Part shown: one piece after another, positions 1-64,000 of the stretch
Layout of the letters: each line of letters opens with the position of its first letter
Position numbering within the stretch: position 1 is the first letter of the stretch
Source of the DNA: a virus
Lineage: Duplodnaviria > Caudoviricetes
DNA: 64,000 bases
Direction: 5' to 3' (one strand)
IMG/VR virus record: IMGVR_UViG_3300032038_000061
Span: 7,259 to 71,258 of that record
Notes under the pieces: model-generated
What the model was told of the DNA's origin: nothing
Database searches by the model: none
What the model saw: the letters and a program-made list of their open reading frames with translations, nothing else
Program-made: the position numbers and the translations under genes

Positions 1-314
1 ATACGAGCAAACATCAATCCATTTACCATCGAGCAATATGGAAATGTTGATGTTGAAACATTGAGAATTCTATTTATGTTTTCATCAACAAAATTTATTT
101 TTGAAATGATTGAATAATCATATGGTAATTTTTCCGATTCGATAATGATATCCGAACCGATATTATCAATTTGACCTTGGAACATATCACCGGTTAATCT
201 GTCTTGAATCTGTTTCTTTTTATCAGTTTTCATCAACCAATGTTTTCTTTCTTGCTCAAGTATAAGTGATAAATTATTATATCCAAGCATCCAATATATT
301 TTTTTAGGTAACAT
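1..314 (-). CDS. Hypothetical protein, N-terminal part (runs off window start)
   Basis: AGGAGG SD then ATG at 314; hand translation MLPKKIYWMLGYNNLSLILEQERKHW... stays open to position 1; directly follows the 325..4095 gene. Confidence 0.8.
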   Translation of the reverse strand, partial: MLPKKIYWMLGYNNLSLILEQERKHWLMKTDKKKQIQDRLTGDMFQGQIDNIGSDIIIESEKLPYDYSIISKINFVDENINRILNVSTSTFPYCSMVNGLMFAR

Positions 315-324
315 ATAATTCCTC

Positions 325-3300
325 CTATTTTATAATGATCCATTTTACATTATCATTTTTAATATTTGCAATGTATAAATGCCCATTGAATATCAATAAT
401 GATGAAGATGTTATATCGTTATTGTGTTCATCTGTTATACGAAAACCTTTTAAAGATGAAACATCATAACCTTCTATATCTAATTTGAATATAAAAGTCA
501 ATTCACATTGAATTGTAGATGAATTGATATGAACATATGGATCAAATATTTCTGATGATATTACATTATATCCCCCTACGGGTAAATTATCGTTTACATT
601 ATCTCCAATCTTTTCAAATATGGAAATGTTTGGTTTCTGATAAATCGTTTTTGTAATATTATCAATATCATTTCTATATAAAGAATTGGTCATTATGTAA
701 TTGACCAACATATCTTTGGAATAACTGTAAAATTTATCATCATCTTCATATCTAATGAATCCAGCGTTTCCAAAATTATTTCTTATATATCTGATGAGAT
801 GGGAACGAGTCATATTCTCAAATGTCTCTCTTATTCTGTTAATGTAGTCTAAACCAAATTCATCATAATAATAAACATTTTGTTTTAATATATCATTATT
901 TACAATTTGATTCATTTCATCTTTATCCAATTTTCTATTTAATAAATCTTTGAATGTAAATGTATCTTCATATAGTTTTTTCAACATATCATCACAGATA
1001 ACACTCATTGTGTAAGATTTGTTAAATGTTGGATCATAGATATAAACTGTTGGTTGTTGATTTTTAACAGTCCTATCATATAATCTATCAATTAAAAATC
1101 TATTTGTATAATCATAATATGAAGTCAATGATAGATGATGATATGCAGGTAGAATATAGGATTCTGTGTATGAATGATTCTTAGATGGAATTATTTCATG
1201 CATAATAGTTTGATAGTTCTCATTAATGGTAAATACATAATAAGCATTCTGTTTATTATATGCATTCTGTGACAATAATTGAGAAACATCTTCTGATGAA
1301 TTTATGTCTATATTTAAATCAGTAACATTATACTCTACTTCTTCAATTATGTTTGTTGGTAAACCATATGACCAATAAGGTGTGTTAGTTCTTAAAGGGG
1401 GATTCAAAGTATTGATTAAGAAAACATCTTTAGTATTGAAGATATCCCTATTTGAATATCTATCATATGTGGCGTTATCTTCAATGATTGTCGGTCCTGA
1501 AATTTGATATGATTGATTCCATGTTTGAGTTTCATCATTCAAAGTCCAACTCCACACATTCCCATACACATCCAATTTTAATGCATAAACATCATCAATA
1601 TGATGAATTATTTTTTCTTGAGAATATGATCCAACTGCAACACAGAAACCTTCACCATTACTATTGACATTAACTGTTGATATCGAATATCCTTCTAATG
1701 AATTTAAATTATATACATTAATCAATTTATCAGAATAATCATCATTATCATATTCCCATGAAGTCACACCTCCTGTGAAGATATTTACACTAGTAACCTT
1801 TCCTCTAATACATAATGCCCCAATGAAAAACATAAACGTATCATCAACAGCATAACCATTACCAGATTTCCAATATAATAAATAATCTCTATCAGATACA
1901 TCATAAGTACCTTTCAGGATATTCAAAGATGAATATGGTATGTAAATATCATATTCTACATAATCAGGAAATAGTCTTTTAGTTACATATTCATATGGTA
2001 AAAAAGCATCAAGATCATCATCAACATTGAATACAATCTTATCTTCTAATCTTGCAAGATGTTGCATATATTTTCTACTGAGTAATATATTTAAATCAGT
2101 AGAATCAAAATTCAATTCTGTTCTGATATAATCTTCATCGAATACAAATGTTGGAGCATAATTCTTAATATGTATTAATTGAGAATAATGTGTTGGTATA
2201 TCACATATCCTTGCGAATGTTCTATCAGGTTTTGGATTATCAATCGATTTATTATTCCCATATTCAATTCCATCATTTGAAATAATATAAACTCTTCCAG
2301 TTTCTAAGAATGGATCAAAACCAATCATGTTTAAAGAGAAATAATTTCCTCCATGATAAATGAATTTATGTTCATTTGCATGTTTGGACATTGTTGAATT
2401 ACCAAAATGAGAATTGTTGGAATATGTAATTTCGGATACGATATTGAGTGGAGACATAATATCCCCATAAGTACGATAAGCGAAATCAGTTTGATCATCT
2501 ATATCATATTTGATATTAATATTCAATGAATCATCTAATTCAAGGATTTTATTTTGAGGAATTGCAGAGTCAATAATAACACCAGCAGTTCTACGATCCA
2601 TCGCATTTTGTTTGACATCGTTTAATTTGTCTTTTATTGTATAAGCTTCAACATGAGCTCTATGAACATCATCATCAATCATGTATTTGAAATATGTAGG
2701 TAATCCATCAAAGTCTCCTAAATTATGGATAACTCCATTCTTTTTAGAAACGGCATTGTCAGAATGATCTGAAGTAATGTCCACATGTATTCCTGATACT
2801 GCATCTTGTGTAAAACCTTCATATTCATTTAAATATTTATTATCAAAATGAACCACAAACCCAGGAGTCAATTTAGTACGTTTATTTTGTATGATCCAGT
2901 CTTCTGTATTTAAATGGAATGAAATCAATCCAGTATATGCATAATATGGATTGTTGTAAGTAGTACCATCATAATCGTAATCCCCTATTTCAGGTTTTTT
3001 AAATTTCCATCTGTAAGTTCGGGGAACACCTTCAACATCCATATCTAATGTAAAATTATTCAATGATATTTTTGCATAAGTATTATCATATTTTATGATC
3101 AACTGTTGTACTGGTTCTGTTGAAGGAATTTCATCATCTACACTGAAATCATATACCAATACACGAATCTCTTTGATAGTTGTTGTATAATTATATTCCG
3201 AATTTTGATTTGGTAAGAATCCTTCTTCTGCATATACTTTCACAATGCCACGAAACCAAAAATTCGTTGGACAACTTGCTTTGGTCATCCATGGATATAT

Positions 3301-4095
3301 TAATGCTTGACCGTGTCCATCTGTCCCTATTGTCAAGAATGGATTATTGTCATATGTCGAATGATCAAATGAAGAATCCCAACCAATATATTCATTATGA
3401 AATCCTATATCAGGTAGGTATTTAAATAGATTTATACACATCCATATGAATGGTAAATCACACATTTCATTTGTAATTGGTTTTAATGTCAATATACCTG
3501 TATCATAATCAATACTTTCAATGAAGTCTTGTGTTTCTTTTCCTATATGAAAAAAATAAGTTGTTTGTCCACCGGTTATATCTGTCAATTTCAACGTATG
3601 ATTTTCAACAAAATTATTATCTTGATCTAATATTGTTATTGTCGGTGGAATAGTTGTCTTTACATAAGTATCATCAGAATATACAATTGGATCGCTCCAA
3701 CTATCAGATCGAGGAATACGAATTTTTGTTATTTCACCGAATTGAATTCTCATCTTTCTATTTAATAATGAATCTTTTCTCAATACAGCACATAACATAT
3801 TTTGTTGGTCATATGTGTCAATCAATTCAGTATATTGAATATCAAAATAAAAATCAAAAGTATTCTCGATAGACACATTCTTCAGGGAAGGTTTATCGAG
3901 CAATATCTTTCTTGTTTCTAATAATAATTCAGCACCAAAGTTTTCAACAGTTCCTTCATATTGAGAACCATTGATATCTTCATAACCACAATATTTCTTC
4001 GTATGTAGATCAATTAGGTTTTTCAATAATTGTGTCTTCCTGCGTAATGAGTCAGGACTCATATATGGTGAGAGTTCTTTTGGTGTATTACTCAT
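325..4095 (-). CDS. Large hypothetical protein (1256 aa), probably a virion/tail structural protein
   Basis: Long ORF rich in D/N/Y/I/T; no catalytic motif recognised; structural role inferred from size and composition. Confidence 0.5.
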   Translation of the reverse strand: MSNTPKELSPYMSPDSLRRKTQLLKNLIDLHTKKYCGYEDINGSQYEGTVENFGAELLLETRKILLDKPSLKNVSIENTFDFYFDIQYTELIDTYDQQNMLCAVLRKDSLLNRKMRIQFGEITKIRIPRSDSWSDPIVYSDDTYVKTTIPPTITILDQDNNFVENHTLKLTDITGGQTTYFFHIGKETQDFIESIDYDTGILTLKPITNEMCDLPFIWMCINLFKYLPDIGFHNEYIGWDSSFDHSTYDNNPFLTIGTDGHGQALIYPWMTKASCPTNFWFRGIVKVYAEEGFLPNQNSEYNYTTTIKEIRVLVYDFSVDDEIPSTEPVQQLIIKYDNTYAKISLNNFTLDMDVEGVPRTYRWKFKKPEIGDYDYDGTTYNNPYYAYTGLISFHLNTEDWIIQNKRTKLTPGFVVHFDNKYLNEYEGFTQDAVSGIHVDITSDHSDNAVSKKNGVIHNLGDFDGLPTYFKYMIDDDVHRAHVEAYTIKDKLNDVKQNAMDRRTAGVIIDSAIPQNKILELDDSLNINIKYDIDDQTDFAYRTYGDIMSPLNIVSEITYSNNSHFGNSTMSKHANEHKFIYHGGNYFSLNMIGFDPFLETGRVYIISNDGIEYGNNKSIDNPKPDRTFARICDIPTHYSQLIHIKNYAPTFVFDEDYIRTELNFDSTDLNILLSRKYMQHLARLEDKIVFNVDDDLDAFLPYEYVTKRLFPDYVEYDIYIPYSSLNILKGTYDVSDRDYLLYWKSGNGYAVDDTFMFFIGALCIRGKVTSVNIFTGGVTSWEYDNDDYSDKLINVYNLNSLEGYSISTVNVNSNGEGFCVAVGSYSQEKIIHHIDDVYALKLDVYGNVWSWTLNDETQTWNQSYQISGPTIIEDNATYDRYSNRDIFNTKDVFLINTLNPPLRTNTPYWSYGLPTNIIEEVEYNVTDLNIDINSSEDVSQLLSQNAYNKQNAYYVFTINENYQTIMHEIIPSKNHSYTESYILPAYHHLSLTSYYDYTNRFLIDRLYDRTVKNQQPTVYIYDPTFNKSYTMSVICDDMLKKLYEDTFTFKDLLNRKLDKDEMNQIVNNDILKQNVYYYDEFGLDYINRIRETFENMTRSHLIRYIRNNFGNAGFIRYEDDDKFYSYSKDMLVNYIMTNSLYRNDIDNITKTIYQKPNISIFEKIGDNVNDNLPVGGYNVISSEIFDPYVHINSSTIQCELTFIFKLDIEGYDVSSLKGFRITDEHNNDITSSSLLIFNGHLYIANIKNDNVKWIIIK

Positions 4096-4133
4096 GATAT
4101 CATCTCTCTTTCAATAATATTTTTCAGAATCGT

Positions 4134-4145
4134 ATACACATTATT
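4134..4145 (+). promoter_or_regulatory. Candidate phage promoter motif (ATACACATTATT)
   Basis: Identical 12-mer on the - strand at 29269-29280 upstream of sbcC; followed by an AGTACA/TGTACT hairpin and the SD of the RNAP beta-N gene. Confidence 0.5.
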
Positions 4146-4203
4146 TTTATGACAAGTACAAGAACTTTTCTGTACTTTCAATAAAGAAAAGGAGGGTCTA
4201 AGA

Positions 4204-5847
4204 ATGATAGATCACATTATTAGACGAATGGAAAATCCGTTAGACAATATAACGGTAAACTTAGGTGTTGATGCACCTCTTTGGACATATGTCAAAAAGG
4301 CAGTACGTGAAATTGAGGTTATCAATGTCTTGGGTCTCAATAGGTTGGATGAATATTCCACAGTACCTTTTGTTCATGTTGACAATTGGAATTGGAATCC
4401 TTATCCTGCGGCTGCGGAGATTCAACACCGCAGACGTGAAACAGGTAACAAACTTATGACAAAGACAATTGGAAACTCAAGATTGGGTATTCTTGAATTT
4501 GATATCTTTTATGGTGGAAGAGACAAGAATAAAATGCTTGAAACTGCCGTATCCCACAATAAGATTTATATTCCGATTGAGGATGATCATGGACGTTATC
4601 TATTGGACAATGTGCTCTATTCAGAGTATCAGTTGGTTGACAAACTTCTGTATCCATCAGGAAAAGATTCAATCACATTAAAATCTTTACTTCCGATTGT
4701 AATTAAATATGAAGAAGCCAATGAGACATCTATAGATGGATATATCTATTATTCGAAGATAGGTATGGTGAAGATATTTACAACAATGGAACCGATACTT
4801 TCATGCTTTATGCATATACCATCCCCGTTATCTTATCTCGGGGTTTTTCCAATAATAAGATTCACCGATCATGTTGGAGATGATGGTGAACAGTATCATT
4901 ATTTCCAACCAATACCTGATAGAGCCATTTATATCAAAGGATATAAGAAGGGATTGGAACAGTTTGATTATGTTCGTTCAATACTTGTTATGTGTTGTCA
5001 TCTTATCAGAAAACATCAACCTGAAACACTTGATGAATTGAATGATCCAAAATGGTGGGTTTATCAATTATCATATTATGAAAATACAATCGAACATCGT
5101 GGAGCATGTCATGAAATGCATGTTGCTCGCATGTTGGACACAATATCAGCACAAGTATTGCCAATCCCTGAAGTTGATAAAACCAATATGGTTTCTCTAT
5201 TGAGATATGTACTTCAGACAGAATTTACTGACATCAACATTTATTCTTATGAGAATAAGCGACTTAGACTCAATGAAGTAATATCGACCATAGTAACTGC
5301 TGATGTATCTGATAAATTGAAGAAATTGTTTAGATTTGGTCAGTTGGTTAAATGTAAAGAAATGGAACCTGTGATGAAGTTCCATCCAGATATAATTCTG
5401 AAGAACATGTATAAGTTGGGTACGGTTCATACTGTCGACTTTGCAAATGACTTGGATTATTATCAGTTACTCAGAATGACCAAGAAAGGTCCAAATTCGC
5501 TTGGAAGAATGGATAAACATAAAGTAAACTTTGGACACAAACAACTTCATCCATCCATGATTGGAAGAATTGATATGCTTGAATCATCAAAGGATGTTGG
5601 TCAATCTGGCATGATTTCTCCATGGGCAGATGTTTCTACGTTCTTTGAGATGGATACTAACAAATATCCAAACATTAAATATGACTTGTTTGATTTCATC
5701 AAACATGAATTTCCATTACCTGCAATAACGTTTAACTGTGACAACATTGTTGACTACAATAAGATTCTTGACAAACTTGTTAAATCGGCATATATCAATC
5801 TGGATTATCACATTCAACAAACTTCAGATGATGGAGAGGAAACATGA
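4204..5847 (+). CDS. rpoB: Phage multisubunit RNA polymerase beta subunit, N-terminal half
   Basis: GRYLLDNVLYSEYQLVD and KKGPNSLG...LHPSMIGRIDMLESSKDVGQSGMISP match conserved beta regions (G..iinG...v.Ql; hpshyGriC..e....Gl); split beta is typical of phiKZ/AR9-like phages. Confidence 0.85.
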   Translation: MIDHIIRRMENPLDNITVNLGVDAPLWTYVKKAVREIEVINVLGLNRLDEYSTVPFVHVDNWNWNPYPAAAEIQHRRRETGNKLMTKTIGNSRLGILEFDIFYGGRDKNKMLETAVSHNKIYIPIEDDHGRYLLDNVLYSEYQLVDKLLYPSGKDSITLKSLLPIVIKYEEANETSIDGYIYYSKIGMVKIFTTMEPILSCFMHIPSPLSYLGVFPIIRFTDHVGDDGEQYHYFQPIPDRAIYIKGYKKGLEQFDYVRSILVMCCHLIRKHQPETLDELNDPKWWVYQLSYYENTIEHRGACHEMHVARMLDTISAQVLPIPEVDKTNMVSLLRYVLQTEFTDINIYSYENKRLRLNEVISTIVTADVSDKLKKLFRFGQLVKCKEMEPVMKFHPDIILKNMYKLGTVHTVDFANDLDYYQLLRMTKKGPNSLGRMDKHKVNFGHKQLHPSMIGRIDMLESSKDVGQSGMISPWADVSTFFEMDTNKYPNIKYDLFDFIKHEFPLPAITFNCDNIVDYNKILDKLVKSAYINLDYHIQQTSDDGEET

Positions 5848-6386
5848 AATTTGATTTGACAATGTATAAAGGAAATACCAACACAGAATTACGTGTTACT
5901 TATTCATATAATTATGAACAGTCTGGACAATTTCAGACTGTTCGTATGAAAAGTAATGGTAGTGTTGCGATACTTCCATCATTCGGAATATCTATTTCAG
6001 AAGGATATGAAAGACCATATATATTCATAACATCCAACAAGTATTATCCATTTATTGCATTATTATCACAATCATTGAAACTGATATCTGATAACCTGTA
6101 TGAGATATTCCCTAACATAAATGGAATTGAATTCGAAGTTGATTCCAGAGTAATGGAAAGATTCCAAACAGAAAAAGCAATGTCAACTGCTGGAATGACT
6201 GCAATGCCAGTTGTTTGGACAGATAGTAACAGTGTTTGTTATCCAGCAATAAGAATAACTTCCTTAAAGAATGGGAGTATAACAATTCCATTGGAAGATG
6301 CAAAACCAATAGAGATGATGTTGAAAGGTTTTAATCCTTTCAATTATGGCATATCATTATTGAATTTATTTGACAAATTGAATTGA
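5844..6386 (+). CDS. Hypothetical protein (180 aa), coupled to RNAP beta-N by an ATGA overlap
   Basis: ORF track; start overlaps upstream stop. Confidence 0.75.
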   Translation: MKFDLTMYKGNTNTELRVTYSYNYEQSGQFQTVRMKSNGSVAILPSFGISISEGYERPYIFITSNKYYPFIALLSQSLKLISDNLYEIFPNINGIEFEVDSRVMERFQTEKAMSTAGMTAMPVVWTDSNSVCYPAIRITSLKNGSITIPLEDAKPIEMMLKGFNPFNYGISLLNLFDKLN

Positions 6387-6387
6387 G

Positions 6388-6413
6388 TATTGGAGGGCAT
6401 ATGCCCTCCAATA
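6388..6413. terminator. Perfect 26-bp palindrome TATTGGAGGGCATATGCCCTCCAATA, likely bidirectional terminator
   Basis: Lies between convergent genes; followed by a T-tract. Confidence 0.8.
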
Positions 6414-6419
6414 TTTTTT

Positions 6420-8279
6420 TTATAGTGAGCCTACACGTGATCCTTTGTTAACCAAGCTAGCCATGTCAGATAGTAATGTACTACCGATATTATACATCAT
6501 ATTCTTAGGATTAACTGCAGAAGCAGCTAATGCCAAACGAGTTATTGTACGCATGCTTCCATTAACACGGTATTTATCGACACCTGACAATTGAGCAATA
6601 TAATCAAACATCGGTTTATTGTTTAACATTACTGATGGTTGATCCATTGGTGACGTACCTAAAGCATGTTGTAAGTCTGCGACTGTTATTGATATATCCA
6701 TTGATAATGGATATCCATGAACAGATAAATCTTTACCTTGCGGATTCTTGTTAACAGTTACTGAAGTTACCATTCCTAAACGAGTCCCCCATATACCTGG
6801 GATATGACATTGAATAACAGGTGGATATGTATATGCTCCAGCACTGTTCTTTGACATCTGTGGTAATGCCATTCCTAATATAAAGAATAAAGGAACAAGT
6901 TCATCTGTTAAATATGAATAAGGATCACCACCAGATGCAACCAGATGAACTGTTAAAGTCAATGATTGAGTTGATGAATGACTTTTGAATATATCTGGAT
7001 ATATTGTATGGTCACCCGTAAATGAACGTGACATTGCAGATGCAATCGCTGCGGTAAATTTACCTTCTCCTGATTGAAGAGTTGTTAATACTTCTTCAGC
7101 AGCCACTCTAGATTCGGTTGCTAAATCGATCATTTTATCATTAATCATTCCTGATGATGCTGATGCTATAAATGCAATTTCACTACCTACTTCATTACCT
7201 TTACTGATGACATTGCTGTATATCTGTGATGCTCCAACTTCGTTTGTATAAGATTCGCTTAAACCATTCGCATCAACCATAAATGATACATATTGAGAAT
7301 TATCACCGTTTGCAGTATCTAATGCGGTTACTGTACCTAAATTCGATACAGGAGTGATATATCTGTAATTTGCCCATACATCACTTTCTTTATTTACTTT
7401 TGCATCCATCCCGATTGGATAATAATAATCACCGACACGAACACATGCACGTTGTAATCCCAACATAATTACAGCTGTATTTATCATCATCTTGACATTG
7501 TTGATATAACTATGCCAATTTGATTCAAACTCATAAAAGTTTTTATTAACAGACATAGATGTTAGGAATGCTGCAGATATTCCTGCTAAACCACCTAAAG
7601 CACCAGATAATTTATCTCCGATTGTTGTAGCTTCTGAATATTTTGTTATATCAGCAACTGTCATATCATCGTCAATCTCAGATGTTAAATAGGATAATGA
7701 TTTTCCTAATCTTAATATACCATCACCGGTTTCTGTAACATCTTCTGATAAAGATTTTTCAAATGTATCTTTATTTGCCATTGAATGAATTTCATTTGCT
7801 ATATTCTGATTATTGGATGATACATTGTTTCCATCTGAGTCGAATATATCATATTTAGATAAAGCAGCTCCATAATAATAAGCTTCATATATCAAGTTTG
7901 TTAAACTCGAAACACCTCCCATGAATCTTGCTTTACCAACAACAAAATTTGCGACTTGAGCTTCGCGTAATATCTTAGTTAAATAGAAATCACCAACAGG
8001 ACCTGGGTTAGTTCCGTTTGAACTTATAAGCCTCATATCACAAGCATGTGTTAATTGAGGAGGTGCACCAAATAAACGAGGCGAATATAGATTCAATAAC
8101 GGGGAAGCTTGTTCTGCAGAAACAAAATCTTTGTTATTTGTTTGAGCACCAACACCCGGAAGAATGTATGCTGTTTGTAATCTGTCATATCCATCAACCG
8201 CTTCATTTGCCATGTCTTGTAAAGTATCTTGAGTATCAGCATTATCAAGTTCTTCATCTATAACTGCCATAAATATCAC
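6420..8279 (-). CDS. Probable baseplate/tail-tube junction protein (T4 gp48/gp54-like fold)
   Basis: C-terminal PPVIQCHIPGIWGTRLGMVTSVTVNK...GYPLSMDISITVADL resembles tube-initiator proteins; true start probably ATG at 8270. Confidence 0.4.
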   Translation of the reverse strand: MIFMAVIDEELDNADTQDTLQDMANEAVDGYDRLQTAYILPGVGAQTNNKDFVSAEQASPLLNLYSPRLFGAPPQLTHACDMRLISSNGTNPGPVGDFYLTKILREAQVANFVVGKARFMGGVSSLTNLIYEAYYYGAALSKYDIFDSDGNNVSSNNQNIANEIHSMANKDTFEKSLSEDVTETGDGILRLGKSLSYLTSEIDDDMTVADITKYSEATTIGDKLSGALGGLAGISAAFLTSMSVNKNFYEFESNWHSYINNVKMMINTAVIMLGLQRACVRVGDYYYPIGMDAKVNKESDVWANYRYITPVSNLGTVTALDTANGDNSQYVSFMVDANGLSESYTNEVGASQIYSNVISKGNEVGSEIAFIASASSGMINDKMIDLATESRVAAEEVLTTLQSGEGKFTAAIASAMSRSFTGDHTIYPDIFKSHSSTQSLTLTVHLVASGGDPYSYLTDELVPLFFILGMALPQMSKNSAGAYTYPPVIQCHIPGIWGTRLGMVTSVTVNKNPQGKDLSVHGYPLSMDISITVADLQHALGTSPMDQPSVMLNNKPMFDYIAQLSGVDKYRVNGSMRTITRLALAASAVNPKNMMYNIGSTLLSDMASLVNKGSRVGSL

Positions 8280-8328
8280 AATCCTTTCATTACAAAATAA
8301 TTAATTTAAATTATCTGGAGGTCTTAAT

Positions 8329-9102
8329 ATGATAATACAAGCAATTGATAAAATTAATGTCGAGAACGATTCATTCGTTAAATTATTACTACATAACTCG
8401 GTGATGAATGATTATGTGTTTGAAAGATCATTCTTCATAATACATCTTATTCCTGATGATATAACAGATGTTCTGTATCGTAGATTGTACGAAGATTGTT
8501 ATTACAGAATGATTGATAAATCTGGATATAAAAAAGGTGTTTTTTATCTGAACATGACTGTTTCAGAAGCAATCGGTTTCATCAGAAGAGTGACACCGCC
8601 TATATTACAGGATAAAATCCCTGAAGCAATAAGGACTGTTGAAAGTATCTACGATCTCCTTAGATTGTTTTTAATGGAAGATAACAAAGACGGTCAACAT
8701 CAATACTATCTGTCTGAATTCAAAAGGTATATGTATTTAAATGAATATCCAACACAAACAAATTACAACACTGATAGAACATCTCTTCTGAGAATGAATA
8801 ATAAAGATGGAATAACAACTGATGTTGAAATATATTCTCCTTTGGTTGACGGATTCTTCTCAGGAAATATTGATAATGATAAATCATTTGATGTGCAGAT
8901 AATGTTTCATTTTAAAAACAAAAACCAAATTAAAGAAGTTTGTGAAAACGTATTACAACAATTCAAAACAAACAAAGTTCTCAATGTATTTTCAGATAAT
9001 GAGAATGGTTATTATTTGGAGATGTATTTTGAAAATTTTAATGCATCAATATATAAATGGATTATGGATTTGATAAAATTTAATTATAAAGATATAATAT
9101 AA
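8329..9102 (+). CDS. Hypothetical protein (257 aa)
   Basis: ORF with GGAGG SD. Confidence 0.75.
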   Translation: MIIQAIDKINVENDSFVKLLLHNSVMNDYVFERSFFIIHLIPDDITDVLYRRLYEDCYYRMIDKSGYKKGVFYLNMTVSEAIGFIRRVTPPILQDKIPEAIRTVESIYDLLRLFLMEDNKDGQHQYYLSEFKRYMYLNEYPTQTNYNTDRTSLLRMNNKDGITTDVEIYSPLVDGFFSGNIDNDKSFDVQIMFHFKNKNQIKEVCENVLQQFKTNKVLNVFSDNENGYYLEMYFENFNASIYKWIMDLIKFNYKDII

Positions 9103-9109
9103 TGATTAT

Positions 9110-9127
9110 GAGGGGCATATGCCCCTC
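9110..9127 (+). terminator. Palindrome GAGGGGCATATGCCCCTC followed by a T-tract
   Basis: Directly after the 9102 stop; T-rich tail. Confidence 0.8.
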
Positions 9128-9303
9128 TTTATTTTTTTTCTTTTTCATATAAATATTCTTTAATTGATGGAGGATATAGATAATGATTATATAAAATAAT
9201 ATTTTATATTTTAAGATATATATCTTTTATTTGATGAATAGATGAGTAGTGTCGCGAGTTACTCATCTGATATCGAAAATAATAATGAAAAGGAGAAATT
9301 AAA

Positions 9304-10539
9304 ATGATTGGAACAGGATTACAGATAGCAGTAGCTCTTGGAACAACTTTGGTCGGTGTTCTCACAGCAATTGTAGGAAGCAATAATAACAATCAACAGA
9401 ATATGGATGCTTATAATATGAATCAGTATTATCGTCCATCACAGTATGAAACACCGATAGTTCCACAGAAACCTGCATATGAACCATTCAAATATGAACC
9501 AATAACAGTAAGACGTCTTCAGGCTGAACCAATACCAAAGTATTGGGATATTCCAGTTTCAGAAGAATCAAAACACAGATGGGAGATTGGTCCAGATGAT
9601 GGTTTATCAGCATCACGTAGAAACCTTATACGTAGCAGACTTCAGAGATCAGTAGCTCCACAGCAGCCAGTTCAACCCACAATAGTTCCGTTAACACCAC
9701 CACAACCAGTTCAGCAGACAACACAGTATGGCTATGGTTATAGTGAACCATCAATACCCACACCTCAAGCTGTAAATGTTCAGCCACAGGCTCCTGTACA
9801 GGTTGATTCAAGAAGATTTTCTCACACAGTAAATCCAACTTATACAACATTTGAAATGCACAATAGACCTTTCCAGGCTCCTATGATGCAACAGGCAATA
9901 CAGAATCCTTATAATTTATATGCAAATCCAATGACAAATAATATGACACAGTATCAGTCAAGAAGACAGATGTTTGAATCTGGTAATGTAAACGGTTCTT
10001 TCCAAACACCAAACTTCAATAACAACAATATTCCTTCACCATATCCATATGGCTATGGTGAAACAAACAACATGGGTTATCCTTCTCAGAACATGAATTA
10101 TCAGCAGAATCAAATGAATTATAAGATATTCAATAATAATGCTGATGAAAGTAGGCTTAATAATTGGACGATGATGGATAGTGGTCCGGTTGGATATAAT
10201 GCATATAATAGTGGTTTCCCGGGGAGCTCAAGTCCTCCAAATCCAAATATACAAATGCATCGATTCAATCAACCTTCACCCCAACCCATGTATCAACAAC
10301 AACCAATGCCTCAACAATCACAATATGGTCAACAATTGGACCAACCTATGGGAGATATACTAAAATGGAAAGACCTAGTAGATTCTCCCGTCTCGACAAA
10401 GTTCTCAACGTCACAAAAGCCATCGTCAACGGACTCAATGCAATATCAAGGATCGTGGCATAAACCGGGATATGTCAATGAACTTGGAGAAGTACCGATG
10501 TTTGTGTTAGATGATGGAACCCCTTTATTTAGTAAATAA
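9304..10539 (+). CDS. Q/P/N/Y/M-rich low-complexity (prion-like) protein with an N-terminal hydrophobic helix
   Basis: N-terminus MIGTGLQIAVALGTTLVGVLTAIVGS; the rest is dominated by Q,P,N,S,Y,G,M; contains ASRR, DSRR, QSRR and YGYG; AAGGAG SD. Confidence 0.8.
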   Translation: MIGTGLQIAVALGTTLVGVLTAIVGSNNNNQQNMDAYNMNQYYRPSQYETPIVPQKPAYEPFKYEPITVRRLQAEPIPKYWDIPVSEESKHRWEIGPDDGLSASRRNLIRSRLQRSVAPQQPVQPTIVPLTPPQPVQQTTQYGYGYSEPSIPTPQAVNVQPQAPVQVDSRRFSHTVNPTYTTFEMHNRPFQAPMMQQAIQNPYNLYANPMTNNMTQYQSRRQMFESGNVNGSFQTPNFNNNNIPSPYPYGYGETNNMGYPSQNMNYQQNQMNYKIFNNNADESRLNNWTMMDSGPVGYNAYNSGFPGSSSPPNPNIQMHRFNQPSPQPMYQQQPMPQQSQYGQQLDQPMGDILKWKDLVDSPVSTKFSTSQKPSSTDSMQYQGSWHKPGYVNELGEVPMFVLDDGTPLFSK

Positions 10540-10562
10540 TTAAATCATGGAGGTGAACCGAT

Positions 10563-10601
10563 ATGTATTTATGCCGTAGATATATGTCACATTATCCTTA
10601 G
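10563..10601 (+). CDS. Candidate 12-aa upstream peptide MYLCRRYMSHYP
   Basis: GGAGGTG SD at 10549-10555 with ATG 7 nt later; overlaps a TCACATTATCC/GGATTAATGTGA stem. Confidence 0.35.
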   Translation: MYLCRRYMSHYP

Positions 10602-10661
10602 CTGAAATATCGTGTTTTGGATTAATGTGATAAAATATATTATTTAAAGGAGGAACTCATA

Positions 10662-11180
10662 ATGAGTTTAACGAAACAACAAATGGACGCCATCTTTGAT
10701 GGTGCGGATGTAGCCCTTACAGCAACATCAGCAACTGCAAATGCAGTAAACAACGGAATCCAAGAGGTCAGAAGAGCCATGGATTCAAGAGGAAATGTGT
10801 CAAACTATCCTCAACAGAATTATCCGTACAACAACGGTTATCAGTATCAGCCACCTGTGACATATGGTTATGGTTATGCCGATCCAACCCCACAGCCTCA
10901 GCCAATGATGTACAACTACAACTACAATTATCAGCCTCAGTTGTATTCTCAGCCACAGGCATATGGTTATGGTGGATACCAACAGCAACAGCAGTATCCA
11001 AACACATATTACCCAACAATGTCACAGGGTAATGGTTATCAACAACCATTGGTTCCACAATCAACAATGGGTTATCAAGGATTTACCAACACAGGTTATG
11101 GTGTTGCTTCAACACCTCAAACAACCTATGGTTTCAATGGTAAACCAAATGGACCTGTTGGAAGTTCTTGGGGATATTAA
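10662..11180 (+). CDS. Q/Y/G/P/N-rich prion-like protein (172 aa)
   Basis: AAAGGAGG SD; after about residue 45 almost all Q,Y,G,P,N,T,S; DSRG and repeated GYG. Confidence 0.85.
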   Translation: MSLTKQQMDAIFDGADVALTATSATANAVNNGIQEVRRAMDSRGNVSNYPQQNYPYNNGYQYQPPVTYGYGYADPTPQPQPMMYNYNYNYQPQLYSQPQAYGYGGYQQQQQYPNTYYPTMSQGNGYQQPLVPQSTMGYQGFTNTGYGVASTPQTTYGFNGKPNGPVGSSWGY

Positions 11181-11196
11181 TAAAGGAGGATTAATA

Positions 11197-11544
11197 ATGA
11201 TATTTCAGACATTCTGTAACAGAACTGCTTCAAAGGAACGTATCGATGTATCCAGCATCAATCCTGTTCCAGACAGATACAAAAAGGCAGTTGATTCAAT
11301 AATCAACATAATGAAGGACAAAACTGAAATCTTCAATGTTATCGAGGTTCCGTTTGTTGAGGTTGCTTTCAATGACCAGGATTTTGAACAGATACTTGAA
11401 GACAAACTTACAGACGGAGAAATTCCTGATGAAATCATTTGCAAACTTTCAGCAGGAATTTACAACAAGGCAATCACACAGCTTACAGATTCAGAACAGG
11501 CAATAATAAAAGTTCTGTCAACATACATCTGTATACAAAATTAA
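11197..11544 (+). CDS. Hypothetical protein (115 aa)
   Basis: AAAGGAGG SD before ATG 11197; the track's extension to 10963 overlaps the previous gene. Confidence 0.8.
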   Translation: MIFQTFCNRTASKERIDVSSINPVPDRYKKAVDSIINIMKDKTEIFNVIEVPFVEVAFNDQDFEQILEDKLTDGEIPDEIICKLSAGIYNKAITQLTDSEQAIIKVLSTYICIQN

Positions 11545-11566
11545 AAAAATTCAGGAGGAATTCAAA

Positions 11567-12214
11567 ATGAACACAATCATCAACAAGGCAATGATTCAGC
11601 CTATCCCAACAGACCGTTACAGAATATCATCGACGGAAGTAATCAAATACCTTCAGGACCAGCTTGGTTTCGTGGTTGATTACGACTTCACAAGATGGAC
11701 CGGAATATCACCTGATAATTCCTACATCAGACTCAGAATCGTCATCGCTCATGATGACATCGTTGCGAGAAACACATCTCGTGATTATGTTGATAAGGTG
11801 CTTGAAGAGAATGCTGCAGGCATACGTTTCAAGGATAATGTAATCAACACTCTCAAACCTTTCATGTATCCTCTTAACATGCAGGATATCAGAAACAAAC
11901 CTGAACAGATGGCTAGATTTGAAGCTCTTGGTATTGTTGGTCCAAGACTTGATGAAATAATCAGGTATTCAAAACTCACATATCACAGAGAGACAAATTC
12001 ATTCGGGCTCTATCTCAGAGCTGAAAGAATAATAGCAGACATGCTCACAGACCCCAACACAGGAGTTATCAATGGAGACATGGAAATTCTTGGCGTGTTT
12101 GGTACAACCCCTGAGACATTCAGATGGGAAGTTGCTGTAACAAGAAATCGTTCTGGTGCTTCTGCAACAGGACATACTGGCATTTCACTTGACCAGATAT
12201 TTGCTACTATCTGA
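11567..12214 (+). CDS. Hypothetical protein (215 aa)
   Basis: AGGAGG SD; C-ending codon bias like other apparently highly expressed genes. Confidence 0.8.
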   Translation: MNTIINKAMIQPIPTDRYRISSTEVIKYLQDQLGFVVDYDFTRWTGISPDNSYIRLRIVIAHDDIVARNTSRDYVDKVLEENAAGIRFKDNVINTLKPFMYPLNMQDIRNKPEQMARFEALGIVGPRLDEIIRYSKLTYHRETNSFGLYLRAERIIADMLTDPNTGVINGDMEILGVFGTTPETFRWEVAVTRNRSGASATGHTGISLDQIFATI

Positions 12215-12227
12215 AAATGATTGAGAT

Positions 12228-12253
12228 ATTTCGGGGGATTTGTCCCCCGAAAT
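12228..12253 (+). terminator. Hairpin ATTTCGGGGGA-TTTG-TCCCCCGAAAT
   Basis: Inverted repeat after the 12214 stop. Confidence 0.7.
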
Positions 12254-12282
12254 TATCATCATTTTTTAAAGGAGATGATTAA

Positions 12283-13389
12283 ATGAAAATAGCAGATCTT
12301 AATATAATTGAAATCAGTGAGATGATAGATCATCTTGATGAATGTATAGATGGACACATTGAGAAAAATCCGATTGTTGTTGGTGGTATTGCGGGGAGTG
12401 GCATAGAGAAACTTGTATTGAATGCTGTTATAGACAAATACGATTTTTCAAAAGTATTGGTTGTTACAGGTTGTCAAGACTATATCGGAATGGTTAAAAA
12501 ACCTTTGGAGAATTTCATGTTCTATGGAGATTTATTTAATCTAGATATGATAGATCCAATTACTCCCTTCAATCCATTCGTTGCAAAAGTGTTTAATCCA
12601 AAACCAGAATATGTTAATACTGTGAATAAAACACTCTTAAGAAATTATGAGATGATAATAATCTTCAAAGCACATTTGATAGATTGTGAATATTTGAACA
12701 TGATAACTCGAGAATTCTATGGGCAAATCATTCATGTAATTGATCCATTTGATATAAACGGAGATGATTATTTACATGCTTTGATGACTTATGATATTCC
12801 TGTTGTTGTAGATTCGTTAGAGAAGATTCGACCGATAGTTGCAATGGCAAGGAATGTATGGGGTGTTGAAACAAGAAGTATTGAAAAGAAAGTTCGAGGT
12901 TCTGTTACAGAAACAAATCGAATCAACAATCGTTCAGTTGGTAAATTGGATGATAAACAATATGTGACAACAGATTTACAATTAGCTCAAATGGTAACAC
13001 AACGACAACTTGATTCTCCCTTCAGAAAAGGACAAAAGTTTTTGGTTGTCAATAATGGTAAAATAGAACCATTGACATACGACACCTCACATCATTATTC
13101 ATTGGCAAAAAATAGTATGTTAATAATGGAGGATGCTAAATCAACTCCATATATGAAACTCAGGATATATTCGTCGAAAATTATCTATGCTACGGATATA
13201 ACTTATTCAGATCCACCTGAAAGAGGCAAGCTTGGAGTATTTCCTGCGAATATAATGTCATTAAAACAATCTTCATATCACAGATATAATCATACTGTGT
13301 TAATATTAACAGAACCTTTAACCCAAAGACAGAAATATTCAATACTCAAGAATAGCATCAATGTTTCTGTCATAAATAAAATGAAATAA
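12283..13389 (+). CDS. Degenerate (probably ATPase-dead) Dda/RecD2-like SF1B helicase homolog
   Basis: GGIAGSGIEK at Walker A position (no catalytic Lys); MIIIFKAHLID at Walker B position (no DE); IDPFD resembles motif III; C-terminal KYSILKNS resembles the lYtaitRa motif. Confidence 0.55.
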   Translation: MKIADLNIIEISEMIDHLDECIDGHIEKNPIVVGGIAGSGIEKLVLNAVIDKYDFSKVLVVTGCQDYIGMVKKPLENFMFYGDLFNLDMIDPITPFNPFVAKVFNPKPEYVNTVNKTLLRNYEMIIIFKAHLIDCEYLNMITREFYGQIIHVIDPFDINGDDYLHALMTYDIPVVVDSLEKIRPIVAMARNVWGVETRSIEKKVRGSVTETNRINNRSVGKLDDKQYVTTDLQLAQMVTQRQLDSPFRKGQKFLVVNNGKIEPLTYDTSHHYSLAKNSMLIMEDAKSTPYMKLRIYSSKIIYATDITYSDPPERGKLGVFPANIMSLKQSSYHRYNHTVLILTEPLTQRQKYSILKNSINVSVINKMK

Positions 13390-13402
13390 GCGAGGTTTTG
13401 TT

Positions 13403-14083
13403 ATGTTTGGATTAAAGTTGATAAAACGTGACGAAGAAGATGCCAAAGAAGTACGTGTTTTCAAAAAAGCTGTGCATAATCTACATGATCATTGTACAGA
13501 TCTTATCAAATGGATAATAGATGGATTTAATGTTGATCCTGATTCAATTCTTCATTTGATATCAGATATGGAAGTAATGGGAACATTAATTGACATATAC
13601 TTCAATAACAAATTTTCGTCACCAACAAATTCAATGAGATTGTTTCAAACACATGATGAATGTCGTAAATATGTAAACGAAATCGTTGAGATTATTAATG
13701 GTATTATTACCGCGAATGAACTGGTTAGAACAGCTTATGAACATAGAGAAGATGGATCAATAGACATTGATCAAATTAACGATGAATATGAAAAACTTAT
13801 TGATTCTGCTAAAGATGATTTGAATCGTAGCGTTAACTTATTGATCGCTGAAATTAAACTGATCATTGCTGTTATTAGACCAGATTTAGTTCGTATTGAT
13901 ACAGGAGAAAATCTTATAGAGACTTATTATCGTAATAAAGCTTTGAAAGATAATAGCGATAAGATGCATACTATGTTTAAGGTTGAATATAAGGTACAAC
14001 CTGATGAATATAGAAGATATCTCAACAAAGAGAAAACCAAGGAGGAAAAGAAAAATGATCAACGAAGAAAAAATGGAAATTGA
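13403..14083 (+). CDS. Hypothetical alpha-helical protein (226 aa) overlapping the chaperonin start
   Basis: ORF track; GAGG SD. Confidence 0.75.
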   Translation: MFGLKLIKRDEEDAKEVRVFKKAVHNLHDHCTDLIKWIIDGFNVDPDSILHLISDMEVMGTLIDIYFNNKFSSPTNSMRLFQTHDECRKYVNEIVEIINGIITANELVRTAYEHREDGSIDIDQINDEYEKLIDSAKDDLNRSVNLLIAEIKLIIAVIRPDLVRIDTGENLIETYYRNKALKDNSDKMHTMFKVEYKVQPDEYRRYLNKEKTKEEKKNDQRRKNGN

Positions 14084-15803
14084 GATGGCATCAATGGGAT
14101 ATGGAAGAGTGTATGATTATACACAATACTCCCATGACAATCACGTCAATGTGATTCCTGAACAATCTTTCAGAAGACTTGTTCATGATACATTTAACGT
14201 GATAACAGAAACCCTCAGAGAAACTTATGGACCATATGGTTCAACTGTTATGATATCTGATCAGAATCAGACAATAACAACCAAAGATGGATACAATGTG
14301 TTTGAATCAATTGGTTTCAATCAAGTTTACAAACAGAAAGTTTATCTGGCAATACAACAGATAATCGAACGTGTCAACAGAAATGTTGGTGATGGAACAA
14401 CTTCTTGTATATTATTGGCAGAGAAGATTTTCAATAATGTCAATCAGTTGATGACAACACCAGAAGTGAAACGACAGATATTGAAAGAGCTGTCTGAAAT
14501 AGAGTCAGATTTACAGGATTCAAGTATACTTGAACTCCATAAAGAAACTAAGATTATCATGACAGATATAACGAAAACTGCGTTGATGAATCTCATACGT
14601 CTTGCAAGTAACTATGACGATGAACTTGTTAATGTATTATATGAAGCATTTTCTCCTGAATATGATAATGAGGGATTCATTGTATCAGTCCGTAATGTAG
14701 TTGCAGAAAGAGAAATCACAATGGATTCAAATTCCAATGTTCAATACAAAATCGATTATCTTCCCGGTGATTATCGAGTTCGTGTAAACATGGATGTTGA
14801 ATTCGGATTAGCTCTGTCACAACCTACAAAGATAAAGACAATAATATACGATCATGCATTCTCTTCATCAGATTGGATAAATTTCATGAAGAGTTATGAT
14901 GGTGAAAATGTTTTGATACTTGCGAGAACCTTCACAAAGAGTTTCATGGATAATGAATATGTGAGATTCTTGAAAGAGTATATGTTGAAGAAACTTCCTG
15001 TTCCACTTTATCTTGCTGAAATCAAAGGAGAATTTGTACAGAATGAGATTCATGACCTTGCAGCATTACTTGGAATCAAAGCACGTGACATGAATGATTT
15101 GGTTGTTAATTTTGATGAATTACCAATAACAACAGTTCAAGTATATAAAGGAAACTGCATGTGTTTCTATGATGTAACATCACCGACTGGATATGTTGAT
15201 AAACTTCGTAAGGAAATGAATAAAGATTTATCTGGATCATATATTACTCGTAAGGAATACCTCTCCAGAATTAAAGCTCTTTCATTGACTAATAAGGATA
15301 CACTTGTTACTGCAAAATGTGGTACTTCATTAGAATCCAAAATGATAATGGATAAGATAGATGATTGTACCGCTATTGTAAATTCTGCAATTGAAAATGG
15401 AATTGTTCCAAATATGTTAGTATATGCATATTTCAGAATGGAATGTATTCGAACTGCGGATGATTCATCAGAACTAATGAAATCAATCGTAACAGAAATC
15501 CAACATGCAATAACTGGATTATTCTCTGATTTATGGGATTCTAAATATGGTAAGGATTGTAAAGATGGAATGGATGATGAAATCGAAAGAATATATGATT
15601 TCAACACATATTTCAAATCATATGATTTGATTCATAACGAATTAACCAATGTTGAGGATCTTCCCACTTCTTCTGAATATGATCTTGAAGTTGTTGTTGC
15701 AGCTTTGTCAATCGTCAAATATTTATTGACCAGCAGAGCATTCATCTTTGATGCTCATCTATTACCACCAATCGGTGATGTTGGTCATTATGAACATTAT
15801 TGA
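14055..15803 (+). CDS. groEL: Phage GroEL-like (group I) chaperonin
   Basis: TYGPYGS, ITTKDG, VGDGTTS, DKIDDC..SAIENGIVP motifs; GGAGG at 14041 supports the start at 14055. Confidence 0.9.
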   Translation: MINEEKMEIEMASMGYGRVYDYTQYSHDNHVNVIPEQSFRRLVHDTFNVITETLRETYGPYGSTVMISDQNQTITTKDGYNVFESIGFNQVYKQKVYLAIQQIIERVNRNVGDGTTSCILLAEKIFNNVNQLMTTPEVKRQILKELSEIESDLQDSSILELHKETKIIMTDITKTALMNLIRLASNYDDELVNVLYEAFSPEYDNEGFIVSVRNVVAEREITMDSNSNVQYKIDYLPGDYRVRVNMDVEFGLALSQPTKIKTIIYDHAFSSSDWINFMKSYDGENVLILARTFTKSFMDNEYVRFLKEYMLKKLPVPLYLAEIKGEFVQNEIHDLAALLGIKARDMNDLVVNFDELPITTVQVYKGNCMCFYDVTSPTGYVDKLRKEMNKDLSGSYITRKEYLSRIKALSLTNKDTLVTAKCGTSLESKMIMDKIDDCTAIVNSAIENGIVPNMLVYAYFRMECIRTADDSSELMKSIVTEIQHAITGLFSDLWDSKYGKDCKDGMDDEIERIYDFNTYFKSYDLIHNELTNVEDLPTSSEYDLEVVVAALSIVKYLLTSRAFIFDAHLLPPIGDVGHYEHY

Positions 15804-15814
15804 TATTATCATTG

Positions 15815-15836
15815 GAGAGGGCCAATTGGCCCTCTC
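15815..15836 (+). terminator. Perfect palindrome GAGAGGGCCAATTGGCCCTCTC
   Basis: After the chaperonin stop. Confidence 0.65.
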
Positions 15837-15902
15837 TCACATAAACAATTTTCATCCAACAACAAATAAGTACGATTATAAAATTACGAAAGGTGATGGA
15901 CG

Positions 15903-17405
15903 ATGAAAACACTGAGAAACAATATCTATCAGGATATTGCAAGTATTTTATGTTCAAAAAACAATGAGTTGAAAACAACACAGAACGTTGTATTATTCTC
16001 ACGAACCATATCGACATATCCATCTAATAAATCAATATATTGTCTTGTCGCTAATAGGGTAATTTCATTCATTGAAAAGAATGTAATGAATATGAATCTT
16101 ATGATAGAGATTATGAAAGATGAAGGTGAGGATGAAGAAATCGTTCAGACTGTTGAATTCTTAATGAATAATCCTACAATAAAAACTCGTGCTGAATGTA
16201 CGAAATTGTGTTTGCTGTTGACGGATTATGTAAAATGGTCAAAACTCTTAAAAGTCAAAAACTCATTCATCAAAGCATTAGATGTCATTGATGAAGATGA
16301 AGATGACGTTACAAGCATGAGGGATAAGATTAATACCTTATACAAAATATCAACCGAAATAGTTACTGCATATAATACTGTCAACATTACAGAGATATCT
16401 CACACATTTGACTCAAATGATGTTGATGCAATGAAAACTGTTATTGCAGAAGCTAAAGATGCAAGAGCTCCTGATAAATGTATCATTACTGGTATTCGAG
16501 GTTTGAACAGCTTACTATCACCTGGATATCTTTCAGGATGTGTTTATGTATTTGCTGCATTACCTGGAAATTACAAATCAGGCATTTTGTTAAAATCACA
16601 TGTTGATACATGTAAATTTAATGAACACATCAAGAATACTACAAATGGGAAAACACCAATATCGATGTATATATCGATGGAGAATTCAATGGCACAAACA
16701 ATTCGCAGACTATGGAGCTTATTATTCCCTACTGCGGATTTATCCATGTTCAGTGTTGACGAAATAACCGAAATGATCAATAATGAATTGACTTCCAAAG
16801 GATTACGTTCAATTCTTCTGTATTATGGATATAGAGAAAAATCTACTAAGGATTTGGAAAATATCATTCGTTCATTTAATGATGAAGAAAATGAAGTTGT
16901 TGCAGTATATTTGGATTACATTAAACGAATCCGTCCCGGTCGTACTGATGCAGCGGTTACTTCTTCAGAAAAAGCAGAATTACATGCAATAATGAATGAA
17001 TTGAAATTGATATCAGTAGAATTCAATATTCCTGTTGTGACGGGTCATCAATTAAACAGAGAAGCCGCACGTCAAGTTGATGACATTGTCAAAAATGGAG
17101 GTTTCAATAAAACTGAACAAGCTCTTGGAAGAGCCAATATTTCCTCTGCATGGGAAGTTATGGAAGTTGCTGACTTTTTAGCATTAATGAATATTGAAAA
17201 TAATGGTGAAACAAAATCATTGATGATTAAAGCAGCTAAACAAAGAGATTTGGATAGTAAGACTGATAGTGCCATTACAGCAATACGTCACCCATTCTTA
17301 TCAACACAATCATTTGCGTTGAAAGATGATATAATGGAAAATGTATCTGTGTCAATACCGATATATTTTACGACACAACACACAAACTTCATGGCAAATA
17401 TATAA
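15903..17405 (+). CDS. dnaB: DnaB-like replicative helicase
   Basis: Walker A variant ALPGNYKS, YISMEN, VYLDYIKRI, PVVTGHQLNR, EVADF. Confidence 0.85.
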   Translation: MKTLRNNIYQDIASILCSKNNELKTTQNVVLFSRTISTYPSNKSIYCLVANRVISFIEKNVMNMNLMIEIMKDEGEDEEIVQTVEFLMNNPTIKTRAECTKLCLLLTDYVKWSKLLKVKNSFIKALDVIDEDEDDVTSMRDKINTLYKISTEIVTAYNTVNITEISHTFDSNDVDAMKTVIAEAKDARAPDKCIITGIRGLNSLLSPGYLSGCVYVFAALPGNYKSGILLKSHVDTCKFNEHIKNTTNGKTPISMYISMENSMAQTIRRLWSLLFPTADLSMFSVDEITEMINNELTSKGLRSILLYYGYREKSTKDLENIIRSFNDEENEVVAVYLDYIKRIRPGRTDAAVTSSEKAELHAIMNELKLISVEFNIPVVTGHQLNREAARQVDDIVKNGGFNKTEQALGRANISSAWEVMEVADFLALMNIENNGETKSLMIKAAKQRDLDSKTDSAITAIRHPFLSTQSFALKDDIMENVSVSIPIYFTTQHTNFMANI

Positions 17406-17419
17406 AAAATATATTTGAG

Positions 17420-17431
17420 ACATATATAATT
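17420..17431 (+). promoter_or_regulatory. Candidate phage promoter motif ACATATATAATT
   Basis: Identical 12-mer at 29304 and 50244, each upstream of a + strand operon and followed by a short hairpin. Confidence 0.5.
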
Positions 17432-17493
17432 AATATGAGAATGGTACAACTTTGTACTTTTCTAAATTTGATTGCTCAAAGGAGGAAAATAAT

Positions 17494-18132
17494 ATGAGCA
17501 GTGTTTTATTAACACAATATCAATCAAGGATACTTGGACCAACTGAACCGGTTGATTACTCGTCACTGGTTATGCAGTCCTATCCACCACAGGCTATTCA
17601 GCAGGAACCTTTCATAGGTTTCAAGGTACTCGTTACCGATATGATGGCTTACTCCGCAGGAAATCCTGGAGACAGAATGAGATATCTTGAAGCTAATTTA
17701 GGATTTCTCAGAGGTAAAGGTGTCATCATCAGAGAGACATCATTGACGAAACCCGATGGATACTGGATACTGACATTACCAGTACCAAGGTCTCAACTGA
17801 CAACGGCATTGAATAATCTTCTTGATGTTTTGGCAACAATCGAACAATACTTCAGTATTATCCGAGATGGGTTGTTTGAAGTAAACGTTTCAGGAAGATG
17901 TCATTATGCAGAAACCGAAAGAGTGTTGTCATCACTCACAATTCCTCAGAGATATATGCAACTTCTTGTATCACCTGACAATACACCGTACAAGATGGGA
18001 CATGTACAGCGTATCAATGACACCTTCATGGTACTTCGTACACGTTGGAACTTGAGGAATTCAATAACACCCGCGTCAATATTTGAAGACTTAACTGTCA
18101 TTGCACAGTTAACAGCTTCGATATATCACTAA
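17494..18132 (+). CDS. Hypothetical protein (212 aa)
   Basis: AAAGGAGG SD supports ATG 17494. Confidence 0.8.
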   Translation: MSSVLLTQYQSRILGPTEPVDYSSLVMQSYPPQAIQQEPFIGFKVLVTDMMAYSAGNPGDRMRYLEANLGFLRGKGVIIRETSLTKPDGYWILTLPVPRSQLTTALNNLLDVLATIEQYFSIIRDGLFEVNVSGRCHYAETERVLSSLTIPQRYMQLLVSPDNTPYKMGHVQRINDTFMVLRTRWNLRNSITPASIFEDLTVIAQLTASIYH

Positions 18133-18155
18133 TTAATTTTAAGGAGGACGATTAT

Positions 18156-18908
18156 ATGTATAATCCAGATTACCCAAACACAGAAAATGCTGGTTTCATC
18201 CAGCATACCTATCAGGCACAACAGCAGAACAATGACATGTTCTATGTAAATGGACAGGCTGTTTACAACCCATTTGCTCCAACAGGATATCAGAGTGATT
18301 CCAGAAGAGCAATCAACCCCGTAAATCCTTACGGGGTTTATCCTAATCCGAATCAGCCAATGAACGGATACAATCCACAGAATCAGGCAATACCTGAATC
18401 ACAGGTACAGCCGTTCTCATCATACCCGCCATCGACACCACTTGGAAATGTTCCTAATATGGGTGGATTAAATTCACTGGTGGACTCCAGAAGAAACTTC
18501 GACAATACACTTCCACAGAACAATCCCTGGATAACACAGAATCCCGCTCCAACATATACACAGCCTCAGAATAACTTTAACAACAATGGATATGGTGGAA
18601 ACTTTAACAACGGATATCCATCAACTTTTGGAAATGTTGAATCTAATACTCTTGCATTGTATTCTTCAGGAAGTATGGGTTACAATCGCAAGGTTGGTGC
18701 TTGGGATAATTGTTATGTTCAGAACAGAGCAATTCCAATGCCTGTAATTGATTGGAGACAACAGCAGCAGAATCAGCAGAATCAGCAGAATCAGCAGGTT
18801 TATTCATATCAACCGAATATGCAGCCTCAGTTCCCACCACAGTATCAGAATACTCAGGCTAACTGGGCTGAAATAGCTGTAAAGAATTGGAGTTCGAACA
18901 AACTCTGA
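18156..18908 (+). CDS. Q/N/P/Y-rich prion-like protein (250 aa)
   Basis: AAGGAGG SD; low complexity throughout; two DSRR motifs; QQN tandem repeat. Confidence 0.85.
   Translation: MYNPDYPNTENAGFIQHTYQAQQQNNDMFYVNGQAVYNPFAPTGYQSDSRRAINPVNPYGVYPNPNQPMNGYNPQNQAIPESQVQPFSSYPPSTPLGNVPNMGGLNSLVDSRRNFDNTLPQNNPWITQNPAPTYTQPQNNFNNNGYGGNFNNGYPSTFGNVESNTLALYSSGSMGYNRKVGAWDNCYVQNRAIPMPVIDWRQQQQNQQNQQNQQVYSYQPNMQPQFPPQYQNTQANWAEIAVKNWSSNKL
18765..18797 (+). repeat. 9-bp tandem repeat (CAGCAGAAT)x3 + CAGCAG, encoding QQN repeats
   Basis: Read directly from the sequence. Confidence 0.9.
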
Positions 18909-18924
18909 TAAACAAAAAAGGAAT

Positions 18925-19770
18925 GTGGTATTTATGGCAGAATTATTCGAGAAACAATTTAGATCTCGATTGAATTCATTACCTTTGGATTTCAAATGCG
19001 AACTCGGTGAAATACCTCTTCAAAAAGGTATGAGAGCAACATCTCGAAAGAATAAGGCAATCGAATTATTGAACAAATACTCGATTCCATTCATTGAATT
19101 AGGAACTGGAACAAACCGTTTCATTATAAGATATCAAGGTTATGCTCTCAAAATCGCTCTTGATAGAGAGGGAATAGCCGATAACAAACAGGAGTTTGCA
19201 ATATGTGAAGCGTTAATGCCAAATGTTGCATATGCCCATGAGATAAGCAGTGGAGGTCACCTTCTGGTGGCCTCTTATGCTCCTGCTTTTACATCTTACA
19301 ACGAAATGTGTTTTCATGCGACAGAAATAAAACGTATATTAGGTGAATGGAGTCAACGTTTTCTACTAGGTGATGTTGGTTTAACTCGAACTAACTATGC
19401 TAACTGGGGTTTATCACCCAATGGGAAACCGGTTTGCATTGATTATGCTTATATCTTTCCTGCGGGATTAGATTTGTTCAAATGTATATGTGGTAATAAG
19501 ACAATGACTTTTACTGATTATACATTCTCTACTTACAAATGTACTAAATGTGGTAAACATTATGAGGATAGAGAATTAAGAGCAAAAATATCTCAATCAG
19601 AAAGATTAAGATTGTTCAACAATGTTAAAGGTATCGAAATGCATAATGAATATGAAATGCATCCTGTCGATCCAAAATATATTAAACCAGAAACTAATCC
19701 AGATTATCCAGACCCATATACAACATCGATAAATGTTGCTGAACAACTCATGGGTATTGATTTCGGATGA
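18925..19770 (+). CDS. Protein-kinase-fold enzyme with a C-terminal Zn ribbon
   Basis: Gly loop ELGTGTNR, YALKIA (catalytic Lys), NKQEF (alphaC Glu), LGDVGLTRTNYAN (catalytic D...N), CIDYAY (DFG-like); CICG...CTKCG. Confidence 0.75.
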   Translation: MVFMAELFEKQFRSRLNSLPLDFKCELGEIPLQKGMRATSRKNKAIELLNKYSIPFIELGTGTNRFIIRYQGYALKIALDREGIADNKQEFAICEALMPNVAYAHEISSGGHLLVASYAPAFTSYNEMCFHATEIKRILGEWSQRFLLGDVGLTRTNYANWGLSPNGKPVCIDYAYIFPAGLDLFKCICGNKTMTFTDYTFSTYKCTKCGKHYEDRELRAKISQSERLRLFNNVKGIEMHNEYEMHPVDPKYIKPETNPDYPDPYTTSINVAEQLMGIDFG

Positions 19771-19803
19771 GTTTCTATTAAATAGATAAGGAGTTGATTC
19801 ACA

Positions 19804-20229
19804 ATGAAATATTGGAATCTTGTACGTTCATCAAAGAAAGAAACTATGACAACACAACAGACTTATTATCTTGACGATAATGACGTTGACTATGTCATGG
19901 ACAGATTGTTGACATTTCAAAACAAATACTTCTCGGAGATTCCTATTACGGATTCTCCGTATAAATCATTCATCTATAATATTCCTCGCGACATAATTGA
20001 CGCGAGTGATTATTATAGTAATCTCGGCACTCCTGATTGTTTAGACCCATTATTCTGGTTCTATATCTTGACAACTGGACCAGACCTCAAAGATTCAATG
20101 AGTAAATGGGTAACACTCGTAAGTGACTATATTAATGATACACTTACAGACCGTGATATCGATGACATCTCAGACATGTCTAATAGATATGACGGAACAT
20201 ATCTTGACAATAATGATGACGACGATTGA
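19804..20229 (+). CDS. Acidic hypothetical protein (141 aa)
   Basis: AAGGAG SD; Asp-rich C-terminus. Confidence 0.75.
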   Translation: MKYWNLVRSSKKETMTTQQTYYLDDNDVDYVMDRLLTFQNKYFSEIPITDSPYKSFIYNIPRDIIDASDYYSNLGTPDCLDPLFWFYILTTGPDLKDSMSKWVTLVSDYINDTLTDRDIDDISDMSNRYDGTYLDNNDDDD

Positions 20230-20245
20230 TGTAATTTAAATAATT

Positions 20246-20265
20246 GGACGGGGATATCCCCGTCC
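20246..20265 (+). terminator. Perfect palindrome GGACGGGGATATCCCCGTCC
   Basis: After the 20229 stop. Confidence 0.7.
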
Positions 20266-20433
20266 GATAAAAACATTTTTTAATATATATATTATTTTAA
20301 TGCATATACGAGAAAGAAATAATAAGAAAGGAGTAATTTATGATTTGTTAAAAACATCTTACTCGTATAATTGCAAATCACGCAGTCGGTTTATAACGTC
20401 GACAGACGTAAAAATGTAGAAAGGAAAATTATT

Positions 20434-21045
20434 ATGAGAATTAAAATGTCAACAATCAAGAACGCCATTAATCACAAGAAAACCCCTGAAGATTTCAAGG
20501 AACTTCTTCATTCATACGCAGGCAATGATACAGAAAAACTTGGAAAAACAATTATTTTCTGTATTAACGACGACTCATCAAGATATTTACAACATGAATT
20601 ACAACTTCTTGATGAAATGATTGACTTTAATGATGTTGAATTCATCGAATTCAGACGATTCAACAATAATGATGCATATGTCAGGAGAATCAATGAATTT
20701 GCTGACAGTCATTCGTATAAACAATGTGCTAATGTCGCTGGTTACTCTATCGTTTTCCACAGAAATAGAAATAAGACGATAAACTTCCATCTCGAAGTTG
20801 ATGCATCGGATGCGAAGCTTAAAAGACTCGCTATAGGGATTCATCAACTTTTCCTTGGCAATGTTGATTACATCGAAAATAATCTATTCCTTAATTGCAA
20901 CGATGATATTACAGTTCTATGTGATGCTGTTAACGCTAAAAACAAACTGAAAGCTTTAATGCTTTTCAGAAAAGCTTTCTGGGATATCACCAGTGAGGAA
21001 ATTGACAAAATTATTGACAACATGAAAACAGACGAAAACAAATAA
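20434..21045 (+). CDS. Hypothetical protein (203 aa) with a long structured leader
   Basis: GAAAGGA SD before ATG 20434; the TTG at 20371 lacks an SD. Confidence 0.75.
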   Translation: MRIKMSTIKNAINHKKTPEDFKELLHSYAGNDTEKLGKTIIFCINDDSSRYLQHELQLLDEMIDFNDVEFIEFRRFNNNDAYVRRINEFADSHSYKQCANVAGYSIVFHRNRNKTINFHLEVDASDAKLKRLAIGIHQLFLGNVDYIENNLFLNCNDDITVLCDAVNAKNKLKALMLFRKAFWDITSEEIDKIIDNMKTDENK

Positions 21046-21124
21046 TCAAAACCACGTTAAAAAGAGGGATTGAAATATATCCCTCTTCAAAATAAATTTA
21101 AATAACTTTCAGGAGGAAATTAAA

Positions 21125-22072
21125 ATGAAAGACATTAGAAAATTTAACAATGAAGGCAACACAACAGCAGCAGGTTACGATATTGGAGTAACAGGTACAG
21201 CTCAGACTTTCGATACTGGTGCGGTAAGAAACACAAAAGGAGGAAAAGGTATATTCGGCGATTTCATCAAAGCATTCACCAACAGATTCAAAACAATCAG
21301 AAATGATTACATTGAAGCAAATCACAGTGAATTTGATATCGCTGCAGAAATCCCGATATCAACATCAAGCATCATGGATGCGATTGTTGATGGTGATTAT
21401 ATCATGGCTATCATCAGAATTGCAACGCTTCGTTATTGCCATGAATCACATGCGGTGCCATTCGAATGGGTAGGTTCATCAACGCTTCTTGAAGAATCCG
21501 ATATCCTTAAAATAACAAACGAAACATTTGCAGCACTTGTGATACATTACCAGAAGATTGTTGAAATATGCGGTATTGATAATTGGAAGGAAGGAATTCC
21601 GACATCGAGTTTCATTCCTTCAGCAATGGTACACTTCATTCAATACGTGAGTGGAATGACTGATGAGGATCATTCAATTGCTGCAATATGGAATCTTGTA
21701 GGGGCATTCTGGAATGAAGACCAGACACTTCTTGAAAAGATTGAAACAACAAACACTACAAACACTGAAAAGCCAGAAACTGAAGAAGATGAAGAAGATT
21801 TTAACTTCACGATTCCCGGTAAAACATGGGAAACACTAGCAAGGCTTTCAGCTTCGATTAATGAAGAAAAAAGACAAGCACAGGCTCCAGCGGAAGAAGA
21901 CAAGACACTTACTGACATAATTACAAGAATCAACGATATTGAGAATTTCATCATCGACAGAGTTAATGAAACTCAGAACGAAAAATCCAAGGATGAAGTT
22001 CTGAGTTATGTTGAGCTTTGTGTTGAAGCATTTGAACAAGAGCTCATTGAAATATTCAATGGAGAAGTTTAA
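21125..22072 (+). CDS. dATP/dGTP diphosphohydrolase-like (DUF5664-type) domain protein, divergent, with an acidic C-terminal extension
   Basis: TFDTGAVRNTKGGKG and NWKEGIP.S...SAMVH....SG.TDEDHSIAAIWN motifs, separated by an insertion. Confidence 0.6.
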   Translation: MKDIRKFNNEGNTTAAGYDIGVTGTAQTFDTGAVRNTKGGKGIFGDFIKAFTNRFKTIRNDYIEANHSEFDIAAEIPISTSSIMDAIVDGDYIMAIIRIATLRYCHESHAVPFEWVGSSTLLEESDILKITNETFAALVIHYQKIVEICGIDNWKEGIPTSSFIPSAMVHFIQYVSGMTDEDHSIAAIWNLVGAFWNEDQTLLEKIETTNTTNTEKPETEEDEEDFNFTIPGKTWETLARLSASINEEKRQAQAPAEEDKTLTDIITRINDIENFIIDRVNETQNEKSKDEVLSYVELCVEAFEQELIEIFNGEV

Positions 22073-22087
22073 TCAATGAATAATATG

Positions 22088-22110
22088 ATGGCGGGGATTA
22101 TCCCCGCCAT
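22088..22110 (+). terminator. Hairpin ATGGCGGGGATTATCCCCGCCAT, identical to 32822-32844
   Basis: Exact 23-nt duplicate; T-rich tail. Confidence 0.8.
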
Positions 22111-22162
22111 TATTTATTATTTTTTATAAATACATCATTAATATGATGAAAGGAGTGGTGTT

Positions 22163-23050
22163 ATGATAGTAACATCAAAAAGATGTTATCTCAATATCTT
22201 AACTCAGTTAATGGATAGAGATACTCTTCTTAATGCGAATTATTATATCGCAGATAAGAAACAGGCAAATGGATTAGTGGGAATGTCAAACTCATTGGAA
22301 TATGTTGATGAACAAATCGTTGACGTTAGTAGTCTTTACTCACAAGCAGTAGGAAGCTACAACATCAAATATTCCAACGGCGAACTTGATCCAGAACAGT
22401 TCAAAACTGATATGCTTTACGGTAATCAGGAAAATCCGGGAACAACGTTCGAACAGTTTATGAATCATCTTAATAGTTCTTCAAACATGATTGCTGTTTA
22501 TAACTTCTTGTTTAAAGGCGAATTAAGAGGAAATGGTTTACAGATTCTCATATATTATGATGATGAAAATCTGTTAGAATATGGACATTGTGTATGTCAG
22601 TATTTGGCATATAACTTTGGTGTGGATATAATATTTATTGATCCACAATATCGTCCTAATTGTCGTGGATATTCTCAATATCAAGGAGATAAGAATCATG
22701 CTCAACAGGTCATCCATGATTTAAGAGATATCTCATTTTTAGCAAACTTTGACAGAGCAATGACGCAGAGTGAGTATAATGCAAACGTAAGTAACTTGAC
22801 AATCTGGTTGGGGACATTGGAATTTCAGGAATTGTTATATCTGTATGGATTGTTGTTTCCTGATGATCCGTTACCACCGGGTAACTATACCTCGAGTCTG
22901 TTACAAGAAATCATTATCAGTAAAACAACTGCAGGAATGAAGACGGTTGCTAATAGTGATTTGGGTAATCTATATACATTTGATTGGACTTCTGTTCTCG
23001 ATCGTTATGAACGAGAGGCTGAAAACGATTCCAATTTTAATGATATTTAA
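22163..23050 (+). CDS. Hypothetical protein (295 aa)
   Basis: AAAGGAG SD. Confidence 0.75.
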   Translation: MIVTSKRCYLNILTQLMDRDTLLNANYYIADKKQANGLVGMSNSLEYVDEQIVDVSSLYSQAVGSYNIKYSNGELDPEQFKTDMLYGNQENPGTTFEQFMNHLNSSSNMIAVYNFLFKGELRGNGLQILIYYDDENLLEYGHCVCQYLAYNFGVDIIFIDPQYRPNCRGYSQYQGDKNHAQQVIHDLRDISFLANFDRAMTQSEYNANVSNLTIWLGTLEFQELLYLYGLLFPDDPLPPGNYTSSLLQEIIISKTTAGMKTVANSDLGNLYTFDWTSVLDRYEREAENDSNFNDI

Positions 23051-23059
23051 GAGGTAAAA

Positions 23060-23087
23060 AATAATGCGGGTTTAAACCCGCATTATT
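23060..23087 (+). terminator. Perfect 28-bp palindrome AATAATGCGGGTTTAAACCCGCATTATT plus T-tract
   Basis: Read directly from the sequence. Confidence 0.75.
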
Positions 23088-23112
23088 ATTTTTTTTAATG
23101 GAGATGATATAA

Positions 23113-26109
23113 ATGGCAGAAGAATACAGAAATCCTATGTCTGAATATTTATTCAAAATTCAAATGATTGTGTCTAACACAGAATTCAAGAATAAAGAAG
23201 AAGCAGATAAATATGAAACACTTAGATCAAGATTACAGGGTGATGCATATGTAAGAGCTATGACTAAAACAGATATGTTTGAATCGTATGAATATGATAC
23301 AAACGGTTTATACACTTTCTTGATTGAACAAGGTATTGATGAACAACGAGTAATGACATATATAAAATACAAACACATGATTCCTCATAATCTAAAGAGT
23401 GTATTGTTAATAAGAGCAAGAAAATCATTTATTAAACATTATTCAGAGCCCAATAAATATTATTTGAATTTATCAGGTAGACCATTAATAGGAACTGATG
23501 AAGTTGTATTATTACCAGATGAATTCTATTATCAATATGAAAGTGATATGGTATTAACACGTAATGAGCCATTACATAGTATACCAAGTAAATATCTTGA
23601 ATTATTTATCAATTCAGAATACTATGAAAAAACAATGAACGAACATCCTAATGCTACATATTTGAAATATCTTGGTAGTAATGGTATACCAATAGAGATA
23701 TCAAGAAAAGCTCGTGATGGAGATATCATGAGAGTTAATGAAAGTAAGTTATCAACATATCATCCAAAATTTGGTAATGTCAATGTTACTTCTGATTTGG
23801 TGCATGTTTATTGTGAAATATATAGAGAAACTCGAGATTATGTTTATCAAGCATTAAGAGGAGATTTCTCTTCAATATACCCAAACTATAATTCATTAAT
23901 TCGTTTTTTGACAATCTATATGTCCATTGGTAATGCTTTAAACGAATTTCAAAGAAAGTCAACAAAGTTGATATATATGAATAATATAACAGCACATAAT
24001 TTATTCATGTTATATGGATTGCCTTCTGTTATAATGGAAGGAACTCCAATGATTGAATTCCTTAAGAAATTTCGTTTGTTATTAATGGATAAAGGTACAA
24101 ATGTTGTATATCGAGTTAAAGATCTAATTGGTTATGAATATACAGATATCTATACACTCGTAATGGTTAAACAACAAGTATTCGAGAATGGTATTCCTAT
24201 ATATACATATGACAAAGAAACAGGTGAAAAGATTCCTGTACAAAATGTTTTCTTCCGTCGTTTAGGAACTACTGACGATAATACATCCTATTTCAAATTC
24301 AGAGATAGTAGAAAAGAATATACAGTTGAAGAAATAACTTCTGGAGACCCTAGATGGTGGAATACACCCGAAGTCAATTCAATGATTCAGGATATGAATT
24401 ATACATTATCCAATTCAAAATATATTCAATTATCAACACATATGTCTATGGCTGATGTATGGTGGGAATGTGTAATATTCATAAGAGGAATGTTGGATAA
24501 TAAGAATGAGACTGCATCAACGATGATTGATGTCAATTATAATATTAATGGAGGTTCATCAATGAGTTTATTCGATGCTGTATTGACTCTAGTTATATTG
24601 ATGAATTGGCATTCTGTTGATGCATATAATAATAACTTCAGAGGAGATATGTATGTAAACAATGGAAGATATAATGGTAAGATTGCATGTGTTGATATGT
24701 TATTCAATGGATTATATCCAGATAATAAACCAAATGAAGGAGATTATGGTGTTGCAATGCCATTATTACTCGGATTACCTTATAAGATATCTTCTTTTAA
24801 TTTTAATATATTGAATGAAGATCCATCATTTTATACATATCTTCGTACATGTACCTATCTTGAACCATCTACATTTATAATGATACTTGATAAAGTTCTC
24901 AATAGAGATAATGTCAATATAGGTGAAGCTTTAATGACTGATGCTAAATTGATATACAGATATCTTGAAACTAAGTTAAGAGCATCTCGAACGATTCAAC
25001 AATTCCGTCAAGTAACAGATGTATTCTCCAAATTATTCTTAGTAGAACCTGTGAGAGATTGGATTGATAATAATCTACTTAATACAGATGAAATGTTGAT
25101 GCAGTCATATGGAATATCATATCAAGAATTATCTTCATTAAAAACATTCTTTTCTGCAAAAGGAACTACAAATACAAGTGGATCAATTATTCCTGCAAAT
25201 CTGAATATTGTGTATGAAGGAACTATTTATCCTATATACATTTACAATGTCATGAATGAAGATGTGTATGAATTAGAAATCAATGGAAAATATCCATTCA
25301 GAGATAATGGTTTTGTAAAGGCATTTGGAGAAAAAATGCTTGAATTTATTTCATTGGATTTAGAAGGTTCTGGTATATCAGATTCAATAAAAGAGAATTA
25401 TCAAAACATAATAAAAGATAAAGTTGAACTTGAATTAGGTGGTTCTATTGATGGACCCAAGTCATTTGAACAACTATTATTCAGAAAAAACATCTCGTTG
25501 TATAAATATTTAATGAACACAAGAATTGATAATCCCGAAGGATTAATTTTGATAATGAGGGCTATCATTAAAGCTTTGGAAGATTATACAAATACTCCTT
25601 TAAATGGATTGCAGTTTAGAGCTTTAGGATATGAAGAATATTTCCGAATACTTAAAGAAGTAATATCTTATTTTAAATCATATATGGTTGAATTCACTAA
25701 AGAAGAATTTACATATATCTTTGATGGATTATTTGATAACGGTGGAAATTCAAATATGTTAAGGTTGTATGATGAAATGACTTCTGGTAATATAAGAATA
25801 ATACCAAAAGATTCATTAACATTGTTCGATGTAAGTTGTGCAGATGTACATTATCACATGCAGGAAGAAATGTCTTCTATGTATGATGATGCATTATTCA
25901 GAGTTAAATCTAAATATAAGAATTTGAAAAATACTGGATATGATATTTGGTATGATAATGGTAAAAAAATATCCAAAGAACCTTTAAATATAAATGACGA
26001 TACAGAAGTAGTAGCAAATATCGTTTCCGACGGTGTGGCATACAAAATAATCATCAATGGAAGAAATGTAAATACTATTCCTGATAATTATTATGGTAAT
26101 GCTTATTAA
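23113..26109 (+). CDS. Probable baseplate wedge protein (T4 gp7/P2 gpI-like), 998 aa
   Basis: LKKFRLLLMDKGTNVVYRVKDLIG resembles the KGT..ai..l...G signature of wedge proteins. Confidence 0.4.
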   Translation: MAEEYRNPMSEYLFKIQMIVSNTEFKNKEEADKYETLRSRLQGDAYVRAMTKTDMFESYEYDTNGLYTFLIEQGIDEQRVMTYIKYKHMIPHNLKSVLLIRARKSFIKHYSEPNKYYLNLSGRPLIGTDEVVLLPDEFYYQYESDMVLTRNEPLHSIPSKYLELFINSEYYEKTMNEHPNATYLKYLGSNGIPIEISRKARDGDIMRVNESKLSTYHPKFGNVNVTSDLVHVYCEIYRETRDYVYQALRGDFSSIYPNYNSLIRFLTIYMSIGNALNEFQRKSTKLIYMNNITAHNLFMLYGLPSVIMEGTPMIEFLKKFRLLLMDKGTNVVYRVKDLIGYEYTDIYTLVMVKQQVFENGIPIYTYDKETGEKIPVQNVFFRRLGTTDDNTSYFKFRDSRKEYTVEEITSGDPRWWNTPEVNSMIQDMNYTLSNSKYIQLSTHMSMADVWWECVIFIRGMLDNKNETASTMIDVNYNINGGSSMSLFDAVLTLVILMNWHSVDAYNNNFRGDMYVNNGRYNGKIACVDMLFNGLYPDNKPNEGDYGVAMPLLLGLPYKISSFNFNILNEDPSFYTYLRTCTYLEPSTFIMILDKVLNRDNVNIGEALMTDAKLIYRYLETKLRASRTIQQFRQVTDVFSKLFLVEPVRDWIDNNLLNTDEMLMQSYGISYQELSSLKTFFSAKGTTNTSGSIIPANLNIVYEGTIYPIYIYNVMNEDVYELEINGKYPFRDNGFVKAFGEKMLEFISLDLEGSGISDSIKENYQNIIKDKVELELGGSIDGPKSFEQLLFRKNISLYKYLMNTRIDNPEGLILIMRAIIKALEDYTNTPLNGLQFRALGYEEYFRILKEVISYFKSYMVEFTKEEFTYIFDGLFDNGGNSNMLRLYDEMTSGNIRIIPKDSLTLFDVSCADVHYHMQEEMSSMYDDALFRVKSKYKNLKNTGYDIWYDNGKKISKEPLNINDDTEVVANIVSDGVAYKIIINGRNVNTIPDNYYGNAY

Positions 26110-26143
26110 AAAAATAATGTAAATTTTATTATACATTATTTTA

Positions 26144-26321
26144 GATATCAGAGTTTGATAATGTGTAAGTTTTTTATTTTATGTAAATCACTTCTTAAAG
26201 TGACCTATTGTTGAACTGATTAGTCGGTTATCTGTTTTGATTGCGAATGGTATGTTGTGTGATGTTGTACTGCATTTATCATTCGTAATATTCTTTTTAG
26301 TATCTTTATTACTCTGATATC
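26144..26321. ncRNA. Candidate structured RNA unit 1 (178 nt, closed by an 11-bp terminal inverted repeat)
   Basis: GATATCAGAGT (26144) / ACTCTGATATC (26311); internal CGAATG/CATTCG stem; 19-nt hairpin shared with unit 2. Confidence 0.45.
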
Positions 26322-26372
26322 CAATTAAATAACATATTTAAAACAAAAAATAGATTTCTACTCATATTTGTA

Positions 26373-26631
26373 TGATGTCAAGAAGTAAGTAATCTATGTT
26401 AACCTCATATCGTAGATATTTTATATAGATCACTTCTTAAAGTGACCAACAGATGATCCAGTTATTACTGGTGAATCCTTTTTATTCTAAATCATTTCTA
26501 TAAAACGGATTTGTATTCTTAATGATTTTCATATCTTTGAAAGTGTTTATGTTATAAACACTTTCAGTTATAAAAGAATTCTTGTTCATGTATTCACCTC
26601 CTTTTTGTTATATTCTTACTTCTTGACATCA
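26373..26631. ncRNA. Candidate structured RNA unit 2 (259 nt, closed by a 17-bp terminal inverted repeat)
   Basis: TGATGTCAAGAAGTAAG (26373) / CTTACTTCTTGACATCA (26615); 13-bp internal hairpin TGAAAGTGTTTAT/ATAAACACTTTCA; shared ATCACTTCTTAAAGTGACC. Confidence 0.45.
26482..26589 (-). CDS. 35-aa small ORF MNKNSFITESVYNINTFKDMKIIKNTNPFYRNDLE inside RNA unit 2
   Basis: AAGGAGGTG SD with ATG 5 nt after it; hand-translated. Confidence 0.45.
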   Translation of the reverse strand: MNKNSFITESVYNINTFKDMKIIKNTNPFYRNDLE

Positions 26632-26668
26632 ATAAAAATATATGTTTAAAATAAAAAATATAGAATTA

Positions 26669-26691
26669 ATGTGGGGCTATAAGCCCCACAT
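26669..26691 (-). terminator. Hairpin ATGTGGGGCT-ATA-AGCCCCACAT, sbcC terminator
   Basis: Just downstream of the sbcC stop. Confidence 0.7.
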
Positions 26692-26699
26692 ATAATATT

Positions 26700-29222
26700 C
26701 TATTTTCTTGATATATCTATTGTATAAACTATATGGTCATACTGTCCAGGATTTAAGCTATGAGAAATCAAGAACAGTTGTTCCAATTTCAATGTAGCCA
26801 TCATCTCTTGAATCATCATTATGAATGAATCATGCATATATGAATCGAGATATGCATCTATTTCATCTATTAATGGACACCCATAATGAGTCAATATAGA
26901 TGCTAAAGATAATTCCAACGCTAATGAAAGTAAGGTGCTTTCACTTTGACTTCCATAACGGATATCATTTGATGTATGAGAACCACATCTGAAAGGTAAT
27001 GAAAATGTTGATTCGTCGATGGTTGGTGTCAACATCTCTATTTCTCCATCGTACATTATGTCCAATAATCTATTCGTCATCATAAGAGCTGTTTCAACAG
27101 TGTCTCTTATTGCAATAACAGGTTTTCCTTTTGTACTACTGGTTGCTTCTGCGATAACCTTGTACTTTTTATCATTTGATAAATGCTTTTCTATTTCAGC
27201 AACTGTGTTATTATATTGATTATATGAGTCTGATAGAAGCTTAACTTCGTTCATTACGATTGTTAATCTGGAATTTATCTCATTATACTGATTATTGTAT
27301 AATGATAAATCTTGTTCAGAATGAATGAGTTTATCATTCAATTCATTGAGTTGTTGATATCGTTTTTCCAGCTCTTCAGGATTCAGATGCTGTACCTGAG
27401 ATAACATCATTCGATGTTTATCATTGATATTGATTCTATCAGTAATACTGTTTATTTCAATATCTATTTGATTTACTTTATTTCTTAATTCATTTATTTG
27501 ATTATTGATGCTATTGATAGTTGAATCAGTGTCATCGATTGGCAATAACAGATCCTTCATGTTTTCAATAGTCTTTTCAATATTACTCAATTGAGAAATG
27601 TATTGAGTACGTTGTTCAATCTTAGCAGCTTCTTCCATGAGATATTGTACATACATTACATCGATACCAATTTTATTATTGACAAGATTCTTCATTATCG
27701 AAACTATGTTGAATATATCCTGTAATTCTTTTGGAAATTCTGTATTCAATAAACGATTAATTGTTTGCACGTTCTTATATGCATGATCAAGTTGTTCAAT
27801 ATCATATTGAGTAAACTTTGATTCTGATGCACTCTGATATGAACGAAAATATGTTTCTAATAATTCATGAGTTTTCCTATAGACACAATTTGGAAATACA
27901 CATTCCTTATCAACATGATCCCCATTAACAGAGTTTATCATACTTCTGATTCTTGATATTGTACTCTTTTCTTTTTCAGTATCCATAAGAATACTACCTT
28001 CTTGAATAAGGAATGCCGAAACATCAATTCCACGTTCAATCATTTCAGCAAACATCTTCAAATGTTTTTGATTCAAGGATGAAACGATTTCAACACAAGT
28101 ATCATTTATAACTTGACCTAAAGAAACCATGCTTTTGAAATATGATGATGAAGCAGATACTTCTATCTCGGGAACGATATTATCTATCTTTGAACATAAT
28201 TCATTCCTTAAATTAACCATGTTATTGTAATCATTAGAAGCACGTTTACTTGCCATTATTGTATTCTCGATATTATTCTTCTTATCATAAAGAATGTCGA
28301 TATCCTTTAGAATCATCAATCTATCATTCTTTAAATTACTCAAAGAATTATTTAGATCAATCTGTTCATTAACCAATTTATCATATGATTGATTATCAAA
28401 ACTACCAAGTTCTGATATTACATTTAAATATGAAGAACGTTTGTTGTTTACATCAATTAATTCATTATGGACATTTTGATTACGTATGATTGAAATCTGT
28501 CCTGATAACATTGCAATGTTTGATTTGATAGATTCAAGTTGTGTTGATAGATTATTACATTCCGTTTGTTTTTCCCGTAGCAGCATACATAAATTGTCAT
28601 ATGAACTATACTTGGAAAGAATAAATTCTTTTGTATTATTCAATGACGTAATTAGTTTGTTTGTATAACGATAGTCATCTGTTGCGAGTTTATGAATCTT
28701 ATCATATATATCTATACCCATGGCTTTATTCAACAGATTTTTACGTTGTGTAGTATTCATATTGGCAAACGAAGTTAACTGTGTTCCATTTATAATAAAT
28801 TGGAATACATACTTATTGATACCGAGTATCTTTTCAATAAGAGTGTTGAATACGTTAACACCACCGCTCGGATTGAGTTCAACCCCATCATGTATCAATG
28901 ATGATGTTATTGAATGTGATGATCGTGTTGGTTGATAGGTATGTGTTATTGTGTAGATTTCTCCATTAACATCATATACAATCTTCTTAACACCGATCTG
29001 TTTAGGAAGTATCAATGATAAGTCAGAGCGTTCATCACCATTAAGATTGATACTACTGAATGGATGAAGCTGTTGAATCAATACGGTTTTTCCACAACGG
29101 TTCTTACCGTATATCTGGATGATGGGTTTATTGATTTTATCGAATTCAAGTTCGATTTCTTTTAAACCCATCGCTGCATGTACACCTATAAAATTGACCA
29201 ATTTGATATATAATATCTTCAT
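26700..29222 (-). CDS. sbcC: SbcC/Rad50-like SMC-family ATPase
   Basis: GKNRCGKT Walker A, long coiled coil, degenerate signature YGSQSE, LIDEIDAYLD Walker B/D-loop, FLISH. Confidence 0.85.
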   Translation of the reverse strand: MKILYIKLVNFIGVHAAMGLKEIELEFDKINKPIIQIYGKNRCGKTVLIQQLHPFSSINLNGDERSDLSLILPKQIGVKKIVYDVNGEIYTITHTYQPTRSSHSITSSLIHDGVELNPSGGVNVFNTLIEKILGINKYVFQFIINGTQLTSFANMNTTQRKNLLNKAMGIDIYDKIHKLATDDYRYTNKLITSLNNTKEFILSKYSSYDNLCMLLREKQTECNNLSTQLESIKSNIAMLSGQISIIRNQNVHNELIDVNNKRSSYLNVISELGSFDNQSYDKLVNEQIDLNNSLSNLKNDRLMILKDIDILYDKKNNIENTIMASKRASNDYNNMVNLRNELCSKIDNIVPEIEVSASSSYFKSMVSLGQVINDTCVEIVSSLNQKHLKMFAEMIERGIDVSAFLIQEGSILMDTEKEKSTISRIRSMINSVNGDHVDKECVFPNCVYRKTHELLETYFRSYQSASESKFTQYDIEQLDHAYKNVQTINRLLNTEFPKELQDIFNIVSIMKNLVNNKIGIDVMYVQYLMEEAAKIEQRTQYISQLSNIEKTIENMKDLLLPIDDTDSTINSINNQINELRNKVNQIDIEINSITDRININDKHRMMLSQVQHLNPEELEKRYQQLNELNDKLIHSEQDLSLYNNQYNEINSRLTIVMNEVKLLSDSYNQYNNTVAEIEKHLSNDKKYKVIAEATSSTKGKPVIAIRDTVETALMMTNRLLDIMYDGEIEMLTPTIDESTFSLPFRCGSHTSNDIRYGSQSESTLLSLALELSLASILTHYGCPLIDEIDAYLDSYMHDSFIMMIQEMMATLKLEQLFLISHSLNPGQYDHIVYTIDISRK

Positions 29223-29378
29223 ACTATTTTTTCTCCTTTGTATATTTATATTTTTATTGTGTCATGAGAATAATGTGTATTTAAAAATATTTTTATTTTT
29301 AAAACATATATAATTCTTTTGAACAGTACCACGATGTGTTACTGTAAATTACATTTTATGAAAGGAAGTTGATTTCAA

Positions 29379-30053
29379 ATGGAAACAACGAACAAATTCA
29401 CAGAAAGACGTCAGAACTTTATGGAGACTTACAAGGGTGATATAATCCTTGGGAAGACAATCCCAGAGGTAGCCGCACAACTCATGTATGATGAGTTTGG
29501 TATCAACATCTACGACCACTCACACATCCCGATTGTGTTCACTGTAGGTTGGACTGAGATACTCAAGTATGTATCTAAACAACCTGGAGATGAATTCTCC
29601 ATAGACATCTGTGGTGTACAACTTGAATACGTGACAGAATATTCTGAGTCTGACAAATCGACAAACATTGTACCTCAGATGAGACATAAGAAAGCTCCAA
29701 TCTTCATGAAGCAGAATCATCAGATGCCTATCGGAGCTTCTTATAATGATGAACTCACTGCAAAATATAATGCTTGGAGAAGCGTTAACCTTGCAGAAAC
29801 GCTTAGTTCATTAGAGAATTCAATATTCTCAATAATCCGTAATGAATATGGAATCAACTTGATGGTTGCAAACGTAATACTTCCGTTGATGGCAGCTATC
29901 TATGCTGCAGGTCTTCAGGTTGCACGTGAAACCAAACAGACAATCAATATGTATAATATCTTTGAGATTGATGTACTCGAAGATGATAAGGTAATTCTCA
30001 CACCACTTGCAACAGTAAAACAGTGGTTAAAGAATGACTCAAAACAGCAGTAA
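29379..30053 (+). CDS. Protein with an internal duplication, tentatively a tandem (single-chain) HU/IHF-like DNA-binding fold
   Basis: Repeat YDEFGINI / RNEYGINL, each followed by helix, beta strands and ..P....K..L pattern like HU without long arms. Confidence 0.35.
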   Translation: METTNKFTERRQNFMETYKGDIILGKTIPEVAAQLMYDEFGINIYDHSHIPIVFTVGWTEILKYVSKQPGDEFSIDICGVQLEYVTEYSESDKSTNIVPQMRHKKAPIFMKQNHQMPIGASYNDELTAKYNAWRSVNLAETLSSLENSIFSIIRNEYGINLMVANVILPLMAAIYAAGLQVARETKQTINMYNIFEIDVLEDDKVILTPLATVKQWLKNDSKQQ

Positions 30054-30119
30054 TACGTCAATAATCCATGAAGTTGAAATATACTTCATGGATTTATATA
30101 TTAAAGGAGGAATCTCAAA

Positions 30120-31196
30120 ATGAATAACATGATTATTGGTGTTGGAAACACCGGAACACAAATCGTAAAACTTGCGGCAACTTCTAAGCTTCTCGAGGAT
30201 GTCAAAATGTATGCAATTGATTCAGTTGCTGCATCTGTTGATATCGACATGATTAATAGAATCACTGTTATACCAATCATCAGTGACTCTAAGAATGGTT
30301 CAGGTCGTTCAAGAGAAAGAGGAGCTGCAATGTATGAGTTTCATGAGGATAATGGCGAATTCGTTGATATGTATGATGACGCTGTTAACTCAAAAGCTCC
30401 TGTACTCGTTATAACATCTGCCGCAGGTGGTACAGGAAGTGGTTCAGTTGTTCCACTTTGTAAATCCCTTATAGCAGAGAACGTTCAGGTTATTCCTATA
30501 ATAATCTGCCCTAATGAAGCTGATCCCGAAGCTTTTCATCTCAACACAAATGACTTGTTCATTGAACTTGATGAGATTGGAATAACAACCTACGCAGTAT
30601 TCCAGAATACCAGAAGATATTCTGATTACGCATTAATCAATCAGGATGTTGTTAACATGATTGAAATCGTGTTTGGTAGAAGATATGATGAAACTGAACT
30701 CGATACAATTGATGATTCTGATTTGGATGTAATACTCAATACACCCGGTAGATTCATTGCAGTTTCTGCAGAAGCAAAGGATGCACAGACTCTTTCAAAA
30801 GAACTTGCAAGAAAGGTATTCTCAGGATATCAACCTGCATGGACAGATGAAGAGGCTTCTAACAATACACTTCTTCTTGCATGTGGTCTCAAAAGCATCT
30901 TTGCTAAAGATGATTTCGACGCCGTGTTTGAAGAAATTGATAAGAGACTTGATGCTGGAAATATGTATGATAAATACAAGAACATTGTTAACGATAATAA
31001 TGATGGAAAATCTTCAGCAACTCTTATTGTCGCAGGTCTCCCCAGAGCTGCTGTCAAAGTCATCAGCTCTGAATACAAGGAAGCTGAAAGTCTTGGTTCT
31101 GGATTGAATAAATCCAAACGTCCAAGTTTTATGAATCGTAAAAAGAAAACGATTACAGATGATAATGGCAAACCCAAATTCAATTGGCAGAAATAA
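30120..31196 (+). CDS. phuZ: Tubulin/FtsZ-family GTPase (PhuZ/TubZ-like)
   Basis: IIGVGNTG, GSGRSRERG, SAAGGTGSGS (tubulin signature variant), IDDSDL T7 loop, basic disordered C-terminal tail. Confidence 0.85.
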   Translation: MNNMIIGVGNTGTQIVKLAATSKLLEDVKMYAIDSVAASVDIDMINRITVIPIISDSKNGSGRSRERGAAMYEFHEDNGEFVDMYDDAVNSKAPVLVITSAAGGTGSGSVVPLCKSLIAENVQVIPIIICPNEADPEAFHLNTNDLFIELDEIGITTYAVFQNTRRYSDYALINQDVVNMIEIVFGRRYDETELDTIDDSDLDVILNTPGRFIAVSAEAKDAQTLSKELARKVFSGYQPAWTDEEASNNTLLLACGLKSIFAKDDFDAVFEEIDKRLDAGNMYDKYKNIVNDNNDGKSSATLIVAGLPRAAVKVISSEYKEAESLGSGLNKSKRPSFMNRKKKTITDDNGKPKFNWQK

Positions 31197-31295
31197 TAAT
31201 TAATGTTTAAAATATTCCTTGGTTACGTATATACATAATTATGTATATACGAATAACCAAGGAGTATCAAAAATAAAATTTAGGAGGAAATACAA

Positions 31296-32240
31296 ATGAT
31301 CCCTACAAGAATCACAGACTCTGATATGATCGTTCTTCACTCAATTGAATCATATCTTGCGTCAAGAAACATTCCACAGAATCTGCCACCGGCAGAAAAA
31401 CTTATGCAATATGAACAGGCTAGAGATTATCTCTACTCCGATATCGTTCAGAGAGTACCGAGAATATCTGCTTATATTCTCTCTGCTGATCTCGAAACCG
31501 ATACTGTTGCTCAGGGTCTTAACATGTCACTTTCTAAACATGTAATGGATCCAATCTTTGTCAACATTCTTCTTCAGTATCTCTATAAGAGAAATAGTCC
31601 TGAAGAGAATAATGTAACAGGTGCTTATCTTGCAAAGGTTCTTTCAAAGAGTCTTGAACAGAACTCCAAAGAAGCTGAAAAGACCCTTCCGGTTAAGAAG
31701 GCTGATAAGGATAAGAAAGAAGATAAACCCGTTGAAGAGAAGAAAGACAACAAGAATGATATGTCATCAGTTAAACATATCTGGGATGCCGTTAATCAGC
31801 TTCTTGGAAATCTTAGAGCTATCGTAAGCACTAAGTTTGCAGAACTGAATGAATATCAGAGTCTTTCAATTGCTGCTTGTTTAGCAATGAATAACAAAGA
31901 CACTATAATCGAAATCTATAAATCTGACCTTCCAATCAGTGCAGAGATATTCGATATCTTCAGAGAACCTGAGACAATCTCAACACTTGTGAAGAGTGCT
32001 TTGTTACTCGACAAATCATCTGTTGTGAAACGTACGCCGAATCAACAGAGATTCCTTGATTCGTTAACAACATGGGTTTATAAGAAGCTCAATGACATTC
32101 CGACAATGTCATCTTACCCATTCTTGGTTGCTGTATATGGCACAGCTAATCCAAAGGTAGAGACATTGTATATCAATCCAAAAGATTGTGGAACAGCATA
32201 CAGCAACCTTTACACGGTTGCTAAACAGTTAATAAATTGA
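31296..32240 (+). CDS. Hypothetical protein (314 aa), tubulin operon
   Basis: AGGAGG SD; central K/E/D-rich linker. Confidence 0.8.
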   Translation: MIPTRITDSDMIVLHSIESYLASRNIPQNLPPAEKLMQYEQARDYLYSDIVQRVPRISAYILSADLETDTVAQGLNMSLSKHVMDPIFVNILLQYLYKRNSPEENNVTGAYLAKVLSKSLEQNSKEAEKTLPVKKADKDKKEDKPVEEKKDNKNDMSSVKHIWDAVNQLLGNLRAIVSTKFAELNEYQSLSIAACLAMNNKDTIIEIYKSDLPISAEIFDIFREPETISTLVKSALLLDKSSVVKRTPNQQRFLDSLTTWVYKKLNDIPTMSSYPFLVAVYGTANPKVETLYINPKDCGTAYSNLYTVAKQLIN

Positions 32241-32258
32241 TTTTAGGAGGATATTACT

Positions 32259-32777
32259 ATGGCAAGCACAACTTTAAGGATACACCCCGAGGTTGAATCA
32301 TTAATCAAACCTATCATCTCGGATATGACAAGAATCAACTACACACAGAAAACCAACCCCTTAGTTGGTCCACACAATGAACCAGAAGCTTTCAAGGAAA
32401 TAAAAAAGACATGTGTTCACATCATCAATGAGAATGGTGAATATCGTCTTGCAACTCACAAGAATTCCGAGGGTAAACTTGTATGTGAAGCTTGTGGAAG
32501 AATCATTGGTTCTAAATTCGATAGGACTTCAATCGACAAGATTATGGATTGTATCGAGGTTATCAATCAGATACTTCTATTTGGTATTCTTAACGGTCTT
32601 AAGGCCGCACCATGTGCATCCTTAATTGAACTTAAGAAGAATCTCCCTGCGGCAGCTCAGCTTCTTGAAGAACTGAATAAGTTTGTATCTCAGGACAACA
32701 CAGCTTCTGAAAGCATTGATAGTGTTGCAAGAGAATATGTAATCAACAACATCAACCCAATAACTTCGATGAGATAA
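32259..32777 (+). CDS. Zn-ribbon hypothetical protein (172 aa), tubulin operon
   Basis: CVH...CEACG motif; AGGAGG SD. Confidence 0.7.
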   Translation: MASTTLRIHPEVESLIKPIISDMTRINYTQKTNPLVGPHNEPEAFKEIKKTCVHIINENGEYRLATHKNSEGKLVCEACGRIIGSKFDRTSIDKIMDCIEVINQILLFGILNGLKAAPCASLIELKKNLPAAAQLLEELNKFVSQDNTASESIDSVAREYVINNINPITSMR

Positions 32778-32818
32778 TTGAAGTTATGTGTTTACGCGTA
32801 ATCACATAATATGAATTA

Positions 32819-32847
32819 TTAATGGCGGGGATTATCCCCGCCATTAA
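32819..32847. terminator. Bidirectional terminator hairpin between convergent genes
   Basis: TTAATGGCGGGGATTATCCCCGCCATTAA, followed by a T-rich tract. Confidence 0.8.
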
Positions 32848-32869
32848 TATATTCTTTTTTTTTCTTTCT

Positions 32870-34150
32870 TTAGTTACTACACAAATTCATTACTGTTTGG
32901 GCAATGAATAATCTGCTATTTAGATTTAATATAACATGGGATACTGAATTAGCTCGATAGAATTGATTAATATGTGCTCCTCTAATAGGAGATTCAAATG
33001 TCAAATTATATCGGGTATTTATATTCATCTTGCCTATATCAAAACCTACACCAGAGATATCTATCTTTGTCATTTTCTCTATTATTCTTGCAGACACCAT
33101 ATCAAGAACATATGGATTTAAAGTTTTGTGTAATAATGTCGGTAATGAAGGGAATAAATTATTATTATTATCATCAATCATCCAATTATTTTCTGAATTT
33201 TCGTATAACTTCGTAAGTTCATTAGTATCAACTGATAATGTATTTAAGTCAATAGCACTAATCAATTTGGTATTCAAAGTTCTTTCAATATCAGTTATTG
33301 ATAATACAGAAACATTATTTGATTTAACAGACATCATATATTCATTTGATGATAATCGTTTCATCCCACCCATGTCTGAATTATTCTTATAACTATTTAC
33401 GTATATTGATAATACATTACCATTTGAAATATTATTCACATCTGTATTGCATACATGTATACCTTCTCCGATATCACTGTATACCTGAGAGCCTTTCTTG
33501 TATAAACCATACTTATTGTCAAAGAAAGACAACATTTGATTCACATTCAAATTAGGTATAAGAATTTGATCATATTTTACAGGATTTATCAATGGATCTA
33601 TCATTACATCACCAAATCTATTTGGTAAATTATATTGTATTATAGAATCAAGGGACATATTTTTCCATATAGATGGAACTCGTTTACGCATATGATGTAT
33701 GAGTAATTCATCATAACAGTATAATTCAATTGGTACTTTGTTATTCGTATTCAGCGATGAATCTTTTTTTATTCCTTCTGGATATTGATCTGCAAATGAA
33801 GTAGGTGTATTCTTATTCTGAATATAACAATTCAGATTGATTGATATACTTTTTCCTGCTGATACTTGTACAGGAGAACTTCCTTCTTCACCCATTCTAT
33901 ATATTCCAGCATCCATATTCATTGATATCATAATGCTATCTGAATACGTTGTTAATTTTTCCAAAATACTCAGATCAGAATACAATCTTACACGTATAAT
34001 AGGATATGTCATATTATCATATTGATTTATTATTGATATAGAAATTATGTCTGAACGAGATATTTCTATTATCTCGGTTGATTCAAATACATTTACAGCA
34101 AGTCTCATTGATATATCATATAATGTAGAATATCTGTCTGACGAAGCCAT
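32870..34150 (-). CDS. Possible baseplate hub protein (T4 gp27/P2 gpD-like)
   Basis: 426 aa with a beta-rich pattern; IISISIINQYDN..YPIIRVRL near the N-terminus; YRANSVSHVI at the C-terminus. Confidence 0.35.
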   Translation of the reverse strand: MASSDRYSTLYDISMRLAVNVFESTEIIEISRSDIISISIINQYDNMTYPIIRVRLYSDLSILEKLTTYSDSIMISMNMDAGIYRMGEEGSSPVQVSAGKSISINLNCYIQNKNTPTSFADQYPEGIKKDSSLNTNNKVPIELYCYDELLIHHMRKRVPSIWKNMSLDSIIQYNLPNRFGDVMIDPLINPVKYDQILIPNLNVNQMLSFFDNKYGLYKKGSQVYSDIGEGIHVCNTDVNNISNGNVLSIYVNSYKNNSDMGGMKRLSSNEYMMSVKSNNVSVLSITDIERTLNTKLISAIDLNTLSVDTNELTKLYENSENNWMIDDNNNNLFPSLPTLLHKTLNPYVLDMVSARIIEKMTKIDISGVGFDIGKMNINTRYNLTFESPIRGAHINQFYRANSVSHVILNLNSRLFIAQTVMNLCSN

Positions 34151-34233
34151 TTATACCAATCCTCCTTTGTTGAACGGCTTGATAATTGTCAACCTTAATG
34201 GTTGAAAATAATTTATGAAAGGCAGGAAAATTT

Positions 34234-35181
34234 ATGCTAAAAATAATTCAAGAGGCATCTGTGCCAAGGTTATCTCAGACGCCTTTATATATGAAAGCTA
34301 ATACAACATCCAATGTTACTGCAGCTATTCAGTCAGAAATAGCACAGTCATCGCAGACTACTGTAACCCCAGATAAGTTAACTGAAATATTGTCATTGAT
34401 GAGATTAAATGGTGATGCTATTGTAAAGAAAGCAGTTACTGCGTATCAGAATGGAGATATAGTAATCATATTCAATAAAGCTACATCTAAAGTACCTTTG
34501 ACAATTCCTTATATTGTAATAAATAATGGAGGACATCCTAAGGCATATGTATTTGCAGATAAAGTTGTGAATAATATTACAGCACCTAATGAATATACAA
34601 ATTTAATGGCTGCTTTAGAAGCAGCCTACCTTGCATTGATGTTAAGAACTAAACCAGACATACTACTGATGAATGGACAGTTGATGTTAACTTTGTGTAA
34701 CATATATGCTTTGATGGCAGGGTCTCCTTTGGAACAAAAAGCCTATATAAAAGGAGAAAATTTGACAAAGGTTATGTTATATATAATTACATATTTCTAC
34801 AAGATGTTCCGCGGTGATAATATAACTCCTGAAAATATCCCTTATAAGAAAATTCTCAGTGATAAAGTAGATCCATCTGTTGTACAAGAAATCATTAATG
34901 AAGTTAAATCATTATCCGAAGGGACTGGATTCTTGGATTTAGTAAAACTCATAAAGAAGATAAATCCAGTAAGATATGAAAAACTTGATACAATGTATCT
35001 ATTGTATTTTTCACAGACATGTGGAATATCATTGACATTTGCATTGGAGAATATAGAATACTTATTCTTATTAGTATCCTCAGCATCATACAAAACTAAC
35101 ATCACTCAATATGGATTGAATAAAACTGTTGGTTTATTATGTAGAAAAGCAATAACACAATTAGCCACTACAAATCTATGA
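34234..35181 (+). CDS. Hypothetical protein (315 aa), probably virion-associated
   Basis: First gene of the operon containing the portal. Confidence 0.65.
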   Translation: MLKIIQEASVPRLSQTPLYMKANTTSNVTAAIQSEIAQSSQTTVTPDKLTEILSLMRLNGDAIVKKAVTAYQNGDIVIIFNKATSKVPLTIPYIVINNGGHPKAYVFADKVVNNITAPNEYTNLMAALEAAYLALMLRTKPDILLMNGQLMLTLCNIYALMAGSPLEQKAYIKGENLTKVMLYIITYFYKMFRGDNITPENIPYKKILSDKVDPSVVQEIINEVKSLSEGTGFLDLVKLIKKINPVRYEKLDTMYLLYFSQTCGISLTFALENIEYLFLLVSSASYKTNITQYGLNKTVGLLCRKAITQLATTNL

Positions 35182-35203
35182 TATATGAAAGAAGGTGTTT
35201 ATA

Positions 35204-37813
35204 ATGCCATTTAATAATGATGAAAAGAAGAATAATGGAATAAACATCGTAACTGACAGGAATATTGTTAATAAGACTATTGATGAAACTAAACGAATGG
35301 TCAATGACTTAGTCAATCAAGGTTATACATATACTAACAATGGTAAGATCATTGACAAACATACTGAGATGGGCAGGCATCTAGATTATCCCATTGATTA
35401 TTCAAATGGAGAAAATAATACTGGATATAGAACAGATAACGTTTTCAATTCATCAAATAATGTCACTGATGGTTATCGTAAAGGATCACCTCCTTATGTA
35501 AAAGGAGAAGCAAGGGAGATAACAGTCTCTGATCATGACAGAAATAGTATTCAACCTAATGTGAATACCAATGATGATGTATCTTTTAATGGAGATGAGT
35601 TCTTTGTTAAAAATACATCAGGTCATTTCATTAAAGATATGATTGAAGGTCCGGGTTTTAATCCAGATGGACCAACAAGTAGAGTTGCCTTTGATAGTAA
35701 TAATAAAGAAATTGTTGCTCCTGTATTTTCAGGAGCAACAACATCGGTTAATCCATTGAATGATGAAACAACTGCGAAGATGTTGAAAAGTGGTACTTTA
35801 TCTAAATATATAGAAGAAGATTATAAGGAACAAGAACTCGGTACTTATAATACACCACCCATATCTCCAATGCAACCATTTCAAAGACTCAATAGAAGAG
35901 ATAAACAATTCTTATCAGATGAAGCTGTTTTTAAATCATATAATAGAACCAAATTACCAATTGCAGATTCAGTATTCCGTAAAGGATTTAGACATATATT
36001 CTTTACACGTCCAGAATGTTATTTAACATATAAAGCTGGAAATACGATAGAGTTATGTGATCAAGCTTTCTATGATGAAGACTTCTCATCAGCATGGTCA
36101 AGAATGCCACATATCATAAAATTATTATCTCCTTATTATGTAACTGGATCATTCCAATCTGGTAATAATGATGAAATGTGGAATTATCTATTATGCAATC
36201 AAGTGCAGGGAATGAATGCAGGTACTTTCAGTATGTCTGTTTATGATAATATTGCAAAGAGTCCAGAAGGATTTACAGTTACTCCAGCAATGCATGTTGA
36301 TTCGCGTCAAGGATCTACAATCGAATTATCTTTTAATGATACAAAAAATCTTGAAGTATTTGAGATGTTGAGACTATGGCAATTATACATGTATAAACGC
36401 CGTAAAGGTGTATTCGCTCCACCATTCAATGGATATGTTAAGAACAATACATTCATGCCAGTTCCTGATGGTGGCAAAGCATTAGAAGGTGTCATTGATT
36501 ATACTCAAAGACATCCTTATGATAGAGCTTTGGAATATTGTGCATCTTTGTATGATATCGTGACAAATGAAACAGGTACCAAGATATTGTATTGGTGTAA
36601 ATACTATGGAATATATCCAACACAGGTATCACCGTCATTATCAAATTCAGAGAATAAACCAATAACAGATATGAAAGTTAGTGCCACATTCAAGTATCAT
36701 TACAGATTAGAGAATGTTAATAAAACATTAATTGAATTTAATTATAATGCAGGAATAACCAATGAATTGGGTTCTATTATTAAGACTAATATTAAAAACT
36801 CTATGCCTTTTTTATTGAGAAATCAATACGATAATCCAATATTACCTAAATACATTGGTGCATCTGGAATGTTCACTGGTTCTCCTTATATAGTAATGGC
36901 TAAAACCCGACCAGATCCAACAGATTCTTCTAATATCATAATAACTCCTAATCTGAGATTTATGAATGTTTCTGATATTGAATTGGATGGAAATATCAAT
37001 GCTGGATTGACCAATGTTCGTGAGAGAGATAATAAAGCAATAGGTACATCTACAGAAGCATTGGCGAAGACCGTACAAGCAACATCAAAATCCCAAAAAT
37101 CAATACTTAAAGATTATGAAAAGTTGAGATATTCAACCATACATCAGCAAGAAGAACGAGATGCATTAGAAGTAGCTCGTCAACAAGTTAAATTAGCAAT
37201 CGAAAAAGACATGCAAAAAATTACTGATAACGTGGCACAAACATCAGATATTTCTCCTTCATCAGAAGATGAAGTTAATAATTTAATATCTCAAGATGAT
37301 ATAAATAGACAGATTGATAGTAATATGTGGGAATACAAAGAATATGGTTATGTCAAATCAGAATATACGAAGAACCAACAAAAAGCAATAGGTTTTATCG
37401 TGAGTTACTATGGAGCACAACCAAGTGAAGCTGCTGATTTGGTATATGTTTATAAATTCGATGATAAAGAATCTGTTTATGAATATATGACAAATGTACG
37501 TTCAGAAACTGGAATGACTGATTATCAAGCTATTCGTAAACAGATTGAAGAAATGTATGAGAACACTCCCAGCTATACTCGTGAATTACTTACAGATTCA
37601 AGTATTCTCAGAAGTAAAGTTGCGGCATTGGTAATTTCTGCCGATGATGATGTTAAAATAAAAATACCAGAAGATGAAGATAGATATAAATTAGCATCAG
37701 GAGCAACTGCAAAAGTTCCTGAAGATGCTACAACACATGATGGATCAGATGGACAGATTGCTGCGGTAACATTAGATGGTAAAATAGATAATGGTGTGAC
37801 AGCAATGATGTAA
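35204..37813 (+). CDS. Virion structural protein with a tail-tube-like domain (gp54-like) and long extensions
   Basis: IFFTRPECYL; STIELSFNDT..LEVFEMLRLW; LYDIVTNETGTKILYWCKYYGIYP pattern parallels tube proteins; ATG 35204 follows GAAGG. Confidence 0.45.
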   Translation: MPFNNDEKKNNGINIVTDRNIVNKTIDETKRMVNDLVNQGYTYTNNGKIIDKHTEMGRHLDYPIDYSNGENNTGYRTDNVFNSSNNVTDGYRKGSPPYVKGEAREITVSDHDRNSIQPNVNTNDDVSFNGDEFFVKNTSGHFIKDMIEGPGFNPDGPTSRVAFDSNNKEIVAPVFSGATTSVNPLNDETTAKMLKSGTLSKYIEEDYKEQELGTYNTPPISPMQPFQRLNRRDKQFLSDEAVFKSYNRTKLPIADSVFRKGFRHIFFTRPECYLTYKAGNTIELCDQAFYDEDFSSAWSRMPHIIKLLSPYYVTGSFQSGNNDEMWNYLLCNQVQGMNAGTFSMSVYDNIAKSPEGFTVTPAMHVDSRQGSTIELSFNDTKNLEVFEMLRLWQLYMYKRRKGVFAPPFNGYVKNNTFMPVPDGGKALEGVIDYTQRHPYDRALEYCASLYDIVTNETGTKILYWCKYYGIYPTQVSPSLSNSENKPITDMKVSATFKYHYRLENVNKTLIEFNYNAGITNELGSIIKTNIKNSMPFLLRNQYDNPILPKYIGASGMFTGSPYIVMAKTRPDPTDSSNIIITPNLRFMNVSDIELDGNINAGLTNVRERDNKAIGTSTEALAKTVQATSKSQKSILKDYEKLRYSTIHQQEERDALEVARQQVKLAIEKDMQKITDNVAQTSDISPSSEDEVNNLISQDDINRQIDSNMWEYKEYGYVKSEYTKNQQKAIGFIVSYYGAQPSEAADLVYVYKFDDKESVYEYMTNVRSETGMTDYQAIRKQIEEMYENTPSYTRELLTDSSILRSKVAALVISADDDVKIKIPEDEDRYKLASGATAKVPEDATTHDGSDGQIAAVTLDGKIDNGVTAMM

Positions 37814-37832
37814 TGCATAATAATGAAAGGAG

Positions 37833-40217
37833 TTGACTATATTGCCAGTTTCAAATAATGATGAACTGTTACGTTCTTTGATGTTGGATGTAACAGGCGA
37901 GGATATATTAGTAAAGAAAGATGATATCGTTGATACAATTTCAGATATTCTTCATGAATATAACTTAAGTACAGACATGTCATTTGTTGAAAAAATGGCA
38001 TTGTTGAAGTTTGGTGACGGTAAAGAAAACAATGCAGAAATTGCAGAATTGCCATCTGAATTAAAGGATGCTGCATATCTCCCAGTCAATACAATTGCAG
38101 ACATAACCCTTCGTCAAGATATTGATATGATCATTTCTCAGATACCTGAATGGTTTGTTGCATTAACAACTACTCGTGATGCTATATGTGAATCTGATGT
38201 TGTTGATGGAACATTATCCAGAGATATCAAATTCAATCGTTCTAAATTATCTGAACAAGAGCAAGGAAATATCATATCTAAAATTGAGGAAGTTGAAGAT
38301 AAATTGGATCTTCATTCTATAATAAAGAATCATGTTGTATTTAATACACTGGAATATGGGGAAGGTGCTATATATGCAATACCATATGCAAAAGTATTCC
38401 AAGATTTATACAAGTATCGTATATCACATAATTCAAAACATGATAATACTCCTACCAATCTTGACATGACAGAAACATCATCTGTATTAAATGGATATGG
38501 CTTTGGAGAATCTGCTATTGAAATATCCCTTAGTGATACAATAATAAATGATTCTAGTACAAATAATAAAAATACCAAAAAGAATAAAAAGAGCAAAGCA
38601 GGTATATTTACAGAAGCTGAAATACTCGAGATTCGTCCTGGATATCACACAATCCCATTAAATGATGATAAGGGTGACTTATATAAAATACAACAAGAAC
38701 AAGATCAAATATTTGATGAATCTATGGAATATATTGCAAATAATATTCGTTACATAGAAGAGGATATTGCATTACCAGTAATAGAAGAATCTGCTCATGA
38801 TTTAAGATATGTATATGAAGTTAAATACCATGATAGACCTGATTATGTTCAAGAATTTAACAACTTCTTTGAATATGTAATGGAATCGAATATTGAGCAA
38901 GAAAATATTGAAAATAATTTTGAGAATATCAAAGGAATATATTTGAAAGTATTACCAATGACGAAACTGATTCCTATTCGTGTAGATCGTCAAATTATTG
39001 GATATTATTATATATCTGATTTAACACGTCCTGAAGAAGCGGGTCAACGTCGTAATTCTGGATTAACCGGATATACATTACGTTCTCCATCGGTTGGATT
39101 TGATACATTCTCACCAGATAGAATGTTCTGTGAGAAACTTGCATCAAAGATAATAAATAATTTCAATCTTAAATTTATGAAGGATAATTTGGCATTACAT
39201 CAACAGATCGTGTCTATACTTCAATGTCATAAGTTTAATGAAGCAATGATGAGATTTGTGTTCATACCAGCTGAACATGTCATACAATGTGCTATTAACA
39301 AAGATGGTGTTGGTAAGGGTCATTCTATGTTGGAACCTGGATTGATAACTGCAAGAATGTATATGTTCCTTAAACTATATTCCATTTTATTCCAGATTAA
39401 CAATTCTCAAATCAGAGTATATAATCTACGTATGAGTGGTATTGACAAGAACTTCAAAGGAATGGTTAATGATACAATAAGAAAGTTAGCCGCAAGAAGA
39501 GTTACTGTAAATGATATATTCAATTATCGTTCATCAATGACAAAAGTAAGTGGTGGATCTGAATTGATAATGCCTATGGGTGCGGGAGATCAAGCACCAT
39601 TGACAATAGAATCAATACCACCTGCAGAGACTCCTATAAACAATGAACTGTTAGAGCAATTGAAAAATGAATCAATAAATGCAACTGCAGTCCCTTCATT
39701 GATGGTACAAACCGGAGGACAGTCTGAAATAGAATTTGCAAAAGAAACTGAATTAGCAAATACCCGTTTCAATACATTAATTTCTTCATGTAAAATTGAA
39801 CTCAATCGAGATATCACTCGTCTATATAGATTGATATTAAGATGGGAAACTGATATTGATCCATTAATAATCAAGGATTTGAAGTATATGTTTAAGATGC
39901 CTACTGCAAAGACCTTGAATGTTACAGTAGAAATGTTAAACAACTTTACAGCATTAAGAGATACCACATTGCCTATATTCTTAAAACCAGAAGAATTAAA
40001 ACCACCTGGGGATGATGGAGAAGGATTATCAGAAACAGCTCGTGAGTTTACAAAACTATTATTGTCAGAATACATTCCTCAACTTAACATTGATCATTTT
40101 GATGAATTGGCAGACATGGCTCGTGATGCTGCTAATAAGACAAGAATGTTCCAAACAAATAATGCTGAAAATGTTCTTGATACAGGATTGGAAAATGGTG
40201 AAGAAGGGATGATGTAA
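37833..40217 (+). CDS. Probable portal protein
   Basis: 794 aa; LEYGEG, IRVYNLR, EIEFAKETELANTRFNTLISSCK pattern like T4 gp20-type portals; near the terminase; likely start TTG 37842. Confidence 0.6.
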   Translation: MTILPVSNNDELLRSLMLDVTGEDILVKKDDIVDTISDILHEYNLSTDMSFVEKMALLKFGDGKENNAEIAELPSELKDAAYLPVNTIADITLRQDIDMIISQIPEWFVALTTTRDAICESDVVDGTLSRDIKFNRSKLSEQEQGNIISKIEEVEDKLDLHSIIKNHVVFNTLEYGEGAIYAIPYAKVFQDLYKYRISHNSKHDNTPTNLDMTETSSVLNGYGFGESAIEISLSDTIINDSSTNNKNTKKNKKSKAGIFTEAEILEIRPGYHTIPLNDDKGDLYKIQQEQDQIFDESMEYIANNIRYIEEDIALPVIEESAHDLRYVYEVKYHDRPDYVQEFNNFFEYVMESNIEQENIENNFENIKGIYLKVLPMTKLIPIRVDRQIIGYYYISDLTRPEEAGQRRNSGLTGYTLRSPSVGFDTFSPDRMFCEKLASKIINNFNLKFMKDNLALHQQIVSILQCHKFNEAMMRFVFIPAEHVIQCAINKDGVGKGHSMLEPGLITARMYMFLKLYSILFQINNSQIRVYNLRMSGIDKNFKGMVNDTIRKLAARRVTVNDIFNYRSSMTKVSGGSELIMPMGAGDQAPLTIESIPPAETPINNELLEQLKNESINATAVPSLMVQTGGQSEIEFAKETELANTRFNTLISSCKIELNRDITRLYRLILRWETDIDPLIIKDLKYMFKMPTAKTLNVTVEMLNNFTALRDTTLPIFLKPEELKPPGDDGEGLSETAREFTKLLLSEYIPQLNIDHFDELADMARDAANKTRMFQTNNAENVLDTGLENGEEGMM

Positions 40218-40218
40218 T

Positions 40219-41664
40219 ATGAAACTTGAAAGAACAACAACAGGTCTTATTATAAAAGAACCAGATGATTCTGTCAAAAGAAAAGTTATCCAATATTTTT
40301 CATTAGTAAATCCTGTACGTGAATTCTTCATTTATTCTGGTAATAATCCAGATGAACAACCTATATTCGGAAAAGAAAAGGATGTAATATATATTACATC
40401 CGGATTCTTAAATGTAAATGATGCGGGTATTCAGAGTTTACCAAGCCCTCATGTAATAACGCCACCTACACCAAAGCAAGTTAATATAAAAATGAAAATG
40501 CAACCTCGTTCACAATTACAAATAGATTGTATTGATAAATTAACAACATCAGCTTCCCCGAAGATTACAGTTGAACTAAAACCTGGTGTAGGAAAGACCT
40601 TCATAGCATTATATGCAATATCTAAATTGGGTTTTAAACCATTGATAATTACACCAACTACATTGCTTAAAAATCAATGGATTGAACAATTCATTGATTT
40701 GGGTATTGATAAAAAAGATATAGCAACAAATGTATTTGATTCACCAAGTAAAACATTTTGTGTTGTAACAATATCGTCAATTGAAAATGCATTACGTGAA
40801 GATTGGCATAAATTGATGACAACATTAAATGAAGCATCATTCGGAATTAAGGTAATCGATGAATCTCATTTACATCTTAAAGGTGTATTGAGATTCGATT
40901 CTATATGTAATATAAAACACAATTGGTATTTATCAGCTACTTTAGGGCGGTCAGATCCTCAAGAAGATGGTATACTCAATAGAGCTTTATCTGATGCAGA
41001 TAGATTTGTTGGTAATTCAAGTTACGAGGAATATCAGCATGAATATGTCAACGTATATTTCCAAGACATATACTATTATCCAACAACTGATTTATGTTTG
41101 GAACATTTCAGATATGGTTCAAAGGGTCTTATTCGTTCATCATACTATAATATGTTGATGGAATACAAAAAAGGAATTCCTTTCATAAGTAATTTAATTA
41201 ATCTGATGAAAAGGGCTAAAGCGATTACTACATATGATGGAAAGATACTTTTATTAGTACCATTGATTTCTATCATTGATAAGACGATAGAACATATGAA
41301 ACAAGATTCCTATTTTCAAAAATACACATATTCCGGTGTAGATGGCTCTATGCCATTATCGGAACGAAGACAAGCAATGGAAAGTGATTTTATTTTATCA
41401 ACATCATTGTCAATGGGAACAGGCGTTGATGTATCTAATCTTGCGGCTGTTATAAACTTTGACCAATATTCATCTCCTATAATAACTGAACAAATTTTCG
41501 GTAGATTAAGAGATAGAGGTAAAGATACTTGGTATATTGATATATGTGACCATGTAAAACAAGCAAGAATGTTAGAGAACTGGGGGAGAAAACGTAGAAC
41601 ATTATTACCATATTTCCCAGGAGCAAAAAGTGAAATAAAATTATTACCAGAAATAAAGAGTTAA
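40219..41664 (+). CDS. uvsW: SF2 DNA helicase (UvsW-like)
   Basis: KPGVGKT, VIDESH, LSATLGRSD, SMGTGVDVSNL, QIFGRLR. Confidence 0.85.
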   Translation: MKLERTTTGLIIKEPDDSVKRKVIQYFSLVNPVREFFIYSGNNPDEQPIFGKEKDVIYITSGFLNVNDAGIQSLPSPHVITPPTPKQVNIKMKMQPRSQLQIDCIDKLTTSASPKITVELKPGVGKTFIALYAISKLGFKPLIITPTTLLKNQWIEQFIDLGIDKKDIATNVFDSPSKTFCVVTISSIENALREDWHKLMTTLNEASFGIKVIDESHLHLKGVLRFDSICNIKHNWYLSATLGRSDPQEDGILNRALSDADRFVGNSSYEEYQHEYVNVYFQDIYYYPTTDLCLEHFRYGSKGLIRSSYYNMLMEYKKGIPFISNLINLMKRAKAITTYDGKILLLVPLISIIDKTIEHMKQDSYFQKYTYSGVDGSMPLSERRQAMESDFILSTSLSMGTGVDVSNLAAVINFDQYSSPIITEQIFGRLRDRGKDTWYIDICDHVKQARMLENWGRKRRTLLPYFPGAKSEIKLLPEIKS

Positions 41665-41687
41665 ATATAATAACATTCTAAATAAAA

Positions 41688-41715
41688 AAAAGAATATCAT
41701 TTAAGATATTCTTTT
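41688..41715. terminator. AT-rich bidirectional hairpin AAAAGAATATC/GATATTCTTTT
   Basis: Between convergent genes. Confidence 0.6.
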
Positions 41716-41724
41716 ATGTAAGCA

Positions 41725-41925
41725 TCATATGTCTTGTTCTTTTCTGACATATGAATATTTTGGATTTGTTGTTAACTTTGTAACACAATCCTCAATCATG
41801 TCATCAAGAAGCATATTTCCTTTGTTGCCTAATTTGACTTCAATATTTGAAAATACATCAGTCATAAATTTGAAGTTGTCTAATATGCTATCCATGATGC
41901 TCATTGGTGAATTGTAATAATTCAT
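41725..41925 (-). CDS. Small hypothetical protein (66 aa)
   Basis: AAAGGAG SD before ATG 41925. Confidence 0.65.
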   Translation of the reverse strand: MNYYNSPMSIMDSILDNFKFMTDVFSNIEVKLGNKGNMLLDDMIEDCVTKLTTNPKYSYVRKEQDI

Positions 41926-41933
41926 CACAAACA

Positions 41934-42003
41934 CTCCTTTCACATATATTATTTATATGGATAATAGAAATCCAGTCTATATCCGAATATAATGTGAAAG
42001 GAG
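41934..42003 (-). promoter_or_regulatory. Leader hairpin sequestering the SD of the 66-aa gene
   Basis: CTCCTTTCACAT (41934-41945) / ATGTGAAAGGAG (41992-42003) 12-bp inverted repeat; inner GGATA/TATCC stem. Confidence 0.55.
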
Positions 42004-42020
42004 AAAAAAAGAGAATATTT

Positions 42021-42044
42021 ATTCCCGGGCATATGCCCGGGAAT
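42021..42044. terminator. Perfect palindrome ATTCCCGGGCATATGCCCGGGAAT
   Basis: Downstream of the 42062..42439 gene; T-tract on the - strand. Confidence 0.75.
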
Positions 42045-42061
42045 GTTTCTCTACTTTTTGT

Positions 42062-42439
42062 TCAGAAGAATATCACTCTGTTATTGGGGAGATATACAAC
42101 TCCCCAATCGAAAGAACCATCATAATCATATCCTTCGATACGTTGAATACAACCTTTCGATTGTTCTATGAGTTCATCACATTTACCCTTATCAAGATAC
42201 CATGTGTCTATATCGACGCAATAGTCCTCGGAATAAACTACCAGTGATGCAACTAATAATTCTACGAGTTTGAGATAACGAGTGTCACTCTTCATTGGTC
42301 TGAAACCTTCAAAACCAACATAGACGTCTTCAGTACATCCTATGCAAAGATGACGTGTGTCATTTTCTGTGATTTCTCTTTCGAAATCATCATCTGTTAA
42401 TGAATTGATTAAGTTAATAATGTTTTCATAATTATCCAT
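42062..42439 (-). CDS. Acidic hypothetical protein (125 aa), stand-alone unit
   Basis: AAAGGAG SD; own promoter motif at 42502-42513. Confidence 0.75.
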   Translation of the reverse strand: MDNYENIINLINSLTDDDFEREITENDTRHLCIGCTEDVYVGFEGFRPMKSDTRYLKLVELLVASLVVYSEDYCVDIDTWYLDKGKCDELIEQSKGCIQRIEGYDYDGSFDWGVVYLPNNRVIFF

Positions 42440-42530
42440 TTATGAAAACTCCTTTCATTATTAAGATATAAAAGAATATTATGTATTCCTTTATTCATAT
42501 TAATAATATATATTTACAGATTTAGAAAAA

Positions 42531-44687
42531 TCAATCTAATAACATTGAATTTATCTCTCTGAAGAAATTCAAATCTGATTGTGATAATGATATTTCATTA
42601 TTCATATTATTATATCCTGTATTGTATTGATTATGCGAGTAACCATATTCATCAATAACATCATTATCGTGTTTAATAGTCATATCACGTATCAGCTGTC
42701 CTTCAAATGAATTAGGATCATCTATTACATCTGATAAATTATCAACAGTATTCTCTAATGTTGCTTGTTCATATTGATCCATTATCTGTTTAGATACATC
42801 ATATGTGCATAAGGATTTATCAATACCAAATCGTCCTAATTGATATCCATATTTCAATACATATAGTGTATGTAAATAAGCCATTACCAAGTCATCATGT
42901 TCACCCGAAGCAGCTGCCATATTACCATTCTTCTGTTCAACCAAATTACATATATCTTTTACTAAGTATTCTGTATATATCAAATGACGATAATCACTAA
43001 CCATATCTCTCAGTATATTAAACATCATCTTTCTCGTTTTAACAGTTACATATGTTCCAAAATGTTTCTTTGCTTCTGCTTTTCTTGTTAATGACATTTT
43101 TGGATGTTGTGGTTCTATAACATTTTTTGTTAATTCAGATGCACGTGGATCATGATAGAATCTGTTTTCTAATTGAGATTCTTGAACAAAATCAATTATA
43201 TCAACACCTGTCATATTTGATTCCAAACAGAATAATGCTTTAGGTAACATTTGTGCTAATGTAGTAATTACTCTCATTAAATCTAATATGCCTATTACTG
43301 GAGATAAGAATTCACCAACAACTTCTAACGTATATGGATGAACAATACACATTGCTGTATTATCACCATTCTTACCAGTGCCACAATCTATACCGATTAA
43401 GTATGGTATATCAATATCAAAATAAGGTGTATCAGATGTTAAATCAGGACGTCTTATTTCATGTTTATATACATATAGATGATATTTTTGTAATAGGAAA
43501 ATGTCATAATCATGTTGACGTATGTGTTGTTGAATGTAATCAATATCCGATTGACGGAAGAATGATCCTTGTCCACCACGGAATCTTTGTAATAATACAC
43601 CTCGACGATATTCTCCAAGTGTTCCTTTCTTAACAGCTTCGTAGTATTGTTCACTTAACCATTTTCCATCTTTTCTGAGTTGGATATAATTGAATTCTAT
43701 ATATACCATGTTTATTGGAATTCTATCACGATCTTCATCATCTGGATTAGGGACCGTTTTCATATGTTCAATTTCATCATCTGATAAATCATAAAAAGAT
43801 TCATTAAATACAGGAGTATTGTCAATAATCTTTTGGAAATCTTTTCCTTCATCGGTTTCTAAGTCACCAGGAGTTGATGCATAAATCATACATGAACGAA
43901 CCCCTAGCTGTTTTGCGGTAGCTCTGGCTTGGACGATTGTTGGGTTTGCACCATCAATAACAGCTTTCATATAAGGAATGAATTCACATTCATCAACAAA
44001 CCAACAGAACAATGAAAATCCACGGGATTTATCCGTTGCAGCATTTTCTGATTTAGCTGCTGATACAACTGCTATATTGACATTGTGTTGTTCATATTTC
44101 AACGATTGTAATCCGGGTGGATGTTTTGCATTTGCCCAAGGATTCATATACTTCGGTAAAGCCATTATATAGTCACGTAAAATACCAACGTTATCAGTAC
44201 AACGTTTTTCTGTCTTGTGCATATACGGTATATCGGCATTTCTATATTCAAACAACATTGCATATGACATTATTGCAGTAATGACAGTTGTCTTGAATGT
44301 TTGACGAGGTTGTACTAATTCAAAATCTAAACTGTGAATGAAACACCATATTGCAGCACATCCACCTCGATGTAGATATAGAGGTTGAGTACCTGCACCA
44401 CGTACAGGAATACGTGTCACTTCTCTGAAGAAATACCAAGGATTATGTTTACATTCAATAAGTATTTTTCCAATATCATCAGCAGTAATATCCGAATTAT
44501 AAGGATCCATATCCTGTACAACAAACTCAGGATGTCTAACCTCTAACATGAAATAATAATTTTTATAACCTAAATCTTTCAATTCTTTTGCTGTTAACAA
44601 AAAAGAACTATTCTTAGTACCAAAATCATAGTAATGTGGTTTTCCTGAATCATCATCAATTCTAACTATATTACTCAAATAAATCAT
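42531..44687 (-). CDS. terL: Terminase large subunit
   Basis: QPRQTFKTT Walker A variant, WFVDECEF Walker B, YASTPG, LIGIDCGTG and EHDDLVMA nuclease motifs. Confidence 0.9.
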   Translation of the reverse strand: MIYLSNIVRIDDDSGKPHYYDFGTKNSSFLLTAKELKDLGYKNYYFMLEVRHPEFVVQDMDPYNSDITADDIGKILIECKHNPWYFFREVTRIPVRGAGTQPLYLHRGGCAAIWCFIHSLDFELVQPRQTFKTTVITAIMSYAMLFEYRNADIPYMHKTEKRCTDNVGILRDYIMALPKYMNPWANAKHPPGLQSLKYEQHNVNIAVVSAAKSENAATDKSRGFSLFCWFVDECEFIPYMKAVIDGANPTIVQARATAKQLGVRSCMIYASTPGDLETDEGKDFQKIIDNTPVFNESFYDLSDDEIEHMKTVPNPDDEDRDRIPINMVYIEFNYIQLRKDGKWLSEQYYEAVKKGTLGEYRRGVLLQRFRGGQGSFFRQSDIDYIQQHIRQHDYDIFLLQKYHLYVYKHEIRRPDLTSDTPYFDIDIPYLIGIDCGTGKNGDNTAMCIVHPYTLEVVGEFLSPVIGILDLMRVITTLAQMLPKALFCLESNMTGVDIIDFVQESQLENRFYHDPRASELTKNVIEPQHPKMSLTRKAEAKKHFGTYVTVKTRKMMFNILRDMVSDYRHLIYTEYLVKDICNLVEQKNGNMAAASGEHDDLVMAYLHTLYVLKYGYQLGRFGIDKSLCTYDVSKQIMDQYEQATLENTVDNLSDVIDDPNSFEGQLIRDMTIKHDNDVIDEYGYSHNQYNTGYNNMNNEISLSQSDLNFFREINSMLLD

Positions 44688-44703
44688 CTCCTTAACAAAA
44701 AAT

Positions 44704-44729
44704 ATATGGTGGGCATATGCCCACCATAT
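44704..44729 (-). terminator. Perfect palindrome ATATGGTGGGCATATGCCCACCATAT
   Basis: Between RNAP beta-C and terL; T-tract on the - strand. Confidence 0.7.
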
Positions 44730-44739
44730 TTACACACAG

Positions 44740-46983
44740 TTATTCGTATTGTTTGAGTTGTTGTAATATTGGTAACAACTCCGAGAACATTTGAAACAGT
44801 CTGTCTATATCCCCATCAGTCAGACCTTCAAATGTATTAGTTTGTTTCATTTGCGTAAAGAAGTCTATCATGTCGATAACCTGTCCACATTTGAATTCTT
44901 GATATTGTAGATAATACGAATGCATTATCAGACAATATCTGAGATCGGGTATCGAGATATTTATCTTTACATTGTTTATCATGACTTCAAATAATTCGTC
45001 TTCATTACCAATTGTCGAGTAACCAAAGATGTCGGGTTTGAGTTTAGCACCCATAAATTTTAAGATATTCTTGAGATTAGAAAGTTGTGGGAATTGGTTG
45101 TATTTAGACGTATCTATACCAATACCATTTAACTGACTCATCAGCACAGAATTATCTTCATATTGTGAACCTCTATAGTATGTCGAAATCTTCGCAAAAG
45201 CCTTTACACCAACACCTGCAAGGAAGTTGTAAGTGTCATATTCTCCATATTTAACAGGGTTGTCGGAATAAGGGATAAGGTTCTTATTATATCTACGGGT
45301 CTTAACAGGTAAATCATAAAGAGTTGTACGACCTGTAGCAACTCCTGATAATGCCTTTGATGGTTCTTGTTTCAATACCCATGTATATTGATAACCTACC
45401 GGATATTCACCGTCAACAGGTACCCAACGATGACGAAGTTTCGTGTATATCTTATAGGGTTTCATTATGTCTCCCCATTTTTTATAACACTCTAACAGAG
45501 CATCACGAACACATACTTCGTTAAGAGGCATTATCTGGATATAGAATCCATTCTTCAACAAATCCGCATATGTTGATTCTGAATCCTCTCGATATAATCT
45601 CTTTAATTCAGAACCCTGTGAAGGATTAAATGTTCCTATGAATTCTGATGCTAAATCGATTATATACTCACGTGGTTGATTTTCTTTGTCAAGTTGGATT
45701 ATATGTTGATGCATACGTTCCATCATAAATGTCATAGAAGATTCGTATGTTGCAAATGCAATGATTCTATTTACGATAGCCAACGCATTACAAACCATAT
45801 CAATCGGTCTACCATCATCAGTCTTTGGCATGAGTTGCCATGGAATAATTTGTGCAATAACTGACTTATTACCATATCTACCAACCACTTTCTGTCCAAC
45901 ATGAATGTCCTTTGGTTGTAATATAGTAAACTTAATTATTGTATCTACAATATCTTCTTTAGTAACCCAAGTAGAATTATTGAGATACTTTTCAGCTTGG
46001 TGATAGATATCAAGTAATGTTGTATCATCCTGATTTGGGTCAGATACGATTGTTGAAATAAATGAATATATCTCAGAATACCAATCTCGGATTTGGTTGA
46101 GATAATAGTTAAGTTGATCATTCTCAATATCGACGTTTGTATAGATATCCATATCGACAACCATGCCATGTGAACAGTAGTTTGTGTCATTAATATGAGG
46201 AATAGATGCTTCAGCTACTGATGATACTACACTATTCTCACGGATAGCACATAATACATCATTCTGAATTTCTTCTCCAATATTAGGAAAGGCTTTGTAA
46301 ACAGTGTCATTACCGTACTTATTCAACAGATAAGAATCTGATTTGATGTTGACAGTGACAATATCAACCATATCATATTTCAATGCTTCAGCAGCTCGGT
46401 CAGATATGACAAGGGCATCCTCAGTCAGTTCAGGAAGCACGGTATATACGAATCTGATATTACGTCCAGCACAATAGTTGTCATTAACATAAGATGATGA
46501 TTGAGCAATAGTAGTTCCCTTAGGTAAGATATCACCGTCATTATATTTACCAGCGATATTATTATACATTCGGAAACCATATTTCTCAACAAGGTTGTGT
46601 GCAGGTTCTACGACTTCACATATATACTTACCCGTACGCATATTGCGGAAGATATATGCAACAGGAGATATATTCGAGTCTTTGAACTTACGGAAGGTTT
46701 TGATGAGTTGATAGTCATCTTTTGCCTTTATATTCCAAGAGGATCTATCACCAAAGTTATTCTCAGCTCCAGTATACACCCTTGGGAATTCGGGGTCTGT
46801 TAATACGACACGTTGTGATGTGTGACGTGTTGCCATAACACCACGAACTGTCGATATTTTGTCAGGAAATGCCATTGCAGAAGCACCAAACATTGACATT
46901 GGTGTTACTTCTTGACATCTCTTCTCGATGTCCGAGACGTTGTTCATTGTGGAATGTTTACGTATTCTTTTAGACTGTTCCAT
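44740..46983 (-). CDS. rpoB: Phage multisubunit RNA polymerase beta subunit, C-terminal half
   Basis: ELTEDALVIS, VGQKVVGRYGNKSVI, MPKTDDGRPIDMVCNALAIVNR, VLKQEPSK, PVKYGEYD. Confidence 0.9.
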   Translation of the reverse strand: MEQSKRIRKHSTMNNVSDIEKRCQEVTPMSMFGASAMAFPDKISTVRGVMATRHTSQRVVLTDPEFPRVYTGAENNFGDRSSWNIKAKDDYQLIKTFRKFKDSNISPVAYIFRNMRTGKYICEVVEPAHNLVEKYGFRMYNNIAGKYNDGDILPKGTTIAQSSSYVNDNYCAGRNIRFVYTVLPELTEDALVISDRAAEALKYDMVDIVTVNIKSDSYLLNKYGNDTVYKAFPNIGEEIQNDVLCAIRENSVVSSVAEASIPHINDTNYCSHGMVVDMDIYTNVDIENDQLNYYLNQIRDWYSEIYSFISTIVSDPNQDDTTLLDIYHQAEKYLNNSTWVTKEDIVDTIIKFTILQPKDIHVGQKVVGRYGNKSVIAQIIPWQLMPKTDDGRPIDMVCNALAIVNRIIAFATYESSMTFMMERMHQHIIQLDKENQPREYIIDLASEFIGTFNPSQGSELKRLYREDSESTYADLLKNGFYIQIMPLNEVCVRDALLECYKKWGDIMKPYKIYTKLRHRWVPVDGEYPVGYQYTWVLKQEPSKALSGVATGRTTLYDLPVKTRRYNKNLIPYSDNPVKYGEYDTYNFLAGVGVKAFAKISTYYRGSQYEDNSVLMSQLNGIGIDTSKYNQFPQLSNLKNILKFMGAKLKPDIFGYSTIGNEDELFEVMINNVKINISIPDLRYCLIMHSYYLQYQEFKCGQVIDMIDFFTQMKQTNTFEGLTDGDIDRLFQMFSELLPILQQLKQYE

Positions 46984-47055
46984 TATTAGTCAGCTCCTTA
47001 AAATAAAAAGTTTTTGTAATATATTGGTTCCTCCTTTCGGAAGAATAATATATAT

Positions 47056-47883
47056 TTATAACTTCGATAATACGTCTCGAACATACTTAGCACATTTAGA
47101 ATCTTCTATCTTGTTATTTCCAATATCAGTAATTGCAAATGACAATATCAAGAATACACCTAAGACAACGAATATATCAGTCTTGAGTATATTATTATTA
47201 ACCAATTTCATTATAAGATTTTTTACATTTATTACAGGGATATCCCCATGTTCTATCATGTAAAATTTCTGTGCTACGGCAATGTCTGGATTGAATATGA
47301 GATCTTCACATTTTTCAATATATTTAATCTCATTGATTCTGCTGGTATGAATATAATTCTTCCAATCCTTGAGAGAAATGTTGTCAACGATATACTCAAT
47401 CACAGGGGTATAGTTTGAGTAGATCTTCATACGAATTAAATCAATTTGATCAAGATATTTGAACAACGAGTAGTATATGAACAGATCCTCATGGACAATA
47501 ACCAATTTCTCAGGATGTTCTTTAATGAACATGACAGTTTCATTGGTCATTCCAAGGGTATCTTCCAATACTTCGATTGTTATTATAGATGCTATCTCTT
47601 TGAATTCAGCCACTTCCTGATTAACTGTAAAGATCTTATGATAGTTCTCACCTTCGTCATCAGTAGCACCAGGAATGAATGCATCAATTGGAGATGTAAC
47701 CATCTCAATTGAACTCAATACATTGAGGAAGTTCTCCTCATAGGTCTTTCTGTCGATATAAACATGTCTGCCATTAAGCATGACCATATTCTGAAAGAAT
47801 ACATTGCATGCGGCGATGTTAACTCGATGATTGTTATAACACTTCTCGAATTCAATAAGTTTTTTAGTTGGAATATTTAACAT
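47056..47883 (-). CDS. Hypothetical protein (275 aa)
   Basis: AGGAGG SD. Confidence 0.75.
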   Translation of the reverse strand: MLNIPTKKLIEFEKCYNNHRVNIAACNVFFQNMVMLNGRHVYIDRKTYEENFLNVLSSIEMVTSPIDAFIPGATDDEGENYHKIFTVNQEVAEFKEIASIITIEVLEDTLGMTNETVMFIKEHPEKLVIVHEDLFIYYSLFKYLDQIDLIRMKIYSNYTPVIEYIVDNISLKDWKNYIHTSRINEIKYIEKCEDLIFNPDIAVAQKFYMIEHGDIPVINVKNLIMKLVNNNILKTDIFVVLGVFLILSFAITDIGNNKIEDSKCAKYVRDVLSKL

Positions 47884-47912
47884 GATTGACCTCCTATATA
47901 TTATGAGTTTAT

Positions 47913-48044
47913 TTATACAGCTTTCATTTGATAATATTGATTACGTAATGCAACATAATTTGAGATCACGTATTCAATACCATACATTTGAATTATCATC
48001 TGGATGAATTCATCCAGATGATTATAATTTGATTTCTGATCCAT
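47913..48044 (-). CDS. 43-aa small ORF MDQKSNYNHLDEFIQMIIQMYGIEYVISNYVALRNQYYQMKAV
   Basis: AAAGGAAG SD; fills the gap between co-directional genes; hand-translated. Confidence 0.55.
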   Translation of the reverse strand: MDQKSNYNHLDEFIQMIIQMYGIEYVISNYVALRNQYYQMKAV

Positions 48045-48074
48045 AGTGGTCACTTCCTTTACAAAAATATGTAA

Positions 48075-48308
48075 TTACGTTTGTAACTCATCTATGATAT
48101 CATCGATCGCCGTTCCATTAAACATGGCATGATCAACCCCTCTCGCATTAGGTGGTAATACATAATTAGGGTTGTTCATCATTGCTTCTTGATGTTTATT
48201 CGCTTCTTCAATTTGTTTTATCCTTATATCCCGGAGACGGTGCACAAATGGAAGCGGCAATTGTGCCAGCATATCCATAGGAATGATTTTATTGAACATC
48301 AATCCCAA
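48075..48308 (-). CDS. Small protein following the tail chaperone (gp51-like or GT-type extension)
   Basis: ORF track; weak SD; frame stays open into the upstream gene. Confidence 0.5.
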   Translation of the reverse strand: MGLMFNKIIPMDMLAQLPLPFVHRLRDIRIKQIEEANKHQEAMMNNPNYVLPPNARGVDHAMFNGTAIDDIIDELQT

Positions 48309-48319
48309 CTCAATAAATT

Positions 48320-50170
48320 CTAATCCATCTCGATCAAGTTTATTTGAGTATTGCTGAGCCTTCGAGATACTTGGAAAAGCAAAGTTCCTCCAATATCGGT
48401 TACGGGAATAAATGGTTCATGACGTGCACATTTAGGACAATTAACATTTTCAACTCTAAATGTTACAGGAGATGCATTTTCCCTGCTCTTTTCAATTATT
48501 TTTACGAGTACACTTGAATCAACGACATCAAGAGATTTAGTAATGATTCTTTCCATATCATCCCAGTTAGTATAGAGATACTCTTTGGGTTTACCATTTT
48601 CATCATTCTTTATAAATGAGAATGATTTTACATACATGATGTTTGCAGAGAGATATTCAAACTCAGCAAGAGCGGGATCATCAGGTGCTAAGTTAGTCAT
48701 ATCATCTTCTCTGTATTTCTTATACAATTCCTGAACCATTGGAATCTTTTCTGTAATGAATTCATATGCTGATGGTTCATTTGTTTCAACAATAATACCG
48801 GTATGAGGAAGTTTATATCTAACCTTTTTGGTATTAACTTCATTGAATATTTTAATAGCATCTTCACCATAAGAAGCTTCATGTACACGATTATACCACT
48901 TAGGTATCTTTGATTCATCGAGCTTTACAATAGTTCTTGGATGATATGGTATTCTTATATTATATTTACATTTGGGATTTCCACATGTAATAGAGAGATT
49001 CTCTTCATCATCAGCAGTTGCAACAAGAAGACCCCACATGAGAAGTTCTCTATCGTAATACTTTGTTTTCTTAAGGAAATCATCAAAGTCTTTAAATGGT
49101 CCAATAGAAACATTTTTCATGTGTTCATATATAACAGACCATCTCTTGAGTTCGTTATCAGGACTATTATTGGAAGATGGAGCTGTTAGTTTAATAAAAT
49201 CAAACCAGTTGATTGCTCTCATGACACATCTGTATCCTGATAGAGGTAATGTGATAGGAGTATCATTGATGCCTGAATCATATGGTATGATAATACCTTC
49301 TTCTGCACTGTTCTCAACAATAGTTGTTTTCATCATCTCTTCTTGAGATACTTCTTTTACAACAATATTGATTTCATTTCCAGTTGCTAAATTCTGTACA
49401 ACAGAATCATCAATATTTACAGTAACAGGAGTATTCTGTTCTACTTGAATATTGATTGTTGGTACATCTGGTTTTAATTCAACTGGTTCTGAATTATTAT
49501 CTGAATTAGCTGTATTACCATTTGATGTATTGGCTGCTTCTGTAGGTTGTGAAAACATGAGTTTATCAATTACAATACCATCATCATTGATATTATCAAT
49601 TGCTTTTGTTCCATCAGGCATTATCCAGTTATTCAGAATGATATCTTCAAATTCAGGAGTTATCTTTTCACCTGAATTATGATAGATGTCTATAAGCTCA
49701 CCCTTCACAGCCATTTGTCCTAATGAAACTGTATATCCATTATTATCAACAACAGGTGCTTCTGGGATACCACCAGAAATCATCCTGTATTTAGCAACAA
49801 CTTTCTGTACCATTGTTGTTACAATAGACAACTTCTCACTCTGATATCCAATAGCTTGTTCATTATAAGACATATCTTTCTCATTTGGAGGATTGAATAT
49901 CTTAAAAGAAGCTGCTTCTTTTCTTTCAGCTTCTTTTTCTTTTAATGCAGTCTCTCTTTCTACCTGTGATTGTTTTTCTTCTTCAGCAATCTGATTAGCA
50001 AAGTCATCATCACCATAGAAATCTTCATTAGATATAGTATTTGGGATTGGTGTAGTTTCACCAACACTACTTGATTCTATTACTGGTTCGGGTTCATTTC
50101 TACCCATGACTGCTTTATGTCTTGTGATAAGATCTGTCAATGGATCAGCATTTTTATTAATCTCTGACAT
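48320..50170 (-). CDS. Probable tail/baseplate hub assembly chaperone (T4 gp26-like) with a long acidic N-terminal extension
   Basis: DRELLMWGL...ITCGNPKC and VNCPKC Zn motifs; lies downstream of sheath and tube on the same strand. Confidence 0.5.
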   Translation of the reverse strand: MSEINKNADPLTDLITRHKAVMGRNEPEPVIESSSVGETTPIPNTISNEDFYGDDDFANQIAEEEKQSQVERETALKEKEAERKEAASFKIFNPPNEKDMSYNEQAIGYQSEKLSIVTTMVQKVVAKYRMISGGIPEAPVVDNNGYTVSLGQMAVKGELIDIYHNSGEKITPEFEDIILNNWIMPDGTKAIDNINDDGIVIDKLMFSQPTEAANTSNGNTANSDNNSEPVELKPDVPTINIQVEQNTPVTVNIDDSVVQNLATGNEINIVVKEVSQEEMMKTTIVENSAEEGIIIPYDSGINDTPITLPLSGYRCVMRAINWFDFIKLTAPSSNNSPDNELKRWSVIYEHMKNVSIGPFKDFDDFLKKTKYYDRELLMWGLLVATADDEENLSITCGNPKCKYNIRIPYHPRTIVKLDESKIPKWYNRVHEASYGEDAIKIFNEVNTKKVRYKLPHTGIIVETNEPSAYEFITEKIPMVQELYKKYREDDMTNLAPDDPALAEFEYLSANIMYVKSFSFIKNDENGKPKEYLYTNWDDMERIITKSLDVVDSSVLVKIIEKSRENASPVTFRVENVNCPKCARHEPFIPVTDIGGTLLFQVSRRLSNTQINLIEMD

Positions 50171-50311
50171 ATTTTTGTTTCTCCTTTACTTGGAATTTTG
50201 TGCATATGCACATAAGTTATATATGTATTTATTACTTCACGATACATATATAATTTATATGCACATTGAAAAATAACTGATGTGTTAGTTTAATGAAAGG
50301 GTTGATGAATT

Positions 50312-51007
50312 ATGAATGAAAAGTTGCTTTGGTTCAATGATAAGATTCAATTCATGTTTCATTCCAACATTGTTGAATATGATATGAGGGCAATGTCTGT
50401 ATCTATTTCAGAGAAATATGGTTTATTGGATGATGAAACAATCAGAATATTGAAGCTTTTACCAAAGGAACAAAGAACGAAAAGAGTTGGTTTAATTCAG
50501 AGAGATGATAAAAACTTCTCAGACTCACTAATATCTTGTGAATTAGAAATACGTAGAAAATTCTTAGAAGCCAATGGTTTGGATGAATCCAATGTTTTAT
50601 CATTACACTCTGATGCATGTATCTTTTCATCAAAAAAGGAAATCATCAATATTATCGACGGAATAGAATTCAAACACGAGAACACTTGGACATCATATAT
50701 CAACTTTAACAACATTGAAATGTTTTATTCAAACGGATGCATTACATACAAAGGAATTCCTAAGGATATGCTATACCAACATACTTTAGGAATCAATAAA
50801 TACTTGTGTAATGTATTCGATAAAGTTGAAAACTACGATTATGATATAATCACTTATCTTAACAAGTTTCAGAAGAAATACTTGCAAGATAAATTACCTG
50901 ATTATTATTATATTCCATTTGGTAAGAATGGAACTTATAAAATGTCAAACTTACAGTTGTTTTCATTCATTGCAAATGTTGTATTGAATGATATGAAAGG
51001 ATGGTAA
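50312..51007 (+). CDS. Minimal family-B DNA polymerase-like palm/fingers protein (231 aa)
   Basis: EYDMRAMSVSI (motif A-like), K..R...VG.IQR (motif B-like), LSLHSDACIF (motif C-like), YKGIPK. Confidence 0.45.
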   Translation: MNEKLLWFNDKIQFMFHSNIVEYDMRAMSVSISEKYGLLDDETIRILKLLPKEQRTKRVGLIQRDDKNFSDSLISCELEIRRKFLEANGLDESNVLSLHSDACIFSSKKEIINIIDGIEFKHENTWTSYINFNNIEMFYSNGCITYKGIPKDMLYQHTLGINKYLCNVFDKVENYDYDIITYLNKFQKKYLQDKLPDYYYIPFGKNGTYKMSNLQLFSFIANVVLNDMKGW

Positions 51008-51657
51008 TTATGGATTTATTCTATTTTGAATTTTCATCATGTAAACAGAAATCTGATGAGCAATTCAATTATCGAGTATTTGCAGAATCGATGAATGATA
51101 TGAACATGTTCTTGATACAACATAATCTGCATGATCAAGTACAGAATGTTGAGGTTGTTGATCCAGCTCATCCTACTAATCTTGATACTGTGTCTTATAA
51201 CATGATAAAACCTTTTGTGTTTGGATCTAATAAATCCAAAGAAATCTTTACAATTTATACATCTGAAGAATTTGTGTCAGATGCTGTAGGTAGAGTTGGT
51301 TCAAAATTATCCGCTTCTCTATTATTTGGAGAAGCTATTACAAGAACGGATGTTGAATTATTTGATAGATTGGCTAATTTAATTAATGATCTTCCTTACT
51401 GTGATATTATCGATTTTGAATTAATGAATCAAGAATCCAATTTAATAATGGAATTCAAAGAAAAAAGAAATGAATACTTTTATTATACAGGAATCGCTCC
51501 TGCTGAAGATGGGGCTGAAGCCTTGATATATCAAGGCTTATATGATTCAATGCAAGCGGCAATGGATGATACTTGTTATTTAACGGATTCTATACAACCT
51601 ATTACAGTCGAAGCTTATGTAAAGGCATTCACTGATAGAATGATTGACAGTTATTAA
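51001..51657 (+). CDS. Acidic hypothetical protein (about 215 aa)
   Basis: Coupled to the previous gene; likely start ATG 51010. Confidence 0.75.
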   Translation: MVIMDLFYFEFSSCKQKSDEQFNYRVFAESMNDMNMFLIQHNLHDQVQNVEVVDPAHPTNLDTVSYNMIKPFVFGSNKSKEIFTIYTSEEFVSDAVGRVGSKLSASLLFGEAITRTDVELFDRLANLINDLPYCDIIDFELMNQESNLIMEFKEKRNEYFYYTGIAPAEDGAEALIYQGLYDSMQAAMDDTCYLTDSIQPITVEAYVKAFTDRMIDSY

Positions 51658-51672
51658 GAGGAGAATGTTAAT

Positions 51673-52071
51673 ATGGCATCTAAAAAAGAATTATCAATAT
51701 CTGAATTGGTTGAAACTCATAAACCCAAGAATTTCAAATATAAATACATCTTCACTGATGATTCTATATTTGATCAATTGGTTAATGAAGGATATGATGT
51801 ACTATCATTGGATACTATAGAGAATGACGATTTGGTTCAAGCTGCTTTAAATGCTCATTATGATGAATATGATAGTAGCATAATAGGAAAAGCAAAAGAA
51901 CCGACCATCATGAATGATGGAATTATTGTATCAAAAAAGATGGTTACTAAAGCAGGAAAGAAACTGTTAAAGTTTATGATGGGTTTCTTCAACTATGGAG
52001 AATATCGTTACATTGCAATCAAAATGCATTATGAGAAATTCGACATACTTGAAATATTTGTATTAATATAA
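51673..52071 (+). CDS. Hypothetical protein (132 aa)
   Basis: GAGGAG SD. Confidence 0.75.
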   Translation: MASKKELSISELVETHKPKNFKYKYIFTDDSIFDQLVNEGYDVLSLDTIENDDLVQAALNAHYDEYDSSIIGKAKEPTIMNDGIIVSKKMVTKAGKKLLKFMMGFFNYGEYRYIAIKMHYEKFDILEIFVLI

Positions 52072-52100
52072 AATGATTGGGGCTTTACGCCCCAATCATT
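52072..52100. terminator. Bidirectional terminator AATGATTGGGGC/GCCCCAATCATT
   Basis: Between convergent genes. Confidence 0.75.
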
Positions 52101-52112
52101 ATATTTTTTTCA

Positions 52113-53243
52113 TCAAGTATTAATTACGTTATAAGGATTCTGTACAGAAGTTGATGTACCAAGACCTCCCGCATCATCACCCTGATAAATCACTCTATGA
52201 TCAGCAGGATTGAGTGCATGAGGAGCTGGAGCGGTTCTATTGATCTTCTCCTGATTTGCATACATAACAGGGGCATTACCAAGGCCAGACTGAACAGCGT
52301 CGAGTGAAGGACGAACACCACCTCTGAAGATAGGTGTATCAATACGACCAGTGCTCTGTTCAGTAAAGAATGCATCACCAGCACCAGGATTGAAGTTAAG
52401 TGAGTTGCCAAAGATAGCAAACTGTTTAACGTATCTTGTTGCAAGGTCGTTTACATAAGCAGACTGAACATATTGACAGTTATAAACGAGGTTTATTGTA
52501 GCAATCTGAGATTGTCCATTACCGTTTGAATTGAATATTTCGTTACCAACTTTAGATGCAGGAACACAACCCAATGCCATTACAGCAGCTTCTACACGAG
52601 CACCTGAACGATCAAGTGCAATTATAAGAAATTCTGCTACTTCCCATGCAGGTGAAGGTTCAAGAGCAATACCTGATGCTGATCCAATTGCATCAGCACC
52701 TGTGTTTGCAGAGAATATTCTCTGAGGAGTATTTCCTTCACCAACACTTCCTGCAACGAGTCCGTGATATGTGGTAAGACCTGTAATAGGATCTGCAATA
52801 CCATCAATCCACATGTTATGGAAGTTAGCAACAGGACGACCAACAAGTTCAGGAACCTGAATTGTTAACTGTTGACCAGACTGAGTATTCTGTGTTGTTG
52901 GTACATTTATGCTTCTACCAGCAAAGCCACCCTGAAGAGGTGCTGGTGCTAATGCAGAATCACCGATGTTGCATGTAATACCTGTGTTATAATATTCAAC
53001 AATTTTTTTGTATGTTCCGAAGGCTGAAGTTGGTGAATATGCATTTAGATCATTTCCATTACCACCGAAGTAATGCATGAGGAAATAGGGTCCTCTGTAC
53101 ATAACGCAGATGACCCTATTGGTTGTTAACGGATTAAGACTTTTGAGGGTATGTATATCTGGGGTAAGACCACCAAGCATACCGGTATACTCTGAAAGAT
53201 TTCCATTATATTCACGAATTCCGGTTTGTAAACTAATAGCCAT
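52113..53243 (-). CDS. Tail tube protein
   Basis: Directly after the sheath; LTIQVPELVGRPVANFHNMWIDGIADPITG tube pattern; strong codon bias. Confidence 0.75.
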   Translation of the reverse strand: MAISLQTGIREYNGNLSEYTGMLGGLTPDIHTLKSLNPLTTNRVICVMYRGPYFLMHYFGGNGNDLNAYSPTSAFGTYKKIVEYYNTGITCNIGDSALAPAPLQGGFAGRSINVPTTQNTQSGQQLTIQVPELVGRPVANFHNMWIDGIADPITGLTTYHGLVAGSVGEGNTPQRIFSANTGADAIGSASGIALEPSPAWEVAEFLIIALDRSGARVEAAVMALGCVPASKVGNEIFNSNGNGQSQIATINLVYNCQYVQSAYVNDLATRYVKQFAIFGNSLNFNPGAGDAFFTEQSTGRIDTPIFRGGVRPSLDAVQSGLGNAPVMYANQEKINRTAPAPHALNPADHRVIYQGDDAGGLGTSTSVQNPYNVINT

Positions 53244-53267
53244 ATATTATCTCTCCTTTCTACCAAA

Positions 53268-56200
53268 TTATTCGGAATCTGTACGTCTGTTAACATTTAC
53301 GATTATTGGTACTCTGAGGATGAGACCACGGAATGTAACGTTGACGTAGCAAACTACGATTTCACCACCGTCTGTTGGATTAATATCTCTTCTGAACGTT
53401 ATATCCAGAGCTTGTACTAGATTACCAACCCAACCAGCAAACATGTTATCACATTCATCCTTTAATGTTGCGAGTACGCCATCATCATAATATTCAAGGA
53501 GATATGAATCAATCTTATTCTGAAGGAGGAATACTAACTGAGAAAGTGTTCTCATATTATTCTCCTGAATGAGATCGGATGTATCACCCTCTCTATACAA
53601 TGTACGTTGAGACTTACGTTGGAGGTTTCCATTTATATCCATAACCCAAGCGTTACCACCTGAATTATATAACAATTCTCTCATCTCCCAATCGGTTGTA
53701 TCGATATCTGGGAAGAATGAAATATATTCGGATGGACCAATATTAGTATATTTTCCAGTGAAAGGTTTGTTAACAGAGTATTGTTTCATATGTGTAAACA
53801 TATTGTCAACAAGTCTTTTTGTGTATGTATAAGAGATTCCATCAGAACCAACGAAACCACCAATATCCCATGAAGCATTCGGGTTAGAGAATCTCTTAGC
53901 GAATGATTGGTTAATATTAAGGGCTGTTGCTGCATCTGTAATACCTGAGTCAAGATGTAATGATAATCCAGAACCAGGTCCGATAGGACGTTTATCTTCA
54001 GGAATTCCTTGATATACTCTGTATTCCATTAAGTCATACATTGCTTGTTTAACGTCAATATCAATAAATCCATCGGAAAGATTCTTGATGAGAGATTCAT
54101 CAAGAAGAACGGCTTCTTTTTCATCTTCATCATACATAGTTGACATATTGATCATTTCTGTTACAGTATAACTCATATAAGGAAGAATGGTTGGACCAAT
54201 GATTGTATTAAATCCACCATCAAAGAGATATTTAGCAGGTACTCTTGTTGGTGACATGATACGAGGATCTATTTCACCTTTGAATGCCTTAACGAGAAGC
54301 TCTGAATACATCCATTTGAATTCAATATCAGAAATATTTTCATCAAAGAATCCAGTATAACCATTTTCCATAGGAATACCACCGAGTTCTGATCTTGGGT
54401 TAATGCCATAAGATTCAGTGTTATAATAGTTATTAGGAATATTAAGCTTATCTTCAGTAATATAGTAAAGTGATCCCATAGTACCCTTGATAGAATATCT
54501 GTGAATAGATTTGGGATCTTCAGTATCTTTTTCTTTTTCAATACTTAATACATATACTTTGAATGGAGCATCCGTGGTTGTATCAGTTTTACTCTTAGGA
54601 GTATATGCAAAATTGAACTTTGTGATATTTTCATCAGTAAGTGTTACTTCTGCAACAGTATCAGTTGATTCAAAATCATTTGATGAATGAACATCATTGG
54701 TTATCTTATTATCAGTTACAGTAACAAAGTAAAGTCCTTCAGAAACAGTATCAATTAAACTGTGAAGATCCACAAGAGCCTCTTTTCTTTCATACCAAGT
54801 ATTTGTATTCCATTCATCACCAGTAACACCAGCTACATATGTTTCACCACTCTTCTTGTAGTATTGAGTAGGATCAAATGGAGATGGTTCTGTCTCTAGA
54901 GGTCCATCATATGTGTATGTCATAGTATCACTGCACTTAATGTATACCTTTTTATCAACAACAAAATTTTCATTAATTTGTTCATCAAGTTCTGAAATAA
55001 CAACAGAAACTTCAGTAACTTTATCATTCTCGATTTTATCAACATTTATTTCAGTTTTATTGTTTATGAGGAATCTAGCATTGGGTGATAGACTATTGGC
55101 ATTGTTATTATCAGGGTCAACAATAACTCGTGTTACTTTGGCACCGTCCTTATATTCTTTTTCTTTTTCAAATACGTCAAAGGCAAGACCAACATTATCC
55201 TGAACTGTTACGGATGAAGGCACTCTCGAAGATATGAATATTGTAGAAGGAATTTCATATCTGTAGTTAACATCAGTTGAAACCTCTTCAGTTACATCAT
55301 GTTTGTTTACATATACCTTACCACTACCTTCTGGATAATCCGTGCTTGATGCTTTAACAGGTGATTCAGTAAATTCACCATTGACGTCAATTATTGTAGC
55401 ACCAGCTCTACTCCAAGCCGTCTGAGTAGGTGTCTTTGCAAGCAAACTCATATTAGATGATGGGAATACGAGTCTTGCTCTTATATCATTATTATCGTTA
55501 AATATTCTTGTCTTTTCAGTATCACACTTGTAAGTTGATCCTTCCAATTTGTAATGAACTTCAACAAGATAGCATGTTGATGTAGAACCGAATCTAGATT
55601 CATCAACAGCAATGATATAATCATAATCAGATTCACTTGTTGGAACAAGTTTTGTCAACTTGGCAATTGTTACATCGATTTGATTATAAATGGCATTTTT
55701 AATTTTGTCTTCATCTGTAGAACCTGTAGCATTTGACGTATCAAATGTAATTACACAAGTAATTGTTGATTCTTCATCCTTAAATTCATTACTAGATTCA
55801 GAAGCCTTAACTCTCTTTCGTGCTTTATTGAGAGTAATTGTAGAAATAGCTCCTGTGTATTGGTTAATACCAGAAACCATTGCGATTGTAGGAGTTGTTC
55901 TATTAGTGAGGTAAAGATCACCAATATGTGTAACAACGGAATCATCAGGGTTTTCTTCAGTAATACCCTTGTAGAATGATTCGACACGTTCATAGAGTTT
56001 TGAAGGAACGGTATTGTCAAAATCATCTGAAGTTGTATTGATACGATATTCTTCAGTGAGACGAGGAATATCCATATCAAACATATCAACTTGGTAATAC
56101 GGTAACTGAATATCTCCGTCACCAGTATAAATATATCTACCAAAGATAGGATCAAAGGTATTAACTGTCAATGTTTTGTAGATAGTCTGTTGATACTTTG

Positions 56201-57107
56201 TTTCTTCGGTGAGTGTTGCATAAACATTGTTAACACAATCATCGAAGTTTTTCATATAATCTTTATAGAGTTCTTGTACAGCAGATTCATTCAATGTAGG
56301 AATAAGTACATCACTACCATCAACACGTCTGTTGACTACCGTATTTACAGTATCAATTGTATTTGTATACAGACCGTTATTGATGTTTATCAATGATGCA
56401 GTAAACTGCTCAACTACATTATTTGTTCTGGTATCAATTGTTGAGAAAAGATATGCAACGTTTGCAGGTCTCTTTCCCTGTGTAATAGGATTGATACACC
56501 AATTGAAATTGTTATATACAGAACCTCTACCAGCTGAAATGTATGTCATGAATACTCTCTGTTTCCAACCGGTTTTTCCTTCAACAGTCATGTTATCATC
56601 AGAAAATTCGGTTACGAGTTTTGCATTAAGACGAGCTGGATTTTTAAAACGTGCAAGAGTTACTCCATCAGGAAGACCATTATTCGAATAAACATCGGAA
56701 GACTGTTTGAAACGAACATGAATCTTTTTATCGTCAGCATCCCATCTCCATTGAACAAGTATGCAAGAAAATGCATATGTTGCGTCATCTGGAGTTACAC
56801 GCATGAACTTGATTGGTACATTCTGTGAAAGAAGACTTGGTCCATATGTTACAGATTGACCATATTTCTTAATATCATCGGATGAAATATAGTTCATTCC
56901 AAAAGCAACGTTGAGTACATCACTTCTGGTAATACTTACGATCTTATTATCAACACCCATGGGACAACCTGTGACAACAATTGTAGCATATAATGAAGGA
57001 TCAACAGCTGTTGTTACACCAAGCTCTCCAGCATACATTGAATTATCAACAATATGCACAACACTATGAGGCATAGAATATTTTAATCCATATTTTGAAT
57101 CAAGCAT
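53268..57107 (-). CDS. Contractile tail sheath protein with a large internal insertion (1279 aa)
   Basis: Sheath-like C-terminus (LQENNMRTL..LV...QNKIDSYLLEY...EIVVCYVNVTFRGLILRVPIIVNV); KYLFDGGF; precedes the tube gene. Confidence 0.8.
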   Translation of the reverse strand: MLDSKYGLKYSMPHSVVHIVDNSMYAGELGVTTAVDPSLYATIVVTGCPMGVDNKIVSITRSDVLNVAFGMNYISSDDIKKYGQSVTYGPSLLSQNVPIKFMRVTPDDATYAFSCILVQWRWDADDKKIHVRFKQSSDVYSNNGLPDGVTLARFKNPARLNAKLVTEFSDDNMTVEGKTGWKQRVFMTYISAGRGSVYNNFNWCINPITQGKRPANVAYLFSTIDTRTNNVVEQFTASLININNGLYTNTIDTVNTVVNRRVDGSDVLIPTLNESAVQELYKDYMKNFDDCVNNVYATLTEETKYQQTIYKTLTVNTFDPIFGRYIYTGDGDIQLPYYQVDMFDMDIPRLTEEYRINTTSDDFDNTVPSKLYERVESFYKGITEENPDDSVVTHIGDLYLTNRTTPTIAMVSGINQYTGAISTITLNKARKRVKASESSNEFKDEESTITCVITFDTSNATGSTDEDKIKNAIYNQIDVTIAKLTKLVPTSESDYDYIIAVDESRFGSTSTCYLVEVHYKLEGSTYKCDTEKTRIFNDNNDIRARLVFPSSNMSLLAKTPTQTAWSRAGATIIDVNGEFTESPVKASSTDYPEGSGKVYVNKHDVTEEVSTDVNYRYEIPSTIFISSRVPSSVTVQDNVGLAFDVFEKEKEYKDGAKVTRVIVDPDNNNANSLSPNARFLINNKTEINVDKIENDKVTEVSVVISELDEQINENFVVDKKVYIKCSDTMTYTYDGPLETEPSPFDPTQYYKKSGETYVAGVTGDEWNTNTWYERKEALVDLHSLIDTVSEGLYFVTVTDNKITNDVHSSNDFESTDTVAEVTLTDENITKFNFAYTPKSKTDTTTDAPFKVYVLSIEKEKDTEDPKSIHRYSIKGTMGSLYYITEDKLNIPNNYYNTESYGINPRSELGGIPMENGYTGFFDENISDIEFKWMYSELLVKAFKGEIDPRIMSPTRVPAKYLFDGGFNTIIGPTILPYMSYTVTEMINMSTMYDEDEKEAVLLDESLIKNLSDGFIDIDVKQAMYDLMEYRVYQGIPEDKRPIGPGSGLSLHLDSGITDAATALNINQSFAKRFSNPNASWDIGGFVGSDGISYTYTKRLVDNMFTHMKQYSVNKPFTGKYTNIGPSEYISFFPDIDTTDWEMRELLYNSGGNAWVMDINGNLQRKSQRTLYREGDTSDLIQENNMRTLSQLVFLLQNKIDSYLLEYYDDGVLATLKDECDNMFAGWVGNLVQALDITFRRDINPTDGGEIVVCYVNVTFRGLILRVPIIVNVNRRTDSE

Positions 57108-57233
57108 GATATTCTCTCCTTTTCTATTTTAATTTACAATTGAAGGGAATGAAAACATGAGGAATCGCGATTCATGTATGAATTCCCGCAATTATTTTTG
57201 TGTTGAATAAAGTATATTGTTGGGAGAAAAGAA

Positions 57234-57265
57234 AAAAAATAAGTCATCTACATGACTTATTTTTT
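57234..57265 (-). terminator. Terminator AAAAAATAAGTCAT-CTAC-ATGACTTATTTTTT
   Basis: Hairpin with A/T tracts on both sides. Confidence 0.75.
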
Positions 57266-57284
57266 CCATTATTATTTTTTAAAG

Positions 57285-57543
57285 TATCACATTGGAATCA
57301 TCCCCCTCCTACTCCTTTAATGCCGGGAGTACGACACCGATTTGCTGTCGGAGATACATATGGTCAAGCCAAGGGCTTTCAATACCATAATTAGGTAGCT
57401 CGCAACACTACCATTTCCATTGTAATGAGAACCCAATACCCCAATACTACGAATATTTCATAACTCATTTGGTTATGATTGATATTGGTATCATTACGGA
57501 CACGCGTGAATATTTAACGTCTCTTACGCTAAGACACATCGAC
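57285..57543 (-). ncRNA. Candidate multi-stem structured RNA (about 260-270 nt)
   Basis: GC-richer than its surroundings; nested stems GTAATGA/TCATTAC, CATAAC/GTTATG, GGTAG/CTACC, TATGGT/ACCATA, CCGA/TCGG, ACTCC/GGAGT, TGGAA/TTCCA; G-U pairs favour the - strand. Confidence 0.55.
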
Positions 57544-57545
57544 CA

Positions 57546-57968
57546 TTATAGATTATAATAGTCGATTAACTTTTTACAGTTCAATCGTGAACTTTTTGTA
57601 TTTTTATCCCAGCGACATTTTCTACCTGTACCGACATTTTGTTTTATCATTTCATCAGCCTTTCTTTTCGGAGAATGAAATGATATTTGAATCCTTTCGG
57701 ATTCAATTTTTGTTTCAAAATATGTTATATATGAAGGATAACCGTTTTGATCCGGTTTTTCTTCTATATAATAATTGAAAATTGTCTTATTCTTTCGAAT
57801 AAAATATAAAGCTTTAGATATATAAATATCTTTAACTTTATATTTTCCCCTTTCAGAGAATGATTGTTTGGTGTTATTGAATTTCAATTCGTAAATACCT
57901 TTTCCTGCATCAGATGCTATTTGAGCATTGCAGATAAGTTCAGATATCTTTTTATTGATATCTTTCAT
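57546..57968 (-). CDS. Small basic hypothetical protein (140 aa)
   Basis: AAAGGAG SD before ATG 57968; K/R-rich; QISFHSP motif. Confidence 0.75.
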   Translation of the reverse strand: MKDINKKISELICNAQIASDAGKGIYELKFNNTKQSFSERGKYKVKDIYISKALYFIRKNKTIFNYYIEEKPDQNGYPSYITYFETKIESERIQISFHSPKRKADEMIKQNVGTGRKCRWDKNTKSSRLNCKKLIDYYNL

Positions 57969-57995
57969 TTGGATCACTCCTTTAAATTTTATTTA

Positions 57996-58099
57996 ATAAG
58001 AGAGAAGATAAATTGTTATGTCGGGAGGATTATACCGATCATCCAGTTAGAGTTATCCATGAGATCACCGCTTTTCTGAATGGATTTCTTCTCTCTTAT
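57996..58099 (-). promoter_or_regulatory. Structured 5' leader closed by a 13-bp stem
   Basis: ATAAGAGAGAAGA / TCTTCTCTCTTAT inverted repeat just downstream of the promoter motif GTATATATTATT (58117-58106). Confidence 0.55.
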
Positions 58100-58182
58100 C
58101 ATATTAATAATATATACATAGAAAATCAAAATAATAGGAATTAAGGGTATAATACCAATGGTAGCATAGTAAAATAGCGTTA

Positions 58183-58208
58183 TATTCCGGGGCATATGCC
58201 CCGGAATA
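58183..58208 (-). terminator. Perfect palindrome TATTCCGGGGCATATGCCCCGGAATA
   Basis: Downstream of the 58216..59148 gene. Confidence 0.75.
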
Positions 58209-58215
58209 CATTACG

Positions 58216-59148
58216 TTATTTGAATTTTATCTCATATTCAACCATTCTGTCATCAATGGCTTTGCCACTGCTTCTATCGATTGACGTAATTCTTGAATCA
58301 GGTTTTGGATAATCAGGAACCATGTTGCCATCAGAATCATATGCAACATAATCAATGTCATCATCAGTATCACCTAATAAGACATATTGTCTGACACCCA
58401 TACGTTCATACTGAAGTTGTTGATTGGAAGATGTTGGTATTATATCATCCAACATACGTGCAGCATCATAAGAATCAGTATTGACATAATTCATATTAAG
58501 GTAGTTATTGGGATTATCAGCAGGAGCATCGAATATATTATCCAATACAGATCTTCCAATATCATTTACATTATAACTACTTCTACTACCAACATTAGTA
58601 CCACCACTAGAATCTTTTGCAATTGATTGTTGTTGTTTCAATCGAATATCCGCAATATTCTTTTTGATGTTTACCTGTTCTTTATTGATGTTAGTAATAG
58701 CAGATCTAGCAGCCGTTAAAGCTTGCATAGCTTCAACATCACTCTCATTCAAACCAAATTTACCCTTATCAGTTAAACTCTCCATAAGTCGTTTTTCAAA
58801 CAACTTGGTTATTTTCTGTTGGTCTGATGCTAATGCTCGTAAAGCAGTGATATCAGAGGAAAAAATACGATTGGGATCAATCTTAGTTTCTAATGCAGGA
58901 AATCTGCTTTGATCAGAAATATTCTGAAGTATGGGACTTATACTACCCCAGTTATTTGAAGCATATGGTGATATGTATCCATCCATATTATATAAAGCAG
59001 GAGTAGATTTAAAACTTTGAAATTCTGATTCAAAAACAGAACCATTCTGAGGATATTCAACATATGTTGGTTCGTATGTTGATGAATTGGGATTTTCCTC
59101 GGTCGGAAAAGTATTACCCATTGTAGTAAACATGTCTATGAAGTTCAT
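58216..59148 (-). CDS. Hypothetical protein (310 aa) with a central coiled coil
   Basis: ORF with AAAGGAG/GGAG SD. Confidence 0.75.
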   Translation of the reverse strand: MNFIDMFTTMGNTFPTEENPNSSTYEPTYVEYPQNGSVFESEFQSFKSTPALYNMDGYISPYASNNWGSISPILQNISDQSRFPALETKIDPNRIFSSDITALRALASDQQKITKLFEKRLMESLTDKGKFGLNESDVEAMQALTAARSAITNINKEQVNIKKNIADIRLKQQQSIAKDSSGGTNVGSRSSYNVNDIGRSVLDNIFDAPADNPNNYLNMNYVNTDSYDAARMLDDIIPTSSNQQLQYERMGVRQYVLLGDTDDDIDYVAYDSDGNMVPDYPKPDSRITSIDRSSGKAIDDRMVEYEIKFK

Positions 59149-59308
59149 TACTCCATCTCCTTTATCAATTATTAAGTATCAATTTGTTCTCCTCTTTTTC
59201 ATCATATTTCACAATATATAATATTATATAAAAACAATGTATATCTATACTACCCCTCAATTATATAATATATATATCAAGAAATTAGAAAAATAGAAAA
59301 TGAATATA

Positions 59309-60820
59309 TTAAGATTCTTTTTGTTTAGTAAGAGCATATAATCCATTAAGACATTCTATTTTAACCTCATATACAGTATCACAACTTGGTTTGATATTGT
59401 ATATCTTAGAATACATTAATTCTTCCGCACGTTTATTAGCCTCATCAGACCATATACCAATACTCTTTACGGTATCACCATCATAGTCACCACCAATAGC
59501 AACGAGTCTACTGTTTGAAGGAGTAATTACATCAACAAATGATGTTGAAACACGTCCATGTGGTAAATCAGGATCTATGTTTGGATAAGTATTATAGGTT
59601 TCTCCATTGAATTCAATCTTAACAGTATCGACAGTTGATAATATATGTACTTTTGTAAAGAAAGCACCTAAGTAAGTACCAATAGGATATCGAACAGTAT
59701 AAACCATTCTATCAGATCTTATGATGGCATCATAGCAGCATAAATAAATTGCATCAGTTAATGTCAATGGACGTGTCTTAGTTTCATTCTTTGTTAAATC
59801 CAAATATTCCATCATAATAGGAAGGGTGTTTTCTGGGTCAAGATATAGTTTTCTAAAACGAGAACCTGGGTTATTTAGAAATATATCAATTAAATCTTCA
59901 ATCATTTTATTATCATAAATATTCGAAATATTATTTGATTTAACTTCACTTGGATTATTATGAATATTTTGAATATTTGAAAATGATAAGAATTGTTGCA
60001 TGTAATACTTGACAAATGGTTTGAACATTGCAACACAAGAGATCAATGGATATCCTGTACGATAGATTCCTATATTGGGAGTATCTGTGTTATAACGTGG
60101 GGCTGATATAACGTTTCTTACAGTAAACATAGTTGTTTTTGCAAGTAGATGTTTTTGAAAGAACCCATTCTTTGAACCAACATAATCATGAATGTAAGTA
60201 TATATATTCATAACAGCATCTTGGAATTTTGCATAAACCTGATAAACATTTGATGTTGTATGAGCTGTTACACTCTTCAATCCTAAGATATGCATATACA
60301 AGGAATTCAATTCATTCTTAACCTGTTTACCATTTCTAACACCAACAGGACGGAATTCAGGTGGTAATACTAATACTTTATCATTGAATATTAATCTCTT
60401 TGGAGATTTAGTTAAGATATCTATATTCTGTGATGTACGAGTATTGAGAGTCTTCCTTATATCAATCTGCTCCCATATATCATATAAGTCTTTTAAACCA
60501 CAATACTTACCTTCTTTATCAGCAACCAGGACACCATCAACAATATTACATTTAGTCTCTCCATAAGCCATCTTACGTATAATACCGCCTGAACGTGAAA
60601 TTATTGTTTTCGCAACATCAGGATTGAAAACATGTACAGGTAGTTTTATATAACCACATCTGTATTTTCTTTCTTCAGTTGTCTGACCAAATATCTCTTC
60701 AGAAAAAAGACCTTGTGAATTAAACAAGTTTTGTGCTCTGTAGATCTGTTGAGATGTTACTTCTTTCAAATCGTTTGTTTTTATAAAACGATCAATATCA
60801 AATAATTCAATAACTTTCAT
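59309..60820 (-). CDS. rpoC: Phage multisubunit RNA polymerase beta' subunit, N-terminal part with the catalytic motif
   Basis: GLFSEEIFG, VLPPEFRP, KNGFFQKHLLAKTTMFTVRNVIS, VRYP, GGDYDGD (NADFDGD equivalent). Confidence 0.9.
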   Translation of the reverse strand: MKVIELFDIDRFIKTNDLKEVTSQQIYRAQNLFNSQGLFSEEIFGQTTEERKYRCGYIKLPVHVFNPDVAKTIISRSGGIIRKMAYGETKCNIVDGVLVADKEGKYCGLKDLYDIWEQIDIRKTLNTRTSQNIDILTKSPKRLIFNDKVLVLPPEFRPVGVRNGKQVKNELNSLYMHILGLKSVTAHTTSNVYQVYAKFQDAVMNIYTYIHDYVGSKNGFFQKHLLAKTTMFTVRNVISAPRYNTDTPNIGIYRTGYPLISCVAMFKPFVKYYMQQFLSFSNIQNIHNNPSEVKSNNISNIYDNKMIEDLIDIFLNNPGSRFRKLYLDPENTLPIMMEYLDLTKNETKTRPLTLTDAIYLCCYDAIIRSDRMVYTVRYPIGTYLGAFFTKVHILSTVDTVKIEFNGETYNTYPNIDPDLPHGRVSTSFVDVITPSNSRLVAIGGDYDGDTVKSIGIWSDEANKRAEELMYSKIYNIKPSCDTVYEVKIECLNGLYALTKQKES

Positions 60821-60877
60821 TATATCATTCCTTTCGATAATTAAAATTATCTCCTCGTTTTATAAAATATGAATGTT

Positions 60878-60907
60878 TGTATTGGGTCCCATATGGGACC
60901 CAATACA
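60878..60907. repeat. Perfect 30-bp palindrome TGTATTGGGTCCCATATGGGACCCAATACA
   Basis: In the divergent intergenic region between rpoC-N and gyrB. Confidence 0.85.
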
Positions 60908-61132
60908 TTAATATGAAAAGAAAGGAATTATTTGAGTTGGAAATGAGCAGAACCAACTCAAACGCAAATGGAGGAAAACGCATATCAAATCGAATGTACA
61001 CAGATAATGTCAACGGCGACATCATGACATCTGGTTCAATATGAACTTATGATTTTGTATAAATCATAGATATATTATTTTCATGCAGGTCAGTATAACT
61101 ACTGAATGAATTAATTTAAAGGAGGAATCATA

Positions 61133-62866
61133 ATGTCTAGAATTAAAGACGATTCATTTTATGTCAAGAAAAATGACATAGACGCAATTAGGAAGAGACC
61201 TACGATGTATATCGGAAGTCTTGGTGATACGGGGGTATTTCATCTATGTAAAGAGTTAATAGACAACAACAATGATGAATGTATCAAACCAAATTCTCCT
61301 GGAAACAGAATACACATCGAAATCACTGACAACTACATTAAGTCAAGAGATAATGGTAGGGGTATTCCAACTGATATGTTACGTGTTATTCATGAAACAA
61401 GTCAAGCTGGTTCTAATATGACACGTGCAGGTGGTTCAACTAAAGGTGAAAATGGTGTTGGTACAACAACATACACTGCAATGAGTTCGTTTCTTGAAGT
61501 AACAACCTTACGTCCAACTGAAAAGAAGAAACTTACTTTACGTTACAAAGAAGGAGAACTTGTTGATTCTGTTCTTGAGGATTATCAAGGAAAAGAAAGT
61601 GGTTTGATAACAACTTTCAAACCTTCAAAGAAAGTTCTTGGTACTGATAAGATACCTGTTGAAATGTTGCGTCAATGGTTGACAGAATTCAATTATACTT
61701 TACCAGAGGGAATAATAATGACGTATTCAATAAATGGTAAAGAAACTCAGGTTGAACATAAGGAACTTTATCAATTCTTTGATGATGAAAATAATGACGT
61801 AATAATCCCTGAGGATAGTAGATTGTGTGATAATCTTATATTCACTTGTAAGGGTTCTTTAGTTGAAGAAGTCCTTGGTAAAAGTTATGATAGAACGTTT
61901 AAGATTGATGCTGTAATAACATATGCAGACCCAGATAAATACAAAGGTGAAGATATCAGACATTCTTGGATGAACATGATCCATACGTCTCAAAATGGTG
62001 ATCATGTCGATGGTGTTATAAAAGGATTCTCCAAATATATCAAAGACAGAATTGTTGTAAAGAACAAACGTCTTGAAGGAGTGAATCTTAAACGAGATAT
62101 TGAATCACATATGTCAATTGTTGTTCGTGGAACATGTAACTGTGCAAACATGTTCTCAGCTCAAGCAAAACAAGCTGTACTTTCTAAACAACTCGGAAAG
62201 GCAATTGAAGAAGCAACTATTGAAGCTTTGGGTGATTTAAACAATGGAGTTATCAATGAAATTGTGGATGTAATAATAGGAAACTACCGTGCTCGTATCG
62301 AAGGAGAAAAAGCACGTAATATTACGTCGACAACAAAAGCATTGAAGTCTTGGCAAAAACCAGATTCATATTATCCATGTTCATCTATCAAAACAGAAGA
62401 ACCAAAAGAGTTATTCTTAGTTGAAGGAAACTCTGCAGGTGGTGGTTTACGTAGTGCAAGAAATGCAAAGTATCAAGCAATCTTACAATTCAGAGGTAAG
62501 TCATTGAATGTATGGGATGTTCCACTTGAAAGAGCTTTGGAAAGTAAACCTTGGTTGAATCTTGTTAAGGTATTAGGTTGTGGAATTGGTCCATCATTCG
62601 ATATAAAGAAACTTAACTTCGATAAAATCATCATAGCAACTGATGCTGATATTGACGGGTATCATATCAGAGTTGGTTTCTGTGCATTCTTTGTTAAGTA
62701 CCTTCCTGAGATTGTTCGTGCAGGAAAATTGTATATTGCAGAACCGCCACTGTACAAACTGTCGAAAGATAAAGATGTTTATTATGTAGCATCTCAAACA
62801 GAGTATCTCCAAACATGTATTGATTCAATAGGTGACATGGAGATATCATTCCCAAATATGAAGTAA
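61133..62866 (+). CDS. gyrB: Type IIA topoisomerase GyrB/ParE-like subunit, ATPase plus most of the TOPRIM domain
   Basis: IRKRPTMYIG, ELIDN, DNGRGIP, GENGVG, LVEGNSAGG, RGKSLNV, ATDADIDGYHI, EPPLYK. Confidence 0.9.
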   Translation: MSRIKDDSFYVKKNDIDAIRKRPTMYIGSLGDTGVFHLCKELIDNNNDECIKPNSPGNRIHIEITDNYIKSRDNGRGIPTDMLRVIHETSQAGSNMTRAGGSTKGENGVGTTTYTAMSSFLEVTTLRPTEKKKLTLRYKEGELVDSVLEDYQGKESGLITTFKPSKKVLGTDKIPVEMLRQWLTEFNYTLPEGIIMTYSINGKETQVEHKELYQFFDDENNDVIIPEDSRLCDNLIFTCKGSLVEEVLGKSYDRTFKIDAVITYADPDKYKGEDIRHSWMNMIHTSQNGDHVDGVIKGFSKYIKDRIVVKNKRLEGVNLKRDIESHMSIVVRGTCNCANMFSAQAKQAVLSKQLGKAIEEATIEALGDLNNGVINEIVDVIIGNYRARIEGEKARNITSTTKALKSWQKPDSYYPCSSIKTEEPKELFLVEGNSAGGGLRSARNAKYQAILQFRGKSLNVWDVPLERALESKPWLNLVKVLGCGIGPSFDIKKLNFDKIIIATDADIDGYHIRVGFCAFFVKYLPEIVRAGKLYIAEPPLYKLSKDKDVYYVASQTEYLQTCIDSIGDMEISFPNMK

Positions 62867-62966
62867 TATGTTGGGGGGCAATTTCGCCCCCAACATATTT
62901 ATATTATTCTTATGGAACACTAAGTATTACAACAAATACGTTTTGTATTAATAGGAGGAATCTAAA

Positions 62967-63602
62967 ATGAAGAACCCAAACGTTAAGGAATTTGTATCAG
63001 ATGCTTTTGATTACTTAAACATACTCAATGAATGTAGTGTGCAGAGAAGTGTCAATAGATACTTACTGGAATACATTGCATATGGATTCACTAAGTATGG
63101 TGATACCACTGAAGCATTCATTGATAATGTAGATGCTTGGATTAGAATGTTGGTGAAGATATATCCCGAATTAGGATTTGATCATACAACACATCAAGTC
63201 AAAGCAACAATTGATCTTCAGGACCAGTTGGTTGTTATTGATAATGAACTTATCGAGGATTTAAGATATATCATTGATATTCAAACCAGATACGGTTTAT
63301 TGATAACATATTCATCAAAGAAAGGTAAGAATACAACAACAATCGCACATTTCTTCGAATATATTGAAGATATGTATCCGATAATCAAAGACCGTTATAA
63401 AGGTCTTGGTTCATCTGCGGCGATTGTATCAAAAGAGGTGATTATGGATCCGAAAACAAGAAGACTCATCAGAGTGTCCATGGATGATTTGGATACTATG
63501 AAACGAATGGGAGTTCTTGTTGGAGATGGAAAGGATAACAAGAATGAGCGAAAAGAATTGTTAATGAATTTCAAATTCACAATGGATATGATTGACAATT
63601 AA
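62967..63602 (+). CDS. gyrB: GyrB/ParE-like subunit, separate C-terminal part
   Basis: RYKGLGS, IMDPKTRRLIRV, LVGDG...ERKELL motifs; AGGAGG SD. Confidence 0.85.
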   Translation: MKNPNVKEFVSDAFDYLNILNECSVQRSVNRYLLEYIAYGFTKYGDTTEAFIDNVDAWIRMLVKIYPELGFDHTTHQVKATIDLQDQLVVIDNELIEDLRYIIDIQTRYGLLITYSSKKGKNTTTIAHFFEYIEDMYPIIKDRYKGLGSSAAIVSKEVIMDPKTRRLIRVSMDDLDTMKRMGVLVGDGKDNKNERKELLMNFKFTMDMIDN

Positions 63603-63627
63603 AAATGGATGAATGGAGGAAATTGAT

Positions 63628-64000
63628 ATGAATTATAATATCAATACAGACGTTAACGAATCTGAATTTGAGGACATCAGAGCGTATAACGAAATCACAG
63701 ATGAAAAGACAATACACGAATTATTGGGAGATATAATTATACTCAATAGATATAAGAATAACTTCCAATACTTGTTCAATCGTGTTGTAGATGTTGCTGC
63801 ATTGTGTTGGAACAATCGTGATGAAAATGGGAAGAAACTTCAAAAGACCTTAATCAAATTTAAGGTTGATATTGAAGATCCCCAAACAAGAATTCTCCAA
63901 CTCAATAGATTCATGATTAGTTTATGTTTCTTGAGACCTGTTTATGAATACTTGGAATTCATTGATATCGACAAATTCCTTGTCGATGATTATATGTCCA
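63628..64000 (+). CDS. Hypothetical protein, N-terminal part (runs off window end)
   Basis: GGAGG SD; hand translation MNYNINTDVNESEFEDIRAY... stays open to the window end. Confidence 0.8.
   Translation, partial: MNYNINTDVNESEFEDIRAYNEITDEKTIHELLGDIIILNRYKNNFQYLFNRVVDVAALCWNNRDENGKKLQKTLIKFKVDIEDPQTRILQLNRFMISLCFLRPVYEYLEFIDIDKFLVDDYMS

Follow-up and report, generated by a model that had tools for sequence, protein, structure and literature searches.

The question raised by this locus is whether three low-complexity proteins of an uncultivated cattle-rumen jumbo phage constitute one family of prion-like condensate scaffolds, as a sequence-only reading of the DNA had proposed, or whether they act in another way. 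We analysed a stretch of 64,000 nt (the window; positions 7,259 to 71,258 of IMGVR_UViG_3300032038_000061) and refer to the ORFs at 9304-10539, 10662-11180 and 18156-18908 as A, B and C, respectively. All three were confirmed, each with AAGGAG or AAGGAGG located 7-9 nt before the ATG as a strong Shine-Dalgarno (SD) sequence. The genes and their immediate surroundings are as follows:

9110..9127, + strand: terminator-like hairpin, which parts gene 8329-9102 from the A transcription unit
9304..10539, + strand: gene A (ORF and SD), 411 aa, with an N-terminal hydrophobic anchor (predicted), a long P/Q/N/Y-rich disordered region, three SRR motifs and a conserved C-terminal motif
10662..11180, + strand: gene B (ORF and SD), 172 aa, with an N-terminal helix-like segment (FDGA), an RR-motif site, YGYGY, GFTNxGYG and a C-terminal SSWGY
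17494..18132, + strand: first gene of the C operon, 212 aa, with the SD AAAGGAGG before ATG 17494 (the listed ORF starts at TTG 17452)
18156..18908, + strand: gene C, 250 aa, predicted to be fully disordered (AlphaFold2 pLDDT 52), with two DSRR[A/N] motifs
18925..19770, + strand: gene of a protein-kinase-like protein with a C-terminal CxC..CxxC zinc ribbon, starting 16 nt after C

Glutamine, asparagine, proline, tyrosine, glycine and serine indeed dominate the three proteins, with a combined fraction of 0.53 (A), 0.645 (B) and 0.62 (C) compared to 0.42 in the next of the 43 window ORFs of at least 150 aa. Charged residues account for a fraction of 0.13, 0.06 and 0.08, respectively, proline for 11-13%, and arginines are few (3-16 per protein). 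Exactly three ORFs of such extreme composition were found per genome in the window and in the related genomes scanned for composition (G004, G003 and the complete, 294.5-kb G001), which belong to a clade of uncultivated ruminant-gut jumbo phages, and the composition is kept across the C family (mean 0.56). In line with the expected disorder, models were of low confidence for C (AlphaFold2 with a 23-sequence alignment, pLDDT 52, pTM 0.18; ESM Atlas, pLDDT 0.41) and B (ESM Atlas, 0.49), revealing no fold in either protein, and neither a nucleic-acid-binding nor any other folded domain was predicted in A, B or C. The description as prion-like stood in so far as the proteins are predicted to be disordered and are rich in these six residues, but it is a weak label, because the Q/N-richest 80-residue stretches of A, B and C contain 30, 26 and 29 such residues, a borderline density that orthologues do not keep (23, 17 and 26 in G004; outside the top ORFs for Q/N density in G001). 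Likewise, the claim of evenly spaced tyrosines was retained for C, where 2% of shuffles reached this evenness (z=-1.7), whereas spacing was random in A and not significant in B, and the supposed rarity in phage proteomes is only relative, since 5,040 of 370,617 phage proteins were classed as prion-like in a PLAAC survey (PMC5694896).

Despite their common composition and motif, pairwise BLASTP revealed no homology between the three proteins (A-C, E=1.6; B-C, E=0.98; A-B, E=0.006 as a single comparison), and the term family applies to them in composition and motif only. At the level of sequence comparison, A, B and C represent three distinct families, each conserved but unrelated to the others, which occupy fixed syntenic positions across the loci compared. 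Orthologues of A, which has no match in Pfam, PHROGs or NCBIfam, were assigned by position in seven loci and are very divergent (228-505 aa). The B family comprises 23 members with the syntenic position kept in all loci. For C, we found 45 homologues and 108 clusters at 50% identity, all of 200-275 aa and without fusions.

Conservation in the C family is confined to short islands (NPDYP, VQPFSSYPP, NPW, ALY..FDK..WDN.YT, INW and NW..IA..NW), and the foremost of the islands conserved in A, B and C is [D/E]-S-R-R-[N/F/Y], of which each protein carries one to three dibasic versions. The elements on which the following comparisons are based are:

9304..9381, + strand: hydrophobic N-terminal helix of A, residues 1-26, predicted membrane anchor (Kyte-Doolittle 19-residue mean 2.1)
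9613..9621, + strand: A SRR motif 1, S104-R106, ASRRN
9808..9816, + strand: A SRR motif 2, S169-R171, DSRRF
9958..9966, + strand: A SRR motif 3, S219-R221, QSRRQ
10486..10536, + strand: A C-terminal motif G-x-V-x-M-F..DDG-x-P-L-F, common to the A orthologues of loci L002 and L004
10785..10793, + strand: B RR-motif site, S42-R43-G44 in the window
10863..10877, + strand: B YGYGY motif, Y68-Y72
18300..18308, + strand: C SRR motif 1, S49-R51, invariant in alignment A1
18486..18494, + strand: C SRR motif 2, S111-R113 (alignment A1)
18864..18890, + strand: Trp-flanked C-terminal helix of C, W237-W245 (AlphaFold2 helix 237-245, block pLDDT 70-72)

Every motif quoted in the sequence-only reading was recovered, namely ASRRN, VDSRRF and QSRRQ in A, MDSRG in B, SDSRRA and VDSRRN in C, two copies of YGYG each in A and B, and a tryptophan near the C-terminus of all three proteins. 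SRR exceeds what composition predicts: A contains three SRR tripeptides compared to 0.05 expected from its own composition (reached in 0 of 50,000 shuffles) and C two compared to 0.013 (2 of 50,000). Together, both proteins hold five of the six SRR tripeptides in the window ORFs (~19,800 aa), and SRR[N/F/Y] occurs in no other credible ORF of the scanned genomes, the one extra instance being an 84-aa antisense ORF in G003. SRR and GYG-type motifs as well as synteny are conserved in relatives, so that the objection of missing motif conservation does not arise. The A orthologues of L002, L003 and L004 each contain two copies of SRR[FNY], and 102 of 129 C-family proteins have two RR dipeptides, no more and no fewer, nearly all in the form [D/E]SRRN. 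At the B site, SRR or PRR is present in at least 90% of members (R43 invariant, R in the next column in at least 90%; alignment A5), with a further dibasic E-V-R-R-A five residues upstream in the window. Within YGYGY, all B-family members share Y68, G71 and Y72, and at least 90% have G69 and Y70; the C-terminal SSWGY of the window is GGAWG in this family. The helix 237-245 is the sole confident secondary structure of C, and its W237 is invariant. For A, the N-terminal Kyte-Doolittle value was 1.65-2.46 in seven of seven orthologues and at most 0.65 elsewhere in the protein.

In the sister clade (G001, represented by loci L007/L008, together with L051), the motif takes the form x-R-R-x-D in both B and C, and also in A in one of the two genomes. 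B carries EPRRADY or QPRRNDG and C carries DVRRPDG plus DARRADA, or GARRPDG plus EARRADA; A of G001 contains VPRRPDY, and A of L051 has lost RR. PRRxD is used by 7 of 23 B-family members. This concerted switch is statistically not strong, as it represents a single evolutionary event in one sister clade, and the further contigs searched were too short to reveal another independent one. The motif is also absent from A of L005, and its loss there and in L051, together with SRG in B of the window, indicates that it is dispensable in single proteins. Based on the motif common to all three families and its changed form in B and C of the sister clade, we infer one shared reader. We tentatively favour, just short of an even chance, that A, B and C are unrelated, disordered adaptors bearing short linear motifs, of which A would be membrane-anchored, and that a common partner reads the RR motif in a multivalent assembly.

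The phage clade encodes a multisubunit RNA polymerase and tubulin, and the promoter-like elements of the A, B and C genes are common to tubulin, topoisomerase and RNA-polymerase genes:

10632..10650, + strand: AR9-early-type promoter-like element AAAATATATTAT-6N-G, 12 nt before the B ATG
17420..17431, + strand: promoter-like 12-mer ACATATATAATT, 74 nt before ATG 17494

The first resembles the AR9 early consensus AAATATATATTAT-(6N)-G (PMC5312081) and is not conserved before B in relatives. The 12-mer is kept before the orthologous gene in seven of seven loci. Identical copies lie at 29304, where the tubulin operon follows after 75 nt and the spacing to the start codon matches that in the C operon, and at 50244 (68 nt ahead of 50312). 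Expression class is suggested only by promoter-like motifs and analogy to AR9. RNA-library contigs with 100% identity to the window overlap C and gene 11567-12214 in part, which points to transcription only weakly, since the contigs may stem from DNA carry-over.

It appears unlikely that A, B and C instead self-associate via Tyr, Arg, Gln and Asn contacts, forming by phase separation a membraneless factory for replication or assembly to which A would provide the tether. Kinase and chaperonin may tune such a condensate, which may replace a protein shell where no chimallin is found. Of the partners named in the sequence-only reading, the chaperonin is real (Pfam) and lies with a DnaB helicase in the gene block of A, B and C, whereas the "degenerate helicase" had no support in Pfam, PHROGs, NCBIfam or PDB sequences; chimallin, not recognised in the window, was also not found (PF25677) in two near-complete relatives (100% and 96% complete). 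The low-charge, aromatic-rich composition with predicted disorder, its conservation across the C family, the three such proteins per genome, the more even spacing of aromatic residues in C (p about 0.02) and the promoter-like element common to the tubulin and C operons are consistent with a condensate. Spacing in A and B is, however, no more even than chance, arginines are few without a nucleic-acid-binding domain, Q/N density is borderline, and the invariance of DSRRN, VQPFSSYPP and YGYGY favours specific docking over generic stickiness. Like FUS/hnRNPA1/Sup35-type domains, the three proteins are Q/N/Y/G/S-rich, low in charge and predicted to be disordered, with aromatics scattered in polar spacers and few arginines that could pair with tyrosine. 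They differ as small stand-alone proteins without a folded or RNA-binding domain, in their proline content, in a Q/N density (26-30 per 80 residues) that orthologues do not conserve, and in conserving exact short motifs rather than composition alone. Arginine beside many tyrosines could also, counter to a shared reader, be a generic "sticker" without a folded reader. Among phage proteins, ChmC of Chimalliviridae, whose N/G-rich tail drives condensates in vitro (10.1101/2023.09.22.559000), and SPO1 Gp27 (PMC13401047) are reported to phase-separate. Neither belongs to the virion, and their disordered parts, N/G-rich or modular, give rise to condensates in which viral machinery is concentrated, but both proteins have folded nucleic-acid-binding or oligomerising domains, of which none is predicted in A, B or C, bear no sequence relation to them, and no chimallin was found in the present clade.

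The adjacent kinase of the sequence-only reading is supported by its fold (AlphaFold2 pLDDT 76, pTM 0.74; Foldseek top matches RIO2, Aurora A, PRPK and ERK2 in the PDB and phage and giant-virus kinases in BFVD) and by invariant GTGTNR, K76, E90, D150, N160 and D173, and its gene directly follows C in every locus seen. It is quite improbable that this protein phosphorylates the SRR serine, or other Ser/Thr/Tyr after RR docking, and so switches binding or assembly of A, B and C in a CotH-like manner. Serine precedes RR in ~90% of C-family instances, the remainder being mostly Thr in the window-type clade, and CotH, which patterns the disordered coat proteins CotG and CotB (PMC7821199), provides a precedent: in both cases an atypical kinase gene adjoins the gene of a disordered low-complexity protein with Ser beside basic residues, and the proposed role is the patterning of a supramolecular assembly. 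However, Ser-Arg-Arg sites number only one to three per protein here, in place of long Ser/Lys/Arg repeats, this is a phage and not a spore, and the kinase-like protein has no Pfam match at E<=1, CotH family included, and is thus not recognisably CotH. Adjacency alone is weak evidence, and the serine switch is weakened further by the sister clade, in which every RR motif retained in A, B and C has Pro, Ala or Val in place of Ser, yet the kinase-like gene is kept with all catalytic residues.

Ejection and internal proteins are often disordered. A role as internal head, ejection or scaffold-like proteins, with disorder aiding DNA packing or tail passage and RR as a packaging or processing signal, is nevertheless very unlikely, and A, B and C are probably not virion proteins: although a structural gene (6420-8279, phrog_20401 in PHROGs) lies just upstream of A on the opposite strand and the RNA-library contigs over C could weakly reflect high expression, the genes lie in a block with chaperonin and DnaB helicase, C shares an operon with the kinase-like gene, A has a membrane-anchor-like helix, prohead proteases known from T4 and phiKZ-type phages cleave after Glu rather than at Arg-Arg, and the recognisable virion genes of the window have neither the 12-mer nor an AR9-early-like element.

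For the favoured adaptor role, E. coli ZipA and phage phi29 p16.7, membrane-anchored tethers with P/Q-rich linkers, offer a comparison. In A, likewise, a predicted N-terminal hydrophobic anchor is combined with an extended, flexible stretch rich in P and Q and with a C-terminal element that is conserved; its gene neighbours replication genes, and the phage has a tubulin gene. A differs in having neither homology to them nor a globular C-terminal domain. Each of the three proteins would be a string of short linear motifs parted by Q/N/P/Y/G/S-rich linkers, with one common folded partner reading [D/E]-S-R-R-[N/F/Y]. First phage-encoded candidates for this reader are the kinase-like protein and the 212-aa protein of the C operon, whose orthologues are 35-69% identical and always directly precede C; alternatively, it may be a host protein. 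Because the N-terminal helix would keep A at the membrane and each protein carries several motifs, the trio would recruit or cross-link the reader, along with binders of the aromatic motifs specific to each family, and so build up a multivalent assembly tethered to the membrane during infection.

The window, 64 kb long, is part of a 71-kb IMG/VR viral contig with a CheckV completeness of 26%, and the genome is therefore of jumbo size. It encodes split RNA-polymerase beta-type subunits, a terminase, a topoisomerase II, an SbcC-like protein, a PhuZ-like tubulin, a Cpn60-type chaperonin and a divergent DnaB helicase, whose nearest cultured relatives are those of AR9/PBS1, BpSp and large Staphylococcus phages (26-30% identity). 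DNA near-identical to the window was found in bovine gut metagenomes from at least four studies. Three open reading frames (ORFs), described in the sequence-only reading and each indeed present with a strong Shine-Dalgarno (SD) site, are here called A, B and C, and a kinase-like gene starts 16 nt past C:

9304-10539, plus strand: A, 411 aa
10662-11180, plus strand: B, 172 aa
18156-18908, plus strand: C, 250 aa
18925-19770, plus strand: kinase-like gene

With Q/N/P/Y/G/S fractions of 0.53 (A), 0.645 (B) and 0.62 (C), these are the top three ORFs of the window, the next one reaching 0.42. Exactly three ORFs exceed 0.48 in each of the related genomes G004 (156 kb), G003 (164 kb) and the complete G001 (294.5 kb), and these are the orthologues of A, B and C. 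All motifs quoted in the sequence-only reading were recovered in the three proteins. Its "family of three" holds as far as composition and a common motif are concerned and fails on homology, of which BLASTP showed none among A, B and C. Likewise, its evenly spaced Tyr applies to C, where aromatics are more even than chance (z=-1.7; 2% of shuffles as even), and not to A (z=+0.1) or the low-complexity part of B (z=-0.8).

Seven related viral contigs of 35-295 kb were recruited with a profile built from C-type proteins. Gene order was conserved in all seven: A-like and B-like genes are followed by genes for a 115-124-aa, a 215-aa and a 365-390-aa protein and usually a ~220-aa gene, and then by the chaperonin, the DnaB helicase, a 210-aa gene, C and the kinase-like gene. 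The same order was found in metagenome contigs of other sources. Megablast with the A/B/C region gave no match, as did Pfam, PHROGs and NCBIfam searches with A, B, C or most neighbour genes, and a tblastn comparison of 50,697 deposited phage records with the A, C and kinase-like proteins (low-complexity filter on). Neither C nor the kinase-like gene was found in AR9 and phiKZ, and there was no synteny around the AR9 helicase. Contigs of GTDB representative genomes scanned with the C profile held no relative and therefore gave no host clue.

Several observations concern the neighbouring genes. The conserved 115-aa gene (11197-11544) is hidden within a longer listed ORF (10963-11544). For the 226-aa ORF at 17452-18132, ATG 17494 is the most likely start, with the SD sequence AAAGGAGG and orthologues of 210-215 aa. 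The conserved 365-390-aa protein, encoded at 12283-13389, matched nothing in Pfam, PHROGs, NCBIfam or PDB sequences, and its earlier designation as a degenerate "pseudo-helicase" thus lacks sequence support in these collections. In relatives G004 and G003, the DnaB-like helicase aligned to the window helicase as two pieces of ~415 aa and 73-75 aa, separated by ~1.0-1.2 kb (L002:6595-9241; L003:6801-9237); this gap could be an intron, intein or homing-endonuclease insertion, and the window copy is without it.

A word search retrieved 45 homologues of C, and an exhaustive profile search 108 clusters at 50% identity, nearly all of 200-275 aa and none with a credible fusion of C to another domain. 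Among 129 C proteins, conservation is limited to short islands (NPDYP, SRRN, VQPFS-YPP, a second SRRN, NPW, ALY..FDK..W-N-YT, P-I-W and W..IA..NW), and in the linkers it is composition (mean Q/N/P/Y/G/S 0.56), not sequence, that is preserved. Judged from these alignments, islands joined by composition-only linkers are the signature of a disordered protein acting via short linear motifs. The AlphaFold2 model of C, built on a 23-sequence alignment, scored 52 in mean pLDDT and 0.18 in pTM, with a short C-terminal helix as its only confident part, and ESM Atlas models reached a pLDDT of 0.41 for C and 0.49 for B; a search for look-alikes in the ESM Atlas returned nothing usable. The B family (n=23) has invariant F12, R43, Y68, G71 and Y72, a nearly invariant G-Y-x-G-F-x-x-P-x-Y-G and, in the clade of the window, GGAWG as its terminus.

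A evolves fastest of the three families, with orthologues of 228-505 aa at 18-29% identity, and a word-based protein search with A matched only A itself. Two SRR[F/N/Y] motifs and, at the C-terminus, G-V-V-A-M-F..DDG-x-P-L-F are preserved in its closer relatives. An N-terminal hydrophobic helix is present in 7/7 A orthologues (Kyte-Doolittle 19-residue mean 1.65-2.46, compared with at most 0.65 elsewhere). Contigs of two bovine-gut metagenomes showed an in-frame 3-nt insertion polymorphism (TCA) in gene A at window position 10035, where length thus varies and the reading frame is retained.

The feature common to A, B and C is a dibasic motif. A contains three SRR tripeptides where 0.05 are expected (0/50,000 shuffles have as many), and C contains two where 0.013 are expected (matched by 2/50,000 shuffles). 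Exactly two RR dipeptides, nearly always within [D/E]-S-R-R-N, were counted in 102/129 C proteins; motifs of this type follow the N-terminal segment in B and occur in two or three copies in A. Window B itself has SRG at the canonical site and E-V-R-R-A five residues upstream. In the genomes scanned, SRR[N/F/Y] was found in no other credible ORF, the one extra instance being an 84-aa antisense ORF in G003, and it is absent from the recognisable virion proteins.

In the sister clade, represented by G001 (loci L007 and L008) and locus L051, the residues around Arg-Arg have changed in all three families. B carries EPRRADY or QPRRNDG (PRRxD in 7/23 B proteins overall), C carries DVRRPDG and DARRADA or GARRPDG and EARRADA, and A has VPRRPDY in G001 and no RR in L051. 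Because the Arg-Arg core stays constant while its flanks co-vary in non-homologous proteins, the simplest explanation of this switch would be one shared reader with altered specificity, or different host targets in each clade. Since the switch is one evolutionary event, we go no further than to infer such a reader. C lineages with SRRT, SRRD or ARRAD lie on contigs too short to hold A or B, and further independent switches were not found among them.

Two other readings of the RR motif were considered and rejected. A Tat signal (N-terminal S/T-R-R-x-F-L-K plus h-region) does not fit, as the RR motifs lie inside the proteins, at residues 42-221, with no hydrophobic stretch after them (19-residue means of at most 0.65 outside the A N-terminus), and the sister clade has x-R-R-x-D. 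Cleavage of RR by a prohead protease is disfavoured as well, since the known enzymes of T4 and phiKZ type cut after Glu and the recognisable virion proteins are without the motif.

The best-supported reading is that A, B and C form a trio of disordered, motif-bearing adaptors, one of them membrane-anchored, with a common dibasic docking motif and a putative common partner. The conserved block in which the trio sits also encodes a kinase-fold protein, the chaperonin and the helicase.

The alternative that fares best is the original proposal of a prion-like phage condensate scaffold. Composition and predicted disorder of A, B and C fit a sticker-spacer protein, and their charged-residue fraction is low (0.06-0.13), as is typical of FUS-like low-complexity domains of this kind. 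In agreement with the earlier statement that no chimallin is recognisable, the PF25677 profile, which does recognise phiKZ gp54, had no match in G000-G004, including relatives 100% and 96% complete. Chimallin-less msRNAP phages are known, namely PBS1, PALS_2 and phiR1-37 (10.1101/2023.02.24.529968). However, Q+N counts in the best 80 residues (A 30, B 26, C 29) just reach or miss the Michelitsch-Weissman threshold of 30 and are not kept in orthologues, which have 23, 17 and 26 in G004 and are not among the top ORFs in G001. In addition, proline is abundant (11-13%), which would disfavour amyloid. Nor is prion-like composition as rare in phages as had been assumed, PLAAC calling 5,040/370,617 phage proteins prion-like (PMC5694896). 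The phase-separating phage proteins ChmC (10.1101/2023.09.22.559000) and SPO1 Gp27 (PMC13401047) have folded domains, whereas A, B and C are without any. Exact motifs are invariant, which speaks for specific docking. We regard as improbable an elaborated scheme in which a condensate anchored to the membrane by A would house replication or transcription, with B and C as its scaffold or clients, the operon kinase as its regulator and [D/E]SRRN, recognised by a protein of the phage, as the sticker that sets valence; such a condensate would be the droplet-type equivalent of the phage nucleus made by chimallin. A PhuZ-like tubulin is encoded at window 30120-31196 (phrog_4733, E=5e-6), in a clade where no chimallin was detected (G001 and G002 searched).

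The kinase-like gene lies directly after C in every locus seen. Its product is predicted to adopt a bilobal kinase fold (pLDDT 76, pTM 0.74); Foldseek matched it to RIO2, Aurora A, PRPK/Bud32 and ERK2 in the PDB with a probability of 0.99-1.0, over 150-180 columns only and at a TM-score of ~0.33, and to many annotated phage and giant-virus kinases in BFVD. Eight orthologues share an invariant GTGTNR (Gly-rich loop), K76 (VAIK Lys), E90 (alphaC Glu), D150 and N160 (D..N) and D173 (DFG-like Asp), and a CxC..CxxC zinc ribbon follows the kinase-like region. Profile searches assigned it to no named family and gave no Pfam kinase match. As a separate observation, its residues 38-42, in a predicted helix, hold a conserved T-S-R-[K/R] with invariant R41, and read TSRRD in L005, L007 and L008.

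This neighbour makes it attractive to view A, B and C as kinase substrates, with a phospho-switch on the Ser of SRR. Ser precedes RR in ~90% of C-family motifs, and CotH with CotG/CotB offers a parallel (PMC7821199), a module in which a conserved phospho-acceptor Ser would be expected beside basic residues of the neighbouring low-complexity protein. The kinase-like protein differs in falling outside the CotH family by Pfam, where a search at E<=1 gave two weak matches in the zinc-finger region only. Yet in the G001 clade, each RR motif that is retained has Pro, Ala or Val in place of this Ser, and the kinase-like gene is kept intact. The kinase may instead dock on RR or phosphorylate other sites.

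Two promoter-like elements were found in the window, an exactly matching 12-mer and an intergenic AR9-early-like element:

17420-17431: ACATATATAATT, 74 nt before the start codon of the 212-aa/C/kinase-like operon
29304-29315: ACATATATAATT, 75 nt before the start codon of the tubulin operon
50244-50255: ACATATATAATT, 68 nt before the start codon of gene 50312
50226, minus strand: ACATATATAATT
10632: AR9-early-like element
20287: AR9-early-like element
42510, minus strand: AR9-early-like element
47052, minus strand: AR9-early-like element
58114, minus strand: AR9-early-like element
59272, minus strand: AR9-early-like element
61071: AR9-early-like element
62900: AR9-early-like element

The 12-mer is kept before the orthologous C operon in 7/7 loci and looks like a second promoter class. 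The other element matches the AR9 early-promoter consensus, AAATATATATTAT-(6N)-G (PMC5312081), almost letter for letter and lies ahead of B, the topoisomerase gene, a gene for an RNA-polymerase subunit and five further genes. The virion-RNAP promoter seems, from these matches, to have been retained between msRNAP phages that are very distant from each other. The copy ahead of B is not conserved in relatives and therefore carries little weight as evidence of early B expression. Virion genes recognisable in the window have neither element. Between A and the gene before it lies a terminator-like hairpin. Parts of C and of gene 11567-12214 are matched at 100% identity by contigs of a rumen RNA library, with DNA carry-over possible; RNA run X9 contains only 7% of sampled words, and uncovered stretches carry no information. 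The promoter-like elements, the hairpin and the RNA-library contigs, taken together, weakly suggest that A, B and C are non-virion proteins made along with tubulin and replication functions. The last alternative, that they are virion proteins akin to the head-internal or inner-body proteins of phiKZ-like phages, is indirectly disfavoured by promoter-like elements common to tubulin and replication genes and not to virion genes.

Disordered proteins that work via short linear motifs are well known from eukaryotic viruses; to our knowledge, they have hardly been described in phages, and a 2026 review on the biology of jumbo phages does without the words "disordered", "condensate" and "phase separation". 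In the present case, a large clade of uncultivated phages, with 108 C-family clusters at 50% identity, keeps a fixed trio with one common motif, and the trio offers a concrete handle, the reader of [D/E]SRRN. Should a host protein turn out to be that reader, the phage would provide an example of motif mimicry; should the trio assemble with itself, this could account for the way in which jumbo phages that encode a tubulin and have no recognisable chimallin arrange the infected cell.

Follow-up and report, generated by a model that had tools for sequence, protein, structure and literature searches.

Does the phage gene that follows a Q/N-rich, prion-like protein gene encode a protein kinase, and what might such an enzyme act on? 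The locus lies in a 64,000-nucleotide stretch, here called the window (positions 7,259 to 71,258 of IMG/VR record IMGVR_UViG_3300032038_000061). The record comes from cattle-gut metagenomes and is 26% complete at 71 kb. The phage is phiKZ-like, with multisubunit RNA polymerase beta pieces, a PhuZ-type tubulin, a terminase and a chaperonin. To our knowledge, few phage kinases have been studied so far. The original prediction for this locus was a zinc-ribbon protein kinase that may regulate the assembly of prion-like proteins by phosphorylating the Ser of their SRR motifs. The reading we prefer, with a probability of roughly 0.6, is that the gene encodes a minimal, probably active ATP-dependent phosphotransferase of the protein-kinase-like (PKL) superfamily. 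It would function as a protein kinase whose targets are set by accessory parts, with docking through a short motif shared with the upstream protein.

Predicted catalytic core and zinc ribbon

The kinase gene and the motifs on which its assignment is based are as follows.

18925..19770, plus strand: open reading frame of the putative kinase, 281 aa from a GTG start, with an alternative ATG start at 18934
19102..19119, plus strand: glycine-rich loop GTGTNR (G60-R65), with G60, G62, N64 and R65 invariant
19150..19152, plus strand: Lys76 in A74-L-K76, equivalent of the ATP-binding Lys (PKA K72), invariant
19192..19194, plus strand: Glu90, equivalent of the alpha-C Glu, in a predicted helix (81-97), invariant
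19372..19404, plus strand: catalytic loop D150-VGLTRTNYA-N160, with D150 and N160 invariant and N157 kept in 46/47 kinases
19441..19452, plus strand: D173-Y-A-Y with the putative metal-binding Asp (DFG equivalent), after strand 169-171 in the model
19483..19551, plus strand: predicted C4 zinc ribbon C187-I-C189...C206-T-K-C209, with conserved Cys and beta hairpins at 194-214 in the model
19696..19710, plus strand: NPDYP motif in the C-terminal tail (residues 258-262), with P259, D260 and P262 invariant among close homologues (alignment A1)

The public gene call is 278 aa long, which implies the ATG start. The gap of 16 nt to the stop codon of the Q/N-rich gene (18906-18908), as originally described, holds for the GTG start and becomes 25 nt from the ATG. 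No terminator-like site was found between the two genes.

An AF2 model of the protein (pLDDT 85.7, pTM 0.79) has a bilobal fold that places it in the PKL superfamily. In a Foldseek search of the PDB, all listed matches are kinases, with PRPK/Bud32 at the top (6wqx_D, E 8e-5) and Rio2, Aurora A, JAK2, ROCK, COQ8A and others among the rest. An exhaustive VIA search returned ULK4 (Z 9.5, rmsd 3.2, 132 aligned), Rio2 (8.9), APH(2'') (8.6 and 7.8), Rio1 (8.5), Bud32 (8.2) and the RNA kinase Ark1 (7.6), and its matches to kinases (Z 9.5-7.3) span model residues 12-214. The best matches in BFVD are longer, uncharacterised metagenomic proteins labelled 'Myoviridae sp.' (E 7.5e-14), and the next are small proteins annotated as phage protein kinases. 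The kinase fold expected at the outset is thus recovered, in that the model matches only protein-kinase-like folds. Protein kinases, small-molecule kinases and RNA kinases are not distinguished by this fold: APH(2'') at Z 8.6 and Ark1 at Z 7.6 score within about one unit of Rio.

Six catalytic residues are described for the PKL superfamily (G52, K72, E91, D166, N171 and D184 in PKA numbering; Kannan et al. 2007, PMC1821047). All are present in the window protein, as G60/G62, K76, E90, D150, N160 (together with N157) and D173, and they follow the expected order of secondary structure, a placement taken from the model. The GTGTNR loop lies between strands 57-61 and 65-70, and Lys76 lies within strand 73-78. 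A spacing of four residues between the catalytic Asp and Asn is a signature of the kinase family (PMC1821047), whereas here the arrangement is D150-x9-N160 throughout the family, with six residues up to N157. The D-x6-N motif of the original prediction was right in that Asn157 is real, but the canonical-type Asn, directly before the next strand, is N160. The long spacing is a deviation inside the PKL superfamily and no ground for exclusion from it. Compared with the families of PMC1821047, the catalytic loop has five extra residues, and the active-site geometry therefore rests on the model.

The conserved CxC...CxxC cysteines, with beta hairpins in the model, form a predicted metal site, and members of the family give weak matches to zinc-ribbon models in Pfam and NCBIfam. 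The predicted ribbon occupies the place of the activation segment and C-lobe. The enzyme would accordingly be organized as an N-lobe carrying the GTGTNR loop, Lys76 and Glu90, followed by a short catalytic core with the catalytic Asp150, Asn157/Asn160 and the metal-binding Asp173; the C4 zinc ribbon would replace the activation segment and the substrate-binding C-lobe, giving an overall Rio/Bud32-like plan. A kinase core pared to the catalytic minimum, in which the catalytic loop is extended and a zinc ribbon stands in for the substrate-binding lobe, would be an unusual design.

The kinase family and its relation to known kinases

Conservation was assessed in alignments of 26 close homologues (A1) and of 31 homologues down to 25% identity (A3), and in both the catalytic and zinc residues vary little or not at all. 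Invariant in A3 are G60, G62, N64, R65, K76, E90, D150, N157, N160, D173, C187, C206 and C209. The kinases of the fetched loci, 47 in number and drawn from two clades, show only two substitutions at these positions, Asn157 to Thr in the kinase of L003 and Cys189 to Leu in one other instance. This degree of conservation is far beyond chance, and it bears out the complete kinase motif set and the CxC...CxxC pattern that had been noticed in the window.

We found 308 close homologues, and the wider family comprises 1,239 representatives at 50% identity (E<=1e-3), many of which are the N-terminal domain of proteins of 800-1,200 aa. The family occurs mainly on contigs of about 250-290 kb from uncultured jumbo phages, and all fetched viral loci and named structural neighbours are from phages. 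No curated name exists for the family, and searches of the literature turned up no publication about it. One protein family, phrog_4301 (function unassigned), matches kinase residues 53-176 (E 5e-9). Searches of the window kinase gave no Pfam match at E<=0.1, and 31 family members gave no match to a Pfam kinase model at E<=0.05. No NCBIfam kinase model matched the family, which has only a weak zinc-binding match there. Sequence and profile searches of the PDB found no known family, and with the window kinase and a long-form relative as queries, nothing significant came up in tblastn searches of 50,697 phage records, even at E<=5.

The closest architectures are those of Rio1/Rio2 (1zp9, 1tqi, 6fdm) and Bud32/PRPK (4ww5, 6wqx), which appear to share with the window kinase a minimal PKL fold, a reduced C-lobe and the absence of an activation loop. 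In the structure searches they rank first or close to it (Foldseek E 8e-5 to 3e-4, VIA Z 8.2-8.9), although Rio2 and Rio1 are tied within one unit with ULK4 and APH(2''). The extra helix before the N-lobe sheet may also resemble Rio and Bud32 (helix 38-51 in the model). Unlike these proteins, the window kinase has a GTGTNR glycine loop, an Asp-Asn spacing of nine instead of four and a C4 zinc ribbon after the metal-binding Asp, and it comes from a phage and shows no connection to ribosome maturation or KEOPS. Pfam RIO1 is not matched (E<=0.1 for the window kinase, E<=0.05 for the 31 members), Bud32/PRPK gives no sequence match either, and no Kae1/Cgi121 family member occurs among the 39 window ORFs scanned. 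Likewise, Pfam Pkinase is not matched, and in the model the zinc ribbon (residues 187-209) comes directly after the DFG equivalent, where eukaryotic-type kinases have an activation segment with APE and helices F-I of the C-lobe. Rio and Bud32 are largely ATPases in action.

Another point of comparison is the T7 kinase (T7K, gp0.7), a promiscuous, phage-specific enzyme that is steered by an accessory domain, the DNA-binding domain at the C-terminus, and disarms bacterial defences by mass phosphorylation (PMC13645617). The window protein is similar in having a phage-specific kinase fold, a divergent DFG-like motif and an accessory module that possibly directs the enzyme. It differs in reading IDY where T7K has DPV (PMC13645617), and a zinc ribbon takes the place of the shut-off/DNA-binding domain. 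Its sequence does not match Pfam Phage_T7_kinase at E<=0.1. A language-model neighbour in the T7 kinase family (score 0.88) was also recorded and is treated as a lead only.

Annotated kinases of cultured phages, some of them jumbo phages, include proteins of Ralstonia RP12, Xylella Cota, Klebsiella RaK2, Sphingobium Lacusarx and Aeromonas PS1. These have compact kinase-like folds of about 130-210 aa and match the window kinase structurally at E about 1e-5. The core also aligns with APH(2'') (4dbx, 3tdv; Z 8.6 and 7.8), of the aminoglycoside/choline kinase type, but the helical substrate-binding subdomain of APH/ChoK enzymes appears to be absent from the model, and neither an APH nor a ChoK Pfam model matches the protein.

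The Q/N-rich neighbour and the shared motif

The following features surround the kinase gene or bear on its possible partners.

17452..18132, plus strand: up2, 226 aa, present in 17/17 loci, no family match
18156..18908, plus strand: Q/N/P/Y-rich low-complexity protein, 250 aa, directly upstream of the kinase, with 45 homologues
18162..18176, plus strand: NPDYP at the N-terminus of that protein (residues 3-7), with N3, P4, D5 and P7 invariant in its alignment (A2)
18300..18308, plus strand: first SRR of that protein (S49-R51); in 61 orthologues SRR 57, ARR 2, VRR 1, SAR 1
18486..18494, plus strand: second SRR of that protein (S111-R113); in 61 orthologues SRR 50, TRR 4, ARR 4, other 3
9304..10539, plus strand: second low-complexity protein, hydrophobic helix at the N-terminus, SRR at three places (nt 9613, 9808, 9958)
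10662..11180, plus strand: third low-complexity protein, with no SRR, only SRG
19804..20229, plus strand: dn1, a helical domain with an acidic tail, downstream of the kinase in 15/17 loci (alignment A5)

The protein directly upstream of the kinase has the Q/N-rich, charge-poor composition of prion-like proteins (Q+N 0.30, QNPGYS 0.62), together with conserved short motifs. In a composition scan its maximum over any 100 aa is 0.71, against a background of at most 0.49. Two RNA libraries contain contigs on the Q/N-rich gene only (18127-18836); these could be DNA carry-over and are uninformative on kinase expression.

The Q/N-rich gene lies directly upstream of the kinase in 20/20 own-clade relatives (17 viral loci and three intermediate relatives). 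This adjacency alone says little, because the whole block (chaperonin, DnaB, up2, LC, kinase, dn1, dn3) is collinear. Outside the clade the co-occurrence that was originally named as a check breaks down. In all 29 sister-clade loci the Q/N-rich neighbour is missing; their kinases share 38-67% identity with P0172, which in turn is 39% identical to the window kinase, and an acidic protein (19-27% D+E) is either part of the kinase chain or encoded immediately after it. A composition scan found no protein of the Q/N-rich type in two complete sister genomes. A profile made from A2 likewise returned nothing in five complete sister-clade genomes, but the same search matched only 3/5 own-clade genomes, which makes its blank result weak, and we relied on the composition scan instead.

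A short motif connects the two window proteins. NPDYP is present both at the N-terminus of the Q/N-rich protein and in the C-terminal tail of the kinase, and the form [ND]PDxP is found in 93/117 kinase homologues and in 43/45 Q/N-rich orthologues, with an invariant core in both families (A1 and A2). It is absent from the 29 sister-clade kinases that lack a Q/N-rich neighbour, and in L134-L136 both partners have only a degenerate form. Whole genomes of the window's clade contain it only 3-6 times. The chance that two proteins of such size share one pentapeptide is roughly 0.02, a figure that does not count conservation, and the presence and absence of the motif across clades may reflect one evolutionary event. 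The shared, conserved motif suggests a common docking site for the Q/N-rich N-terminus and the kinase C-terminal tail.

Candidate targets

In the reading we prefer, the choice of targets would be set by the zinc ribbon, the C-terminal tail and partner proteins. The accessory part of the sister clades would be the long acidic protein, whether joined to the kinase or encoded beside it, and the best candidate partner in the window's own clade is the upstream Q/N-rich protein, through the [N/D]PDxP motif that it shares with the kinase tail. Accessory proteins that differ by clade (acidic and fused or split in one, Q/N-rich and disordered in the other) could offer a natural system for the acquisition of targets by minimal kinases. 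We also considered a narrower proposal for the own clade, in which the minimal kinase and the Q/N-rich protein belong together as a module of their own. The N-terminal [N/D]PDxP would bind in trans where the kinase tail binds in cis, a logic like that of the PIF pocket of AGC kinases, and the kinase would then control the assembly of a low-complexity material made by the phage, for example a condensate or the coat of a replication compartment. We regard a module of this kind as quite unlikely. If the disordered neighbour is indeed the partner, a low-complexity protein of a phage would have an enzyme dedicated to it, which would be rare.

The proposed phosphorylation of the Ser in (D)SRR as a switch for condensate assembly draws on the invariable own-clade gene order and on the motif itself. 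Two of the three low-complexity proteins contain SRR far more often than shuffled sequences do, with two copies in 18156-18908 (shuffle P about 1e-5) and three in 9304-10539 (0/100,000 shuffles), although the claim had extended to the third, which has only SRG. The two sites of the Q/N-rich protein carry Ser or Thr in 57/61 and 54/61 orthologues, and the four changes from Ser to Thr would fit a phospho-acceptor. However, the Arg-Arg pair is better kept than the Ser. Both sites read ARR or VRR in loci L006, L007 and L009, one site reads ARR in L008, L014 lacks both motifs, and L013 and L018 lack the second; the kinases of L006-L009, L013, L014 and L018 retain every catalytic residue all the same. 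The sister-clade loci and genomes, which have the kinase and no such protein, also argue against this role, and the collinear block leaves adjacency as weak evidence. The relatives thus lend no support to the Ser as the regulatory phospho-site, and we consider the switch, which is weakly supported overall, very unlikely. A reading of SRR as a Tat signal was rejected, as the motifs are internal, repeated and without a hydrophobic stretch after them.

That the catalytic set is kept whatever the neighbouring gene fits a target common to all these phages, for example host proteins. By analogy with T7 gp0.7, the enzyme might serve host takeover or anti-defence, phosphorylating a wide range of host (and phage) proteins in the early phase of infection, steered by the zinc ribbon or, in the sister clades, by the acidic partner. 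The phage-specific, promiscuous and accessory-directed nature of the T7 kinase, the annotated phage protein kinases among the BFVD neighbours and the position of the gene among replication-type, not virion, genes are all consistent with such a role. This is nevertheless pure analogy; the T7 family model and the DPV motif find no counterpart in the window protein, and the motif common to the kinase and the upstream protein is left unexplained, so we hold this role to be possible but somewhat unlikely. An enzyme that is not a protein kinase seems unlikely. It could be a kinase of small molecules or nucleic acids, similar to APH or Ark1, or a Rio/Bud32-like ATPase switch that drives a conformational step in a complex. 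The APH(2'') and Ark1 scores are near the best protein-kinase scores, Rio and Bud32 lack an activation loop and a substrate-binding lobe as the window kinase appears to, the zinc ribbon could bind nucleic acid, and neighbouring genes encode a DnaB-like helicase and a protein one domain of which resembles a dATP/dGTP diphosphohydrolase. The apparent lack of an APH/ChoK-type helical subdomain and of APH or ChoK Pfam matches counts against an enzyme of this kind, and the top Foldseek matches are all protein kinases or Rio/Bud32.

The small protein dn1, encoded downstream of the kinase, was considered as a counterpart of the acidic C-terminal extension of the long forms. This was dropped, as an hmmsearch with the dn1 profile was empty and hhalign of A5 against A4 gave a probability of 0.3. 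The dn1 model (pLDDT 82.3) has no Foldseek match at E<=0.001, and its best VIA match has Z 4.0. In composition alone, dn1 and the long-form acidic extension are alike.

Gene neighbourhood of the kinase

The kinase gene lies in a series of tightly packed plus-strand genes (approximately 13400-22100) that includes the following:

13983-15803, +, GroEL-like chaperonin
15903-17405, +, divergent DnaB-like helicase
17452-18132, +, 226-aa unknown protein (up2)
18156-18908, +, 250-aa Q/N/P/Y-rich protein (LC)
18925-19770, +, kinase ORF, 281 aa
19804-20229, +, 141-aa acidic protein (dn1), with more genes of unknown function beyond

The 16-nt gap between LC and the kinase, part of the original prediction, is right for the GTG start and becomes 25 nt with the ATG at 18934 that is implied by the public gene call. 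No terminator-like hairpin was found between these two genes. Perfect, G+C-rich palindromic hairpins occur in intergenic positions 20246-20265 (flagged as terminator-like on the minus strand only), 22085-22113 and 23060-23087 (both flagged on both strands), and these probably delimit transcription units around the kinase block. Dn1 is kept in 15 of 17 related loci at highly variable length (141-440 aa); its confident model (pLDDT 82) has a helical domain, followed by an acidic tail, and resembles no solved structure (best Z 4.0). The helicase gene is interrupted by approximately 1 kb after about residue 416 in the related viral loci L003, L004, L005, L008, L010, L013 and L017. In L003 (1995-4431), the insert has an ORF that includes an HNH-like motif, and the last ~80 helicase codons come after the insert. 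It resembles an intron or a mobile insertion of another kind; in the window the gene is uninterrupted.

The source viral record is 71 kb long with a completeness estimate of 26%, and kinase homologues were found on contigs of 250-290 kb. Elsewhere in the window are:

30120-31196, +, PhuZ-type tubulin
44740-46983, -, phiKZ-type multisubunit RNA polymerase beta piece
59309-60820, -, phiKZ-type multisubunit RNA polymerase beta piece

The window additionally codes for a large terminase, an SbcC-like protein and topoisomerase II. Given these genes and the size of the homologue contigs, the source is an uncultured phiKZ-like jumbo phage. Jumbo-phage comparisons tie the set of RNA polymerase, PhuZ-type tubulin and GroEL-like chaperonin to nucleus-forming phages (PMC7824862), and phiKZ-type RNA polymerase beta pieces co-occur with the other two in the window. 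Several studies have runs with the label bovine gut metagenome in which near-identical DNA is present.

Fold, catalytic residues and family of the kinase

The kinase is predicted to be an active phosphotransferase, with a probability of approximately 0.85. All motifs originally claimed for it are in place (GTGTNR, ALK, Glu90, D150...N157...N160, D173-YAY and CIC...CTKC), and the proposed kinase fold was borne out by an AlphaFold2 model built from an alignment of 26 homologues (pLDDT 85.7, pTM 0.79), for which Foldseek returned only kinases from the PDB, PRPK/Bud32 (E 8e-5) and Rio2 being first. An exhaustive Foldseek-independent aligner gave ULK4 (Z 9.5), Rio2 (8.9), APH(2'') (8.6), Rio1 (8.5) and Bud32 (8.2). 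Among predicted viral structures, the best matches are longer uncharacterised metagenomic 'Myoviridae sp.' proteins (E 7.5e-14), followed by small proteins that carry a phage protein kinase annotation.

Secondary-structure elements of the model are in canonical order. They run strand-GTGTNR-strand, Lys76 strand, Glu90 helix and two strands, then helices, and continue with a strand, Asp150, a loop closing with Asn160 right before the next strand, a further strand and Asp173. In the place of the activation segment and the F-I helices of ordinary kinases, the model has zinc-ribbon hairpins, two short helices and a lower-confidence tail. The Asp-to-Asn spacing is nine residues, whereas Kannan et al. 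give a four-residue stretch as a signature of each kinase family (PMC1821047).

In relatives as distant as 25% identity, the catalytic and zinc-binding residues, and exactly these, are invariant, and 47 kinases from two clades retain all of them except for one Asn157-to-Thr and one Cys189-to-Leu exchange. Judged from the alignments, such conservation points to an active enzyme rather than a pseudokinase. By fold and catalytic residues the protein belongs to the protein-kinase-like superfamily, and it is predicted to work like a minimal atypical kinase; it failed the sequence-model tests for the Rio, Bud32, ePK, T7 kinase and APH families. Pfam and NCBIfam kinase models matched neither the window kinase nor 31 relatives, and PHROG 4301 (function unknown) is its sole match. 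An exhaustive profile search (E<=1e-3) recovered 1,239 representatives of the family, in many of which the kinase is the N-terminal domain of an 800-1,200-aa protein that is otherwise acidic. The protein thus belongs to an unnamed kinase family that combines a zinc ribbon with a longer catalytic loop and is here seen only on phage contigs. The closest precedent in function is the phage-specific T7 kinase, which is directed by an accessory domain (PMC13645617); no homology between the two was detected. The substrate is somewhat more readily predicted to be a protein than not.

Proposed links of the kinase to LC and to acidic proteins

That LC is a physical partner or substrate of the kinase is a tentative proposal, to which we give less than even odds. 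A Q/N-rich or related gene is always immediately 5' of the kinase in 17 viral loci (kinases 45-73% identical) and three intermediate relatives, but the whole block from the chaperonin to dn3, a further downstream gene, is collinear in the same loci, so the adjacency carries little weight. The expected co-occurrence holds in the window clade and breaks down in 29 sister-clade loci and two complete sister genomes. In the sister-clade set (kinases 38-67% identical to the reference kinase P0172, to which the window kinase is 39% identical), the upstream genes of all 29 loci are at most 0.36 in Q+N+P+G+Y+S, and no ORF of the LC type, low-complexity over the whole protein, is present in the two complete genomes (289 and 275 kb). 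The core function of the family therefore needs no such protein.

An acidic protein (19-27% D+E) is instead fused to the kinase or encoded directly 3' of it in these 29 loci. Within loci L025-L056 (e.g. L033:4980-7717 and L052:4824-7822), fused forms total 878-1,003 aa, split forms have the acidic part as a protein of its own, 420-685 aa long, directly after the kinase, and both are homologous over their length. As read from these sequences, a fusion/fission series connects the kinase with an acidic partner in the sister clades. In the sister-clade locus L019, the long-form kinase is 2.7 kb 3' of a polyphosphate-kinase C-terminal/PLD-like gene (36-1790) and 3.8 kb 5' of a prohead-protease-like gene (11273-12133).

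LC and the kinase share an [N/D]PDxP motif, present as NPDYP at LC residues 3-7 (18162-18176) and kinase tail residues 258-262 (19696-19710); NPD.P occurs three times in window ORFs, versus 0.16 expected. The invariant core comprises N3, P4, D5 and P7 in LC and P259, D260 and P262 in the kinase. The motif is found in 43 of 45 LC orthologues and 93 of 117 kinases (108 if any xPDxP is counted), and in loci L010, L011, L015 and L016 DPD replaces NPD in both proteins. None of the 29 sister-clade kinases has it, and the three intermediate relatives with a motif-less kinase have a degenerate LC-type N-terminus (NPDCG, DPDYF or DPDRF). Whole genomes of the window clade hold 3-6 copies, those in LC and the kinase always among them. 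When two proteins have a short motif in common, they usually bind at one site. We infer that LC and the kinase tail may recognise a common site, either on a third protein or on the kinase, whose tail would then bind in cis and LC in trans. The motif is short, and its distribution over the clades may go back to one evolutionary event.

SRR motifs and sequence features of LC

According to the original prediction, the kinase may regulate the assembly of three low-complexity proteins, possibly through phosphorylation of the Ser in their SRR motifs. SRR is strongly over-represented in LC and in one of two further low-complexity proteins, and the other has a different motif:

9304-10539, low-complexity protein, SRR strongly over-represented
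10662-11180, low-complexity protein, only SRG

Residues at the two SRR sites of LC in 61 distinct orthologues
Site: SRR, TRR, ARR, VRR, SAR, other
First (S49-R51): 57, 0, 2, 1, 1, 0
Second (S111-R113): 50, 4, 4, 0, 0, 3

Ser is the usual residue, and the Ser-to-Thr exchanges are compatible with a phospho-acceptor. Against this, neither site has Ser or Thr in loci L006, L007 and L009, and one site lacks them in L008, while Arg-Arg is retained and the kinases are intact in all four. What is conserved at the core is thus a small residue plus Arg-Arg. This weakens the proposed phospho-switch, and SRR Ser is unlikely to be the regulatory site.

Metatranscriptome contigs from two libraries of different studies match LC exactly at 18127-18277, 18190-18415 and 18579-18836, one of them starting inside the 23-nt spacer 5' of the LC start codon. 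None were found for neighbouring genes; such contigs say nothing on how strongly a gene is expressed, and they may stem from carried-over DNA. The CAG/CAA-rich stretch 18764-18798, which encodes QQQQNQQNQQNQQ, draws short pieces of many unrelated metagenome contigs, varies in length by 3 and 9 nt in one DNA run, and is a simple-repeat hotspot.

What the first reader, a model, noticed from the sequence alone, without database searches (positions are those of the whole stretch)
26129..26662. Two tandem paralogous closed-end structured cassettes in a 590-bp gap between convergent genes
Seen: unit 1 (26144-26321) and unit 2 (26373-26631) are each closed by their own terminal inverted repeat (11 bp and 17 bp) with different sequences, so the structure is kept while the sequence diverges. 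Both carry an identical 19-nt hairpin ATCACTTCTTAAAGTGACC (26187, 26429) preceded by TATTTTAT, and both are followed by a similar AT-rich block (26322-26350 vs 26631-26662). Unit 2 encodes a 35-aa ORF on the - strand whose GGTGAAT SD region can pair with ATTCACC just past its stop. A + strand promoter motif lies at 26129-26140. G-U pairing favours + for unit 1's outer stems but - for the shared hairpin. Inference: sense/antisense regulated small RNAs reminiscent of Firmicutes type I toxin-antitoxin mRNAs (though the peptide is not hydrophobic), a new sRNA family, or a DNA-level element such as an origin.
Basis: partly seen in the sequence, partly recalled or inferred. Interest (0 to 1): 0.7.

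Follow-up and report, generated by a model that had tools for sequence, protein, structure and literature searches.

The report
Closed mini-cassettes in jumbo-phage variable slot
The two "closed" units look like small accessory cassettes on the minus strand of a jumbo phage, each with a weak phage-type early promoter and a helix joining its two ends; one carries a 35-residue gene, and a related phage has several cassettes built the same way.

Summary
The repeats are real. The 17-bp inverted repeat of unit 2 is the longest long-range one in the window (0 of 1000 shuffles reach it). The 19-mer occurs only twice.

The window is part of a jumbo phage that encodes its own multisubunit RNA polymerase. 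In 15 relatives, the junction between the SbcC-like gene and the 998-aa gene is hypervariable. It holds 30 nt to 2 kb of unrelated small genes. Each is led by a motif matching the published AR9 early (virion-polymerase) promoter, AAATATATATTAT-N6-G.

The "AT-rich blocks" are degenerate minus-strand copies of that promoter. The closing helices begin at or near the predicted transcription start. A start-proximal helix recurs at this promoter class across the clade.

Units 1 and 2 share only two modules: the promoter block, and the hairpin plus its A-rich tail. Their interiors are unrelated. Unit 2 has a canonical ribosome-binding site and a 35-aa ORF with gene-like codon usage and no detectable homologue.

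One complete relative has at least four dispersed cassettes with the same layout: promoter, 5' arm, micro-ORF of 17-41 aa, hairpin, 3' arm.

Type I toxin-antitoxin, replication origin, MITE and known RNA families are not supported. Transcription is inferred, not shown.

The parts
26669..26691 (.). G+C-rich hairpin (ATGTGGGGCT-ATA-AGCCCCACAT). It terminates the SbcC-like gene and is probably bidirectional. Relatives have a hairpin of the same type at the same place.
26632..26665 (-). It has TTCTATATTTTTT upstream and AAACATATATTTT, which matches 11 of 13 positions of the AR9 early consensus. The nearest G residues (26630, 26627) are not at the canonical 6-nt spacing.
26615..26631 (-). Unit 2 5' arm (TGATGTCAAGAAGTAAG). 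It starts at or next to the predicted transcription start and pairs 17/17 with 26373-26389.
26594..26602 (-). Shine-Dalgarno AGGAGGTGA, 4 nt upstream of the ATG. This 9-mer occurs only twice in the window. The same extended form is used by slot genes of relatives.
26482..26589 (-). 35-aa ORF (MNKNSF...NDLE), not hydrophobic. Codon usage is gene-like. No homologue among 1.84 billion representative proteins. The identical protein occurs in a second sample.
26538..26566 (.). Perfect 13-bp hairpin inside the ORF. It is longer than any perfect hairpin in the window's other coding regions.
26471..26477 (-). ATTCACC just past the stop codon, able to pair with the GGTGAAT of the SD region (a possible anti-SD).
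26417..26447 (-). Shared 3' module, copy 2: hairpin GGTCACTT-TAAG-AAGTGATC followed by TATATAAAATA. There is no U-tract on either strand.
26373..26389 (-). Unit 2 3' arm (CTTACTTCTTGACATCA on the minus strand).
26323..26354 (-). Unit 1 promoter-like block: TCTATTTTTTG upstream, then TTAAATATGTTAT (9 of 13 consensus positions), 6 nt, then G at 26322 as the predicted start. PWM core rank is 22 of 128,000.
26311..26324 (-). Unit 1 5' arm (TTGGATATCAGAGT). The predicted start G at 26322 lies at the base of the helix.
26175..26205 (-). Shared 3' module, copy 1 (29 of 31 identical to copy 2).
26141..26154 (-). Unit 1 3' arm (ACTCTGATATCTAA on the minus strand).
26111..26142 (.). A+T-rich 11-bp hairpin. 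On the minus strand its 3' arm runs into a stretch of seven T. It is a weak terminator-like site between unit 1 and the end of the 998-aa gene.

Best explanation
The gap holds two tandem accessory mini-cassettes, read on the minus strand. They sit in a hypervariable slot between a conserved SbcC-like gene and a conserved 998-aa gene of a jumbo phage that makes its own AR9/phiKZ-type RNA polymerases.

**Layout of each cassette:**
1. A degenerate early (virion-polymerase type) promoter.
2. A 5' arm starting at or beside the transcription start.
3. A cargo.
4. A shared 3' module: an 8-bp hairpin plus an A-rich tail.
5. A 3' arm that pairs with the 5' arm.

Unit 2's cargo is a ribosome-binding site and a 35-aa gene. 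Unit 1 has no ribosome-binding site and is either a non-coding relative or a decayed copy.

**Likely mechanism (inferred):** early transcripts fold so that their two ends are locked in a 13-17-bp helix. This hides the 5' end from 5' exonuclease attack and delimits the RNA, perhaps as a processing stalk for a double-strand-specific RNase. The SD of unit 2 may be masked inside the fold. The repeated promoter and 3' modules also give homology for recombination, which moves or duplicates such cassettes.

**Shown:** the anatomy, the promoter kinship, the variability of the slot, the clade-wide start-proximal helix, and the same architecture in a relative.

**Inferred:** transcription, strand, RNA-level function and translation.
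For: **Phage type.** The window is a fragment of a virus record. It encodes a phage RNA polymerase beta subunit, a PhuZ-like tubulin and an SbcC-like protein. The nearest database phages are the Staphylococcus jumbo phages and Yersinia phiR1-37.

**A variable slot.** In 15 relatives the SbcC-like and roughly 1000-aa genes are adjacent, convergent in 14. The gap between them ranges from 30-50 nt to about 2 kb and holds unrelated small genes.

**The promoter motif.** Those genes are led by TTCCTATTATTTT-N8-ATATATATATTATTAATATG. This matches the AR9 early promoter AAATATATATTAT-N6-G(+1) (PMC5312081). A PWM built without the gap ranks the two AT-rich blocks 12th and about 46th of 128,000 positions, both on the minus strand. 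They align in register with the relatives' promoters.

**The start-proximal helix.** Across 31 other instances of this promoter, the 22 nt around the start have a better downstream complement than shuffles do: 35% reach p <= 0.05, Fisher combined p = 2e-9. Unit 2 scores z = -9.0 and unit 1 z = -5.8.

**Modular structure.** Only the two modules are alike between the units. The interiors, spacers and arms are at chance similarity.

**The ORF.**
- AGGAGGTGA occurs only twice in the window.
- Codon score is 0.144 per codon, reached by only 4% of spurious ORFs and at the 27th percentile of real genes.
- The same protein is called in a second sample with the same spacing to the 998-aa gene.

**The same architecture elsewhere.** The complete relative G002 (231 kb) has cassettes at 2425, 50150, 165972 and 166837. 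They share a promoter, 5' arm and SD; carry micro-ORFs of 23, 17, 41 and 41 aa; and share a hairpin, spacer and 3' arm giving a 23-26-bp closing helix. The fold z-score of one copy is -11.3. The two 41-aa ORFs are 61% identical with the frame kept.
Against: - **Degenerate promoter copies.** Unit 2 lacks a G at the canonical spacing. Its block also scores on the plus strand (core rank 24). AR9's virion polymerase is reported to be intolerant of single deviations.
- **No terminator between the units.** There is none between unit 2 and unit 1, and only a weak A+T-rich one after unit 1.
- **Nothing conserved outside this phage.** The 19-mer and the arms are absent from IMG/VR, from JGI metagenomes (one chance hit) and from five relatives' genomes. 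There is no orthologue covariation.
- **A hairpin inside the ORF.** A 13-bp perfect hairpin lies within it, which is unusual for coding sequence.
- **Both strands fold well.** Perfect inverted repeats fold equally on either strand, so an RNA-level role cannot be separated from a DNA-level one.
- **Limited spread of the architecture.** Long-range closure was found in only two lineages. Three other relatives' genomes show only short-loop hairpins.
Confidence: 0.5

Rival explanations
1. The units are non-functional relics. They are the decaying remains of gene cassettes that once sat in this slot, with dead promoters and a leftover translation start. The inverted repeats are left over from start-proximal hairpins.
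For: - Both promoter copies deviate from consensus, with PWM scores of 1.7 and -7.1 against 20-55 for clear instances.
- Unit 1 has lost any SD.
- The slot gains and loses content freely.
- There are no homologues of the ORF or the repeats.
Against: - Decay should be uniform. Instead, a 31-nt block is 94% identical while its neighbours are at chance similarity.
- The 17/17 helix is perfect across 225 nt.
- The ORF keeps gene-like codon usage and a perfect SD.
- The same arrangement is present in a second sample.
Confidence: 0.2
2. The inverted repeats work at the DNA level. They mark cassette ends for recombination, excision or copying, in a mini-transposon-like or integron-like way, and any RNA pairing is incidental.
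For: - In G002, cassettes with near-identical ends and different cargo are dispersed at 2.4, 50 and 166-167 kb. One has a 26-bp perfect inverted repeat.
- The arms in the window are perfect Watson-Crick pairs, which fits DNA as well as RNA.
- In T4-type phages, repeated regulatory cassettes mediate shuffling and form mini-circles (PMC2839356).
Against: - The arms of units 1 and 2 differ in sequence, so one recombinase site is not shared.
- There are no target-site duplications.
- The left arm always abuts the promoter, so the element is asymmetric.
- One G002 copy has a change that stays paired only as G-U on the promoter strand.
- No recombinase gene was noted beside either locus; neighbours were scanned only in part.
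Confidence: 0.15
3. The units are structured non-coding early RNAs, and the 35-aa ORF is incidental. The closed multi-hairpin RNAs themselves would be the product, for example a decoy or a protein sponge.
For: - Strong fold z-scores on the minus strand: -7.7 for unit 2 and -5.2 for unit 1.
- A 13-bp hairpin lies inside the ORF.
- Unit 1 has no ORF with an SD.
- The conserved block is a hairpin.
Against: - The z-scores are driven by perfect repeats and are nearly as strong on the plus strand.
- There is no Rfam match.
- The SD, the ATG and gene-like codons argue for translation.
- The analogous G002 cassettes carry ORFs conserved at the protein level.
Confidence: 0.1
4. This is a type I toxin-antitoxin-like sense/antisense pair, or a replication origin.
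For: - The long-range 5'-3' pairing and possible SD masking resemble type I toxin mRNAs.
- There is a sigma-70-like TTGACA-18-TAAAAT on the plus strand at 26623-26652.
- The sequence is A+T-rich with many hairpins.
Against: - The peptide is polar, not a membrane helix.
- The count of promoter-like hits is below shuffle expectation, 13 against 16. The plus-strand site would transcribe only into the terminator.
- This phage type does not rely on host polymerase (own knowledge).
- The slot is empty in L007, L024 and L028, so it is not an essential origin.
- There are no iterons and no skew switch beyond the change of gene strand.
Confidence: 0.05

Closest known systems
AR9-type early promoters of jumbo phages (virion RNA polymerase; AAATATATATTAT-N6-G+1; PMC5312081)
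   Same: The clade's motif ATATATATATTAT-TAATAT-G matches the published consensus, including the 6-nt spacing to a G start. It heads many genes in the window and in relatives. The two AT-rich blocks are weaker copies of it.
   Different: The clade adds an upstream CTATTATTTT element and, typically, a helix beginning at the start site. The two copies in the gap deviate at several positions, and one lacks the G at the right spacing. No polymerase assay exists for this clade.
PeSL regulatory cassettes of T4-type phages (PMC2839356, PMC4122927)
   Same: Repeated small regulatory modules (promoter plus stem-loop) lie between small orphan genes in hyperplastic regions. Neighbouring phages differ by gain, loss and swapping of the genes between them.
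   Different: PeSLs use sigma-70-like promoters, and their stem-loop is an upstream terminator. Here the promoter is of the phage-polymerase type, and the helix joins the start of the transcript to its end, enclosing the cargo. Mini-circles were not tested.
5'-terminal stem-loop mRNA stabilisers of Firmicutes and their phages (e.g. aprE leader, SP82 early RNA; own knowledge, not checked here)
   Same: A helix beginning within a few nucleotides of the 5' end, on early phage transcripts in an SD-rich, low-G+C setting.
   Different: Known stabilisers are local hairpins. In units 1 and 2 the partner lies 156 and 225 nt downstream, at the end of the unit. The host and its RNases are unknown.
Type I toxin mRNAs of Firmicutes (fst, txpA, bsrG)
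   Same: A small ORF, a long-range 5'-3' interaction and possible SD sequestration.
   Different: The peptide is not hydrophobic. No antitoxin RNA gene was found. The context is a phage accessory slot with promoters for a phage polymerase.
rRNA-type processing stalks and T7 early RNase III sites (own knowledge)
   Same: Complementary flanks that bring the two ends of an RNA unit together could let a double-strand RNase cut units out of a longer transcript.
   Different: The helices are 13-17 bp here and 23-26 bp in G002. No cleavage data exist, and each unit also has its own promoter.

Membership tests
AR9-type early (virion RNA polymerase) promoter | 13-nt A+T-rich consensus AAATATATATTAT | tested here: inconclusive
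   Unit 2 has AAACATATATTTT (11 of 13). Unit 1 has TTAAATATGTTAT (9 of 13). PWM full ranks are 12 and 46 of 128,000, against 1-10 for clear sites.
AR9-type early (virion RNA polymerase) promoter | G start 6 nt downstream of the consensus | tested here: inconclusive
   Met for unit 1 (G at 26322). Not met for unit 2, where the G residues fall 4 and 7 nt after the consensus.
AR9-type early (virion RNA polymerase) promoter | Early transcription by a virion polymerase, independent of protein synthesis | not testable with these tools
   There are no expression data. A phage polymerase beta-subunit gene is present.
PeSL-type shuffling cassette | Repeated promoter/stem-loop modules flanking orphan genes in a region that varies between close relatives | tested here: met
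   Slot content varies from 0 to 4 genes in 15 relatives. The promoter module is duplicated around a gene in L008. Modules are repeated around different cargo in G002 and in the window.
PeSL-type shuffling cassette | Sigma-70-like promoter with an upstream terminator stem-loop | tested here: not met
   The promoter is of the phage-polymerase type. There is no terminator between units 2 and 1.
Type I toxin-antitoxin | Small hydrophobic membrane-active peptide | tested here: not met
   The peptide MNKNSFITESVYNINTFKDMKIIKNTNPFYRNDLE is polar and N/K-rich.
Type I toxin-antitoxin | Overlapping or adjacent antisense RNA gene with its own promoter | tested here: inconclusive
   The only candidate is a plus-strand sigma-70-like site running into the terminator. 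The number of such sites is below shuffle expectation.
MITE / small transposon | Same terminal inverted repeats in all copies, flanked by target-site duplications | tested here: not met
   The arms of the two units are at chance similarity. No duplicated flanks are present. The 15-nt matches of the arms elsewhere in the window are at background frequency, with 67 such runs in 64 kb.
Known RNA families (Rfam 15) | Covariance-model match at the gathering score | tested here: not met
   No family reaches threshold in the window. The best hit in the gap has E = 8.2. No tRNA or tmRNA was found.
Replication origin | Conserved position in relatives, with iterons | tested here: not met
   The slot is 30-50 nt in L007, L024 and L028. 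No direct-repeat family has more than two copies.

The most novel reading that the evidence does not exclude
Some jumbo phages of this clade may carry a so far undescribed kind of accessory element, a "closed micro-gene cassette". It would be an autonomous early-promoter unit whose transcript is locked end to end by a 13-26-bp helix starting at the transcription start. It would carry a micro-protein of about 17-41 residues plus a conserved 3' hairpin, and would duplicate or move within the genome by way of its conserved end modules. There are at least four copies in one relative and two in this phage. The locked ends could serve RNA stability, processing or even circularisation.
Probability: 0.3. 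Interest if true: 0.6.

Novelty: new variant of a known kind. Interest (0 to 1): 0.45.

Why it matters
If the reading holds, three things follow.

- The AR9-type early promoter extends to a large, uncultured clade of jumbo phages from metagenomes. This gives a practical way to mark their early genes.
- Early transcripts of the clade would start, as a rule, inside a helix.
- The clade's accessory slots would be filled by very small self-contained units carrying micro-proteins that gene callers mostly miss. Early micro-proteins of jumbo phages are plausible host-takeover or counter-defence factors, and their end-locked RNA would be an unusual design.

If the units are relics, the finding is ordinary genome turnover in a variable slot.

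Tried and rejected
**Searches that found nothing**
- DNA similarity of the gap to 50,697 phage records: none.
- The 998-aa protein against phage records: none.
- The 19-mer in IMG/VR: none. In five relatives' genomes: none.
- The 19-mer in JGI metagenomes: one hit in unrelated, ORF-poor DNA, judged to be chance.
- The 35-aa peptide against 1.84 billion representative proteins: only itself. Against four relatives' genomes: nothing.
- The 132-aa slot gene of the closest relatives has no remnant in the gap.
- No similarity between units 1 and 2 and the G002 cassettes.

**Leads dropped after a control**
- The 15-nt matches of the arms to coding sequence at 46905 and 49838 first looked like antisense targets. 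There are 67 such runs in the window, so they are at background frequency.
- A first test for long-range pairing at promoters, using random genome positions as controls, showed no general enrichment. It was redone with shuffled downstream sequence.

- The exact SbcC-like protein could not be looked up.
- One literature search was mis-typed; another found no description of this architecture.

Full report
**What is in the sequence.** The gap between the 998-aa gene (23113-26109, plus strand) and the 840-aa gene (26700-29222, minus strand) is 590 nt, from 26110 to 26699.
- a 40-nt direct repeat at 26175 and 26417, with a 19-nt identical core;
- a 31-nt A+T-rich direct repeat at 26322 and 26630, 81% identical;
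- a 17/17 inverted repeat at 26373-26389 / 26615-26631;
- a 13/14 inverted repeat at 26141-26154 / 26311-24.

The 19-mer has two copies in the window and none within three mismatches elsewhere (expected 0.03). The whole 71-kb contig also has only two.

The 17-bp repeat is the longest perfect long-range inverted repeat in the window. None of 1000 dinucleotide shuffles of the gap reaches 17. An 11-bp core like unit 1's appears in 19% of shuffles. Both units fold far better than shuffles on both strands, with z from -3.6 to -7.7, as perfect inverted repeats must.

**Where the window comes from.** It is a fragment of a virus record estimated to be 26% complete. It encodes a phage-type RNA polymerase beta subunit, a large terminase, a DnaB-like helicase, a chaperonin, a PhuZ-like tubulin and an SbcC-like ATPase, which is the 840-aa gene. 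The nearest sequenced phages, at about 24-35% protein identity, are the Staphylococcus jumbo phages and Yersinia phiR1-37. These belong to the group that transcribes with its own virion and non-virion multisubunit polymerases (PMC5312081). No Rfam family, tRNA or tmRNA is found.

**The gap is a variable slot.** The SbcC-like protein has hundreds of relatives at 59-73% identity in metagenomes, on contigs of 230-290 kb. I looked at 15 related loci. In 14 the SbcC-like gene and the roughly 1000-aa gene are convergent neighbours; one is rearranged. What lies between them differs widely:
- 30-50 nt with a single G+C-rich hairpin in L007, L024 and L028;
- one 132-aa gene in the closest relatives, L003 and L005;
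- one to four unrelated genes across 0.45-2 kb elsewhere.

None of these genes has a remnant in the window's gap. The identical 35-aa protein is called in a second sample, on an 8-kb contig with the same 372-nt distance to the 998-aa gene. The arrangement is therefore not an assembly artefact.

**The AT-rich blocks are promoter copies on the minus strand.** In relatives, each slot gene follows a conserved stretch with consensus TTCCTATTATTTT-N8-ATATATATATTATTAATATGAAT. This matches the early promoter of phage AR9, AAATATATATTAT-(6N)-G+1, which that paper attributes to the virion polymerase.

I built a weight matrix from 15 clear instances, none from the gap. It finds correctly oriented sites in front of many genes in the window. 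The two AT-rich blocks rank 12th (unit 2) and about 46th (unit 1) of 128,000 positions, both on the minus strand.

Unit 1 matches 9 of 13 consensus positions and has a G at the right spacing, at 26322. Unit 2 matches 11 of 13, but its nearest G residues are 4 and 7 nt downstream rather than 6. Its block also scores on the plus strand. So both copies are degenerate, and AR9's polymerase is reported to be sensitive to single changes.

Four other points favour the minus strand for unit 2:
- the upstream T-rich element sits right after the SbcC terminator, as in relatives;
- the initially transcribed sequence resembles that of L003 (AAGAAG core);
- the ribosome-binding site and ORF lie downstream;
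- its block is similar to unit 1's block.

**The closing helices begin at the transcription start, and that is a clade habit.** In L003 the promoter's start region pairs with a segment 19 nt downstream. L016, L015, L019, L021, L008 and L010 have hairpins of the same kind built from different sequences.

I then tested this against dinucleotide shuffles of the downstream 300 nt. The 22 nt around the predicted start of 31 other promoter instances find a better complement than expected: 35% reach p <= 0.05, mean z is -1.8, and the Fisher combined p is 2e-9. Unit 2 (z = -9.0) and unit 1 (z = -5.8) are among the strongest. Short-loop versions are visible at most promoters in three further relatives' genomes.

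What is unusual in the window is the distance to the partner: 156 and 225 nt. A third case lies at 58099/57996, a 13-bp helix enclosing 78 nt of the leader of a 143-aa gene.

**The units are modular, not whole duplicates.** I compared them segment by segment on the minus strand. The 31-nt hairpin-plus-tail block is 29/31 identical (z = 9.9). The promoter block is moderately alike (z = 2.2). The interiors, the spacers and both arms are no more alike than shuffles. So each unit keeps its own self-complementary ends around unrelated cargo, between two shared modules.

The shared hairpin has no U-tract after it on either strand, so it is not a standard terminator. The G-U pairs that extend it work only on the minus strand.

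**The 35-aa ORF is probably real.**
- AGGAGGTGA, 4 nt from the ATG, occurs only twice in the window, and slot genes of relatives use the same extended form.
- The codon score of 0.144 per codon is reached by only 4% of 199 spurious ORFs of similar length. It sits at the 27th percentile of real 35-codon windows.
- Against this, the ORF has no homologue and contains a 13-bp perfect hairpin, longer than any in the other coding regions.

Unit 1 has no ribosome-binding site.

**The same architecture elsewhere.** In L011, directly after the SbcC terminator, an early promoter is followed in order by:
- a 5' arm that includes the start;
- a ribosome-binding site and a 23-aa ORF;
- an 11-bp hairpin and a spacer;
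- a 3' arm giving a 23-bp closing helix.

The next promoter comes straight after. Its fold z-score is -11.3.

I read the whole 231-kb genome of that phage, G002. It holds further copies at 50150, 165972 and 166837, plus partial ones. Their promoter, 5' arm, ribosome-binding site and 3' module are 95-100% alike, while the cargo differs (ORFs of 17, 41 and 41 aa). The cassettes are dispersed at 2.4, 50 and 166-167 kb.

The two 41-aa ORFs are 61% identical at the protein level and 72% at the DNA level, with equal length and six synonymous differences. The short ORFs share EDG-IIIPDEV-CG. There is no sequence similarity to the window's units, and the G002 arm sequence occurs in no other IMG/VR record. 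So the likeness is of design, not descent. Three other relatives lack long-range versions.

**Reading.** The best fit is two tandem accessory mini-cassettes on the minus strand. They are built on the clade's early-promoter and start-helix module, and the helix is stretched to enclose the cargo.

How it works is inference. One possibility is that locking the 5' end in a helix protects early RNA in a Firmicute-like host; this rests on my knowledge of 5' stabilisers, which I did not check here. Another is that the helix delimits units cut from longer transcripts. The repeated end modules also provide homology for the gain, loss and copying seen in this slot, as described for PeSL cassettes in T4-type phages.

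The main rivals are plain decay of old cassettes and a DNA-level role for the inverted repeats. Type I toxin-antitoxin, replication origin, MITE and known RNA families fail their defining tests (see the membership table).

**Limits.**
- There are no expression data.
- There are no orthologues of the units, so no true covariation.
- Only 26% of this phage's genome is available.
- The promoter matrix was partly trained on four sites from this window, though none from the gap.
- The p-values are limited by 200 shuffles, and two of the 31 instances are duplicates.

Noticed in passing
window 58116-57975 (minus strand): A strong early-promoter match (the best in the window) is followed by a leader whose ends pair in a 13-bp perfect helix (58099-58087 with 58008-57996). 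The helix encloses 78 nt, and the SD of a 143-aa gene follows directly. This is a third end-locked element in this phage.
   Followed up: partly
window-wide, e.g. 42512(-), 47054(-), 20286(+), 22129(+), 17421(+), 9150(+), 29245(+): An AR9-type early promoter motif, usually with an upstream CTATTATTTT element, precedes many genes on both strands. It could be used to mark the early genes of this uncultured clade.
   Followed up: partly
window 22088-22112 and 32822-32846: Two identical 25-nt G+C-rich terminator hairpins (ATGGCGGGGATTATCCCCGCCATTA) lie 10.7 kb apart. This is the longest exact distant repeat in the window.
   Followed up: no
L008:4501-8235 and L024:4501-8485: In two relatives the SbcC-like gene spans about 3.7-4.0 kb instead of 2.5 kb. 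The last ~50 residues match far downstream, which suggests an intervening sequence such as an intron, an intein or an inserted gene.
   Followed up: no
G002 (contig of L011) at 19476, 19784, 38433, 86520, 95642, 138773, 203846: There are seven dispersed copies of an early promoter with the same initially transcribed sequence (TTATATTGAGGACAGTGATAGGAATG). This is a second repeated promoter-led family in that phage.
   Followed up: no
G002 165640-167200 (L038): A cluster of early-promoter units lies here. Two are end-locked cassettes carrying paralogous 41-aa ORFs. A 75-aa gene sits between them, and a 16-aa ORF related to the 17-aa cargo at 50150 also lies here.
   Followed up: partly
window 41934-42003 and 60779-60867: These are the only other perfect long-range inverted repeats of 12 bp or more in the window (12 bp with a 46-nt spacer; 13 bp with a 63-nt spacer). 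Both are intergenic. The first covers the SD of a small gene.
   Followed up: no
L008:8287-8390 and 8880-8985: A near-identical promoter-plus-leader module of about 70 nt is duplicated on either side of a 127-aa slot gene. This is the arrangement expected if such modules mediate cassette gain and loss.
   Followed up: no

Follow-up and report, generated by a model that had tools for sequence, protein, structure and literature searches.

Pistol, twister, twister-sister and hammerhead ribozymes, all of them self-cleaving, are common in phage DNA. The exonuclease roadblock formed by the coremin element has, to our knowledge, been described only in RNA viruses of eukaryotes, and we know of no Xrn1 in bacteria. 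Coremin (GUCCGAAGACGUUAAACUAC) is an Xrn1-resistant, ribosome-stalling RNA of plant viruses; as coremin/xrRNA-C it is found in plant and fungal RNA viruses, among them BNYVV (in RNA3) and the cucumoviruses (PMC6546385, PMC10520033). It is laid out as a first hairpin, hp1, with a GUC/GAC stem and a YGAD loop, a GUUAAAC spacer and a second hairpin, and longer hp1 loops such as the GRV octaloop are tolerated (PMC6546385, PMC10520033). Its defining features are an hp1 stem of 3–5 bp, a YGAD or YGNNAD loop, and a (G)UUAAACUAC spacer in which A15–A17 are essential (PMC6546385). Where a 3′ non-coding region opens with coremin, mRNA decay is converted into the production of a stable non-coding RNA, which in BNYVV is ncRNA3 (PMC6546385, PMC10520033).

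The locus described here lies in a stretch of 64,000 nucleotides (64 kb; hereafter, the window) of a 71-kb IMG/VR virus record whose completeness is estimated at 26%. The window belongs to an AT-rich jumbo phage that encodes a split multisubunit RNA polymerase (phrog_2986, E 4e-62). In order along the minus strand, the unit comprises a promoter motif, a leader, a 140-aa ORF, about 280 ORF-free bases that we call the tail, and a terminator (Table 1). All of the parts listed in a sequence-only reading of the same DNA proved to be present on that strand, at or near the positions claimed, and its description of the unit as self-contained is borne out by the two terminators that enclose it: that of the upstream gene, which forms the 5′ boundary, and the unit's own. 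The best reading that we can offer, tentative as a whole, is of a phage transcription unit that is complete and ordinary except at its 3′ end, which is unusual. The 1279-aa ORF downstream, which had been taken for a tail sheath, has no Pfam match and matches weakly a PHROG of unknown function. Among GenBank phages we found neither DNA nor protein similar to the unit. ARAGORN found no tmRNA in the window and there was no Rfam or Pfam match, so the unit does not qualify as an SmpB–tmRNA pair.

Table 1. Features of the unit (positions in the window) and ribozyme matches in related loci (distances in nt past the stop codon of the gene).
Feature	Position	Strand	Basis and remarks
Intrinsic terminator of upstream 310-aa gene	58181..58210	−	13-bp stem with 7 G-C pairs, T run
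Putative phage promoter, motif GTATATATTATTAATATGATA	58097..58117	−	recurrence of the motif
5′-proximal leader hairpin, 104 nt	57996..58099	−	fold; 15 closing pairs, 58099-58085 with 58010-57996
Shine-Dalgarno AAAGGAG, 8 nt ahead of ATG	57977..57983	−	sequence; agrees in style with the other RBSs of the window
ORF for 140-aa basic protein of an unnamed family	57546..57968	−	ORF and homologs; invariant motifs AQIASDAGKG, YF, Q-x-SFH and W
ORF-free tail	57545-57266	−	no sense-strand ORF
Coremin/pistol-like H-type pseudoknot	57504..57535	−	GUC..GAC-GUUAAA core; ACGC-loop pairing
Tail middle, GC-enriched hairpins	57310..57503	−	folds; no Rfam match; alignable to relatives in short blocks alone
Start-stop minigene	57287..57309	−	RBS-like GGAGGGGGAUGAUUCCA, then AUG (57292-57290) and UGA (57289-57287)
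Intrinsic terminator	57232..57265	−	fold; 14-bp AU-rich stem (57265-57252/57247-57234), GUAG loop, U run
L158 ribozymes: pistol, hammerhead III, second pistol	pistol +42, hammerhead III +244	gene's strand	Rfam
L013 ribozymes: pistol, twister-P5	pistol +227	gene's strand	Rfam
L005 ribozyme: twister-P1		gene's strand	Rfam, just below gathering score
L018 ribozymes: twister-sister, HDV-like, twister-P1		gene's strand	Rfam
L038 ribozymes: two twister-P5		gene's strand	Rfam

The promoter motif is not peculiar to this gene. At up to 3 mismatches its 20-mer, TATATATTATTAATATGATA (58116-58097), has 3 sites in the window, this one included, where 0.24 would be expected, and the 14-mer core has 22 (8.8 expected); close copies also lie upstream of the homolog in the related locus L001 and upstream of the tail RNA in L030. 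The leader is likewise real: the stem that closes it runs to 15 consecutive base pairs rather than the 13 first counted, and the whole folds at −31.5 kcal/mol (z −4.4), a value that none of 200 shuffles equaled or bettered. It does not, however, appear to be the special part of the unit that it had been taken for. At 17421(+) and 42512(−) the promoter motif is again followed by a 5′ hairpin, shorter than this one, and then by an RBS and a gene, and because of this recurrence at two other genes we consider the combination of promoter and leader generic in the window's phage; the L001 homolog has the same promoter motif, but its leader is short and unstructured. We therefore read the closed-stem leader as an extended form of what other promoters of this class also have; most simply, it would be a 5′ stabilizer. 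In L030 the motif is found behind the gene's own terminator and ahead of the tail, and this terminator–promoter pair, judged from the sequence, makes the tail a separate transcription unit driven by the promoter motif.

The K/R-rich ORF is a real gene. Its product has a pI of 9.6 (29 K+R versus 16 D+E), and a word-indexed search returned 28 close homologs. A profile search covering 1.84 billion representatives expanded the family to 499 clusters at E ≤0.001, 430 of them at E ≤1e-10, with nearly all members between 130 and 160 aa in length and most of them basic (median pI 9.5; pI >9 for 88%). Fourteen positions are invariant or nearly so (Q16, S19, D20, G22, K23, Y43, K46, Y83, F84, Q94, S96, F97, H98 and W120), and the AlphaFold (AF2) model, with a pLDDT of 91, places three strands between two sets of helices. 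As had been supposed from the sequence, the family is not a recognized one: the protein has no match in Pfam, PHROGs or the PDB sequence profile, its model found no match by Foldseek (PDB, BFVD) or VIA-align (best Z 4.4), and these fold searches revealed no recognizable RNA-binding fold. The family is also missing from 185,579 species-representative genomes. A search aimed at longer, fused forms of the family found none, and such forms are rare: P0043 carries an NT5C-like domain, and P0039 residues 1–130 of ribosomal protein S2, the latter being probably an assembly chimera (1.4-kb contig, 2.3x coverage). HEPN (R-x5-H), P-loop, HUH and T-loop motifs, the core of a hammerhead and a boxA/boxB nut site were all considered by eye, and rejected as misfits to the predicted secondary structure or to the conservation pattern.

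What most of the relatives have in common with the window is what follows the gene. In every core lineage that we fetched, 270–1280 nt without a credible ORF lie 3′ of it; these lineages number about 18, have different neighboring genes, and include jumbo phages, an assembly of a huge phage (241 kb) and contigs that encode ParA/ParB and an integrase. In all 18 lineages out of 18, the folding energy of the tail beats that of its dinucleotide shuffles (mean z −3.9). Tails are missing only in the most distant subfamily (L036, L037, L039 and L165). Thus the flanking RNA that had been proposed as a check on the unit, a helix-rich, ORF-free tail of at least 270 nt, is present in nearly all relatives. 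Rfam found 11 self-cleaving ribozyme matches in the family's loci, most of them in tails and all 11 on the gene's strand (Table 1); seven reach the gathering score, and four fall just below it (the twister-P1 matches in L005 and L018, the hammerhead in L158 and the HDV-like match in L018). The L013 site at +227 had first been taken for a hairpin before Rfam identified it as a pistol ribozyme. In several lineages the tail contains ribozymes of the pistol, twister or hammerhead class or else knots like that of coremin, and no single RNA element is common to all tails.

The tail in the window is richer in GC (39.8%) than either the window (32.9%) or the gene (27.2%). Folded without its terminator, it gives z values of −1.7 to −2.1 versus shuffles on the sense strand, whereas the antisense strand does better (−3.0), and for this reason thermodynamics lends modest support to the "multi-stem structured RNA" of the sequence-only reading: the stretch is ORF-free and GC-enriched as described, but its folding z is weak (−1.7; −2.1). 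Rfam reported nothing meaningful on 56500-59000 at E ≤10, nothing on the whole window at E ≤0.01, and, in the tail itself, no ribozyme, including pistol (RF02679), at E ≤10 locally. The tail has no tandem repeats, 57150-58250 holds a single 8-nt, two-copy repeat, and the region has no iterons. When we aligned the tail to those of its relatives by blastn, nhmmer, MAFFT and a 12-mer scan, only the GACGUUAAA and UUCCAAUG blocks were recovered, and we could align no structure that this tail shares with the others. Among the three alignable relatives (L001, L011 and L023) there are 5 compensatory pairs, a number reached by 6 of 500 shuffles, which is modest covariation support for a multi-helix fold.

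The second of the two recovered blocks marks a start-stop element near the end of the tail. The UUCCAAUG core is present in 6 loci (the window, L001, L011, L023, L030 and L032), is followed in each by 0–2 codons and a stop, and is conserved among related jumbo phages whose proteins are 42–54% identical. More generally, strong RBSs inside the tails precede ORFs of 1–40 codons, versus mostly 71–146 codons for those elsewhere in the loci. Lambda bar minigenes and bacterial start-stop elements have a strong SD, an AUG, 0–2 codons and a stop; the element in the window, which we liken to them by analogy, differs in its place, since it closes a non-coding tail and is followed at once by a terminator. 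That terminator, which had been placed at 57234-57265, is confirmed by both fold and sequence, with eight consecutive U that extend into the 3′ arm of the stem, as expected for an intrinsic terminator; the consensus terminator scanner missed the hairpin because it has too few G-C pairs.

At the other end of the tail, starting 11 nt past the stop codon, is a predicted pseudoknot that closely resembles coremin. Its first stem (S1) pairs GUC (57535-57533) with GAC (57521-57519), and at 3 bp falls within the range of the coremin hp1 stem. The 11-nt loop, UUAGCGUAAGA, contains GCGU, the spacer is GUUAAAUAUUC, and ACGC (57507-57504) can pair with the GCGU of the loop, although 4 bp taken alone are not above chance. 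The core GUC..GACGUUAAA is identical to that of coremin, as is the layout, in which a 3-bp GUC/GAC hp1 is followed directly by GUUAAA, and, like coremin, the knot stands at the head of a 3′ non-coding region. Right after GAC the window has GUUAAAU, which keeps the AAA and differs in the 3′ part of the spacer. The hp1 loop, in contrast, departs from the YGAD tetraloop, having 11 nt in the window and 8 nt in the form usual among phages, and the bases past the spacer can pair back into that loop rather than forming a separate hp2. The host differs as well, the window coming from a dsDNA phage of bacteria. Pistol (RF02679) also begins with a P1 hairpin, an 8-nt pseudoknotted loop and an A-rich linker (AUAAA or UUAAA), but the window's knot has neither the P2/P3 arm nor the G-U cleavage site, and does not match the Rfam model. 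By sequence, then, the conserved core of the knot is that of the coremin xrRNA and, equally, the P1/linker part of pistol.

The window's copy is a divergent one, with its 11-nt loop (8 nt being common) and a pseudoknot helix of 4 bp, and we place it with the others by its exact core and its homologous position. GUC..GAC-GUUAAA occurs at a single site on the two strands of the 64-kb window. Knots follow the stop codon at +15 in L001, at +9 in L011 and L023, and at both +8 (with a GAG/CUC stem) and +46 (GUC/GAC) in L012. The exact core GACGUUAAA lies 3′ of the gene, on its strand, in 6 independent lineages; in five jumbo-phage genomes this exact 9-mer shows no genome-wide enrichment, and the exact or near-exact copies that we traced in those genomes adjoin the family gene. 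A covariance model, R1, did not report the window's site at E ≤10, but this model is narrow, having fixed loop lengths and being built from 6 family-locus copies, and it missed L011, L012, L013 and L019 too. A loose knot detector did no better than chance, with 4 sites in the window versus 5.5 in shuffled sequence. Many lineages have, 3′ of the gene, what looks like a hairpin whose stem covaries and whose loop is (A)UGACGUUAAA(C). The phage element shares with coremin the core GUC..GAC-GUUAAAC, but its 8-nt hp1 loop pairs with the bases that follow the spacer, so that the stem of this hairpin is the second helix of an H-type pseudoknot. Compensatory changes are seen in 5 of the 7 pairs of the knot helix in the in-register subset, with a score of 0.68 versus 0.34 for shuffles (reached by 1 of 500); a stem test with free loop lengths is not significant by itself, whereas the in-register subset and the set of 126 phage copies described next are.

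Outside the family's loci, a stricter form of the motif, GTCCTG-N3-4-ATGACGTTAAA, matches at least 117 IMG/VR contigs. Among the matches listed, many contigs have several same-strand intergenic copies, and none encodes the protein family. One of these contigs, the phage L101, encodes a DNA polymerase I together with an SSB. In 126 distinct phage copies, stems of at least 5 bp form in 74%, versus 36% after permuting the partners, and 89 of the 572 knot pairs are G-U, so that the pairing fits an RNA read from the sense strand. No Rfam family covers the phage knot element, and our literature search found no paper linking coremin to phages. The common form, a 26–27-nt pseudoknot GUCCUG-N3-4-AUGACGUUAAAC-N5-6, shares with the window's copy the GUC..GAC-GUUAAA core, the pairing of the loop with downstream bases, and the sense orientation a few bases past a stop codon. 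The window's copy differs in its longer loop and spacer, its 4 knot pairs and its lack of the CUG..AU loop ends, and it is single in 64 kb where many phages carry several. Because the knot is so widespread without the protein, we do not take it as evidence of a specific protein partner; the idea that the GACGUUAAA hairpin is a protein-specific binding site was dropped on these grounds.

Our preferred explanation of the whole, which we put forward with some reserve, is of an ordinary unit whose message ends in a knot-capped, terminator-ended and decay-resistant 3′ RNA. To judge from coremin, the tail most likely resists decay, derives from the 3′ end of the message and outlives it. The pseudoknot would block 5′-to-3′ decay by an RNase J-type enzyme, trailing ribosomes, or both, and as the mRNA is turned over a stable RNA of ∼270–300 nt would remain, capped 5′ by the knot and 3′ by the terminator hairpin. 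The start-stop RBS would probably load ribosomes onto this 3′ RNA, either for stabilization or for titration. The basic protein, finally, probably acts on processed RNAs or on their ends, a role suggested by the family-wide occurrence of ORF-free tails built of knots and self-cleaving ribozymes. The likeness would be to bacterial 3′-UTR-derived small RNAs and to flavivirus sfRNA, in that a stable non-coding RNA bounded by its own terminator would arise from the 3′ end of an mRNA. The bacterial 3′-UTR-derived small RNAs known to us come from RNase E cleavage or internal promoters, not from an exonuclease roadblock, which is the origin that the analogy proposes here. The case for linking protein and tail is built on their synteny, the charge of the protein and the recurrence of ribozymes and knots behind the gene in the sequences compared; it is weakened by the fact that the conserved RNA elements are generic in phages and none is common to all tails.

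The sequence-only reading had gone further and seen in the unit a small ribonucleoprotein system or an RNA-antitoxin module. The self-contained unit, the unrecognized family and the synteny of the tail stand in its favor; the special leader, the dedicated partner RNA and the type III antitoxin found no support. The ribonucleoprotein form of this idea holds that the 140-aa protein binds the adjoining tail RNA, for example at the knot or in the UUCCAAUG region, and that the particle is the functional product. We regard this as possible but rather unlikely. It would fit the synteny of gene and ORF-free tail in nearly all core lineages, the basic character of the family, the traced knot cores of the five jumbo phages, which adjoin the gene without being enriched elsewhere, and the L030 arrangement, in which the tail is a separate transcription unit and still sits beside the gene. 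It is at odds with the lack of any RNA element found in every tail, with the tailless distant subfamily and with a protein that has no recognizable RNA-binding fold. The conserved RNA elements of the tails are generic phage signals rather than a dedicated partner: coremin-like knots are found in at least 117 phage contigs without the protein, and the remaining elements are known ribozymes, likewise common in phages that lack it.

Unlikely, too, in our estimation is the opposite possibility, that protein and tail have no functional link, the tail being an insulating spacer or 3′ UTR of generic RNA punctuation and the protein having a job unrelated to RNA. Its appeal is that promoter, 5′ hairpin and knot alike are generic elements, that the tail sequence is unconserved past close relatives, and that the window's tail folds with a weak z. 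It does not explain why such long tails recur after the gene in ∼18 lineages with differing neighbors, why the UUCCAAUG start-stop is kept while the proteins are as divergent as noted above, or why every one of the ribozyme matches is on the gene's strand. More doubtful again is the most ambitious version of a link, in which the family would be a protein partner of phage RNA-end biology that recognizes or modifies the ends of ribozymes and knots, and forms a ribonucleoprotein with the knot-capped, ribosome-loading tail.

A type III toxin–antitoxin module and DNA-level elements are both unlikely, and we give each very little weight. For the former, in which the protein would be an RNase toxin and the tail its RNA antitoxin, one can point to a small basic protein beside a non-coding RNA, to invariant S, D, K, Y, Q and H residues that could make an active site, and to the toxins Zeta and HipA as neighbors in L008. 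The unit is, however, not ToxIN-like, because tandem repeats are absent from the tail. The gene also comes first and the RNA second, 3′ of the gene instead of upstream behind a terminator; no ToxN-like or other toxin family or fold was matched (no Z ≥5, though absence of a match leaves the fold possible); and the species-representative genomes lack the family altogether. Least probable of all is that the ORF-free stretch is an origin, packaging or recombination site served by the protein, for although a small basic protein does adjoin a non-coding region, with ParA/ParB and an integrase nearby in L002, the helices use G-U pairs that are functional on the sense strand alone, relatives have ribozymes, elements that act at the RNA level, in the corresponding places, and the tail ends at a terminator and has no iterons.

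The new part of this locus is the protein family and its tail: one uncharacterized family repeatedly precedes tails made of ribozymes and coremin-like knots. If the knot does stop a bacterial 5′-to-3′ RNase, phages would make stable 3′ RNAs as plant viruses and flaviviruses do, and the family would be a concrete candidate for a protein acting together with RNAs that ribozymes have processed. Should the more doubtful reading, of a partner in RNA-end biology, prove true, the family would be a first point of entry, from the protein side, to the reason for which ribozymes and knots are found in phages.

The promoter motif TATATATTATTAATATGA, which precedes the leader hairpin of the gene for the 140-aa basic protein, recurs at two other sites in the window, each time followed by a short 5′ hairpin, a ribosome-binding site and a gene. 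These sites form a putative promoter class of the window's phage, with the 5′ stem-loop built in. The 503-aa ORF, which contains a GGDYDGD motif and matches phrog_2986 (E 4e-62), a phage RNA polymerase beta-subunit family, belongs to a split multisubunit RNA polymerase of the jumbo-phage type. The sequence-only reading had labeled the 1279-aa ORF a tail sheath; a Pfam search gave no match, and the sole PHROG match was weak and to a PHROG of unknown function.

Location of the features discussed (window or contig coordinates)
Feature	Location	Strand
Promoter motif copy	window 17421-17480	+
Promoter motif copy	window 42512-42440	-
1279-aa ORF	window 53268-57107	-
503-aa ORF	window 59309-60820	-
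AGGAGGUGAU-loop hairpin	L018:2947-2975	
AGGAGGUGAU-loop hairpin	L019:2905-2940	
AGGAGGUGAU-loop hairpin	L176:3425-3465	
OTKONC RNA	L176:13083-13248	
Tandem array	L026:3350-3900	
Tandem array	L027:3380-3920	
P0039 (S2 fusion)	L040:401-1108	
Knot motif copies, example contig	L101:2653, 4227, 5388, 7931, 8433	
Pistol ribozyme (RF02679)	L013:3138-3201	
Pistol ribozyme (RF02679)	L158:1487-1547	

Other lineages carry different elements 3′ of the family gene, the homologue of that encoding the 140-aa protein. In three of them (L018, L019 and L176), a hairpin lies within ~10-20 nt downstream of the stop codon, and its loop exposes AGGAGGUGAU, which is complementary over its full length to the 3′ end of 16S rRNA. 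An AUG within or adjoining the 3′ arm opens ORFs of 3, 15 and 26 codons. L176, a 13.6-kb viral contig, also harbors an OTKONC RNA (RF03053; 152.8 bits, exceeding the gathering score) along with its family member. In L026 and L027, the terminator of the tail, the ORF-free, helix-rich RNA stretch downstream of the gene, is followed by an AT-rich tandem array of ~75-90-nt units (TTTTATATA..ATATAATAAGGGCGAAATTTTTT), each of which may be an iteron or one copy of a repeated promoter.

Two family members are fused to other sequences. In P0043 (707 aa), the family domain (residues 7-141) is followed by a long C-terminal extension terminating in an NT5C-type 5′-nucleotidase domain (E 9e-10). In P0039, the N-terminal ~130 residues of ribosomal protein S2 are joined in frame exactly at the family member's N-terminus; this is probably a chimera, since its contig is 1.4 kb at 2.3x coverage. 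The pairing with S2 is nevertheless intriguing, given the very strong anti-SD-complementary sequences in the tails.

The knot is a coremin-like H-type pseudoknot with no entry in Rfam 15; its pattern, GTCCTG-N3-4-ATGACGTTAAA, was matched by at least 117 contigs of IMG/VR (L041-L157). Among the matches listed, it lies directly 3′ of stop codons or terminators and ~25-40 nt upstream of the next ATG, and the genes downstream often lack a Shine-Dalgarno sequence. The knot and the pistol ribozyme (RF02679) have a 5′ module in common: a GUC/GAC-type P1, a pseudoknot-forming 8-nt loop and then a U/A-rich AAA linker. The phage knot looks like pistol minus the P2/P3 cleavage arm, a resemblance that may reflect shared ancestry or a shared fold.
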